This document shows, one piece after another, positions 1 to 64,000 of a stretch of DNA of 64,000 bases. The stretch is from the NCBI GenBank assembly GCA_964035545.1, contig OZ037768.1, forward strand, positions 6,232,741 through 6,296,740, given 5' to 3'. Source of the DNA: Bugula neritina. Its lineage: Eukaryota > Animalia > Bryozoa. The notes under the pieces are model-generated. The model was not told the DNA's origin. It saw only the letters and a list, made by a program, of their open reading frames with translations, and did no database searches. Made by a program: the position numbers and the translations under genes. How positions within the stretch are numbered: position 1 is the stretch's first letter; each line of letters opens with the position of its first letter.

Positions 1-120
1 GATACAGAACACTATTGTGGAGTATTTGTGGTTGAGTCTATCTATCCCATCCTCATCAAATCTGTTGAAGTGGTGAACCACCGAGGACATAGGCTCTACA
101 GCCTCAAAAAGGATCGACAT
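1..120 (-). CDS. Innexin (invertebrate gap-junction protein), first coding exon; gene runs off the window start
   Basis: Reverse strand reads ATG(120) MSILFEAVEPMSSVVHHFNRFDEDGIDRLNHKYSTIVFCI. The D-x-D-x-x-DRLNH-x-Y-S/T motif before TM1 is the innexin N-terminal signature. It is preceded by a ttttcag acceptor at ~140, implying a 5'UTR intron (candidate donor AG|GTACGT at ~428). Confidence 0.85.
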   Translation of the reverse strand, partial: MSILFEAVEPMSSVVHHFNRFDEDGIDRLNHKYSTIVFCI

Positions 121-2173
121 TGTTGCACTCTTTTTTCACCTGAAAATAAAAGTTTTTAGCGTTAATAGGCATACAGAATTATGTCCAATAAGTAACCTAC
201 TTGCCTATAATTACTATTTTTTAAAATAACTCTCACTAAAGCTTATGAAAATAGCATACATTTTAATTAATTGAAGATAATAGTGGTAGATGGTAAGTAA
301 AACAGTTTGTGTTGAATTCTAGTAAACTATTAAGCAAATCTTCCTACAGATGAGCATGATCCAATTTGATAAACAAGAAACTGCAAAAATTCAGTAAAAG
401 TGTTGAGAATATTAGTCATCATACGTACCTGTTTTGTCTTATAATTAATTTCAATACAAGTATGGTGGTTTAAACTGTATCTCCAATGCCCTATGTTTAT
501 CAGCACATGCTTGATACATAAGACTGACTGTGAGACTTGCTAGTGGTTGCCCAGTGTTTACTCTCCTTCAGTCTAAGAGCTGACTAGTGAATTAGCTCTC
601 AAGATGCATAGGTCATTATAAATAATAGCGAAAGCAATGTCTGGATCACAGGCGCTGGTTTAATTGCACTCCTTAGCAATATTACTTTATTATTCATACT
701 GTATAGCAAAAAATAATTCATTATGTATTATATAATGAAACTGAATAGAAGGCTGCTCTATGAATGTTAGACGTATTATTCAAGAATACAATAATCAGGT
801 TTGTTTAGGATAAATTTCATAGAACAAAGCATGAAAGGGACTAAGAATTTATGTAACGCAATGCTTTTAAATCTTAAAAACATAAGCACCATTAAAACAT
901 TTGCAATGAAAATATATGGCTATTAAGGACTGTACAAAAGATCAAATTTAGTGTAGATTATCATATAGTAATAGATTATAATATTCAGTCATACTGCCAT
1001 CAATATGTCCTTATTATATCAACAAAGATATTATTTATGCTATACTACAATAATATTTCTAATTGTAGTGTGCTATGTAGATTAGTCTCCATCTAGGACT
1101 GCTAGATTTTATGAGTCAATGTGAACCAGCAGTCACTAACGAAACTCAATGCTGCATCGATTTTTAGTGAATATTTGGATGGCTGCAGTTACAAAAATTT
1201 TGATCAAATTGATTTGTTTTCACTGCTACATGACACTTTCTACTGAAATGTAACTTTGGAATTTAGTTTCTCAATGATGAAAACACACAATTTCCCTTTA
1301 TTTAGCTACAATAGTGAATAAATTTTAATAGCTTAATTTCTTGAATTTCCTTAATAAATTTTGGTTTGGGGTACAGGTTGAAATTCTCACGAGAACATAA
1401 CTTCTTTTGTTGCATTTTCAATCTATAATACAAGCATTTCTCAATTACTGCACCTACAACTTTAATACAGAATTACATTATTATTTCTCATATATAAACT
1501 ACATTCAATGCATTATTGGAGCTTCATAACTACATTTCCCTTTGTTGGTAATTTCATATCACAGGATTATCACATTTTTATGCTTGATCATTACACCTCA
1601 ATGTCATTCAATATGAGGTCTGCAGTGAAGCCACTCCATAAAGTAAATAGACATTCAGTCTTTAAGCTAATCAAGTTAACAGGATTTGTTGTAATACAGT
1701 GTTATAACAGGTGTCCAGTACTTCACATTCTCAGCGTAACACCTTACAAGTACATTCTACACCTTGCCAGTCAACATCCAGTAATAGTAATGGTATGTGT
1801 TCTTTTTGTAATGCACAACCGCCTAGAATATTATGTATAGTTTTATTGACAATAAACTACCAAGGCCAACAATCCTTAGCATCTTTCGCTGTGAATTGTA
1901 TTTACCTGCAGACACTGTAGACAACATCTATTGTTAGACAATCACTTTATTGTATTTGAATGACATAACAATATTTATGCATGTGTTATATTACTGAATA
2001 TAATTATAATTTGTTATCAATATATGAAATAATAATAATAACAGCAAATGAAATTAAAAAAACGACTAACACAGTCAGTCAGTGACCTTTTCATGAAGAA
2101 AACATAAGTATTTAATAAACAATTGGCATAGAAAAAGTTCAGGATACTTTACAGGTTTGTTTTCATAATAATG

Positions 2174-4807
2174 TTAAACTTGTTCTAATAGTGGCATCAT
2201 GAATTTTTCCATTGACCCGGAGTCCCAATTCATAAGCTCTGCCTAAAAAATAGAAAAGTATAAACAACATTTTCATTTAGAACAGGATAAATGGTATATT
2301 AGCACGTAGTATTCAAGTGTTCAGGCAATGAATAATTCTAAAATATTATAAAGCCAAACATATAAAGGAACCGCCCAGAAGTCTAGAAACTTATAAGGAA
2401 CTATAAAAGATAAAAATCAGCATGAGATAAACAGACAAGAGGACAACTCCAACAGTGTTATAGAAATATAATAGTTGAAGGTGTGTGAATGTGTTGTAGG
2501 GTATATTACAGGCATCAACTTGATAAATTACAGATTTGTCTCCTCTTTGAAGCAAGCTCAATTAATTAAAATCAGGAAAATTTATACTCCATTTACATGA
2601 TTGATATTTTGCTAAAATAGCTTAAAATCAGTGAATGGCAAGTAGTTGGATTCATATAATTATATAGTAAACTGGCTGGGGAATGGGGAGACTTAAGGCA
2701 ACATACTTGATTAGTTAGGAAGTTAGAAACAACTCCTAAAAGTGGCAGCTGTTTAGTATTAGCAAAGTGCTGACGGAGCAGCACCTAAGAAACTATGTGG
2801 AGGTGAAAAGATTGTCATCTAGTACAATTAATTCTAAATACGTAATCATATTAGTCTCTAAAATGTTGTGCTAAATACAGTCAATTAAATATCCTACTCA
2901 TTTAGATGGTGTAAACTGTAAAACTTGAAAATAGAAAAAAAACTCATTGAGCTTGTGAAAGTAGTTCTAAAATCATAACAGAGTAAAGCATACTTAAGAA
3001 GCTTCAGATCCCCCCCCCCCCCTCCAGCACTACTGTACAAAAGCTATGAACTTCCGCAAAAGAAATAAAACAGAGCTGTGCTTGCTGCTGTAAGAAAGGT
3101 CAAGAATAACCTAGTTTAAGGTATAGGTGTTGTTGAATAGCAGACACACTCTTAGGGACAAGTTGTTCAAGCCTGCTCAAGTGGGTAGTGTTACTTCAGG
3201 AAAATTGCCACTCCCAAAACTGGATGACTTTGTAACAACCCCAAGTAAGTAGATCTTAAAAGGCTCTTTTATTTTGCGGTGTTTTGCAATCGAGCTGCAA
3301 ATTCCCAGTGATATGAAGCTTATTCAGATCTCAAATTCAAATAATACTTGATAGAAATTTTCTACAATCTATTGAGTTTAAAACTAAAGTTAAGGTAAGG
3401 GTGGAATTTAACCACCCTGCTTAGTGTTATATATAACCAAACTAATAGTGATTGAAGTACTGTTCAGGGTGTGATATAATGAATATACGTGATTTAACAA
3501 TGACACCTTCAAAGCAATGTTAACCCCAGACACTATATCACAGCCAATAAGTAGAGCATATTAAAAGTTGTACTAAGTAACCCATTGGTTATATTTTAAA
3601 GAGAGCATACAACTCTAAAATATGCTGGTTTTTATATTATAACCCAGCCTTTTATTCTTACCAACCTAGGTTTCCAAGAATTTAAATGTATCTATACTGA
3701 CTACCAGCAACTTGAAGAACAATTTAATATGGCATACCTGGGGTAGATTGACACAGAGGCTGTGCATTCTATATATTACAGTAGGACCCCTGGATGTTTC
3801 AAGACTCTGACATGATAAAAACAGTAGCATGCTTTGTTCAGAGTTGGTGAGGACACAAGAACTTTGCTGACTGGTGGGTCGATGCCCAAGCAGCTGGGCA
3901 GCATATTCTGAATGACTCAATGAAAAGCTTGCCTGCAAAAGAAAATTAAAGCTGACAGATCGGTAATTAAAAAAACTAAATTTCATATGTAAGACCGATA
4001 ACTGCTTTTTTATAAATTTTACAGTAATATGCCTTCACAAACATCACACTACTTGAAATAATCGACACGGGCCGACAGGTGGACAATAACTGTATAACAA
4101 ATAATAAAATGCACACCATGCATGGTTTGAAAGAAGACTTGGTCTCATGTTTCCAGCGAGAGAATAGGTGACACCGTATAGACTGAATATCATTCCTGGG
4201 CCATATCATAAAATCAACTTGTTCTGAGCATCCAACTACATCACGCCTTTTACAGTGCCAGTTTCTAGCATGCAGTTGTACAACATCTTTAGCAAGCAGC
4301 TCCAATGAACTTTCCTTAGAAAACTCAGTCTTTTCCATCCCCTATAAAATAATCATAAGTTTACCACAGATGAAAATTTGCACAATTTTCTTCAACCCAA
4401 TTTATTTGAAGTTAAACCTCACCTTAGTCATCTTTTCTTCATAATCATTAGTCATCATTGGGTAAACTTTATCAACTTCAAAAATGACAGTTTTCTTTGA
4501 CTGTAACAATATCAAGTAACCTAAATTAAAACTATGAAATAAACAACATGAAAAAATGAAAATTAACGATAGCAATGTGACAAAAAGATTGTTTAAAAAT
4601 AGCCCAAGTTTAATTGATAATTTTTGACTAGATTGAATGAATGGGATTATACTTGAAAGACATATCTCAATAACATACCTGCACTTTAAAATCAATTACC
4701 ACAAACATTTTAAATTCAAACTGATCAGCTAAAGATTCCCGATTTCTTCGTAGTTTATTTCGTAATCGAGCAGCTGCTACATCTTTTCGAGGTGAGAAAT
4801 TAGCCAT
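2174..4807 (-). CDS. C6orf62: C6orf62 (XTP12) homolog, 5 exons
   Basis: GT-AG exons 4807-4679, 4500-4423, 4341-4117, 3932-3738, 2242-2174 splice in frame to MANFSPRKDVAAARLRNKLRRNRESLADQFEFKMFVVIDFKVQ/SKKTVIFEVDKVYPMMTNDYEEKMTK/GMEKTEFSKESSLELLAKDVVQLHAR...DFMIWPRNDIQSIRCHLFSRWK.../...CVNLPQ/AELMNWDSGSMEKFMMPLLEQV*. Motifs ESLADQF, ESSLELLxKDVVQLHA, WPRNDI and LFSRWK match human C6orf62 as recalled. Confidence 0.92.
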
Positions 4808-7800
4808 AATATCTTCCAATAGCAAACCTTGACTAGGTAAAGTTAGCTTGAGGTTTGTTTTTAAATGTGAATGTAAGTGCTACATAGTTGTATTAGCTGT
4901 TAGCGAGACATACGAATCCTGGGTTGATTGATAGAGAATGTTTCCGAATTTTATTGTGAGCAGGAAAGCAGAATACTTATATTACACCATCATGTAAATT
5001 CTGCACGAATAACAGGGTTTCTCAGCTTTGATAGAGGTGATGTGTGTAGATTTAACTAGAAGCAATGTCTTAGACTTAGCAAACTATCGATACCAAACGA
5101 CAATTACTTATAGTTATAGAGTTCACATACTTTTCCATATAGAGATAGACCTTTTTAGCTCTGGAGATGAATTTGATTATGAAGTCCAACAGTTGAGTAA
5201 GTTAATTCGAATATTTTGCAAGTGAGCTCTTTTAACTTACACTTTATTGAAACTTTACCAAGTTACGAGGTGAGACTTCGATTAAGAGCTACAGTTGCTT
5301 TTACAATTATTGTCAGTGTTAGCAACTGCTAACTATGACTCACATTCAGTGTGATTCACTGTAAGTGTATCACTAACAGTAACTCAAACTGAAACTGCGC
5401 TATTGTATTACTATTTGTAATTGTTCATCGGCGACCAACTTCAAGTTCAAGCACAAAACTAATACTAATAGTAATACCTAAGTTTAAGTTGCCAAACCAT
5501 TCGATAAGTTCCTTTGAGTCAGTGTATTTGTGATTCAGCTTTGTCTGTTGATTTCACTTCTTTCCCCGAAAGCAGGCTGGTTAATATTCATTTTGTGAGA
5601 TTGGGTGTCCATCAACTGATCAAGCGTAACTTTAAGTAAACGTTCACGTTCAAATTTAAAGCGATATTTAAATTAGCAAGTTGTGTATAATTTAATAACG
5701 CTCGATCAGACATTGTACTTTTAAAGACACGTTTATTATAATCTATTGTTAATCGGCAGTGCTCATAGCTGACATAGTACAGCTAAAAGACTAAACAGAA
5801 ACTGAAACGATAGAGTTTCAGGTTTTCCTAAAACGACACTCGATCTAGATAGTTATTTTGATGATTCAATAAATTGACGCCTTTGTTTAACGCCCTAAAA
5901 TCTATCGTTTTATACATTTACATTACTAAATTAGAACATCTGATTAAGCTAGTCTACCACAAACAAAAATTTTGTTCAAAACGGGAACAGATAACTCTAT
6001 GTTTTCCTCTCTAACACTTCATGATAATTATTCAAATATCCAAGAAGGTTATGCTATTTTGGACTGACCATGCGTCTGTTTTATAAAAAAGAGTCAACAA
6101 TGTGCAGTTGATACTTTTTTATTTTTAAAATCCAAAAACACTTTCCTGCAATCCATCAAAAAGTTGTTATTTTAGTACAATTCGTGTTTGAGTCACATTA
6201 GTGCGCATCAGTCATAGGATCAAGATGATTTTTGTTTCACCTTGATTTCCTAATGCAGTCTCATATTGTTATATTCTTTTCCAATAACATGATAACTTAA
6301 GAGATAATCATACAGCTGGTCAGTTAATATACCTATGGGCAGTGTTTAATTCCCACATGAATAGCAAATGGCCAACAAAGATCAGGCTACATTTCTATAA
6401 CTCAGTATTTTATGATCAATGCTGCTTTTCTAATATCATTTATTTCAAAACATCAGCTAAAACTTTTGCAAAAAAATTCTGTACAAACTTTTCTGATGCT
6501 TAATTCAGTATCCTTGAACTCTATCTGGTCCTGGTGATTTCTAACTGGGTGTTTTTCTTACCATCTCCTCCACATTAGCTGCAGTAATTATCATGTTATA
6601 ATTATTATAAGTAACATTTATTTTTACTATCTATATTATATTACATAGAATTTTTTCAATAACATCCTCTGAAAAAAATATAAATAAAGATCAAAACTGA
6701 GTTTAGATGTTGGTAATAATGATATAAAGAGGCTATAATCATATTAAACTAGAGACAAGAAAGGCAACACCAAGATGCAGCTGACCCAGGCTATGGCCAA
6801 GTAGGTGTGAAACAGCTTTGGAAAATTTAAAATACTTTTAATTTAAGCAGTTTTAGAAGGTTCCAGTGAATTTTATTGTATTGTATCACTTTAGTAAAGT
6901 TACTACACTTTTTCCCACAGAAATATCTACAGTGAAATAGGAAAAAATTTTATGGGAGTCCCAAATTACTACCTGCATGTAAAACTTTTATTTTGGATAC
7001 ACATTCTAAACTATGTATATTGCTTACTTATTTGTGGGTAGTTTAGGACTAAATTTTTTAATTTTATTCAAACTATTCTGTACCAACAAAAACATTGTTT
7101 ACAGCTACAGGGTAACCATTAAAATAACTAAATAAGTTTGAGTTAAATTCCCAACTTCTGACTATATGTTTTTTACTAACAATATGCCCAAAAGGATCTG
7201 TTGCTATGTGTATATCTATATATCATTATTGATTTTGAATATGCATTGTAAGAAATTATCTAATTATAAAATGTTAAAGAAATATTTCTCAGAGATTTTA
7301 TTCAATTTCCTGTGTTGAATGCACCAAGTATTTGTACCGTAATGGCTTTGCTATTTATACTCACATCTATTTCGAACTATAATATAATAGTGCACTTGAT
7401 GCCTTATTGAAGCATTCTACTAGTCATGCTGACGGCTGTCTTTGTCCCAAAAAGTAATTTCTCACATGGAAATACCAGCAATTAAATAGTTAAGAAAGTA
7501 ATCTTGAACTTTTAACAAAACTGCTACTTTAGTTCTGGTGTCCTTTCATCTCAAATTATTCTTTCTGTGAATAACTTGTTGAGAATTATTATTTGTTTTG
7601 GACTTATTAAATAACTAGTAGCTAGAAGCTATTTGGTTAACTTATTTGATCCAGTGATGTCTTCGAAATCAATCAACTAATTAACAATTTTTCCAGGAAT
7701 AATATTTGGTTGAGTTGCATCTCTAGCATCAGTTCTGTGCTGCTATATGTGCTCTAAATAATTAGTTACACAATATTAATCAGAATAGGCTGCAGGCATC

Positions 7801-8916
7801 AGTTTTTATTTAAATTAATTTTCAACTATCAGTGATGGATATGATAATCCCAGCCCTTCCATTTGACTATTTTGCAGACAGTGTTTTTCTATCAATTTAT
7901 TTCGCTTATGTATGGCAGGTGGGGTTTATCATTTCAGGCAGTCTAATGGTAGAGTCTATTAGAAATGCTGTGGCTGGATCAAAAACTAGTAAGAAATTAA
8001 TATTATATGTCAGTCATTAATAGAGCTCAAACTATGCTACAATATTATATGGAATTTGTTTGCCTTGTAAATAGTATTATGATTATATTGGTACTAGCTC
8101 TGCTATATTTACTTCACTGTCTATCTCACTACATAACAGTATCTACTGTGAAATTTGTAAAAGAAATTATATATGCATTATTATATTTACACATTAGTTA
8201 ATTAGAATTGTGACTGTGGTGAGATTGAAATTATTGATTGAAGCACTTTGATAATGAAACTTGCTTGTTCATATATCACATTATATATAATATATGTATT
8301 ACTATACAGAATTCATTTATTCACTGCAACGTATAACTGTCAGCCAGTAGCCTTGTGTTAATAGTCTTTCATTATTAAAGTCTGTCTCGCTGTCACATCA
8401 TCTCAAGAAGCGCGTCACTTTAAGAGACACAGCGTGTCAGAGAGCGCATAAGGAGAATTACTGCAGCCAAGGTTAGTGTACGGATTATTTTATTTCATAA
8501 ATGTAGAGCATATTGTTGACATTCAATTTTTTAAGAAGGTGCACTGTTACAGGAGGTATTCCGCTGCCTAATAATAATTAATTAATTGGTGAAGGGCACA
8601 CATGCTAGATTTTAGCCCCGATGGGACCCAGTAAATGTCAAATCTCAGCATAGTATTTTGCATCGCTGCCGAAGTTTCGTTCAGTTATACTTTAGACTAG
8701 GTTATAATATTTATTCTGTTCTTAAAAGTTATGCAAATTATGGTATAGCGCACGCTAGCTTTTAAAAATATAATTATGTGTATACTTCGATATAAAAGAT
8801 AAGGGTTATTATATATTCAGTTGGGTCGCTCAAACCTACCTGTACGGCACATCTATAGTTCAGTGTCAACAGTATAGTTTATAGTGACTCATATCTAGTA
8901 CTCGTAAGCTTTCACC

Positions 8917-11900
8917 ATGGAAAGTCAAGGGCTGATTTCAGAGGTACAGCTATTTTACTTTAAAAATTTATTTCAATGTTTGTTTTTATTTTAACTTATG
9001 AAAGTATTGAAATTGACTTTCTGTAATATTTTAGATGCCTTCGTTTTTAGTTTTATCAACAGGTTGGAATGTCTCCTGTAGACTCTCAAATGGATTTCAA
9101 CTCCACAGTTTAAAGAATAGACACATGTTAAATATTAATAATGGACATGTTCTATTAATTAATTCATTCAATCACTTGACTTTAATTACTGAATTGTTAC
9201 ATTCTTGGCTGGTAACCAGGTCATTTCACTACTAGTCCATTTAATCTCATGGGTAGTTAAATAGTAATGCTATTATTAAAGCCTATAGTTTATGCCAATG
9301 TATAGACTGTGGTGGTAATATTGAACTTCACTTTATATGCCAAGCTTTCATTTTTGAGAATTTTGCTATATTAAAGTATTAAATTGAATAAACGGCAGGA
9401 TTTGTTGAGAATAGCAAGGATGCTGACTCTCTCATTTTCACTGTTCTTTAGATTCAGATGTGAGAAAAAAATCTTGATAATTTTTTTTCAGTAGTATCTC
9501 CTTGGACCATTTAAATATACCATTGTATTTGCAGACGTCTAGCTATTTAGTTATTTTCTATGTTTAATTCGTTTTTATGTAGCCGTAGTTTTTCTCACCT
9601 GATTGTTTGAAATTGGTTTGATCAATAAATATTTCATTGGCATGGCTTGTGTACCTAATTACATGTCAATTTAAATCGTTTGATAGTACAATACCTAACG
9701 TCACTTACTATTGATTTCTCTAGACAAATTACACAAAATCTCTGACTCAGTTGATCAAATATTTCATTTGAAGTTGATATAATTTATAGCGATGATAAGC
9801 CTTCATCGATATGATCCCTAACCGCATAAATGTGCATAAATTGCAGGTGGATGGTAGATTGATGTTGAAGGCCTTTTGAATACTTGTATTATTATAACAG
9901 TTTATACTTATAGCTAATAAATACCATTCCAGTTGATAAAAACTACCTCAAGGGCAACTATCAGCACTTTGCTTGTAAAATTAAAGCTACTTCTTTTATT
10001 GCAGAAGCCTCAGGCCAAAATGTCTTTTATACCGACTTGGTCAGACGTAAAGCAAAAGGTTAAAGACTTTCCAGATAAAGCCAAGGAGAACATTTCTAAC
10101 TTTAGTTGCAAGAATTGTACCAGTAGATATTGCACGTCCAACACGATGATAGTCTTAGTGGTGTTTATTGCCATCTACATAGATAATATGTTAACCACAA
10201 CAGTAGGTCAGTATGCCCATACCATATTTAATACAGTTTAATGTATGATTTTACTCACCTTTTCTGTATTTACTCCTCCCAAAAGTCATAAAAATATATA
10301 AAACAAAGATTTGGGGGTTTCACATCCTATCAAGTATAAAGTATAAGTTCTAAAATAAAGTTGCAGCTCTTTTAGGTGACTGCATGTTGAATACTTACCA
10401 AGGTTATTTAGCATAAATTTAGATGCATTTCCTGCATGTTAAACAGCACATGCTGGTTTTCATACTTGTTTTTGCACCCACGATTTAAATTAAAAAATAA
10501 CTCAAAGTTAATATAGAAATCAACTTAGTACTTGTGTATTCCTTTAAAACATCTTCAACCTACATGTATACCTACAAAGTTAAATTTATACTTCAAGTGT
10601 GTGATTGGTATTTACTAGAGTCCTAATTTTAGTATAGGATATAATTATAATACTGAAACCATCATTCTAAATGAAACATTTGCATAGCAAAATATTGCCA
10701 ACATCCATCTACAAATAAATTAGTGAATAAAATTATACTTTCAAAATTATTTAAAATAGCATGCTGATGATGGAGTATGTAGTGTTGAGTTTACGCAGCA
10801 ACCCCTGTGGTGTAATTGGTTAGGGCGCCTGTTTGTAAGCTGGAGGTCTGTGGTTCGAATCCCAGTGGAGGCATTTATTTTTCAGAGTATGAACCCACCA
10901 TTAACATGGTATTTTCTTCATCGATGAATATAATAATCATGCTGTCATGCCATAAATATTGACTAAACTGCAAATAACTATTTTGACAGTTCCGGTCATA
11001 CCAAATTACCTTTTCCAAAAGGAGCATCCCGATGACTACAGACGGTTGAAAGGGGATTTAGATACTCCAGGCTCTATACAGATCTGTGGAGAGATACAGG
11101 AAAATATTACACAGAAGCCGTATCAACCAACAGATCATGAAACTGCCTTGATTGAAAATATCCGTAAGAATTAATTCAATCTAAACTAGAAAAAGTTTAG
11201 CTGTATTGTCAGTTTATGTATGTATTTGGACTTTTGCAACAAAATTTGAAAAACCGTCATTGATAATTGCACGTGTTAATGTTCCCATGCTTATTCTGGT
11301 AAGTCTGAATGCCTTAAAAGGGTATTTCTAATTGAAGTGAAATGCTTTTAGATTGACTGTGAAAAAAGATTATGAAAGATTTGCACATGTTATTCATGAT
11401 TACTATAAAAACTTCAATGAGACCTACAAGTTTCAACTTGCTAGTTGCAAGCTGAAAGCATAAAAAATGCATGGTCATACCTCTGACTTATTTATTAACC
11501 TGGCTGAGCAAATTATAAATTCTATGGCTCATTAGCCCTCTGGTGACTTGGTGCAGTCGAGTTGAAAGAATAATTAAGTATTCACCATCTTCTACTGTAT
11601 AACGGTTTTGTAGTTGTTGTACAGATTTGTATACTTATTGCATAAGCAAGAAAATGTATTTTCCTAGAAATCTCTTAGGTCTAAGTAAGATATGTGTTAA
11701 TATGCAAATATAAATTCTAGCTGTATTGGAAAAGCTGTAGATACACTGCTTAGCGTTGATGGCTATTGAAATAAGCATCCCTCGCACTCTTGGCTTTATT
11801 CTTAAGATCTGCACCCACATAGCCTTATACTAATGCATACCCTATGACCATGATATTTTTTAATTTAGCGCACAAGAATGTCCAAATGCTACTACGCAAT

Positions 11901-14900
11901 ATAACCCAACACAAAAATTGCTCCTCTAAAGAAATATCGCCAGAAGATATGAAGCAACTGGCAGATGAAAAGCTGAAGCAGCAAAGTACTAGAGTTGGCC
12001 TGTTGTTTGCTTCAAAGTCAACTGTTCAGCTTTTGGTGAATCCATTTGTTGGCTATCTAACTAATCGGTAGGTAATAGCATTAGCATAGCTTTTTATTCT
12101 GACGTGATACAAGTTATTTTCATTTTTTCAGCAAGTATATATTTAATAATATACAATTTTATAATGCAAGAATTTAATCACAAGTAGCCTAGGCCAAAAC
12201 ATATGCATGTAGGCTATTATTCACCACAATGAGTAATATAATAATACAACCTACTGTATGTTGTGAAATCATAAATTGCTATATTAGAACAGGCATGATA
12301 TTCTATTATAGTTTATCTGTTTAAAGCTGATTTAATCTTTGAAGGTTTGCAGATATTATAGCTATTTGCAAATAAAACTTTGAGTTCAACATTTCCAAAC
12401 CCCTTAAGGCTTTAACAGCTGTTTTTACTGGTTTTTGCTCTGGTTATGACCGAAAGAGTTTCTCACTGATAACAGTGCTAGGTGTGTTTCAACACCTGTT
12501 GCTATAATTATACATAGCCTGTGATACACAGCAGACAAGTGTAGACTAATTTTTTATCCCGTACCTACTGTGAGTGGCTGTGTGGACATCTACGCAGCTA
12601 CTAAGGAAGAGTCTTACAGGATTTGTTAAGAAGTAATCCTGTCTCTAGACCTACCAGTGAAAGCTAAAAAAATTAATATAGTGAAAATGTGACAAAATTT
12701 ATGCAAAGGTGCAAAACATCTGCTTGCGACCTGTTCCTATAATATATATGTATTTCAATCATTTTGTATAGAATAGCTTTGCAATGTATAGCTAATGAAG
12801 TGGCCCATTAAGCTTTACAATATGCTAAAGATAGAGCTCCATTTTAATACTCCGGGCTGTTGTTTTTAGTGGATTTACTAGCAAAAAACAACATGCGTAA
12901 TGTTTATTAAGGAGATAAGGTTGTAGCAAGTAATGCGTTGTAGGTTCTAGTTATTCTCATATCAATATCAAAAATGAACGCAATTTATAGATCCTTTTAT
13001 TTCATACTTTACTAGTTCCTTCCTTTTTGGCTATCATTAGACATTTAGATGTTTGAGCAAAGTGTTTACCATTACAGCTTATTGTATATTATTATTGGAA
13101 ATATTGATTCAATCATTCAGAACTGAACAAAACACTTCTGCGTTCAACTTTTTATAGAATTTTATTTAAATAACCTTGCCTTTCAATAAAATAGAATATC
13201 TGCCCATCCACCCCCACTGTTGATTATGTTTACAAACAGCACGATTTGCTTTGGTCATGTTTACCAAGCTTAAAAGTTGATGGCCGTGAGATGTTAAAAG
13301 GCTTACCATTATTTAATTAAAGTAGACTTATTATCTGGACTTGTAATTGATTTAATCTCAAGATGTTAATTACAGTTGAAGAGTCGTCACTTGCTCAAGT
13401 AGCGTAACTTTGTGAAATCACGCTCAGATAAGAATTAATATGTAATGTTGCAGTCACCAACAGGCAGGCAGCCGCTGTGTATTCCTAATTACATACCATA
13501 TTATGTCATGAAATCTAATTAATGCATAATCTAGATGTTAAATCTAGTAGCTAAAATGCAGCTCTGCAACTTGACTGCATGTATGGTTTGTGTCAATGTA
13601 CAGCATTATACCGATTATTTGACAGATATTGCAAAACCGCTCGCCACACTTCAGTATCCCATTGTTTTTCTGCTAAAATGTTTAAATTGATTTTATTTAC
13701 TACACATCAAAAATTTCCAAAAGTAGAATTTTGTGGCCCATTTACAAGATTAAAATAGAATAAATTTCTGCATGCTGACCTTCAAAGAGCTCATTGCTGA
13801 CTCTGTTAAAGCTGGTCAGTATACTAATACTTGAATCATGGTCGTTTAGTACTCTATAGTTTGTTTCTAAGTAATTCCTAGATCAAATCCTTGTATACTC
13901 TCAACACTTGGCCAAGACTTATAATAATAACTATACTTTTCAAGTATATGCGATGTTATACTTTTATATATAACTTATTAGCAAGTTTAGCTTTTTCAAT
14001 TCTTTCAGCCGGATCTTACTGCTGAAATATGTATAAGAAAACATCAATATGAGACTGAGCAATATTGCAGTGTATACTCAAGCTTTATATGTAGATAGAT
14101 ATCAGCTTTACTAGTTGCAAGATATTAACATTGTGGCATCTCTTACAAGCTATAACGTTGAAAAGATGACAGGTATAAGGTGCATCAAAACCACGAGTTT
14201 AAGTATTGCAGCTAAAACTTTTTTAGTACAATTCAACTTTAACGATAACCATTTTAGGTGGGAATATAGTTGTAATACGTTGAAAATAATTATTGAAATA
14301 AAATATTCTAGATTGCAAAAAAGTTTGTGAAGAGTTTGCCCAGGCTTGATTTTCTGAAATTTTACAAGTCAGTTTGGCTTTTAGAAACATATGAGTTAAA
14401 AGCATTGCTGCACTTTTATTGTTCCTGGATGTAGTGATGTTGGTGCATCCCAGTTTTGCCCTAAATTAGTCATAACTAACAGTCCAAATATTGCCGGTGT
14501 ATAGGTTATATGTGGCAGATTATAAGAAGTTTGAGCTTTGCTCAGTTTTACTATAATGTATTACTTCGATGCCCATTCATACCCTGCATATAATATACAA
14601 CAATTATACATGCAGTCTGTTACTATTATCTTATTAATAAGCAATACTCTACAGCCATTATAATTCATAGACATTTTATGTGATTAATGCATAGGGTACA
14701 GTTTGTCAAATGTCAATAGACAACAGCTATCTCCTACCTACACTAAATGCTATGGAGTATGAACTAGTACCTGCTATAACCTGCCAGTAGTGACATCAGT
14801 TACTTTGTACTATCTTAATATTACTCAACATTAAGATATCTCAATAATTGATTATAGAGTATTTTTGACAAGAGAACACTATTCTAAATAATATCTTAAA

Positions 14901-17900
14901 TAATACCTCAGTAGCCCAATTTTAATGTTTACATTACGTACTCTAATACTTTATTACACCTAAACTTATGTAAGCCTTTAATAATTATAATGTGAAAAAA
15001 TAATTGCTCATTTCTTTAAATAATACACAAACCAGATGTAGCTTAACTTCCTCATAGGCATAGTATAGTATAGTATAGAAAACCACAGCTCAGTTATTTT
15101 GTATGACTTACTCAGGAGAAATTTTACAGCTGCCTGCTATTCAATATACATATTTGGGAAATGAAAATTAATTATAACTTAACCATTATTTGTATTTGTG
15201 TAAATAAACAAATTTTCCATACTGCTTTTGTGTTTACTTATAACTCTATAACTAATTACATGTATCTTTTATGAGTTACAAGTTTGTATTTTTTTGTCTG
15301 TCTGTGTGTCATCTCATGTGAATTTTCATTGTAGTCTTGGTTATTCTATACCCATGTTCTCTGGCTTTACTATCATCTTTGTATCTACTATAGGTAAGTC
15401 TTGTAACAGACCACCAGCATTAGTATAACACATAACCATATTATATGTCTATATAGCATAATTATAATGATGTGATTTGTGAATATTATTTACATGTATT
15501 TATGGTAATCAAGCATAAAAGATTGACTAGACTTTACATCTATACAAATTAACAAATGGATGTATTATACTGGACTCTGGTAATATTTCAGCTCCAGTGA
15601 TTTAAATTTAAACAGACAAATTTAGGCCCCTTGTTTTAGTGCTTAGCAGAAAATATCTGCATCTGCATGCATAAAGTTCTCAAAAATTTTCATGATGTTT
15701 ATAATATTTACTAAAGATTCTAGCAGAGCTGGTACAATTAAGAATAAGCCTTATGTATTATTAATCACGTTTTTTGTAAAATCAAACTGAAAGATGTAAA
15801 ATTTTGAAAATATGAAAATTTGAACATTTGCCAAGCATGAAATACCATTTAAGACTTTAAGGCATTGCAGAAGTTTTAGTAATTTTAGAACTATAAATTC
15901 ATATTCAGTATTTTGTCAGATTTTTGTGCTCTTTTACAGTGTTTGCTTTTGGGGAAAGCTATTGGGTGTGGTTATCTGCCAGAGCGGTGCAAGGGGCTGG
16001 ATCATCCTGTACCACTGTGTCTGGTATGGGGCTAATAGCAGACAGATATCAGGATGATGCTGAAAGGGGCAATGCTATGGCCATTGCACTCAGTGGTCTT
16101 GCTCTAGGTGTTTTGAGTAAGCTTTTTGAACTTTATACTCATGCTACGTTATTATACTTCCGTCACCCTGTAATGTAGGCTATATTATTGCCTACGTTAA
16201 CTCTATAGGGAGCAACTATACTCTGTTGCTTTTCCTAGCATTTCCCAAGCCTGTGATTTGATTTTGCAATAGCCATCGGTGATTTTAGCAAAGACATGCA
16301 ATCCCAAATGTTTGCGTATTATTTGGCTATTAACATCATTTGAGGTGGGATCTCACAGGAATTGAGGCCATATAACCAATACCTGAGTTTTTTTAGAGAG
16401 AGAAACAGGTGCAACTTTCAAAGTTGCCAGTCAGCCTACTCTTCATGCACAAGTGATGCTTTCTTCTAGACTCACATGAGTTTAGTTGGCAATTGACATA
16501 CCCCCTTCTTATGTAGTCTGGCATCATGCTTTTAGTATTGAACACCTTTGATGTTTTTTATAGTTGGGCCACCTTTCGGTGGAGTGTTTTATGAGTTTCT
16601 TGGAAAGTCTGCTCCATTTTTGTTCCTGGCTGCGCTGGCTCTTATCGATGGAGGTAATTAAGAAGTTGCTAAATATTTTTACAAATAATATTATGCTCAA
16701 TTGTATGGCATTATTTACAATAATCATATATTGTTCTTATATTCACATAAACATTTTACAGTAAATTAGCTTTAACAATAAATATTTTACTTTTATTTTA
16801 AGCCTTACAATTATATGTGATGAGACCTTCAAAGACACCAGAGTTGCAGGAAGGTGTCTCTATATTCCAGCTTCTCAAAGATCCATATATTCTGGTTGCA
16901 GCTGGTGAGTGGAACTCTACTGTGCAGTAGATCTCATCATTTTAATTACCAGTATGGTCAATGTTTTCTCTTCTTTATTAATCCATCAATTCAAACACTG
17001 AGTATGTCGTAAAATATGCATTTACATTTTACAAGTATGACAACCATGGTCATGCGTAATCTTTATTTTTTTCAAATTTAGGGTGTAACAAGTTATTTAA
17101 GTATTCATACTCTTCATATCTTGTAGCATTTGTCAATTCCATGAAATAGCTGAATGTCTACACTATATACTACAGGTGCTATCACATTTTCAAACATGGG
17201 TATTGGAATGCTGGAGCCTACACTACCTACGTTCATGTTTGAGACTATGCATTCAGAAAAGTGGGAGCAGGGCATAGCCTTCCTTCCTGCAAGTATCTCC
17301 TACATGTTGGGTACCATAATATTCGGGCCTCTCTCTCTGTACATGGGCCGGTAAGGATCACAGTACAGCCTTCATTATATTTTTTAGTTTCAACAGTATA
17401 ACATACTATATTTACTGAGTTGGATCTCTCTTCCATTAAAAAAAACTCTTAAACTTTTATCATTTTGTTTGCTGTTTCAATTTAGACTTGAAGAAATTTG
17501 CTGAATTGGTTGAACATAGCTACTCGAAGCCTAAGATTTTTCCTGAGTAGGCTAGTATGTAATTTTCTAAGGGCATGTAGCTATTACTCCATAGTGTACT
17601 GTTGTAGTGAATGTTGGCAATAATGTTGCAGGTGGTTGGCTTCTATGATTGGCTTGTTAGCAATTGGCTTAGCTCTTTTTGTGGTAAGTAAGTTTAATGG
17701 TGGTGAACTTTTAACATCCCTGCAAAGTTTTAAAATATTTGACTTTTCCAGCTTCACCCATAGCATCCATACTCTGCTGATTTTATTTTTAAGCTTTTGG
17801 TCCAGCTTTAAGCTGATTACTTCTTATTGATGCCATTAACGTGAGACTTGTGTGCCTTCAGAGATACAAATTGTCTACTTAGTACATTTGTACTAATATT

Positions 17901-20572
17901 TATATGGGTTCACAAATTATCATAGGTTAACTTTAGATATAAGCCATTTACTGCTGAAAGCACACAGGCAGTTGTTGGAAGAATTTTAGTAAGTCTATAA
18001 GCAAAGCAAAATTTAATAAAAGATATATAAAAAAGATAAAACTAATTGCTGATGCTATTATATCCTATAAAGTGAAATTTTTACCATCTATATTATGTTT
18101 ACCATATATACTATGTTTACCATATATATTATGTTTACCATGTATACTATGTTTACCATATATATTATGTTTACCATATATATTATGTTTACTATAATTA
18201 TATATTATTATGTTTACTATATACATATATATATACTATTTTTACCATATATGCCATGTTTACCATATGTTTACCACATGTTTACCATGTTTGTTCAGGT
18301 TACTTGGCGTTTATTTACAACTCCATTGACTTGTTTAGATCTGCTTGTCAATTAATCCATTTAAATTAATATCTAGATTCCCTTCAGCACCAGCATCAAC
18401 CATCTGATTGCTCCTAACATGCTGCTTGGACTGGCGATTGGCATGGTTGACTCATCAATGATGCCAACTATGGGATACTTAGTTGACCTGAGGCATATTT
18501 CAGTATATGGTGCTGTATATGCTATTGCAGATATTGCCTTCTGCGTCGGGTTTGCTGTTGGTATGTTTTTCAATAAGTAATATTATTACTGCTATATTAA
18601 TGTTTGTTAGCTTTCATTGTCACTGTTCCGCAACTACTATTGTAAATACTTCGTATTATGTGTATAGTTACAGACTTACAGTTATAATATGGATACTGCT
18701 TGCTAGTTTCTTAATATAATGAAGTAATTGTGTTCAATAATTCTTCTGATTCGAAGCCAATAATAACTTGGAGTCATTACCTTTTAACATAATTTGTCTA
18801 GAGTAAGGGGTGATGTGTTAATTTATAATAATTGAAAAGATGTAGCAATACTTATGGGCATTTTCTTAATGAATATCAATACAAGACAATATATAACATT
18901 AGTGCGAGTGGCTAATTTGGAACATCTGCTAAAGTTTGTAGAAATCAAATGATGAACACACCCCAACTATTTAACTTTTTCATAACAATTCAACAATAAT
19001 GTAAACTGGCTAAAACCCAGCTAAAATTGCCACAGAACGTATAACAGCAGAGCATTTGTAATGTCTGAGCACTATGACAGTGCTTAATATGTTGAAACGT
19101 ATAAGTTACATGAGTATCTAATATTTTAACTTTATTGAGTAGATAACTTTCCAAAAGCAGTTTTTTAACTTACGCAGTATACGCGATGGGCATTTGACTC
19201 TAAAGTGTCATAATACTGAGTGGTGATATTGGGGCACCGACACTACTGATGTTTGAATAGACTGCAGCTATGATTCATATGTTATGAGCCATTAGAAGTT
19301 TTGGGAGGATTTTTCTTTTAGAAGTGTGTTTTTCTTTTAGGTCCTGCAATGGGTGGCATCATTCTTGAAGCTATAGGGTTTAAATGGATGTTATGGATTA
19401 TAGCAATTGTTAATGTTGCATATGCACCTTTACTTTTTTTTCTCCGGAATCCACCAGGAAATGAAAAGAAAATCGTAAGTTCATAGTTTATACTACATAG
19501 TTATCTTTTGCTGCTGTTAATATTAGCATTAAAATAAATACTGCTAGTGCTGCTGCTACACGTGTTAGCATGCTGCCTCTACTAGTTCTTAGCTTAATTA
19601 GTATTCATCACCCAACATCTAATTTTCACTATTACCAGGTACTCTACTGATCTCCAACCTCTAATATAAATGCAACTTCATTATTATCATTCCACCGAAA
19701 CTGCTATCATCCTAATATTTCTTACTATTCTGTGCCAAGCATAATACATCATGTAGCTATAATAATACAACACCTGAAGTGTTGCAATAAAATCTACCAC
19801 AAAATGTACATTAAAACTTTTGCTAAAAAAAACCACAAACTTTTAGTAAATCTGATGAAATTGATAAACTTGTAAAACAGTTTAACCAGCTTTAAATTTT
19901 ACAATGATCATCTTATTTTGTAACTGAAGCTGTATTTTATTAATTATTATATCTCTTGTAGCAACTTATTGTGTAAAGATTTTAACCATGCAGATAGGAT
20001 ATTTTTAAACAGCAGAAGTGCTCATATTTATATGTACTTGAGTATAGTAAAATATGCATGTAGGATAAAAGTATATTCTACACTACCTAGCTACAGCATT
20101 GAAGCCTTTCTAGTTGTATTTAGCATACGTCTCTGTACTGTCATAGTTCTAATGCATATCTTATTAAATAAACTTAAAATGTGTTTGCAGCTACTTCAGT
20201 CTTTTTGTCAAATACATTATATATCAAACATCACTTGTATTATCTGTTCATGTACATTTATATATTTAGGAGATTATAATGAACGACAAGTGCCCTATAA
20301 AGTATACAACATACAAGCAATCTCCAGCTGGTGATGAACGGGGAGATGTTATAGAAACCTACCCAATTCTGCCAACAGAATTAAGGATTGAAGAATATAA
20401 TGGTAATGGGGAGCAGACGACTCACTTTGCTAGGTTAGTCAGACGTTCCGTGACTCATAGAGATAGTGACGATGAGGAGGAGGGCCTTCAGAGTGATAGC
20501 AGTGAGACTGGTGGAGCGGACGACTCTCAATCTACTATCTCCTCTGACTCAGAACATGGCTCTGACAATTAG
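8917..20572 (+). CDS. VMAT: Vesicular monoamine transporter (SLC18A1/2-type, MFS), ~13 exons
   Basis: Approximate exons 8917-8943 (MESQGLISE, in frame; alternative start ATG 10020), 10005-10206, 10990-11163, 11869-12067, 15335-15393, 15940-16117, 16564-16653, 16803-16904, 17177-17350, 17632-17683, 18378-18560, 19341-19475, 20270-20572. Motifs: [104 protein letters not shown], acidic tail. The many introns and these motifs favour VMAT over VAChT. Confidence 0.93.
10801..10873 (+). pseudogene. Degenerate tRNA-Thr(TGT)-like sequence / tRNA-derived SINE head in a VMAT intron
   Basis: ACCCCTGTGGTGTAATTGGTTAGGGCGCCTGTTTGTAAGCTGGAGGTCTGTGGTTCGAATCCCAGTGGAGGCA has an A-box (TGGTGTAATTGG), a B-box (GGTTCGAATCC), TGT in the anticodon loop and a following T-run. 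The acceptor stem has mismatches and the anticodon loop is 6 nt, so it is unlikely to be a functional tRNA. Confidence 0.65.
18080..18292 (+). repeat. AT-rich minisatellite (~18-nt unit atgtttaccatatatatt) in a VMAT intron
   Basis: Directly visible tandem copies that degenerate towards the 3' end; they generate the spurious MFTIYT ORF. Confidence 0.9.
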
Positions 20573-21699
20573 CCAATGGGTGAACGGGATGAAGCAGTGC
20601 GTTCATTGGTTACTATTAATGTTAGCATTTTTAGATGTTAATTTATTGCATTCTTTATTGTAATCCTTTCTGTGGGCTTTAAACTAGGTTGACACTTTCA
20701 ACTCAATATTTGTTAGATGGCATCAAATTTGCTTGGTGTATTTCCATGTCTGTATTATACATAATTATTATATTACAATATACAAGTGACTGTAAAAACA
20801 ATTAGTTATTTAATTCATAATTAATTGTAAATTATTGTATAGTTTGAGCAATGAATTATGATTAGAATATTATCATAATACACCTGAGGTCTTACAACCA
20901 ACATACTTCGAGACTATGAAGGGGTATACTCCAATATTGATCAATTCAGGTGTAATGCTATGAACACTAACTTGTATAATAATTTATATGACTGTGACAT
21001 CAGTATATCTATTTGCTTTTAATACTCAAAGCACTTTATCTTTGTTATGCTTTTGTAGTATATATGCTGCTCAGTAAATTATTATATAATAATATATGTA
21101 ATATATTAGTAATATATTAATGTAGAGCAACCATCTTCACTTTAGTACAAATTAGTAAACATTACAATATTTCTAAAAACATAATAAGTTAATTAGCTGA
21201 TACCCTTCATGCAGTGGTAAATCATGGTGGCAACTAAGTTTAAGAAGAGTTGTAAAGGAGGAAAATTATATGCATTTCTAGTGCAGTCGAAATTCATATC
21301 GATGCAAGGATTCAAGGTCGTTCAAAGCCATGACAAGGATGAGTTTGCCAAAATTACAAAGTTATATACTCATATAGAAACTAAAATATTTTGCTCTGCT
21401 ATTGAGAGATGACACAGCCTGTCAAAAATTAAGTGGGCTGTAGTGTAAAAAGGTCATTTATGCATGGAATTTACAGTCATTAGTCATCAACCTTGGTTCA
21501 ACTATATGAATTTTAAATCTGTTCTTGATGAGTCAATAAAAATGATAGGCCTACCATAAATTATAATGTCGGAATACAAGCAGTTTGAGAGGTAATACGG
21601 CCATATACTAAATTCTAAAATCTAGATTATTCCAATGATCGAAGGTGTAGCGTTGTGATATTTCGGAATTGTCTTTTCGAATATTAACACTTTTTAATC

Positions 21700-21836
21700 A
21701 AGCGAGAGGTTACGTGAATAAACACGTGAAGCGGCCATTTCACTGCATTTAATTGTCCCTGAGGAAATTAGGGAAGTAAATGAATGAAGTTGCGCGCCAA
21801 AAGTGCCGCTAAAAAGTTTCCCTATACAGTGAAAAA
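21700..21836 (+). promoter_or_regulatory. CpG-containing KPNB1 promoter/5'UTR with an E-box and a YY1-like motif
   Basis: CACGTG at 21723-21728 and GCGGCCATTT at 21731-21740, in a locally CpG-rich patch just upstream of the KPNB1 ATG. Confidence 0.4.
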
Positions 21837-24800
21837 ATGTCAACTGAAAAGCTTGTACAGATTCTAGAAAAAACTTTAGCTCCAGGTAAGGCAAGAAGTT
21901 AATTGGATTTAATGATTTGATCTCAATTTAAATTTTGAAATTCAACACTAACTGAACTCTAAGTCAACGTGAAAGTCTTAGTCTAAAAGCAACAGCAAGA
22001 CTAGCTCACCAAGTTAAACTCACACCGACAGTGACAATTGAAAATAAAATTGAATAACTTAATGTGAAGCTATGTGTAAACTTTCACTTCGACTTTGGTG
22101 AATAAAACCGAGTACTAACTACTACTAGTCAGACTCACGCTCAGCAGTTACTAGTTTATAGTTGGAGTTAGTGTTGCAGTGACTAATAAATATAATAATA
22201 GTTATAATATTAATATATACTTCTAGTTTATAATTATTATTTAGTAATTAATTATGAATAACTGTCAGCTCGCGTTGTGACTGAACTCATAATATTTTAA
22301 CCTGAAGCAAAGTTAAAAATAAATATTTGCATTCAAATTTGAAGTTTTCGGTTCAGATTGCTTTTTGTTGCACTAAATCTTATCAGTTTTAGTTTGCAAT
22401 GGCCTAGTAGAAAAGTACAAAACTTGTTGAAACTTTTGTAAAGCATTACTATATTAATTTTGTCATTTACAAAAGGGAGACCAAAACATGGGGAAATTCA
22501 AATTGTCTTTTTAGAGCAATTTCAAATAAATATAATCAGGCAGTTATTTGTAAAATACAGTGAATTGGTAACCCAAATATTGACATGAATAGGTGTGGAT
22601 TTAGATTAAGTAAAGGCAACTTAGTAGTTTTCTATATCTAGTCTGAATCGATACCCATTTAATGTTCTGATGTTATGAGCATAATAAGAAAGACTTAAAA
22701 CTGTGATTCTGAATCGAAATTTGTTCTTCACTCTATAAAGCTTTTACAATATAAAAAGGCAAACAATAGTACGTCAAAAACCTTTACTTCATACAATTAT
22801 AAGGCACTTGACTTGTTATAACATTGAATTTGTTTTGTCCTGTGCATAGCCAATTTTTATGAAGTCAGTAACTGTTGACACTTATAATTACATATGTAAA
22901 AATCGCCAAGTGAAAAGAGACCTTCAAGTTATAAGTGTCAGCTTAGTGTTTAATGTGGCCTTGTCGTTGATTCATCCAGTGATAAATTGCATCATGGCAA
23001 ATTATTAAGAAAACAAATCAAAATTTTAAAGAATAAGTATTTTCAATAGATTCAAGGATAGCTGCAAATATTACAATTGAAATTGATGCTGTATAAGACA
23101 TTTGCAATGATATTAACCAAGTGGTATTCACTATTCAGTATAAATAACTTTATTCTAATCTGCTTGCAGACCAAAATGAGTTACAGGCAGCAAAGCAATA
23201 TTTGGATCAAGCGGCATCTGTAAACCTGGTAAGTGGATCTCATATAGTTTTGCAAGTTGAGAAATAATCTATAGCCTTTGGAACTGCTGTTGTCCACTGC
23301 TAATCACCATATTGGGTGATTGTGTTTTATGGCTATATACTTGTGTTGTAGCCTAATTTACTGACTTCTCTATCGGAAATCTTGAGAAATGGAGGAAACA
23401 GCCAAGTGGCGCGAATGCAAGCTGGTATCCAGTTGAAAAATCATCTATACTCAAAGGACTTTGACATTCGGTGTCAGTATCAACAAAGATGGCTAACATT
23501 CCCCGAAGAGATGAAAGCGTTCATAAAAACAAATGTAAACAGCCTAAAATCATGTTTTCAAAATTTATGTAGCTTTTTCAACCTCAATTAAACATAATAA
23601 TGTACTTGATAACATTTGTTAGGTTTTGTCCACTCTTGGATCAGAGCATCGGCCGAGCCAGGCAGCGCAGTGTGTAGCTTCAATCGCATGCGCGGAGTTA
23701 CCTCAGCACCAATGGCCAGATCTCATTAAACTTCTAGTTCATAATGTCACGGCCACCACCAGTACGGAGATGATGAAAGAAGCCTCACTGGAAGCTATAG
23801 GATATATTTGTCAGGACATTGTAAGCCCTTACAGTGTGATTGAGTTGCAAAACTTTCACCTACATGCTTAAAGTTGTATCTGTGTGTCCAGTGATTTGTT
23901 GCTAAATAGTTTTAATAAATAAAACTGATGGTAAATACCTTAAGGCTTAAAGTTTGCATGAACCATTTTGTATAAATCACATTTTGTAGATGGAGCCTGT
24001 ACACGTAGATGTCACAGTTATTATCAAGTGACTGATATTTTGTTTTATGTTGTGTGCATCTATAACTTCTGCGATGCTTATATGGCTTGTTTGTTGAAAT
24101 TTGGTTTTTATATTCAATTTTCAAAGGAATCCGATGTGCTGGAAACACAGAGTAATGATATTCTAACAGCTATTGTTCACGGCATGAAAAAAGATGAGTC
24201 CAGTGATTACGTGCGACTAGCGGCTACAAACGCTCTTCTCAACTCCCTAGAATTCACCAAAGCTAATTTTGACGTAGAGGTAATTATTTTATTGCAACTG
24301 GCTGCATGCATCTGTTACTAGGAGATTTGATATTGTAGCACCACACAGTCTCCACAATAGACTTCATTGAGCCAAATGTAGTGTATGTGATTTTCAAGTG
24401 GCATATATCGTAAGAACATTTGTATTACATAAAAGTTGCGACTCAAAATGATTTCATCTTTAATGTGTGGATTTTTACTGTATTTTCAACAATTAGCTTA
24501 GCATTGTTTTGCTCTTGATTTATTTTAGACGGAAAGAAATTTCATCATGCAAGTGGTTTGTGAAGCTACACAGTCTACAGATATCCATGTGAAAACGGCT
24601 GCCTTGCAATGTTTAGTGAAAATTATGTCTTTGCACTACACTTACATGGAGAACTACATGGGCCATGCTTTATTTGCCGTAAGTATGCTGCAAGTTTTTC
24701 ATGCCAACACTTAACAAGACAAATATTTGTGTGAAATTAAGTACAAATAGCAATATTTGGCGTTCTTTGATTCCTAGCGCCTGGGTTCATTACGTAATTC

Positions 24801-27800
24801 TGCTCTAAATTCTCCGAGTATTAGCAATTAAGTTTATAAACGTAATAACGCTTATTTGAATATCTGATCACATTTGTATCTAATACAACAGGTCGCTTTG
24901 ATATCCGTGACTTTCGGCATATGTGCACTACTATTAATTAACTTGCGAAATGTTGCTGTGTGGCAGTCCTCCAATTAGTCAGGGTTATCTGCCCATTGAG
25001 TGGAAGAGTTTATTCCTACAGTTTCAGTCGACTCACTGCAAGTTGTTTCAGGCTGCAGCATTGGCTTAAACAAAGTTTTTCTAATTGCAAGAGAAGGGCA
25101 TGGTAGCGTCTATATGCCTGTACACAAGTGTTGGTGTAACCTGGCGTACAGTGATATATTGAATATTGCAGATTACGATAGAGGCTATGAAATCTGAACA
25201 CGATGAGATAGCCCTGCAGGGCATAGAGTTCTGGTCTACAGTGTGTGACGAGGAAGTTGACCTTGGCATAGAGCTGCAAGAGGTAACCCGGCTATAGCTT
25301 ACCTTTTACTTTGCTGCTGTCACCTACTTATATATAGCTGCTGTATTATATAACCCTTGCTGTGTGCTCTTTAGGCACAAGAAATCGGCAGAGCACCTGA
25401 CAGAACTAGCTGTCACTACGCAAAAGGTGCCCTGGCATATCTCGTCCCCATTCTCACTGAAATCATGACCAAACAAGTAAGTGACGCTCAACACCCTTAT
25501 TATACAATAGATCATTGTAGTTGTTGCTCTAGTTCAGGTTTGTCTGCTCACGCCACACTCTCCTGTCCCTAGGATAATGAGACCGAAGATGACGATGAGT
25601 GGAACCCGTGTAAAGCTGCTGGAGTGTCTCTCATGTTACTAGCCACCTGCTGTGAAGATGACATCGTGCCTCACGTGCTGCCATTTGTTACACAAAATAT
25701 TAACCTGCCTGATTGGAACAAAAGAGATGCCGCCATTATGGCTTTTGGTACGTCCTGTATCCAGCCACATGTTTGAGCTTTTAAATTGTACGCTTATCTC
25801 CGTAATTGGTGTTTATCTTCAGACAATCAATAACCTTGCTATTTTGATTCTTGCCATTCCTAGCAGATCAAACTATACTTACATACAAAGTTTACTAATA
25901 GGATCGATACTCGAAGGACCCGACCCGGATAAGATGAAGCCTGTGGTAGCTGAGGCTATGCCTAGTCTAATAACACTGCTCAAGGACCAGTCGCCTGCTG
26001 TGAGAGACACTGTGGCGTGGACAATCGGCAGAGTTTGTGAGTTGCTGCCAGAAGCAGCCATTAACCCGACGTTCCTGGTGCCGCTGGTTGAGGGGCTGGT
26101 GGTGGGGCTGGACGACGTTCCCAGAGTTGCTGCTAATGTCGCCTGGGTTTGTAGCTTCTGTTCATATCACAGAATCAACATGTAAGCCATTGCAGCATCT
26201 AGTTTCGTTTAATTAAACTAAAAGTTTTATTGGCTGTCTCTTAATGTTGGCAGGCGTTCTCCTCCCTGGCTGAGGCAGCGTATGACGAGGCAGCACAGCA
26301 GGCTGACGAGCCGGATACTTACTGCCTCAGCTCCGTGTTCTCACCTATTGTGGAAAAGTTGTTGGCTACGACAGGCAGAGCAGACGGTGAGCAATCTTTT
26401 ACTAGATAGTCATGTGACCAAGTAGTCATGTGGCTCAAGAACTCTTACTATCTAGTCATGTACAAGTCTTTGAGACCAAACATGCCTCTGCGTATAGTCA
26501 CCATTCCTGTGAGAGTCCAGATGGTAAGGGCTGTTAGGCAGCCTCAAACTATGCTGACTGTTCCTTGTATCCCCGGCAGCCTAACAGCGTGTGGTACACT
26601 AGTCTGGCTCATGTAACCACAGCTGCTCGCTATGTTGTGTGTGTCTGTATGTATGTGTATACATTAAGTACGTGTGTATTACTAACAGGAAACCTAAATA
26701 ACTTGCGGAGTGCCGCGTATGAAGCACTGATGGAGCTGATAAAGAATAGCCCCAAAGACTGCTACGAAGTGGTCAAGAGAACGACTGAGATAATCCTACA
26801 AAGATTACAGACAATCCTGCAAATGGAGGTAGTCTATCCTCTGCTTATTCTTATTCTGTTATTATGACGGTGACCATGGATTTACCTTTCTCTGGTTTAA
26901 ATAGCATTTTTCTTGCTAGTCTGTACAAGTAGCCATTTGCCTGTGTATAACTCGTGCTATTCTTACCCCACCCAGTATATTCACTGATGAGTTAGCTAAG
27001 TGAGCCAGTCTGGTACTGCATGCTATACACTGTGTGTGTATGCAGTACCAGACCTACCTGCTCTCTTAGTGTTAGTTTAGTGATAGAATAAACAGAGTAA
27101 AGAGTGGGCAGGAGATTCTCTTGTTCTAAGTGACTCCTTCCCGCTCATTGCTTGTCAACTTCTTATTGAGTTGATGTCAGCCCTGTGCTACACGCAGCAT
27201 TCTTATTGGCTGATCTCATAGTTGTAAGAAGTACACGACCTTCAGTTGTCCTTAACACAACTTTTAGGCTGCCAAAAATTTTGTCAGTAAAAAGTTATTT
27301 ATGTTGGATCCCTTCTTGAACTTACTGTGCCTACATTTTGTACTTACTCTACTTACTCTACTTACTCTACTCAAGTTATTGTACTTGCTGTTTGTAGTCT
27401 CAAGTTCACAGTTCCTCGGACAGGGTGCAGTTCAACGACCTCCAGTCCCTGCTGTGCGCCACTCTCCAGGTAACACCTTCTTCTGCCTTACTCTGACCTG
27501 CCACTACACTCGCAGGGTGCTGGTCTTCTGGTCTCTCTAACTTCATCTCATGCTAAGCAGCTGCAGACTGTTCAGTATGAATAAAGTCCCACACTGTTGA
27601 ATGCATAGCTAATTAGCTCATGCCTTTTATTGGGGGTGGGATGAGTAGCTGCTACAGTTTTTCACTTTCCATATTGATGCTGCGAAAACAAATAGACTTT
27701 CCAATCTATTTCCCTTCTGTTTGGTTGCCTGTAGCATACACCAGTTCCGTAATATATTCACTTTACTAGTTGCAAAGTAAAGACTGCTTCGTTTAATTTA

Positions 27801-30361
27801 CTTTTAACACATTTTCAACTGATTTCTAGTTGAACGAAAGTTTATCAATCAAGTACTGTCTGTTAATAGGTTGATGTGTTCTGTGTTTGTAGAGTGTTCT
27901 GAAGAAGGTGACCGGAGAAGACGCTCTTCAAATCGCCGACCTGATCATGCAAGCGCTGCTGCAGATGCTGCACTCGTCTAGCAACAGCGGCGGCAGCACC
28001 TCTCAGACTAGTAGCGGTGGTGTTCAGGAAGATGCCATGCTGGCCATATCAGCTATGATAGAGAAACTAGGGGCTCACTTTGTCAAATACATGGAAGTGT
28101 TCAAACCAATCCTCATCCAGTCCCTTAACAACTCTGCTGAATACCAGGTATTGGAGTTGTTATGTACTTCCCGTGTTGGTGTGAAGCAGCTTAGTGGCTG
28201 AGGCCCAGTTTGAGGTCCCTTAATCTCATCCCGGCATTCGTGTTGCCAGGAGAAACTTATTGCTGCTCCTAAAAATTCTACTATCCACAAAATCTCCAAT
28301 TTAGCGGTAAACACAGTTTGAGAGTGTGCTGTAAAACATTGTGTATATTCTCTCCAAAACCTGTCATCAAAGGTTACATTGTTGAGGTTATGGTTTTACT
28401 TTATCTCTTCTATACGAAGCGTTGACATTAGCATCACTTGCTTAATTCCTAAAACTCCAAGTTTTACTATTCTCACCTCACCCAGTATATTCACTGATGA
28501 GTTAGCTAATTGAGCCAGTCTGGTACTGCATGCTATACACTGTGTGTGTATGCAGTAGCAGACCTACCTGCTCTCTTGGTGTTAGTTCAGTGATAGAATA
28601 AACAGAGTAAAGAGTAGGCAGGAGATTCTCTTGTTCTAAGTGACTCCTTCCCGCTCATTGCTTGTCAACTTCTTATTGAGTTGATGTCAGCCCTGTGCTA
28701 CACGCAGCATTCTTATTGGCTGATCTCATAGTTGTAAGAAGTACACGACCTTCAGTTGTCCTTGACAGCTAATGACATCTCTTATATATGCAAAGTATTT
28801 CATAGTAAACTGTTTTGTAGGTGTGTTTTGTTGCCGTCAACTGTGTTGGTGACTTATGCAGAGGGCTAGGGTTGCAGATGAGAGAGCATGTGAATGACCT
28901 CATGCCCATTCTACTCAAAATACTCGGGGTAAGTTTCCACTCCTGTGTTACCAGGCAATGCTTTACTCACCAGATAGTCAGCTGGGACGGTAAATCACCG
29001 TGTCAGTGTTACTCTGGTGACAGAATAATATGAGAATGCTGGACACTGACTCTGTGCTTGTTTTAAGCATGTCAGTGTCTGGCTTTCTATATGCGCCTCT
29101 GAGAGTTGGCTTAGGCCCAGTGCCTCTGCCATAGTTTTGAGGTGTACAGGTTATTCCGCTATACAGTAATATGTAAGTAAGGACAGTATTGTCCTGTAAC
29201 AGCTGATGCGCTGTAAGATTCTACGTTCTTCACCTTCACACAGGATGACAAAGTTGACAGAACAGTGAAGCCAGGAGTACTGAGTGTGTTTGGAGACATC
29301 GCACTCGCCATTGGCTCCGAGTTCGCTGCCTACCTGCCCATTGCTGTCTCCACTTTAGAGCAAGCATCTAACGTCACAGCTCCTAAGGTTGGTTCTATAT
29401 GCCTGTGGTAACACTTACTGCTCTTTCCTGCTTGTCTATACTGTGTATACACAGAGAATATCTACACTGCATAGTTATATACTCTTATTGCCTGTTTGCA
29501 GGGAGACTATGATATGATAGACTATGTGAATGAGCTCAGAGAAAACTGTCTGGAGGCCTACACGGGTATAGTTCAGGGTCTCAAAGGTGAAAATGGCTCT
29601 CAATGTGCGTTCTTAACGTTTGCCTGTTCTTTTTCTAAACTGAAACGTTCTTCTGTTTGTGTTTGTTTCTACAATGTTACATCTGTTCAGTGTTTTGTTG
29701 AACAGACACTACATGTATTACTATACAGCTGTCACATTGTACATATATTGCTATACAACTGTCACATTGTACATATATTACTATAAGGCAGTCGTGTGTA
29801 TATTTCAACAGCTAATGTGGAGCTGCTCCTACCTCATGCTCAAAAAGTTGTCAGCTTCATAGAAGCCGTCTCTGCTGACGTAGAGAGAACCGACGGTGTG
29901 ACGTGCGCTGCCTGTGGTCTCATTGGGTAGGTGATGACTAATCTGTTTCTGTGTTTAGTTTTCTATTCAGTCGAGTAGAGATTAGATCGTGATGTTGGTA
30001 TCATCTGGTGGTTCTCCCCTCTGATTAACTTGGCTTATGCTCACCAATGCTTTTGTAGCTGTACACCTGTCTTATGTCATGAAATTGGCTGAATATTTTG
30101 TGGAAAAGAATTTGTGTTGTGTAAACTTGGTGCATTTTTAATGATCAATTTCAGCAAATGTTTGAAAATGAAATGGAAATAATTGTGGTGAATATTTACA
30201 GAGACCTGGCGATGGCGTTTGGTGCGCAGGCCATACCTATGAGTGAGAAAGATTCCATCACAGCTCTGCTCACCGCCGGCAGACGCTCTAAAAATAGTAA
30301 AACTAAGACTCTGGCTGTGTGGGCCACCAAAGAGCTGAGGAAACTGAAACCAGCCAGCTGA
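21837..30361 (+). CDS. KPNB1: Importin subunit beta-1 (karyopherin beta 1), ~18 exons
   Basis: First exon 21837-21885 [16 protein letters not shown], then [12 protein letters not shown].., [183 protein letters not shown], and [13 protein letters not shown] before TGA at 30361. All are characteristic importin-beta motifs. Confidence 0.97.
26420..26601 (+). ncRNA. Candidate intronic H/ACA-type RNA with U17/snR30-like motifs
   Basis: Stem ATAGTCA/TGACTGT closes an internal loop with CCATTCCTG and AAACTAT (cf. U17 m1 AUAUUCCUA, m2 AAACCAU). There is an upstream hairpin containing ATGTACAAGTC and an ACA at 26596. No clean H box, and the ACA is not at the canonical distance from m2. Confidence 0.3.
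26980..27238 (+). ncRNA. SNORA74: U19/SNORA74-like three-hairpin H/ACA snoRNA, long variant, copy 1 (KPNB1 intron)
   Basis: Hairpin 1 has pockets GAGTTA / GTTAG, then box H AGAATA (27085-27090), a middle hairpin GAGTGGGCAGGAG...CTCCTTCCCGCTC, and a 3' hairpin ACTTCTTAT...GTAAGAAGT with pockets GAGT / TAGTTGT followed by ACA at 27233. The pockets pair (with G-U) to 28S helix 69 GUAACUAUGACUCUC. Confidence 0.7.
28490..28748 (+). ncRNA. SNORA74: U19/SNORA74-like H/ACA snoRNA, long variant, copy 2 (KPNB1 intron)
   Basis: Near-identical duplicate (about 5 substitutions over ~285 bp, offset +1510) of 26969-27253, with the same H box, ACA and guide pockets. Confidence 0.7.
28967..29151 (+). ncRNA. 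SNORA74: U19/SNORA74 H/ACA snoRNA, compact canonical form (KPNB1 intron)
   Basis: CACCAGA-TAGTCAGCT...AGTGTTAC-TCTGGTG, box H AGAATA (29022-29027), a middle hairpin, then GCGCCTCTGAGAGT...TAGTTTTGAGGTGT and ACA (29146). Pockets AGTCA/GTTAC and GAGAGT/TAGTT are perfect guides for the two helix-69 uridines in GUAAC-U-A-U-GACUCUC, the known U19 targets. Confidence 0.85.
29712..29788 (+). repeat. Short tandem repeat (~30-nt unit ctatacarctgtcacattgtacatatattr) in a KPNB1 intron
   Basis: About 2.5 copies visible. Confidence 0.75.
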
Positions 30362-33010
30362 GTGAGTTCTGTCTTCAGCTTCTGCTGTACTCTGTGTCTA
30401 TCTACAGTTACACCATATGAAGGGAAATAACTCCCATCTGAAAATATAGTTTTACAATCGTTCAAGTTTATTTTTGATAATTAGTTTTCTTTTCCTAAAT
30501 TATTTTAAATTCAGTCTCAAACTTTCCTGTTATTTTGTGTTTGAAAAAACAATTGGCTGTTATTATTTCTATGAAAAAGTTACAAGATTTCAGTCTAGAA
30601 AAGGTTTGTGTATAAATAGAATTTCCTTTTTCAAAACTTGTGGGAGAGTCATACAGTAATAGATAATTATCTTCATCTTCTCCTCATGTTAGGTTTTTAT
30701 ACATAAATAGTGTAATTTCCGCTACGGCTTGTGATATCCTTAAAGTAGAGTTTTTGTGAGAATAGCGAAAACGTTTTAAAATAATAATGATGCCGATACC
30801 GACAAAATATTTATATTGTAGTGTTTATCACAAGTTTACTTGCCTGAACTGGCATTTACACATAATTTTGTGTTCCGAATAAAATGTTTACCAGGACTTC
30901 AGCAAATAAGTTGCTCTACGCTACGTCTATACGTGTTGCCTCTTTATATGCAGGACTAACGCTGACACAAAAGATGTCTGTAGAAGTTCCATGCCAGTGC
31001 TGACAGCTGACTGAGTGAATGACTGAGAACAAGAGTGACTGCTATCCATGACATGCACCCGCTCTTCACCTGCATCTGCTCACCTACATTCTCATTGGCT
31101 TAGCCCGCCTTCCTCGTGCAACTACCCGACTCTTCTATAATCTAGGACACATTTATATCTCAAACAGCCACTGCCCACTGTTTAATGCAGCCCGAAATAA
31201 AATGACTCGTACTTTGCTGACTTGGTGCTGACCTAACGCCGGGCTGTGCTGCCAGTTTATTACAATCGTTGATTTGTACGGAGGGTATCTAATATTGATA
31301 TTGTGCATAGATATTTCCCGGCCTATTCCTGCCATTATTTTTTGTCCCTTTACTCAATCTTCTCGTTGGCTATTTCAGCATTTCCTTAGTGAATATTTCT
31401 TTATTCTACGAATCTTCACAATTGCGCCATTTCTACATTTTTTCATGTCTCTAAGATATTTTCATCTAATTGTGAAATTGCGAGTTATGAACCTGTTTTT
31501 AGTTTAGTTATTTTTCTGACAGACATCATTGTTGAATGCTAGAATTTTATTACCAAAATATACTGTTCCTAAGTTGTATAATATTTGTATTTGAATGCCT
31601 GGATTTTTATTTGACATATCAGCAGACTACCAAAATGCATTACTGACCTTGTTTTCCTCTACCAAATTGCACCCTGCATATGTATTGACTTTTTAACTCA
31701 TTTTCTTCTGCTTCCGACATAGAAAGTGGTGTGAGTAGTAGGTTTAATATACAATAAAGTTTTCTTCAATTGCTTCATGTTGTGTTACATGTTTTTGCTA
31801 TCTGCAATATTCATACACTGTACATGTTTGGATTTCGAGAGGTCAAACTACTTCAATGAAGACGCACCTGAATATATGCGAACCGCAGAGATTGTGGTGA
31901 TGCACAAGAAATATTTATCTCGTGTAGATGGGTAAACTGAACATTTGGAATTTTATCAATAGATTTTGTGGAGTTTTCTGCCTCTGACACAAGGTAAAGC
32001 TCTCGGCTGGGTAAGTAGGCTAAATGCTGCTGTTGGTCGCACATTATTGCTCAAGCCAGTTGACCATTCTAAATGTAATAAATGAAAAAAGTGATACTTT
32101 GTAAGTGATTGGCCTTAAAACCAGGTTGACCAGAAAGTAAGATCTAGTATTTTCGCTGCAATATATTATATTCTTTTATTTGGTAAGTCTCAAGTTTGTA
32201 AGAAAATGTGGCATTGCAGTCAGTTCAGCTGCAGCATAAGGAGTTGTCTGTAAAATAAATCTAGCAGTGACACTTGATACTCCCTCATGGGCTTAACTTT
32301 AATAGTTCTAATAAACAATGTGTTGGATTTGGTTCAAATAAATGGCAAATTTTAAACAAACAAGTGTCGGCAAAAATACTTTGCCGGAATTGAACAGCTT
32401 AACTATATGTATATGTACTATGGCTTGTTAAATATTTTATTTTATATCTTGATGGATGAAGTGAACATTGAATTAAAATTGTAGCGGGTTTGAAGTTTAA
32501 ATGCACCTTTAGAGCTCATTGCTTGTATCTTGCAATAAAATTCATTGACCTCAACCAACAGGAATTCAAATAGTTAAACTTGATTCAATATGATATTGTG
32601 CCAAGTGTGTATGCTACTGTGCTATACATGGTTGTGAAGGCCCTATATTAAAGGATTTCTTGCAATTGAGCGATTAAATTCATTTTCCAGTTTTCTGCTT
32701 CCATCAAAAATACAACTCCTAATTATAGATATGCTTTGATTTATTAAATAATTTATAAATACATTTTAGGAAAACCTTTTAATCAAAGTATAAAGTTCTC
32801 ACAATAAGTCATAACTTATCACACCATAACTATCCAAGAAGACCAACATGTCATAAACCTTTTTTAATGCTTTCTTCATAAATGCATGAACTTTCAGAAA
32901 GCCTGTTCAAATGGTCACTGCAGCTATATAAATGATCACTAATAAATATTGTTATTATCAAATATAATAAGATTTACGGAATGAGCTTCTCTAATAATGC
33001 TGAGATTTGT

Positions 33011-34247
33011 TCAGGCAGCTTTCTTCTGGTCATAAGTTCCCCTCTCCGTGTACCCTTGAACATAGCCATCTTTAGCATTCACTTCCTCTCTTCCAGCTAT
33101 TCCCATACCTTTGCCATCTTTGTCAAACCTCTCCTTGTGAGTGCCAGTGTACTTGCTTGTATCTGTCATTCTGCTTACCACGCCTCCTTTCACAGCAGCC
33201 TAAGAGTATTCCAACATGATGGTGAACATCTGTGTGAAATTGGTAATAAAATTGCTTTATTTAATACCAAAATCAAAGCAAAGAAAGTGCAAGAAAGTAG
33301 CTACAAGCCACAAAAGTAGCAGATACAGGCTATATCTGCTACTTTTGTAGCTTTTTTGAGCTACTCATATAGGTATTAAACCAACCGTTGTTTTATGCAG
33401 GGTGGGGTCACACACGGTGATTACATCTTCCATGGCGTTATATGCAGATTCTGGGCTAGCTAAGCCTTTATCCGCTTGGTATTTGCTTGCCACTGTTTTC
33501 AGGAACTCTTTGAACTGACTGAAGGTAATCTCTCTACAAACAGCTTGAACATGTGACTTACGAAATAAAAATTAGAGATTTTATTCCTTAATACTTAGAC
33601 TAATTGTCACAGGCAAAAATATTTATGGTATGTACATATATATTATCTATATAGTCATATAACTGTAAGTATAAACCTCAATCAATGAAAGTCAACATAA
33701 ATGACCAAACAGTTCACTGGTTAGCATTGCCACACCTGACAGAGTATATTGGAATATTCTAAGCGGTCTGTGCGCTATTTTTAAAGCAATTAGCCAGTAA
33801 AGTATAAGAAGGCATAATATTTATTTCAATGGACCTACTGCATGAATACCTGAACTTGGGTCCGATCCTTGTCGGAAATTCTGTAACAGCTATTTTTATA
33901 ATTCTAATATTCAAATAATAAAAAACTGCTTTGGGATCATTTGTACTATTTTACTTTTAAGTTATCACTATAGAATATAGACAATGCTTTTGAAGTATTA
34001 TATGCATAGAAGACAAGCGACCATCTTACTTTTTTCCTCGTTCTTTTACCGTATTAAAAGCAATATCAGTGTCAACAGTAGTCAACTTTTTCCCATACAG
34101 TTTGCAGTCCTTAAACATCTTGGTGAGATTTTTGTCAGTTAGAGTCTTCTTCTCCACTTTTCCATGATTTCCAAAGTTACAGAACTTTAAAAACTGGGTG
34201 TTTAAAGAGTTGCGTGGAGCAGTACTTGGTGTTGAACCTTCTGCCAT
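33011..34247 (-). CDS. TPPP: Tubulin polymerization-promoting protein (TPPP/p25alpha family), 3 coding exons
   Basis: Exons ~34247-34030, 33532-33387, 33199-33011: MAEGSTP...FLKFCNFG..LTDKNLTKMFKDCKLYGKKLTTVDTDIAFNTVK/EITFSQFKEFL.../GGVVSRMTDTSKYTGTHKERFDKDGKGMGIAGREE..GYVQGY..GTYDQK*. This carries the p25alpha signature TDxSKYTGxHKERF and GxGxGxxGR. Confidence 0.95.
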
Positions 34248-36844
34248 GTTGCTGCTCCCTGAACAAACAAAGCAGAACATGTTACATCATAAATTTCATA
34301 AAAAGAACTAAAGTATACAATATTATTTATTAGTTATATATGGAAACTCAAGACAAGGTGCTCTTTTTTAAGCAGGTTTCTGTTAAATTCTTAGTATTTA
34401 AAACAGGCTGAAAATGCTTATAAATTAGAGATCTTAAAATATAAAAATTCGCCAGTTGGTTAAAACTTGTAAAACAAAAGTTGAATAAAATTTTTTGTCA
34501 AGTCAGTTATAAAAAAAGAATTTCTATTTTATAGCAACTGTCCCATCTTATATCAATATACTACGCAATATTATATCAATAATACAATTATCTGAATTCT
34601 AGTACTGCAACTTGTTTTCCCCAGGCAATAATATTATATGTAAATACTGGTATTCCTGCAATGCATGTATATACATGATGCATGCATTATCTGCATGAGA
34701 AAAAGATATAGCAGTATTATACTTGCCCTCTAGCTTTATTGATTTTATGCCACTCCACAATTATATTACCGTTATACAATGCTGATTAGGTCAGTTATCT
34801 TCTATTTTAAGAAACAATTGCTTAATAATTTAATTTTGGTCTTATATTATGCAGTCAGCATTATACACAGGGTGAGGTACTTTGTGACAGCAACTGCTTT
34901 GACTTTTGTGAATTGTTTATGTGATGAAGGATGATGCCATTTGAAACAAATACTGCTCGAGGTGAAGCAGTTTATTGAAGTCATCAAACTTTTATCTAAT
35001 TTTAGGTCAAAAGTAAGTTTTATAAATACACAAAATACAGCAGCAGTTTTATAAGTACACTCACGCACACACAGGCACACACTGGTTAGTTCAAAAGGCA
35101 AGCCTATTATAAACACTCATTTATTGGCATGATTGGCATGATGTCTAATTTGCAAGTTTCTTAACGAAAAACCGAAATCCACAACAAAGAACAAATAGGA
35201 AGGAAACAAGAAAGAAAAATTGCCTGTATATAATGAGCACTAGCCCCAATATAGTGGCAACTGTAATTTTATTATGCTGCACTTAGAGGTTGATCAACGC
35301 AGTGTTTTATACCAGTAGCTTATAAGAAACACTCAGTTTCGAGCATTTATCATGTTACATATGAAATTCCATCACCCATGTGGAATTTTATATAATATTG
35401 TATGGGTAGTGGCTCTTATACTAGAATACAGTGTGTAGGCTTACTATAACTGATAGTTTCTCTGTTTGCCCTTAGAATATGTGTGATGACTTATATAGAA
35501 CTAAGCTAACTGCAGTTAGCTTAACAACATATAAGAGCACCATTTAGTTTAGGTGCCTCAACCTCTACCACATTTACATTGTTTCCCCTTAGGACTGATT
35601 TCCTCAGTAACCTGTGCCAATTCCACACATAGCCATTGTAGCCAGTAACCTAATTTTGTTAATCACACTTACACTGATCAGTTTGTGCAGTTTTATTCTA
35701 CTTAACTAATTACGCAGCTATTAAAAATTGGCAATTTTGAAACTCTTCTATTACATGCAAGAATACATTGGAATGAAAAGAGGGCAGCACTTTGATAGAT
35801 TCAACTGAAGTAGTCTCTCTAAATCGAACCTAACCTTATTTGCTTCAAAATCAGAGTTTCAAAAGAAAAGCATATTTTTGTTCGTAGAATCAAATAACCT
35901 GTAGGTAACAGCCACGCAGGTACCAAAAAATCAATTATAGATTCTTAGTTTATAGATTTATGATGATTCCACATTTATGCCAGCCTTTAATTAAAGCTAT
36001 AGTAATGTGTAATAAAACTAGTAGTTATATTATTGGCGCACCTTTGTCTAAATTGTAGATACTGTCTTCTGGTGCTGAGTTCAATTAGCAAGCTAATATT
36101 ACTTTAGCTGTAGCTGATGAGAGCTCCTGTTAGCCACTGCTCCACTCTAAATAAAACACGCATCATAATGTGAGGCATATGAACAGTTGCAACAGATAAT
36201 AAAAAGTCAATATTTGACCTCACTGACCTTTCATACCCTAGCTTTGCTCCAATTACTCATTAGTTCTAACTTATTTGCCAAGATCTTAGTTATTAATTAT
36301 GATATTTATAACATAGGAAACGGTTCAATATGATTCCACTGATATCTGTTGCTGTTTTTTCCTGTTAAAGTATGCAACTATATGTAGGCTACCATGTCTA
36401 GTGTTGTTGCAGACCTACAGAATTTTGTTTGTGATAGAGAAGTGTATAACTTCTAGGAGCATAAAAAGTTCTTCTGGGAATATACTTCTGCCTACACAAA
36501 GATTTTGCAGTTCTTCACAAGTAGCATCTTTCGGGGTGTTGAGCCTATCATTGAAGCCAGCTATCTTTCTGGCCATGTCCCGAAAATGACATTCTACTTT
36601 TGGTAGCAAATGGCAAGATTATCATTTTCATTGGCCATTTTTACATGACAATTGGCTCAAATAAAAATGCTTGTTTAATTTATGACAGTGATTTTCAAGA
36701 ATCAACTGACACGAGATACATCTTTCAACTAGTACAGAACAGCAATGTTCTTACCTCCTAGCTATTGTTACTATTATCGCGCCAGGAAATTTTGTCGTTG
36801 CTTATATATAATAGGGGAATTTTGAGTACTTTATATTTATTATT

Positions 36845-37007
36845 AGGGGATAGCGCGAACGCAGTCCCCCACTACCAAAAATTACGCACCCGAGTTATCC
36901 ACATTTGGGATAATCGCAGGCGTCAACCAAACCGAAGTGCAATGGTAAGGCCTCTTCCTGGGGGATCCGCCTTCTTGATCGCGGATGCCCCTGTGCCAGG
37001 TAAGTAT
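36845..37007 (-). ncRNA. RNU1: U1 spliceosomal snRNA
   Basis: Reverse strand: ATACTTACCTGG 5' end, GATCAAGAAG U1-70K loop, ATTGCACT U1A loop, Sm site AATTTTTGG, terminal hairpin GGGGACTGCGTTCGCGCTATCCCC; ~163 nt. Confidence 0.98.
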
Positions 37008-37049
37008 GAGTTGGTTAACTGTGGCTGTCGATCATATAAACCGATTTAA

Positions 37050-37070
37050 TAAACTAAAACGGTGTGATAA
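37050..37070 (-). promoter_or_regulatory. Putative PSE of the U1 gene
   Basis: TTATCACACCGTTTTAGTTT at about -63 to -44, the usual PSE position, loosely resembling TCACC-type PSEs. Confidence 0.45.
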
Positions 37071-38571
37071 TTATATATTGCAATTTCATAATATAATTTA
37101 ACAAAACTTTAAGTGTTATCATTTGAGAAAAATAAAAAAATATTATTATTTTTAAATAAAAATAAAATTATAAATTGTAATAATGTTTATTATCTACAAA
37201 AACTAATATTTGATTAAGTCATGTGGAGACAAGTCTAAAGTTTTAGCACAATGTCCTACTATAATATCTATATAAAAATATAGCAAGCTATATGAACTGC
37301 TACGAGCTCGCCGTTTTTCTCACACTATAATATGATCAATATCTAAAATATTTGTAAATTGCAATTTTAGGATTTTAGCTACTAATTATGTTTTAAATAA
37401 CCAACTACTTATGTTAATTGATACAAACTATTTCAAAAAATGTTTGAAATATAATATTTAAATGTATTTTGCATGCACACTGAGCTTTGGTAATATCATA
37501 AATTGTTATATTTAATATATCATTATTATTATTTGTATTATGGAGATATAAGTTATTTTATATTACTTATATTGTGAAATGTCTATGAGGCTAAAAAAAA
37601 TTCTGTAACATTTCACACTAATATTTATAAAACCACATTTACAGTAGGTTTTCTAGCCCAACTTCATTTTTCAGTTAAACTTCTGAAATTATTTGCTAGA
37701 CTAAACTATTTTTAGTTGATATTGATAGGCCTGCAGGCAAGAGATTGTAAGGTACAGAGTATGTAGTGTCTTACCACAATTTAAATAAACTAGAGTCTTT
37801 ACAGATGTATCAACTCTATAGAAAATTTAATAGAATTTAGAAACACTAATATTTTTACCTGAGATAGTTTGAAAAATATATTTTGAGTTGTGCTGTATTA
37901 CAAGTTTTGCATGGTGCAGTGTGCAACTAAATAACATAATATAAAATAACTTGCATTCAGTATAAACTGTAAACTTGTATTATTCTAGGCTGCCCTGTCC
38001 ATAAATAAAGAATATTTGTGGATTTTTTATATAAATGGGATTCATTGCAACTTTTGCAGACTCTTTGCACGCATTACTAAGTTGTGGCGAACTCCAGCTT
38101 GGTGCTAATGTATTGCAGCTGGAGCTATTAACAGGCATTGTATTTAATTGTTAGCTTATAGTTTGCAATACAGTATTGGGGAAATTTTAGTATATATTTC
38201 CAACATAAGAGAGAACTAAGAAAAGATTGGATACAAAAAGTTGTAATAAAATACATATTGGAGCCGACTGAAGAAATTTATGCCATATATTTATTTTCGG
38301 TATAAATTATGCACAAAACTAGTATTTGAGAACAAATACATATACATACATGTTACCCCTGTAGCATTTCAGTGAGAATGGTATGCACAGATTATGTTTT
38401 AAATTAGATATCAAATAATGACATGATATAATATAAAGTATGTGCAATTTCCCCATATTATGTTATATATGAAGAACACAAGAGGCAAGAATAATTGAGT
38501 AGGCAACTTCATAGGTACAATATGTAGTTTGAGATGAAACCTCCTATAATACAGCTGCATGTGTGGGAGGG

Positions 38572-41500
38572 TCAACATCCCAGCCAATACTTGTGTATTG
38601 AATAAGGAGTTCCATGAACTGTAGCTCTGAGCATATCATTCACTTTATAGACTCTAAAACATCAGCATTAGAAGTCTATATATAACCATATATACTCTTT
38701 AAACTTTGCCAGACGGAGGGCCAAGCATTGGTGTGCTGCGGCATACAAAACTATCAGATCATGCAATGCTAAGCTGAGGAGTTCATGGCATATATAAAGT
38801 TTAAATAGGTTTATTAAAATGGCATAAAGTTCTATGAAAGTATTTGAGCTTGAAATTCATTAAAAATCCTAATATGGACATAAAAATAAACTTTATGCAA
38901 TCTAGATGATTACATAGAATACAAATAATAAATTAAGCTCCTCAACGCAGCCCACACATGCCTGCAAACTTTCACGCAGCTGTGTACATCTAGCACAAGC
39001 AAATCTTAGGACTTGTATTACGAGTTTAGTTCCTAATCTCACAATACAACGTGTAATGCTTACTTGGACCCTTTAAAGAAGAATATAGAACTGGAGCCAT
39101 CCCACACCGCAGCTTCAGGATTGTGTGGGGCGTCATGAAACACCCCCTTCATGTTGCCAACTTTACTTAATTTAAGCAGAGATTCTCTAAACTTGTACAA
39201 CTGCCTCTCCTGGTTATAGGTATAGGTAAAACATTCAGTAAAAGCGGTTAAGTAAATGCAAGATAATTAATGCAAGTCCGAATCTTAATATAATCTTTTT
39301 TGCTAGTTTTTATTTTATTCAAAGGTGATATATTATTACTTACAGCAATGATGTATATATTACCGCCTCGCCAGGCGAAGGCAGCTTGTATATTCTTGAT
39401 GGTTCCAGTTGCCATGACAACAGGAAAGCCTCTGTCTAACTTACTTTTATAATATCTCCATACTTTATAACCTGCAAAATGAATTTAATAATTAATAGTT
39501 TATAGGAACAATTTTATAAGCAACATCACATACATGTAGTAGTTGTCTTACCTTTAAATACGTACAGACGGTGGGAAATAGAAGAATAAGTTACAGCATC
39601 AGGGCTATCAGGAAACTCTTCATACAATTTGTGGGAAAGCTTAGGCCAGCCATCTTCTATCTGCAACAGGTAAATTTCACTAGATATACTATGCAAAGAG
39701 GGAGGTTGGAGAGGGAGGAGGGGGTTTGGAGAGGAAAGAGGGGGTTTAGAGAGGAAGGAGGGGGTTTAGAGAGGGAGGTCGGAATTTAAAGAGGGAGAAG
39801 GGGGCTTGGAGAGGGAGGAGGGGGTTTGGAGAGGGAGAAAGGGATTTGGAGAGGAAGGATGGAGTTTAAAGAGGGAGGGGGGGTTTGGAGATGGAGGAGG
39901 GGGTTTGGAGAGGGAGGAGGGGGGCTTGGAGAGGGAAGAGGGGGTTTGGGAAAATAACTCCCTAAACATGGTAAGCTAGGCATGTTATCAAATCACTTAC
40001 TGCAGTATTATTCTTGTTAAGTTTGTAAATCCATTGTTTTCTAAATATATAATATCTGTTATCAGGAAGTTTGATGACATCATCAAATCTAAGTTTGCAT
40101 GGATTTGGTACTGATTCACCAACTGCAGTATTTAGTGGAGTAGAACTTAACCTGGTGCCTGAAGACAGAAATAGTGAGTAATTTTGTGCGTAAATTTAAA
40201 TTATCACAATGCATGTTTTATACACAATACTGTGGAGGCTTTCTAATAACATATTGCTACAAGTTCAACACGTGTACAACTACATAAAACCACATATTTA
40301 GGGCGAAACATCAAACACACATGAAATTATAATGTGCGTTGATTAAACTACATGCAATCATTTAACATTCTATAGCCAAGTCGTTAGGATAACATAATCC
40401 TAGGCCTTGTATATAACATGGTAGATAACTATTATAACGTCTTATACCTGTTTCTACTCAAAAAGCATACAATGTATTGCTGAAAACTGTAAGATGGTAA
40501 ACATATACATTTACAATATGTGAATGTGAATGCAAATGAAATAAACAGCTCTTATGAGTTTTAAAAAGCTGGGGGAAACAGTACACCACCTACAAGGTTC
40601 ATACAGTAACATTGCATGAGCTACAATTTCTCATATACTCATGACTTCAACCTACCATACAGTTTCTGTATAGCCTCGATATCATCTTGGTGTAGGTGAA
40701 ACTTCTTTTTATATCCTTGATAATAAGGGGCCATCACTGCATTATAGACTTTGGAATGTTTCAGGCCTTTAAACATTATGATAAATAAATACATATTTAT
40801 ATATCTAAGTATTTTATAAGCCACGTAAGTTTACACATGCATTATATTATTTTAGAATAAAAGAGTATGTGATGTTGTGCATAATAATATTTCAAATAAC
40901 CTAAAACATGGCCGAATTCATGAGTTGCAATGTTCTCCAAATACTTTTCACCGGCAGCGTTACTCACTGACCATGACTCATCATCATCAAAATGGACTCG
41001 TCCATCATTTGGGTAAAATGCATGAGCCAGGATTCCATCTGTAAATCACAAAGTTTTATATAATAATCAACATCATTACTTATTATAAGCTGAAATGCAT
41101 TTTATATTAGTTTATTTGTGTTGTATATTGGGTCACATTATTTTATTTAGTATACACTGAAAGAATAGACTGGGAATGAAAAGTCATGATTAAAAATCAA
41201 CAAATATGGCTATGATTTCAATTATGTAGTAATAAAAAATGGCCAGGCTAGAGGGGGGGGGGGAGAAGCTAGCAATGCTCAACAGCTTTGTCTAATCAGC
41301 TAGCTAGAATGTGCTTACTGAAATTTTTAGCAGATCACCTGAAATTTAAAGCAGCAAAATTGCTATTTTTGGTGTATACAAGAAGTAGCAAAGTACTTGG
41401 TTAGCAAAAATTAAAGTATCTTTGCTGCTGTACAAACAATCAAAACCTGCATTCTATGTTGAAAAACTTTTATAATCTTAACTAGAATATGCTAAACCTA

Positions 41501-44500
41501 CGTCACTAGATAATTGTTGGAAGGATTTTTTGCTAATGAGAGTTCGAAGGCACTTGCTAATGAGAGAAATATATTTTTTAATGAAACTTATTACAATTCA
41601 GTATGTTTTCTTTGTCCACACTCAAACAATAGAAATATACTGATTGTGTAATTCTAAAACCGTTTTTTAAAATTGAAAGTTTTTTTTATAAACTGAGCTC
41701 ACCTCAATTATAGCTTTCAGCTTAAAATTTATGCATCCGCCGCTTTGTTTCTCTGTGTACAATAACACTGCTATTTTCTTTTTTTGCACACCAATGTGTA
41801 ATTGCAGTATGCTATAAGCTTAAAAAGTAAGGAAAGTTTTTAAATTACTTTACCAACAACTTTTATAGAATGTTGGTATATTTTATTACAGCTTTCCTAC
41901 ATTAAATTGGTGTATTATACATCTAAAAAGAATGACTCAGTTCTTGGTTCCTTTCCAAATTCATATATTTCTGTAGAAAATCACAACATGTTTACAATCA
42001 AATGCATTGTAATTTATGCAGACTTTTTGTATTCTTCAAGAGCTCTAGCTGCAATGGCTGGTCCAGCAACGGTAGGAATGTATGGGTTGATTGCCTCACT
42101 CAAAGTGAACTGCAAGTCTTTGCCAAACAGATTTACTGTGACTTGCACACCACTGAATCCTCCATTACCAGCAATAGCTGAGGGGTTGAAAGCCATCTTT
42201 GTGATGTCATAGTTTTGCTGTTTTATTCCCATCATCCAGGCTCTTTCCTGATTGGCTGCCTTAATTTCATCTGTTGCAGCTTTATAACCAGGACAAGCTA
42301 CAAACAAAATTGTATATCTCCCCTAACCTATGATAGAAAATCTAAGATCTCTTTGGAATAAAGTTAGAAAATGCTACAAATATTAATTTTGTTCTAACGA
42401 GCTTTACATTCATACAAAGTGCTTATGCTGCAGCTGTTTTATAAAATTTTACCAAAAGAGCCAAAATTGGTTAAGAGTATTTCAAGAAAAAACTGTCTAC
42501 TAAAATGTATACACAAACAGCAATGTATATTATTGAATATATAGACCTTTGTTAGCATCGAATCCGCAGTCACTGCAGTATTGAGGCTGGAGGTAAAACT
42601 TGCAAGCATTTTCAGGGTCATTCTCAAAGTTACCACAGTTAGGTTCACTGGCTCTCTTGACAACCTGGGTCACTTCTCTCTCTGAAATCAAACAGTTGAA
42701 TGTAAAAAATTATTTCTGATTTTATAGAAATTGTAAAAAGAATGCAACTTATCTGAATTTAGTGTTTGTGTGCAGCTACTAATTAGCAATAATAAAGAAT
42801 AAAGGATAATCCATAGATGAATTCTATATAAACGACAAAGCATATTATTTAAAACTATATTTTTCAACGTGTTTAGCTAAAGTTAGCACACAGTGTATGA
42901 TATAAATGACTTGTAGATACTTACTTCCAAAGAGACTTCCAAATGCTTTTCCAATTTTACTGCCAAGGTTTTTGCCAAAGTCGGCAATTTTACTGCCTAC
43001 ATCCTTTATTCCATCAATAGCTTTGCCGACCCCACTTCCAATAGTTTTTCCAATATCAACCACACCACCACCAATTTTCTTACCAATGTCGACAATACCA
43101 TCAATAGCCCCTTTACCAATGTCAACAACTCCTGCAACAAAATGGCTGTCAAATCTCACAAATTTGAAAGTGTCATATATAAGCTCTTAATAAAAATCTG
43201 TTTTAACAAAATTGGTTTAATTGCATGAAATTCAGTGCTTGGTTATTATAAGAATAAGTGTGAATATAAGTGAGTAATAATCACCATTGCCAATGGTCTT
43301 TCCAAAGTCTTCAAGTCCACCTCCAATGGTATCTTTGAAGAAGCTGCCAATATCTTTTCCAACATCGATGATTCCACCACCAATTTTGTTGACAAAAACA
43401 TCTGGGATTGTCGAAGTAAAGAAGTTGGGGATTCCATCTTTGAAGAATCCGATAGTTTTACCAAGAACAACTTGCCATTTTTCTGGTTTGCAAACGGCCT
43501 TTGCCCTAAACAACAAGTTAGTTTTCAATATTGAATATAAAACTTGTTGAACATTGAATTATAATACTTTATCACATAAATTACACAAACCGCATTACAA
43601 CATATGCACTAACCTAGCTTCACACTTAGTTTGAACGCATGTTCTACACTTGGGGATAGCAGCACCCAACAGGTTGTTGCAGGTTGCGTTGATTGGTTTA
43701 AAAGCCTCAACAGCATTTGTCAATCTTTGGTTGTAAACTTTAATTTTAGCACTAATAGTTTCTATACCAGCATTTCTTACAGCTACAACATATGATATAA
43801 TAAATTGTGAGATAAACAAACATATTAACATGGTATTTCTTTAATATGTGTATACCATTGTATAAACAAAATTGCAACATTTTTGAAAAGGATACAGAAT
43901 TTCAATAAAGCATTTTAATATTTTTATCATATTAATGATGAATAAATAAAATAAAAAACATCATAGGTCAATATTATAAAAGATTTACTAACTTATTCTA
44001 CATAAATACCATTCATGAGTGAAATAATTCGTCCTAAACTACTTAAGGCCAAAAAAATGAAAAAAGGAAGATAGTAAAACTGACTTACATTGAATTGCTG
44101 ACGCTGGAACATCGACCATTTGAGAGTAGGCCACGCCCACAATAATGGCAACAAAAGCTAATAACTTCATGGTGAAAGTATTCTATGTACAGAGTGCAAT
44201 AAGAAAATGGAACTGAGTGGGAAACGGCAACTGTATTATACCACGGTTGTATCACTCGCTTTCATAGAATAAAGGGGTGGATAAAAAGGGTACATCTATT
44301 AGCAAAGATTCAAATACACAAATTATATAAAAAAAATAAAAATGAGATAATCAGAGTGGTAATCATTATTCTTATATGTATAATAACACGATTTTATTTT
44401 ATTTAAAAAAATACTGTAATAAAAATTTAGCTTATGTACCCCATAAAATGCACATGCAAAAACGGTAAATCCCCTAAATTGTACGCCTCGGTGATAGCTC

Positions 44501-47500
44501 GGTTATTGGAAGTTTAGATGCGGACAGTTACTCAGATACTATGTGAAGAAACAGCTGATACATGCGTATAGTGACGTATACATACACCAATATAGTAAAC
44601 ACTAACACATGGTGATTTCCATGATGTCAAAATAGTGCCCAAGATTATTAACAAAACATTAAAGCATGTTTTTATTGCATGTATTTTCATAAATTTGTTA
44701 TTATGATTCTCATCTCTGTTTTATTATTACTATGCGTCACTATTTTATATTCAGTCAGTATTAGTAATAGATAATTATAGTATAACAAATATTTACACTT
44801 TTTTGCTTTCTATCTAGTATTTGTATTACACTAGAATGATTCATATATTAGCAGTAACAGCAAAACTTTAAAACAATATTTTACATATTAACATAGTACA
44901 ATTTTTAAATACTTGTTCTCCTATTATGAGTTTGTAAATAGTATTTATGATCAGATAAAACATGAGCCTCATTCATTTACCTTTTCCATCAAATGGGTAA
45001 CCATCACCATGATCATCTCTCTCAAACTGTATTCGGATATCAGCTGATTCAGGTTGTGACTCGACAATATCAACAGCTGCAACTTCGCTCCATTTTTCAA
45101 AAGCGTTTTTGAGTGCCTGCCTAAAAACACAGAAAGAAACAACCTTCTTTTTGACTTGTTATATTAATGTAGGGTTACCACTGGCATGCTAAGCCATGTC
45201 TATCTTGAACGTTTTCTTGGCTTACGGTCACATTTTCTCAAGCATGGAAACATTTTTACCTCTGGGAGAATTGATAATTCCGGTTACAAAAGTAATGTAA
45301 ACAACAGGAATATGTGCAAGTCATATTAAAGGACCATGTAGTAGCTCAATAATGCATGGCTTTGCCATGCATAAAATATATTATTAATATTTGAGCAATT
45401 TACCATTTTGTAGCTGTTTGCTAAGATTTATCATATTACTACAACATTCAAATGCCAGGATCATGCTCGTATGGCCACTATACAACTGAAAGTTTGTCAG
45501 AGTTAATCTCACAAATCACTTTGATAAACATCTGAGTGAAAAGTTGTGTGGTGATCATGCCAATCAGCATTGTGCTGTGTTTTGACATAAAAGCTACAGA
45601 AATATATGTTGGAATATGTGTTCTCTAGCCAGAGTATGATCTCTTGACATGAATTATCCAACAACAGTGAAATAATCTTTTTAGTTATTATGACTATTTG
45701 TAAATCAAAGTTTGCTATAGTGCAGGTAGCAAAAAGGAGCTCATAAAAATTATCTAGAATAACTTTCGTATATGAATTGAGACATAAGCAATGGGAATTT
45801 TGCTGCTTTGATCACTTTTTGAAAGAAAAGCAAAATTATCGTTTTATTTTTGAAGTAATTTGTAAATAGTAAATTTCTAATTGAAATTTGAAATTCTAGT
45901 GCAGATTAATTTTACAGCTTTAAAAATAGCTTTTAACTTCAATTTCTCATAAAAACTACTATACATCATTAACTAATATAATAAGATAATGTAAATGATA
46001 TAATAACAATAATCATGAGCTAGCAACGATGATGTCGTATATAAACACTGTAGCTGGGAATAGTTGAGTTTATCACAACCCAAAGGGCCATGTATCATAA
46101 TTTGAGGTCATAAACCAGTTTGGTATTAATATAAGTCTACTATTACACTGTACACTAATTACCTTTGAGCAGCTAATGGTAGACTACTGGAAGGCTTTAC
46201 TAAGCTCCATTTTAACAAAGTGACCTGCCCATTTCCTGTAAGAAAAGCATTGCACATAACTAGATAGTCAAACCTCAATTTGCAAGTTAATATGAAGTTA
46301 AGAATCTTGCATAGAATTAAATAATTAATATTAAAATGTCTACACTTTATGCTTTCTATTTGCGGCTCTCACAAAACCTGTTTATTGTAAAGAATGAAAA
46401 CATACTGCATACACAACAACAATCTGTAGTAATAAGTTTTAATATAGCGACACACAGTCATTATTAGCTAGAATCTGCAACAACACTTGGCAAAATCTGC
46501 ATAACAAGCTATTTAGCAATTTTAGATTAAAAGTTTCATTCATAAAAAAGATTCATGCTGGCTATTATAGAGAATTTCCATATGCAGTCAATGTCTGGTG
46601 TCAGGTCACTACATGCTATAACACAGAAAACTCAGTAGAATATGACAACCACCGCAAGGTGGAAGTTGGTGTCTGAACATACCATTGCTTGTTATCGTGA
46701 CAGTTTGATTCTCAACAGGCAAGACATCTGCATCTATGGTCAGACTGCTACGACTCTCTAGGGCGTTGAACTGGCTACTTCTACAACATCAGACATGGTC
46801 TAGACACAAGCTTATGGCTATCACAATAGACAGTTTGCACAGTGCATTCTGGTAAAACATTAAATTTTGTTGAAATGTGAAGTTGTGACAAAAGTGTTAA
46901 ATTAGTTGAAGTCATATTGCCACCAGCCATTATGAGGAGTAATAGTTGGAAATGCATGACAGTTGTGACTTATTCAAACAAAAGTTGCTATAAGCAACCC
47001 GGAGTTGGGGGTGACTGAGTGCAGTAGTGCAAAGTTTTTGAGTTTAGAATTTGGGGTTCAATGTAAAACCCCCAACTCTAGAACCAAGACTCCAAACTAC
47101 TGCACTCAATCACTCCCAGCTAGAGGCTGCTTATAGCAAGCTCTCATTTATACTTATATAATGTGACTTGCATGTTAATTTTCATTCACAGCACTAACAT
47201 ACCATGCATTAACCTAAAATGCCTTGGCATAACATGCACTGTATTATAATATTAGTTCAATTGTAATAAGGTTTCGTCTGATTAAGAAGTTGAAGGAGAC
47301 ATTGTCTGACTGAAAACAAATGCTGGCTAGATTTTAAGCTAGATTGAACTGTCATTGACCATTGCATGCCGGATTATTACAATGAATATATTTAGCATAG
47401 CCATGGTCACTGCTCGCTGTAGTAAAACACCCCATGATAAGATAGGACACAAATTCCTGACATCTATTATCTATATGCTTCCTTTCTTATCCCTGGTTGA

Positions 47501-48411
47501 TATTATATATAACGTAGCATATGCCAAATTAGTACATTATTTTCACCCTGATGCTATAGTGTCCAAAAATGATGCACATATATCTAGTAATAACTCTAAA
47601 TAATGGTCAATTTTTTGAGTATGTTGCTTTACTTGTAGTTCTCACCTTAGATGTTTTGAATGCCTAAGTTTATGAGCTTCAGGCTTCTTTTCTAACTCCT
47701 AAAAGCAAGACCACATTGTTTTTAATTTCTATTTCGACTTCTAAGCCTAGGGCCACACTGTGCGTATTTTCGCATGCGAAAATTGAAATCACAAGTAGCA
47801 AAGGTGTCCACTGTGCGCGTTGAGAAAACCTTCGCACTTGTCGCTCTGCATTTTCAACGCAAGTGCGAATCGTTTCTGTCGTCGTCACCTAATTGGCTGG
47901 TAGTGATTAAGCGAGCCCAATTTCGTTATTTTAGTGCTAAATTCCAGTAAATTGCGTTTTATTGAAAGCGAGTGCGATTTAAAAATGAAAGCTTTATTTA
48001 TCACGCATCACTGACGCTACAGTGGACGCCTTTGCTACTTGTGGTTTCAATGTTCGCATGCGAAAATACGCACCGTGTGGCCCTAGGCTTAGTCCACACA
48101 AAAGCCAAAAGCAGAGCTATGATGAGCACTGGCAGACTGTTGAAACTGCTTATAGTTGACAACAAAATTTTGAAAGTTTGGATAAAAATCTACTTGTTTG
48201 TTGACAATTAGAAGCAAATGCAAATAAAATGAATAACCTAGAGCAATCAAGCAATCAAGAATAATACCAACAAGCATAATATACAATGTAATAAAAACTA
48301 ATTTTATACAAAGTTATTTCTCACCCTTAACGTCAAGACAGGATTTCTTGCGGAACAAATTATAAGCAATGCGCTAAACTCTGCAAGCAGAAATAATATT
48401 TTCTTCTGCAT
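38572..48411 (-). CDS. Secreted matrix metalloproteinase (M10A) with a C-terminal hemopexin domain, 12 exons
   Basis: Exons 48411-48325 (signal peptide MQKKILFLLAEFSALLIICSA), 47698-47646, 46780-46683, 46235-46163, 45120-44981 (AFEKWSEV..ADIRIQF..DHGDGYPFDG), 41038-40901 (ILAHAFYP..GRVHFDDDESW..ATHEFGHVL), 40766-40656 (GLKHS..AVMAPYY..DDIEAIQKLYG). Five hemopexin exons follow at ~40158-38572, ending YWLGC*. The zinc motif HExxHxxGxxH and Met-turn are intact. Exons 1-3 are phase-compatible but less certain. Confidence 0.92.
39697..39950 (+). repeat. Purine/G-rich minisatellite (~20-nt unit gagggaggagggggtttgga) in an MMP intron
   Basis: About 12 degenerate copies visible; they explain the Pro/Ser-rich ORFs on the minus strand. 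Confidence 0.92.
42014..44170 (-). CDS. Secreted clusterin-like protein (365 aa) with central Gly-rich amphipathic repeats; nested in MMP intron 5
   Basis: GT-AG exons 44170-44089, 43782-43614, 43505-43285, 43131-42925, 42681-42547, 42297-42014 total 1098 nt and stay in frame. Signal peptide MKLLAFVAIIVGVAYS; Cys cluster 1 C-x10-C-x2-C-x4-C-x7-C; repeats of GGGVVDIGKTI type; FG-KR-EVTQVV-KR; Cys cluster 2 C-x10-C-x8-C-x2-C-x7-C; C-terminus GVQVTVNLFGKD...AARALEEYKKSA. The gene model is secure; the clusterin assignment rests on recalled human CLU. Confidence 0.85.
44205..44245 (-). promoter_or_regulatory. TATA-like box plus initiator of the nested gene
   Basis: Minus strand GGTATAATACAG (44242-44231) lies about 26 nt before TCAGTT (44216-44211, Inr consensus), which is ~45 nt upstream of the ATG. 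AATAAA lies ~130 nt after the stop (41887-41882). Confidence 0.55.
46985..47139. mobile_element. Short palindromic MITE-like element
   Basis: TTGCTATAAGCA...TGCTTATAGCAA ends with imperfect inverted complementarity along most of the length (TGAGTGCAGTAGT / ACTACTGCACTCA); no ORF. Confidence 0.6.
47744..48089. mobile_element. Non-autonomous DNA transposon (MITE), ~346 bp with ~75-bp terminal inverted repeats
   Basis: AGCCTAGGGCCACAC..GTGCGTATTTTCGCATGCGAA..TTGAAA.CACAAGTAGCAAAGG.GTCCACTGT on the left and its reverse complement on the right. It is flanked by TA on both sides (47742-43, 48090-91) and is CpG-rich relative to its surroundings. Confidence 0.88.
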
Positions 48412-50149
48412 TCTTCGGCAATTTGTGCTTCAGTGATGAGCAGAAACTGTTACAATAACTATACAACCAATAGTAAATCGACACATAAGATATCCACTGT
48501 AAAATCATTGTTTGTTATTTATTTTTTTGAGATATTAGAGTCTGAAGTGGCCATTGAATTGCTGGCTTTGAAGATTGACACTAGTTCGGAGTTTGGAGTG
48601 TGAATACTTTTAAGACAAGAGCCCTTACTCACAAATATAGCATTGCGTGGAGTGAGCTGAGTGCATAGGGATCCCGTAGAGTGATCAAGTTTATTTTAGT
48701 GTCACCATAACTGAAATAGCAAACAAAAACATATCTCAAAATGTGTGGTTTTGTCAATTTAAAATACTTCTGTTGTAATGCATTGCAAAACACATATTTT
48801 TATGTGTTGGGCTTACAGAGCAGCTTACAGATGGTGATTATCAGCCATGACCTAGGTCACAGGCTCACACCACATTTTCACAAAACATGCAACTTATTGA
48901 CTATCAACATAAGTGCAGATAATGATCAAGTCTAACTTATTGTTCAATGATTTAACCATTGCAACAATGTTACCATCAAATATCTCAATACCACTTCTAT
49001 ATTTCAATCCTCATTAGTTGATTATTCTATACTATATAATAACTTTAAAAAAGTATACTTTATTGTCTTAGTATTACTGACTTGTAATAGTTTGAAAATA
49101 ATAATTGCACAACACAATACATGACTTATATCCAATACCAAATAGTCCCAAATTTTAAGACGTTTGTGATTTGTTACATAGTTGAAAACAAGAGTTTTAA
49201 AATGTTACAAATGCAACTTAAGAGCTATTGTTCTCCCCACATGTATATTATCACAACTTATTTCCAACAAATCCTTTATTTTACTGTTTATAAATGTTTA
49301 AAACATGTGATGATGTAATAATTACCAACACAAAAGCTGTAAACATCAGATGAAGTAACACTAGGCTTAGGCTGAAGCTGTATAAGACCATTGGCACGAA
49401 GGCACAACCACAACTTATAAAGGATAAAGTTTTCACAATTACTAGTAAAGGCAGAAAACGGGTTTGATAGTCCATGTAATACTGCAAAATTGTTTGCTCT
49501 AACTTTTTTTTTTCTAAAACCGCTCAGCAGTTTTTATATATTGTAAAATAATTTTTTATAAACATTGCTTCTTTGTTTTGCTTTTAGCCTTGGGTTAATG
49601 TTATTGTTCATATGTTTCATTTCAGACATTTTTATGGAATGTACTGCTAACCTCAACCTTTTGTTGATTTATTGTACTGCAAAGTTTTTAACCTAGATTA
49701 ATGTAATATAATAATATTGCATAATCAAAATTCAATTGATAGATATAAACATGCAGCAGGATACACATTATTTAGATTTACTCTTAAAACCTCAGAAGCA
49801 TGGTTGGCAGCTATAATTTACTTTTTGTTTGAAAGAACTTACCTTTATAGCAATAATCGATTATAAATTGGTTAAAGTTTAGATTCTGTTGTTTTTCTGC
49901 TTTGATGGGTAGAAATCTACTTATCAATTTTAATATTTTGAGACTGTGGGTTACCAATAGGCAATAAGTATAATTTGCCAACAATTTGGTGAGCACGTGG
50001 GGGTAAAGAAAAAGTTTCACGCTTTACTGTCTACTACAGTTAAGTTAACCAATAATAAGCGAAATAAAAGTTTTATTCGCCAGATTTACCCAATTAGCAT
50101 CTTTCACGACGAAAACCCTGCGCTTAACCACACTTCCTGTCAAAGCAAA

Positions 50150-51150
50150 ATTCTAATGCTGATGTTGAATCATTATGATTATGACTATCATTATAATGAA
50201 CTAAAACTATTATTTTATTATCATTTTCATTATGATAATGCAGCCAATGATATATCTGTAACGCTTATTCTAGGTGAATATTCATTATTAATATCTAAAT
50301 AGCAAATCATATTATCAAGTCTATAAGTATAACTAATAGTAATAACTTTAAGTTTAAGTTCAACTTGAGTATAACTTTGTCTTTAGTATAAGATTAAGTG
50401 TAACTATAACTGTATAAGTATAACATTAACATTATGATTATGATTAAGTTTAACTATAACTAAAAGTAAAACTATAAGTATAACTACGTATTACTATTAG
50501 TATTACTGTATAGTATTTTTATTAGTATTACTATAACATTAACATCAGTGTCACTATGACTATGTCTGAGTCTACTCTATTCAGTATTCACCATTGCTAT
50601 TGTGGTCCTCACAGTCACTGGCTCATAAGTCATAACTCATAGTCATTGTTGATTGTGATTATTATTGACTTTCATTTTGAGTTTGATTGTCAGTTTTACT
50701 ATTTGACATTAGTAGTACTATTAGTTTAAGTATCACTATGATGCTAGATTTGGTAAATTAAATGTTTAAGTTGAATTACTAATCATAAATAAACAGTAAA
50801 TAATACTAAAAATAAAACTGTATAAATAATCGGATAATTGGTTTAAGTAGCATTGACTAGAACATTCAATTTATATTTAAACATGCACTACCTATGTTTT
50901 TTTTAGTAGAATTTAATAAACGTATCATAATTCCAAAATAATGTAAAGTAAAAGACACATTACCATTTATCAATTGAAATTCATTAAAGTTTATTGGACC
51001 TTAATTAATAAATGTGTCATTATCCATTCATACTTATAGTTATACTTGTAGTAATACCAATGCCAATAGTATTGCTAATAATAAAGTTGAAAGCCAGTCA
51101 CTGGATCACCATGATTATCAGTATTACTATTACTATCAGCATCATTATAT
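50150..51150. repeat. Degenerate 6-nt-period low-complexity repeats (AACTAT/GATTAT/AGTATC type)
   Basis: Runs such as taactataactgtataagtataac and attatgattatgactatc. Confidence 0.7.
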
Positions 51151-52382
51151 GTATAGTTTTCTCCCAAGAACAATAAGAGATATGAGGATCAGCACTGATC
51201 ACACACAGACAGGCTAGTTAGCCTGTTAAGTTAATCTGCACAAGAATGTTAACACTTTTTAGATTACTGTCCAAGTACTGACAACTTAGTTTTTTATATG
51301 AGGCACACCCCTTCTTCCCTCTAGGGAGGTCCAGTGTGGAAATAACATCGACAGGTATCGACAGGTATTATCATAATCATAGTGACTTAGACTGTGATTA
51401 TCAAACTCCATAAACAATGATACTGAATCCGTTGGTGATAATGATAATTATACATTTTTACTTTTAGTATTATCTACTGTTTATTTATCATTAGTAGGTC
51501 ATCTTTAACATTTTATTTACCAAATCTAGTTTAATGTAAACAGCTGTTTCTACAGTGCAGCTGTATTTACAACCACTGTGATTTGATACTATCCCAAATT
51601 TTAGTACATCAAAAACTCTCTATTACTATTAGCAAACAAAATTAAAGCAATAAAATCCCCACATTTCAATGTTGAAATAAGTTTAACACATTCATTTTAA
51701 AAATTCAAATTCAATCAGTAGTTTATTTTATAAGTTTTTTAGTGCCACAAAGACTAGCAAAGAGTTTACTGCTCTTGAAACATGACATAGAACTAAATGC
51801 ATGCATGTAACAGGAGCATTTAAAATGAATGTATTGTTTTCCTAAATAAAAACAATACTAATTACCAATAGAAAATCTAGTTTTCATTTATCAGCAAGTG
51901 TTTGAGCATTGAAACTGAAATAAAGAGAAAGGTAGTACATGGATATTATGCTTATGGGACCCATTGTTATCAAGAAAAATTAATGGTTGAAATGGCTTTA
52001 TTGGAATAAATATAAACATTGAACCACTATAGATTAAGGAAACTATTTCTAATTTGAAACAAAAATCAACTGTTTACTCTAACTGAAAGTTATTAAGTTT
52101 AGGAACAATTTAAAAAATAAAATAGTTAAAAATGAAATTTATGTTTTGAAGAATAAATAATTTTAAACTTAACAGTGTTTTAAGCACTCTGAAGAATATC
52201 TTTTTTAGCGCAAAAATTTTGTAGCACAGTGCCATCAAAGCCTATTCTTAAAGCTTCCTACAATGTTAGACCATCACTTATTGAGCAGATCACTTTAAAG
52301 CATTTAGTAAACCTGGTTGATGTGGTTATAAGTCAGGAACTAATTTTCAATAAAACAAATTATTTTTTTTAGAATATAAATA

Positions 52383-55300
52383 ATGGGAAACTGCTGTGGA
52401 AGATGTCTCAACATTTTCTATAAAAGGTTTGTATATTTTATGTACTTTTAAAATTTCTTTTTGTGTTCTTATGCTTTTATATTAAGGGGGAGAGCTAAAC
52501 AACTACTTATGCAAAATTTTATTTGTAAGAAAATGAAGAGCCAATTGGATAAATTCAGAATATAAATCTCAGCCTGTATTTTATTTTTTAATTGCAGAAG
52601 AGTTCTGAGGCAATATACAGCTTTAGATGGTTCCACGTCGCCTGATCAGGTAAGTGAATGGCGTTTTGACTACGCTTCTGCTACTCCATCAATATTTTTT
52701 TAGTTTTAAAGAACTATTATGGTTATTAGAAATATATCATTGATAAAAATTATATATTCATCATCTTTCACTGTAGAAAGATTTTTTATTTACAGGTTGT
52801 TTCGATTTTATCATGTTAAATGATATGGCTGGCTACAAGTATAATGTAATTTGTTTGTCTGCTTCGAACAACAAATTTTATTCGAAAAATATGTTATTGC
52901 TGCAAATGCTAATGCATGTTGTAGGGAGAATCCCTATTTGATGAGGATGATGGGGTGAGTGTGAACTAGCTAACTAGTAAAAATAGCAAAATTTTCTTAA
53001 CCTTTGCTAAGAACCTTGAATAGAAAGCGTCTTTTTTTATATCCTAAACATCTAAATTTTGTGTTGCCTCTTGGCTACCGTTTGTTACCATTGATTTGTA
53101 GCACTACTTTTTGGTCAAAGTAACTTATTCAGTTGGTACATTTTTGCTGAATATTATTGGAATAGAGGTTGTATTGTGATATACTGGATAATTTATTGCA
53201 TATATGATAGTTATAGATTAGAGTTCGTATCTGTGATGTTCTGTTGGGGAGAAACTAGGTGAACGTAGTAGGTGTAGTAACTTGTGGGTGCGCCGAACCA
53301 CAGTCTGCGCAATCTCTGGTTGTACTCAACAAATCGTCATTGAAATTTAGTTGTATTTAGCAAATAGGAAAATACTTAATTCTTAAGCCATTATATAACT
53401 TACATTTTGATAATGAAAGAACTGTATCTTATTGAACAATGATGAACTTGACTATCTTATATATTTAAAAACATAACAGTTGGTTAGGATCTCTTTATTA
53501 AGGACTTCCAATGTGCTGATGGAATCATTTGTCTGCAGGCACTTGGTGTGGTCTGACAGTAATTACATAGACAGTGATTTCTAATGGTTTTTATTGGAAG
53601 TCTGCATTCAGTAATGAGCAATTAGGTTGTTCTTGTTTTTGCATATGCTTATATTTTCTATTCTAGGATGGCTTCATAGGTTCTGGCCATGCTGGCAACA
53701 GGTAAGAACTGCTGTTACATAGCAGATTTAACTCGGAGTTGTCACTTTCTTACTACTGCTATTTTGTGCTTTCATCAGGTTTTTTCAATGGCTATTGAAA
53801 TATTTGCTGAGTTGGTTTTTAAAAAAAGTTTTGAAAATTATTTTTTTATTAGTTTTCTCATTTGCTTATTTACACATTATTTTGTGAAAATAGCTTTGCT
53901 TTCCAAAGGAACTTGTCACACCATAGCTAGCCACACCTAATGAATTAATTTATATAGATTATAGATTTGTGTTTGCAGTTCCTCATCACCAGCTGCTATC
54001 ACAGAGAATGAGAAGCTCTTGCTCCAGTCTAAAAACTATGCTGCAATCATCAGTTCACAGAGAGCTTTTGATGAGCAAATCGACCGGCAGGTATGTCCAC
54101 TATTACTTCATCACGTATACATGCAACAGGTATGTCCGCTATTACTTCGTCACGTATACATGCAACAGATAGACTTGTAAGGGAAGGTGACATGAACTAT
54201 CGTCCTGCTAAAGTGATAAAAGCTAACAGTAGTTTTAATGTTGGTTTTATCATTACAAATTTAATCAAATTATTGTAGGACTGCATTTAATTAAATACTC
54301 TTTGCTAATTATTTTTCCATTTGTTCGACTTTTACTAGAATATTGTGCAAAGTGAAAACTATCAAACCAGAAGTTGCATAAAATTCACCTAATTCCTTCA
54401 TCTATTGGCAGAACACAAAATTTATTGCGAATTTTGTTGTAAGCAGTTGAAATATGTAAGGTACTTGACTGATCTAGGATTACTTTCAGCATGTAATCAT
54501 TCTATTCTAGTATCAACTACAGTGTTCTTACAATAATGCATTAAACTGGCACACTGGCAGCTGCAGCCTTTGTTGCAATGCCATTGTATTATACATATTA
54601 TATATGGCCCATGTCTAATAGCTACTCATGTTTATAATTTTAACACTAGTTATTGGTTACATTATATTTTATTGTTATTTGAAATAAGTATATAAAATTT
54701 ATTCTAAAGTTTTAAACTGTTGTAATTTTTCGAGGTAATAATTTTAGCAATTGTTCTACAACTGTTATTTTTGACGAAGTTTTTGTGTGTTTTTTTAAGC
54801 TAGCAGAGCAAGAAGAAAAACTAAAGAGAGAAGAAGAGGAACTGCTAAAACTTCGATTAGCTAGAAGTCAACAGAAATCAGGTTCAACCACAAATAAAGT
54901 CCCAACCAACACAGAATCAGAAGTTCCGTGGACAGGAAACACTGAAAGTTCTGAATGGAATGTGTAAGGAATATGTGACAAAAATTTAGTTCTGATTCTA
55001 TAAATGTTATATCTAATGTTTGTAATAGGAATTTTGAGTTGTGACATCATTTTAATTTCTGATGTCACACTTCCCCTATCTGTTCATAGATATGCTTTGG
55101 TATACACACCTGTTTCACTAGCTACTGTTATGTTTAAGTAATATAGACTTTGATTGTTGAATATGATGCATGTATGGGCTGTTCCTTTTAATTTTAGATA
55201 TGTAGTAGCATTGGTTTAACATGTTTCCTTTACTCGCATGATATTTTGCATTAGTTGCTTACGTTTAGAAACTTTTTGTTAATGTTGGGGAAGTATCTGA

Positions 55301-56221
55301 AAACTTTTGTCGTGTCATTAGAAAGTTCGAAATTGTTTTCACTTTGCAAAGCAAAATGCTATGTGCGCATTGAACATATCTAGTTTATAATGCTAACAAG
55401 TAAGGGTCTCTAATTGACACAAAGATGTCTAAATATAACTTAAATATACTTTTTTGTCTAGCATTTCTCACGGGTGCACATGTAATTAATTCGAGTGAAA
55501 AAATGGTAAAACTTTGTCAAAATACTAGATGTTTTTTCTAAATATTTAGATCATTTTAATCAATTGTTTGGACATATATGTATTATTGTTGATTGCTATC
55601 ATTCTGTTGTAATATAATGTTCAGATATTTTAATGTATGCTATTTGGTTTTCTAGTGCTGGTGGAGAAGATGATTTTGACATGTTTCTAGACTCTATAGC
55701 AAGCAGAGATAAATCTCAAACTGGTTCGTATATTCTATTATATTAGCCATTAGTTAGTTTTTTGCCATCTCTTAAATAATTTACTCTCGATCTTCTGAAT
55801 TGCTGTGTGTTATATAAAGTGAACTTGACTAGAGTAATGTATGTTTCTGTAATTTGGACATGTGTGAAGTATGTTTCATAAATATGATCACAATAAACAT
55901 TATATACATTAGAATCTTGGTTTAATGTGGTTTCTACCAGCATGTCACTGGAAATGGTATGTATGTGAGTGGGATAAAATTTTATCATGTGCATTTTGTA
56001 GCTACTATCATAAAGTTTTTGGGAAACCACTTCAGAATTTTCTCTATGCTTTACAGCTTACCATTTAGCTCACTATTTGACCATCCTCTGTGTAGCCAGT
56101 AAACTCACTACCATGTCTAGTAGCTATATGGTGACTTACTTTCTATTATATTGTTACAGTAACTTCAGCAGATGATGAGATAAATGAAGAAGATTTTGTG
56201 AGTGGATTTTCACCATCCTGA
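52383..56221 (+). CDS. AP1AR: AP-1 complex-associated regulatory protein (gadkin/gamma-BAR) homolog, 8 exons
   Basis: Exons ~52383-52426, 52598-52649, 52925-52954, 53667-53701, 53979-54090, 54800-54963, 55656-55723, 56160-56221 give MGNCCGRC (myristoylation/palmitoylation-type N-terminus), ITENEKLLLQSKNYAAIISSQRAFDEQIDRQLAEQEEKLKREEE, GGEDDFDMFL and EEDFVSG. These match human AP1AR MGNCC, LALQEEKLRLEEE, GPEDDFE and ENDFVSA as recalled. Confidence 0.85.
54091..54168 (+). repeat. 39-bp tandem duplication of an intron 5' end
   Basis: gtatgtccRctattacttcRtcacgtatacatgcaacag occurs twice (54091-54129, 54130-54168). Confidence 0.95.
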
Positions 56222-57050
56222 CGATAAAACGCTAAGTTCTATTACAACCATGCAAAGAGCATCATCTTCTCTCAAATCAGTGTCTATATAGTTTTACTAT
56301 ATCTTATTTATGCATTCACACATCATCCAAGTGTGTGTAAAGGCTAAATTATCTGACACCAAAGTCTTATAGAGACTGTAGTCATTAAATCACCTTAACT
56401 TTAGTACTGCTTGAATAACTCAGCCTAATACTCCAACCATATTGGCCTGCCGTTGCTAACACACCATGTGCTTATTTAAAGTAGTTGTAGTGCCCCTTTC
56501 ATATATACATGAGCTCTCCTAGTCAGTCTGTTGAGTGAAATAACCAACTGGTCTTTATAGAATGCAATACTTGACTCATTCCAGCTATTTATCTAAGACT
56601 TTCTTATGCCACGTTTCTTTTAATGTATTTTCTAACTTATATAAAATTATAGTAACATAAATTTTGAAAAAAATGTGCAAGTTATTTATGAATCATCTTG
56701 ATTTATTATGCTACTCATGGAGTAGTAGATTTTGTAAAAATATGAAAATTGGTGGTGCAAAAATTGTTTTTATAGTGTAACCCTGCTGCATGAAATAAAC
56801 AATTATATAAAATATATATGAAAATGTAGAATATAAACGTTATATAAAGTTTTACAGTAAATAGTTGAGGTAAACACAATGTACAATTAACACTTTGTGC
56901 TAGCTCAGTAGCTTAAAACCTTCACAAATGACATTTATGAAGGTCAAGACTTGAAACATGATTACAATAGGCCACTTGAGTTGATTTATAAAAAAATAAT
57001 ATAGCTGTTTCAACACTAGCTCATTCGAATAGGCGTTCCTTCCTACAAAT

Positions 57051-59376
57051 TTATGACAGTCGTAGTTTATCTGTAAAATAGTGGTCGCACATCAGTATAG
57101 GACATTGGTTAAACTCTGATGTGTAGTCATAGTAAATCACATGTTCTATAGGATTGTGCCACTCTCGGCCCTCGTATCCACATTCTTCTAGTGTCAAATT
57201 GAGTGGTAACTCGGACTCACTTGATCTTGTCTTGTCTCGGAATATTGTGATAGTAGTTGATCGAATACCAACTTCGGATTTGATAAGCTCAATCAGTCCA
57301 TATATTGTCAGATGCGTATGTAAAACTTTGGTGAAGTGACAAGGGTGTTTTTTCATTGTATCCGCAAATGTAATCAGCATCATTGTAACTTCGGCATACC
57401 TTATAATTCAAATATAAAGCGTTTGCAAACCAATGACTTGCAAAACAGTAAATCTTGCTTAAAAACCACAACTATTACTTTAAAATTCAAAGTGAAAGAT
57501 AAAATTAGTGTACAGTCTTGTAATAATAATTATTCTATTGCAATTAAATAGCTTTCGGTGTTTTTATTTCTTGTTAATATTTCACATCAACATACTACTA
57601 ATAATGTTAGTGTTTCAGGCTGGCAAAACCACTTATGTAGGTTGTGTAAAATGAATGCAAGTTAACCTTTATTACTAATATTTAGCAACAAAAAATTGTG
57701 TGCATCATTTCACGTTGCAAACCAAATTTACATTCATGCTCTGAAAAGTATGCATTCCTAGCATAAGTTACTTACTTTATTGTAACATCAGGTGGAGCCC
57801 ATAAACCAACTTTGCAACAAGTGCAGTGCTTGATGTCTTTTGCTGACTGGCCTCTAACCAATGTATAACTGCTGACTGACTCGGCATCACTATCGTCACC
57901 TTCGTCATAGTCCGCACCCTCTTCATCTATAGCAATTTTCCTACATATCCAAATCAAGAATAGTTTTGAGAAACACAAACATGAAAACCATATATGTTTT
58001 TTGAACATGATAAGATAAAGTTAGTGTTGTGTCAGGTATTATTTATAAGTTTATCATCACAACAATAAAAGCATTAAGATTGGTGAATTTACTTACATAA
58101 AATAACGTAATCCTTCCCCTAGCTCCATATACTCAATATCTCCTGTGTTTTGACTATCTAGCAGTTTACAAAGCAAATGCATTTCAACCATATTCAATGG
58201 GGAGTCCATGTCAAACAAAGCTAAAAATAGAATACATGATACTGCAAATAGATTTGACTTACAACAAGCATATCAAAATGTCAATGTTTTGTATTAATAC
58301 TATTAGATAAGCAAATAAAAAAATTATCTTTGATCGTGTCAACGTATTTTTGAAAACATTGTTCTTTGATTTAAATTGTTGTAAAATAAAGTACCTGACT
58401 TCATTTGGTCGTAACTTATCACTCCTTCAGCATTTTCATCCATAAGAATAAATATGCTCTTTAGGTTCTTGCCATTTTTTACTAGCCATGAATCAGCAGT
58501 TTGTACAAAGTGCTGGTATTTTATTTGATTAGCTTTAAGAAGATCAGCCCCTTTTTCTAGTTTGACAAGTATTTTTTCAGCTAAAGATAATTTGGTTTTT
58601 TTAGAGCCTTTCTTTTTCTTCTTGCTATCAACTTTTGTTCCACCATCAATATTTCCGTCGTTTTCAATTTCGACACCATCTTCGCTAGAAACAGTTGTTT
58701 TAACTCAAATTAAAATCAAGACAGTATAATTTGTGTATATAAAAGTTTAAAAATATTGGCAAACACATAATGTTAATCATTATTGTTTGATAGTTTTTAA
58801 CTAAATTTATACATAAATGTATGGTAAACATAAATCTTGAAAAAATTATTCAATGTAAAAATAAAACAATAAAATATTGAAAACAGTTACATAGAAAAAA
58901 TGACATTTATTTATAAAACATATTTTCTGTTTGCTGGTGAACTGTTAGTTGTATCTGTATGATCATTACTCAAGACTGCCACTAGCATAGCATATACAAC
59001 TCAAAATATTATTAATTGTAATAAAAATACCTAAGCTTTTGCACATTACTAATACAACCACTGTCAATGTTGCTTTTTTGTTGCTATTAGAGAGCCTTAT
59101 AATTCAATTGTTTTAGTTTGACACTGAAAATAACTATTTCTTAAAAAAGATTTTAAGCTATTAAATTCATATATCTTAAAATTGAAGCAGGGGTTGCTAT
59201 TTTTCTATGCACAAAACATGTGCATGATAGAATAAGCATGATCAACACTTTGACCTACATGCAAAATTTCAGCAGCCTAAACTTAGTAAAAAAAGGCTAT
59301 TTACGTACTTTGAAGGTGTTTTTTGAACGGTTTTTTTCTTTTTGGTTTTACCCACTTTCTTCTTTTTTCCTGCCAT
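57051..59376 (-). CDS. Uncharacterised protein: Lys-rich N-terminus, EF-hand pair, acidic linker, CxCC, possible ubiquitin-like C-terminal domain; 5 exons
   Basis: Exons ~59376-59309, 58684-58395, 58221-58097, 57940-57776, 57399-57051 splice in frame: MAGKKKKVGKTKKKK../..IFILMDENAEGVISYDQMKS/ALFDMDSPLNMVEMHLLCKLLDSQNTGDIEYMEL../..HCTCCKVGLW../..HPCHF..IFRDK..LPLNLTLEECGYEG..YYDY..CPILMCDHYF. Confidence 0.8.
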
Positions 59377-59867
59377 AGTAATATTGCTAAAATCACAGTA
59401 GGGGTTACATTTGGATGATACAATTTAACCGCAGCTCATTTTGCTTTTGAAATTAAATTACTTTTCGAAAGTTACTTTGTAAAATAACTTACATACATTA
59501 TCACACTCACTGGTTAACAATTTCAAGCCACTAACTGAATAACTTTGAGCTTGCTATGCCCAGTAACTGTATATGTTTCTCATACTTGCAACTTTAAAAG
59601 AATTTAGCCCACTCACACTAATCTGAGATTAAACATAAAGTTTGTGATTTATATACAAGTTGTAACTGCAAGTAATCATTATTATACCAATATACTTATA
59701 TTTTTTTATAATCGTGCTAAATGAAGACAAAGCCTTATTCATATTCATGTAGGCAAAAAAATTGACCTTGAGAATGATACCTAAAAGCTTATGGCTTACA
59801 CCTCAACATCAATGTTCAAATTGACAGTACTATGCATTGTCGTTTTTGACAGACGCATGTCAATCAT

Positions 59868-59975
59868 CATCATTAGTCATACTAACAGTAATCGTGATAC
59901 TCATAGTGATTGTGATACTGATAGTCACACTGATGCTGATACTGATAGTGAATCGGAATGTGATACTCATACTTA
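59868..59975. repeat. Degenerate hexamer repeat (GATACT/CATAGT type)
   Basis: gtgatactcatagtgattgtgatactgatagtcacactgatgctgatactgatagtg... Confidence 0.75.
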
Positions 59976-60639
59976 GTGTAGCAGCCAAGAAACCATGAGA
60001 GAGATTCGAGTACTGTTAGAACTAACATTATTAAAAATATAATTTTTAGCACCTTTATTTGCGTTGAAAATTACTTCTCTATTTTATAAGCACGTAGGAC
60101 AAATCCTTAATTCATGTTGATGCTGACAAGAAAAACATTTATAAGGTTGCCTCGGCAACGTGGAAGTTTGCAGTTAAGTTTGTAGACCCGCAAATATAAA
60201 GCTAAAGATTCACAACAAAGTTTTGCATAAAATATTTATTTTAAAAGTTTTTATTAACAAAATATTTAAAAAAAATTTTTTTATTTTGTATTCTAAAATT
60301 TTATGGCTAGTTTGAAGCAATAATAATAATAATAATATAATAACCATTGCACTATAAGTTATAGTTTCAGTTCAGTGATAATAACAATCGAACAAAATAA
60401 AAACCACGAGAAGACAACTCGGTAAACGACTTTAAGGTTATCGAGATGTACTTTTATATCGCGAAATTAATTGTTGTCGCTATAAAGCGTACAGCCGCTA
60501 AATTGCAAGGCCGAATTACAGTTTATCGAAGGTGGTACTTGTTGCATCAAACACAAGAGCTGCTTACTTTTGTTTTGTTATTTTATGATAAATCATATAT
60601 GATATATTAGTCCTAATTTTATATACTATTCTAGGATAA

Positions 60640-60840
60640 AAAATTTTTAGTTTTCAATTTTTTTTAAAAAATGTCCATTCCTATGAGTACGAGTATGAGT
60701 ATCACTATCAGTATGAATACAGAATGAGAATAGTAAATCAGTTAGTGTTACTATTCTGTATTCATACTGATATTGATACTCATACTCGTACTCATAGGAA
60801 TGGACATTTTTTAAAAGAAATTGAAAACTAAAATTTTTTT
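60640..60840. repeat. Long inverted repeat (~80-bp arms) adjoining hexamer repeats; possible foldback/MITE
   Basis: TTTTAGTTTTCAATTT..AAAAAATGTCCATTCCTATGAGTACGAGTATGAGTATCA.TATCAGTATGAATACAGAAT is followed, after a short spacer, by its reverse complement. Hexamer repeats continue to ~61500. Confidence 0.85.
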
Positions 60841-63035
60841 AATTCTAAATATAATATCATAATCATACTGATACTCAGAGTCATACTCATACTCATAGGG
60901 TCAGTGATACTCATACTGATGCTGATAGTGATATTCATTGGGATTGAGTCATAGTCATACTCATAGTCATAGTGATACTGAATGAGTGACTGATACTTAT
61001 ACTTATAGTATAACTGGTCACTATAACTTAGTCTTATAGGTATAGTTATACTCATAGTCATACTCATAGTGATACTGATAGATTACTATGAGTTGTGACT
61101 TATGTGTAATCAGTATGAGTATCACTATCAGTATCACCCTGGCTTTGTCACTGTCAGTATGACTATCAGTATCACTCAGTATCAGTATGGGGATGAATGT
61201 CTGTAGACGTATTTGGGTAATGAATGAATCACTGAATGTAATTGTAACTAGTAAAGCTAAATGTAAATGTTAAGCCTAAAATTAATGAGGTAAACATAAT
61301 GTGATCACTTGAAGTTGAAGTTAATATAGCGATAATCATAATCATTATGATAAATTGATAATCATGATGATATTGATAATGACTAGATAAATTGAGTAAT
61401 CTCAACTCTGAGTTTCACTTGCGAGTTACTCCTAATCCTAGTCCTACTGTCCTACTCTTATGGTTACTTATACTATAGCTATTAGTCTTACACTTCGCTG
61501 TAAATTAAAATATATTTCTCATTACAATTATTCCAAGCATAAGAGCTTATAATCATGATATCGAATTTTAGACTATATAAAATTAAATAATAATTATAAA
61601 AACACTTAATTTTTTAAAATTTGGTTTATTAAAATCATAGCCAGTGATAACTATTAATATTAATGTGATTAAAATATGATTTAAAAGTTTTCGAAATTGA
61701 AGAAAGATTTGGAAATAAAAGTCAAGACAGAAGTGTTGCTCTACCAATAGTTTGCTCTACTCATTGGCAACATTAGAAACACTAGTGAAAACATATGTTA
61801 CGAATACATTATCCAACTGCTACAATGAATATGTATAAATATTTTATTACCAAGTGATCTCGCAATATGCATTCTATCACCTAACAGAAGTTGCATGGTC
61901 ACACTCTCCACTAGTAATACATTGAAGGATTTTAGTTTTATAAGCTGCTTATAAGTGTGAAAAAACTGCAGTAGTTTAAACTTGCTTTCTACCTGTAAAG
62001 GGCAGATATATTTTGCTGGCAAATGCAAAATTGATTTTACAGAGTTGATAAAATGTAACCATAAGCAAGTTGCTTGTCAACAGAAGTAATTTTTTAAAAT
62101 AAATGTATACTTTGTTTAGTAACGAAATAGTCAAGTATTAAACCTCAACCCAAAAGAAGTCTAGCAATAATAGATAATAAATAATTGTATCTAATGTTAT
62201 AATGTATTTGGTAGTCTAGGTTGATGGGTATATTGAAATAACATAATTGGGTGTCTCTAATTTGTTGTAGATGAAGGGTAATAAACTGTTGTATATATAT
62301 GAGCGCTTGCTTATATGATATGGGTTTAGACTTGAGTGTATCATTGTATTTCACATATCAATGAAACAATTGTGAATTAGCAATAGTGCTGCATTAAATG
62401 TCCAACTCATTCCATTGGTAATTTATCATACTGAGATTTGTGCACAATGTCCACATGCATTTAACCCTAGTAATTTAGTTTTATTCCTCAACTTTATACA
62501 AACAAAAGAAAATATTAAATATGTAATATCTACTATAACCTATTACCCTATCTTTTAACAAATTTATATCGCTAGCATGTATTATGGCTACTGTCAAAGA
62601 TTTTGATATTGGTTTCATTGATCAATATTTTTTGATATTGATAAATTTCGTTTGATTAGGTTCAGATTCAGAAATAAGGCATTACTAATGTTAAAAAAAT
62701 TTGGCCAAGAAATAAAGATATTTTAGATTTACCATTTATATTACCATGTTTTGTTACTGTTAATTTCTTTGTAACTTTAAGAAATATTGATGATTTAAAA
62801 CACTACCATGCCTAGGTGAAGTTGTATTAGTTGTCTACACTTTGTATCAGCACTACCTGTTCAACTATTGCACTATGTAATATTATTTACACCGTTCTCC
62901 ATTAAATTTTCAAGCAAATTTATTGTCAGCTTATTTTGTTCGAAGTTAAACATTTCACTAAATGTAAATAAGACTTCAATATTTTTAAATAATAATGCTT
63001 TCTTGGCAGTTGGGTGAAGACTGTTTCCAAGGAAA

Positions 63036-63523
63036 ATGAGTGGGTCTTCTAACTTCCTCTCTGATATTGGCAGGAAGCTGTTTATAGGTGGTAGACAGTT
63101 GACGATTGAAAGGATAATAGCAGAAGGTGAAGTTGTGAGAATATATCTGCAGTAACTTCAGCAATGATACACTGCACTCTATTCGAACATCTTGCTAGTC
63201 TATCTACACACTATTTGTTATCCGTGTGCAAAGTGAGGTTAAATAATGTATGCAGTGATTCAATCAAGGCTTGCTAAAAACTGTTTTGATTAACATTTAG
63301 CATGCCTTGATATAAAGGCTTTTTATTTTAATTTGTTAACTGTTAGTAATTTGCATAATAAAGCAATGTATTCATATGATTGATTAAACCCATGCGCTTC
63401 TTAGGTGGATATGGAGTTGTGTTTCTTGTACGGGATGGGGGAGGTCATAGATTAGCCCTCAAACGTCTCTATGTAAATGACATAGCCAGACTTGAAGAAT
63501 GCAAGTTGGAAATAGAAATTTTA
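63036..63523 (+). CDS. AAK1: NAK-family Ser/Thr kinase (AAK1/BMP2K-like), first two coding exons; continues beyond the window
   Basis: 63036-63127 and 63405-63523: MSGSSNFLSDIGRKLFIGGRQLTIERIIAEG/GYGVVFLVRDGGGHRLALKRLYVNDIARLEECKLEIEIL. This matches the NAK pattern IGRxFxIG..V..AEGGF.IVFLV..ALKRMxVN..CKxEI. Confidence 0.88.
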
Positions 63524-64000
63524 GTAAGTTTTAAATAGTGTATGCTGCATATTAGATAGCCTATTGCTGATAATGTTTTCCAAAATATATGCTGCTGGGT
63601 TCATAATGATGTGGTAGTTATTGCATATTGGGAAACAAACCTGTTATTACAAATTTTTCACAAACGTTTTACAGATTGCATGAGTTTCTAACGTTTATCT
63701 CCTCAATTTAGTAACGGTTAATATGATAAAGTATAGTTGTTTGTCTCGAATCTGTTGCCTTCACTCCTCAAGATTAGAACTACACGTGTAGAATATTACA
63801 GTCTTTATCACCCCATAAATGGCTGCTACTGTGAGTAGACAAATCAGCACAAAATGTTGTTATGGTGCCGAGGGTAAAGTAAATCAAGCAACACTAACTC
63901 ATATATGAAGTTCCTGTTCACACCCTGACTACTCTCTACTGATGCATAGTTAATTTAATAAAGGAAATATATTATACTCATTAAAAGTTTGAATTAAAAA

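Follow-up and report, generated by a model that had tools for sequence, protein, structure and literature searches.

A probable remote relative of clusterin in the bryozoan Bugula neritina, with kin in brachiopod, mollusc and amphioxus

Clusterin is a main extracellular chaperone of mammals, and its gene is an Alzheimer risk gene. To our knowledge, few extracellular chaperones are known in invertebrates. Vertebrates also carry CLUL1, which we take to be a clusterin paralogue with the same cysteine framework. Clusterin itself has been described as a conserved vertebrate glycoprotein (PMC12527946). In the human protein, chaperone activity, receptor binding and the formation of lipid discs are driven by the tails and by helix 7, which lie next to the cleavage site, and the tails reach full activity against amyloid-beta only once the protein is cleaved (PMC12527946). 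We found no report of an invertebrate clusterin in the literature, whose coverage was incomplete and where an unadvertised family assignment in a database is possible; an oyster 'clusterin' mentioned there is clusterin-associated protein 1. Here we compare human clusterin with the product of a Bugula neritina gene that an earlier, sequence-only reading had proposed to be a divergent clusterin.

The gene lies within a 64,000-nucleotide stretch of the B. neritina genome (the whole stretch that was analysed is called the window). Six exons on the minus strand join to 1098 nt, that is 365 aa and a stop codon, without an internal stop. The whole gene is nested, on the same strand, in a predicted intron of a matrix metalloproteinase (MMP) gene. 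The features, in window positions and in the direction of transcription, are:

44981..45120, minus strand: MMP catalytic-domain exon upstream of the nested gene
41039..44980, minus strand: predicted MMP intron, 3942 nt, GT-AG, holding the whole clusterin-like gene
44170-44089, minus strand: exon 1, with the start codon, a predicted signal peptide (about residues 1-16) and the first mature residues; phase-1 intron in codon 28
43782-43614, minus strand: exon 2, with the N-terminal helix or short coiled-coil arm, the N59 sequon, C62, C73, C76 and C81
43505-43285, minus strand: exon 3, with C89, a predicted helix and then the onset of the Gly-rich amphipathic region
43131-42925, minus strand: exon 4, with 11-mer amphipathic repeats (26% Gly, net charge +3), ending in Phe-Gly ahead of the predicted cleavage site
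42653..42928, minus strand: Gly226-Lys227-Arg228, split by intron 4, and Lys235-Arg236, predicted sites of convertase cleavage, the Gly being the amide donor
42681-42547, minus strand: exon 5, with C242, C253, C262 and C265; phase-1 intron one residue ahead of the last Cys (codon 272)
42297-42014, minus strand: exon 6, with C273, a return helix, a predicted three-stranded sheet and C-terminal helix (clusterin's alpha/beta roll-like domain) and the stop codon
40655..41038, minus strand: further MMP exons of the catalytic domain, downstream of the nested gene and containing the zinc-binding HExGH motif

All five introns are GT-AG (306, 108, 153, 243 and 249 nt; phases 1, 2, 1, 1 and 1). Contigs of an oligo-dT RNA run (X17) contain all five spliced joints, and four of the five are also present in two further runs guessed to be RNA; none occurs in a sequencing run that carries the whole stretch unspliced. 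The gene is thereby confirmed as real and expressed as spliced RNA, and the six exons and 365-aa reading frame of the sequence-only reading stand. The RNA runs come from other strains than the assembly. The strain differences listed from them change 14 codons silently and seven residues, none of them a Cys, and other strains carry an in-frame 12-nt deletion at 42961, inside the exon 4 repeats. By inspection, the N-terminus is hydrophobic here and in all full-length relatives, and the product would be secreted. Its two five-Cys clusters fall at residues 62, 73, 76, 81 and 89 (spacing 10-2-4-7) and at residues 242, 253, 262, 265 and 273 (spacing 10-8-2-7), where they had been placed from the letters, as had the signal peptide and the phase-1 intron one residue ahead of the last Cys. 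The four-Cys spacing of exon 2 occurs a single time in the six frames of the 64-kb window, and N59 is the only N-glycosylation sequon.

Searches were run with single exons or with natural full-length relatives, exon 6 being compared with 1.84 billion representative sequences. It was the exon 6 search that brought up the family, with a pair of paralogues from Lingula (370 and 267 aa), several proteins from Branchiostoma and one from a chiton; the large repeat proteins P0002, P0005, P0008, P0010 and P0012, returned by the same search, were multi-stretch chance matches and were left out. The closest named relative is a Watersipora subatra protein of 365 aa (P0018), 62-68% identical exon by exon, whose gene has five introns in the same phases; the protein is thus at home in a protostome, as first proposed. 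The relatives that we followed up are listed here:

XP_013383260.1 and XP_013383274.1: Lingula
XP_035668320.1: Branchiostoma floridae
XP_064616295.1: Liolophura
P0018: Watersipora

All are annotated 'uncharacterized' or 'hypothetical', and none has a precomputed Pfam domain. They resemble the B. neritina protein in architecture and in most intron positions but differ in repeat length and charge. Full-length members carry a signal peptide, both Cys clusters, the C-terminal domain and, between the clusters, an amphipathic middle (42-143 residues) followed by a Gly-basic-basic motif; a second basic site is usual, and a few amphioxus gene models lack some of the Cys. At the relatives' own loci the gene is repeated in tandem, with two copies each in Lingula and the chiton and three in amphioxus. 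The B. neritina genome, searched across 216 Mb in 321 contigs, holds three more paralogues at C5:2814.7-2830.0 kb. In a tree of the C-terminal region, the window gene groups with Watersipora-like sequences (82/91) and the C5 copies stand apart from them (97/93, under a long-branch warning); the duplication that separates them is therefore probably old. Neither a vertebrate clusterin nor any member from cnidarians, arthropods, annelids or echinoderms came up in word-indexed homologue searches, which are insensitive: one of them missed P0003 itself. Since relatives occur in both lophotrochozoans and amphioxus, their distribution suggests that the family was present in the bilaterian ancestor and that the fold is at least that old. 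An early bilaterian origin had been part of the sequence-only reading, and the bryozoan, brachiopod, mollusc and amphioxus members agree with it.

The sequence link to clusterin becomes visible at the level of the family. Exon by exon, searches of Pfam and the PDB gave no genuine match, neither to PF01093 (Pfam Clusterin) nor to human clusterin (7ZET). Clostridial Toxin A rows for exon 2 were summed weak repeat matches without any passing stretch, and PF01093 run against the B. neritina genome gave one match elsewhere (E 5.9), which we disregarded. For each of the two Lingula proteins, the best-ranked family is Pfam Clusterin (E 1.4e-4 and 8.9e-4; 21.4 and 18.8 bits), and the best relatives score 21.4, 20.1 and 18.8 bits, short of the gathering cut-off of 23.6 bits. 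The Watersipora and amphioxus proteins do not match Pfam Clusterin, and the Watersipora orthologue matches no Pfam family at all. The match to PF01093 that had been proposed as a check was found in part: it is the top family for the Lingula relatives, below the cut-off, and single exons of the B. neritina gene do not match it. A profile built from the family aligned with 7ZET in four colinear stretches, namely the mature N-terminus, cluster 1, cluster 2 and the C-terminus (E 0.074). With a profile of the N-terminal half, 7ZET ranked first of 177,635 sequences (E 0.0064; next, 1.1), over its residues 25-55 and 89-147; a profile of the C-terminal half did not find 7ZET. Profiles that include the repeat region pulled in designed helical bundles, SHERP and haemagglutinin stems through composition and were set aside. 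Read from the 7ZET alignment, the human spacings are 10-2-4-7 and 9-6-2-7, so that cluster 1 is identical and cluster 2 similar, both as had been claimed. Taken alone, this sequence evidence is suggestive of homology to clusterin and not sufficient for it.

The fold was assessed on template-free AlphaFold models of the Lingula and Watersipora relatives. The short Lingula protein was modelled with a pLDDT of 82.6 and a pTM of 0.70. It runs from an N-terminal strand through a long helix, the short helices of cluster 2 and a return helix to three strands and a C-terminal helix, and this layout agrees with the published description of human clusterin, in which helix 3 is lined by a zigzag of short helices and a sheet of three strands surrounds the last helix, flanked by helix 1 (PMC12527946). 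In Foldseek, the Lingula model retrieved three human clusterin chains ahead of all others among 350,542 chains (E 7.3e-6, 9.7e-6 and 5e-4; next, 0.14). VIA-align over 48,161 chains gave 7ZET a Z score of 8.8 (201 residues aligned, rmsd 15.8, residues 25-445; next, 5.2) and 7ZEU 9.3, values near 9 being in a range that VIA-align calls common for helical proteins. The Atlas placed the same model with its Clusterin cluster (TM 0.63, 205 aligned, 4.4 A). For the Watersipora model, clusterin again came first in Foldseek (E 2.6e-3) and in VIA-align (Z 8.6, 237 aligned, rmsd 16.5, residues 25-445; next, 5.8). Thus, clusterin is the best PDB match for the models of two relatives, as a structural search had been expected to find. 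When the ESM Atlas was searched by features, neither P0014 nor P0018 gave a usable match, and the model of P0018 in the Atlas itself, a poor one (pLDDT 0.47), produced weak rows only. 7ZET was released in 2023, later than the AlphaFold2 training cut-off.

Both models show a discontinuous three-domain fold (coiled coil, disulfide and alpha/beta roll-like) with a shorter coiled coil. Identity to clusterin is 10-18% and the rigid rmsd is 15-17 A, for which a matched shortening of the two arms is the likely reason. From Gly to the first Cys, the N-terminal arm has 29 residues here (Gly33-Cys62) vs 64 in human clusterin (Gly38-Cys102); from the last Cys to Trp, the return arm has 19 (Cys273-Trp292) vs 55 (Cys313-Trp368). 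The human Trp position is a presumed one, consistent with V369/A373/T376 in PMC12527946. An antiparallel coiled coil that was lengthened on both arms would give such a pattern of some 35 residues on each, and that two antiparallel helices should be shorter by matching amounts itself speaks for common descent.

Intron positions may agree as well. Two phase-1 introns, one lying five residues ahead of a conserved Gly and the other a single residue ahead of the last Cys, are common to the B. neritina gene and its counterparts in Watersipora, Lingula (both genes) and amphioxus. Lingula, amphioxus and one C5 paralogue have, in addition, a phase-0 intron that follows the first strand of the C-terminal domain; the window gene and Watersipora lack it. 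In human CLU, the presumed counterparts of these introns are phase 1 in E33, phase 1 in D312 and phase 0 after T388, which would give probably three positions in common. Published exon borders are consistent with them, bracketing rather than fixing them: Met34 starts reading in exon 3, with exon sizes of 126-412 bp (PMC10488069), and, with 52 subtracted, the exon 6/7 border falls within 293-317 and the exon 7/8 border within 388-393 (PMC3296573).

Between cluster 1 and the predicted cleavage site lies a Gly-rich middle of about 135 residues. The identity autocorrelation of exon 4 peaks at lag 11 (0.42), and its hydrophobic moment, 0.51 at about 99 degrees, was reached by none of 5000 shuffles; nor was that of exon 3 (0.44; 0/5000). 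All relatives have the amphipathic 99-100 degree periodicity in their middle, and net charge is not kept (+6 in Watersipora, -7 in Lingula, -18 in amphioxus and -28 in P0022). In the Watersipora model, residues 99-217 are disordered, with a pLDDT mostly of 20-35 over the middle. The region ends in aromatic-Gly-basic-basic, of which the Gly and the second basic residue are invariant in alignment A3. A Gly-basic-basic sequence normally directs cleavage by a convertase followed by trimming and amidation. Between the predicted cleavage site and cluster 2 there are only 13 residues, which leaves no alpha-tail or helix 7 of the human kind, and Gly/Ile/Val/Lys/Asp 11-mer repeats stand in place of Phe-rich, Lys-poor tails. 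The repeats, the Gly-Lys-Arg site and the nesting in the MMP intron are additions to the sequence-only reading.

We suggest the following mechanism. By analogy with human clusterin, a proprotein convertase would cut at Gly-Lys-Arg and at the second Lys-Arg, with loss of the short spacer, and the two clusters would pair across the chains in five disulfides to leave two tethered chains; such two-chain processing is probable. The conserved Gly suggests an aromatic residue, amidated, at the end of the first chain. Once freed, the tail (about 135 residues), disordered in solution, would fold into an 11/3-type amphipathic helix on lipid or on an exposed hydrophobic surface and could thereby do the job of the Phe-rich tails and helix 7 of human clusterin. 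Because the tail occupies the same place as the human tails and resembles the lipid-binding repeats of exchangeable apolipoproteins, we lean towards an extracellular, apolipoprotein-type lipid carrier and ATP-independent holdase; that its composition is unlike that of the human tails counts against a shared role.

These readings presuppose homology, and the resemblance might instead reflect convergence on a disulfide-stapled helical hairpin. Sub-threshold Pfam scores, low identity, high rigid rmsd and a mostly helical fold are what convergence would leave, but it would also have to produce, independently, the Cys spacing, colinear profile matches at both termini, the outcome of three structural searches on two models, matched arm shortening and the probable correspondence of introns, and we regard it as highly improbable. 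Clusterin is the best match of the family both by profile and, in the models of relatives, by structure; the match is colinear from N- to C-terminus and the ten-Cys framework is shared. On these sequence and model comparisons, the B. neritina protein is very probably homologous to clusterin. Its family scores fall short of the Pfam cut-off, and it has neither the tails nor the glycans of the vertebrate protein; we therefore class it, within the clusterin fold, as a remote sister family and not as a plain member of PF01093. The proposal of a divergent clusterin therefore holds for homology, by profile and structure, and gives way on membership, with scores below the cut-off and neither Phe-rich tails nor helix 7 nor heavy glycosylation.

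What the scaffold carries could also be read differently. It might be a carrier or prodomain for an amidated, membrane-active peptide of antimicrobial type, excised from the repeats, for example at Lys-Lys 175-176. A Gly/Lys-rich amphipathic helix that ends in Phe-Gly-Lys-Arg, a classic amidation signal, would suit such a peptide, as would the positive charge of exon 4 and of the Watersipora middle, the internal Lys-Lys kept in Watersipora and P0026 and the His-rich repeats of the chiton copies. However, the same region is acidic in Lingula, amphioxus and P0022, and the first two lack the internal Lys-Lys, without which the tail stays attached to the disulfide core. Across the family, moreover, we found no conserved cationic peptide between two convertase sites, the charge ranging from +6 to -28 and the upstream dibasic site occurring only in bryozoan-like sequences, and we consider this reading unlikely. 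The same aromatic-Gly-basic-basic motif, together with the second dibasic site of full-length relatives, would fit a prohormone or a protein of neuroendocrine granules (granin/proSAAS-like) that signals through its amidated aromatic C-terminus, but no short peptide is conserved ahead of the Gly and the tail varies from 42 to 143 residues, which makes a prohormone very unlikely. Nesting raises the further idea of a partner or regulator of the host MMP, or of a structural matrix or adhesive protein, co-regulated with it. The flanking MMP exons match consecutive positions of PF00413 (22-74 and 71-121), the gene lies on the same strand within this catalytic-domain intron, and a short MMP-exon-like stretch occurs about 355 nt upstream of the Watersipora orthologue. 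That stretch is an 11-residue remnant without a donor site, beyond which no further MMP exon lies within 10 kb of the orthologue, and the loci in Lingula, amphioxus and the chiton, like that of the C5 paralogues, have no MMP exons nearby. Hence, the nesting is local. Nesting is common, with no sign of interaction here and no functional link indicated, and an MMP partner is quite improbable. The lipid carrier and holdase is the reading that we retain.

A family with members in bryozoans, brachiopods, molluscs and amphioxus would move the origin of clusterin to the bilaterian ancestor. It also offers natural minimal versions, such as the Lingula protein of 267 aa, in which the disulfide and alpha/beta domains are retained and the tail is changed; with these it can be tested whether the first role was lipid transport, chaperoning or defence, and what the disulfide domain does alone. 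A tentative scenario, possible rather than probable, has clusterin originate in the bilaterian ancestor, where a compact scaffold stapled by disulfides would have displayed a convertase-released, C-terminally amidated, lipid-binding amphipathic tail. This form would persist, without having been recognised, in lophotrochozoans and amphioxus and make up an undescribed class of invertebrate apolipoprotein or extracellular chaperone, and vertebrate clusterin would have arisen when both arms gained five heptads and the tail was swapped. What appears to be new, judging from the sequences, is the replacement of Phe-rich tails by Gly-rich 11-mer amphipathic repeats with a conserved Gly-basic-basic signal, together with the single N-glycan sequon.

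Among known systems, cecropin- and dermaseptin-type amidated precursors share a Gly/Lys-rich amphipathic helix followed by Gly-Lys-Arg; in the present family, charge is not conserved (acidic in Lingula and amphioxus), and a much longer helix is anchored to a folded core of, as predicted, two chains. In 11-residue periodicity, strong hydrophobic moment and disorder without lipid, the middle region resembles exchangeable apolipoproteins, perilipins and synucleins, a likeness in manner of working only. They differ in that the repeats here are an insert in a disulfide-bonded scaffold and match none of these families in Pfam; no apolipoprotein repeat family of the ApoA-I/E type was matched among the exons and relatives scanned. 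The closest system is vertebrate clusterin, or apolipoprotein J (CLU; PF01093; 7ZET, 7ZEU). Both have a signal peptide, five-Cys clusters about 152-155 residues apart, an identical cluster 1 spacing of 10-2-4-7, a cluster 2 of 10-8-2-7 or 10-6-2-7 in the family vs 9-6-2-7, a basic site between the clusters and, in the models of relatives, discontinuous coiled-coil, disulfide and alpha/beta roll-like domains. Human clusterin has 449 aa whereas the B. neritina protein has 365, and each human coiled-coil arm is about 35 residues longer. Cleavage falls 57 residues ahead of cluster 2 in the human protein and, as predicted, 13 here. The human protein has a third long helix and a Phe-rich tail where the B. 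neritina protein has Gly-rich 11-mer amphipathic repeats and a Gly-basic-basic amidation signal, and six N-glycans against one sequon. Relative to CLU and CLUL1, the invertebrate family, with several paralogues per genome, would be either co-orthologous or a sister group.

Within the window, the clusterin-like gene sits inside a matrix metalloproteinase (MMP) gene on the same strand, in the following feature:

41039-44980, minus strand: predicted MMP intron enclosing the clusterin-like gene and splitting the MMP catalytic domain

We noted that in Watersipora (locus L021) an 11-residue stretch (L021:9613-9645), ~355 nt upstream of the orthologue, resembles the MMP exon end (91%). No donor site was found at this stretch, and no other MMP exons were found nearby in L021. 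It may be what remains of the nesting seen in the window.

In two RNA-guessed runs, a contig continued from exon 1 of the clusterin-like gene into intron 1 (43978-44170); this contig is retained intron or pre-mRNA. Repeats also occur elsewhere in the window. A purine-rich 20-nt tandem repeat with G-runs (39679-39949) lies inside the downstream part of the MMP gene region, and degenerate tandem repeats of 6/12-nt units (59856-61153) include a 132-nt inverted repeat (60605-60873). The importin-beta gene region carries a 300-nt duplicate (26957-27256 and 28467-28766, 97% identical), most likely a mobile element or a repeat lying in an intron.

The B. neritina genome holds three further clusterin-like paralogues elsewhere (G000:C5:2814700-2830000, loci L014-L017), one on the minus strand and two, tandem and near-identical, on the plus strand. 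In the preliminary gene models, the third appears to have a short middle (the amphipathic repeat region before the cleavage site) and altered Cys spacing. Tandem copies are also present in the chiton Liolophura:

L026:8287-13974 and 19772-23974: two tandem clusterin-like copies with His-rich 11-mer repeats

The 152-aa Liolophura database protein corresponds to the first copy, but its gene model is truncated. In the second, a 49-nt tandem array 3' of the exon encoding the first five-Cys cluster repeats the Cys-bearing end of that exon.

The template-free AlphaFold model of the 267-aa Lingula relative matched, in row 1 of the ESM Atlas search, an 883-aa chordate trypsin-domain protein cluster of 136 members (TM 0.52, 153 aligned residues, 2.9 Å, residues 1-250). 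The chordate protein may be PRSS56, for which a literature search found no link to clusterin. On this modelled fold, a clusterin-like domain may be hidden in the 883-aa protein.
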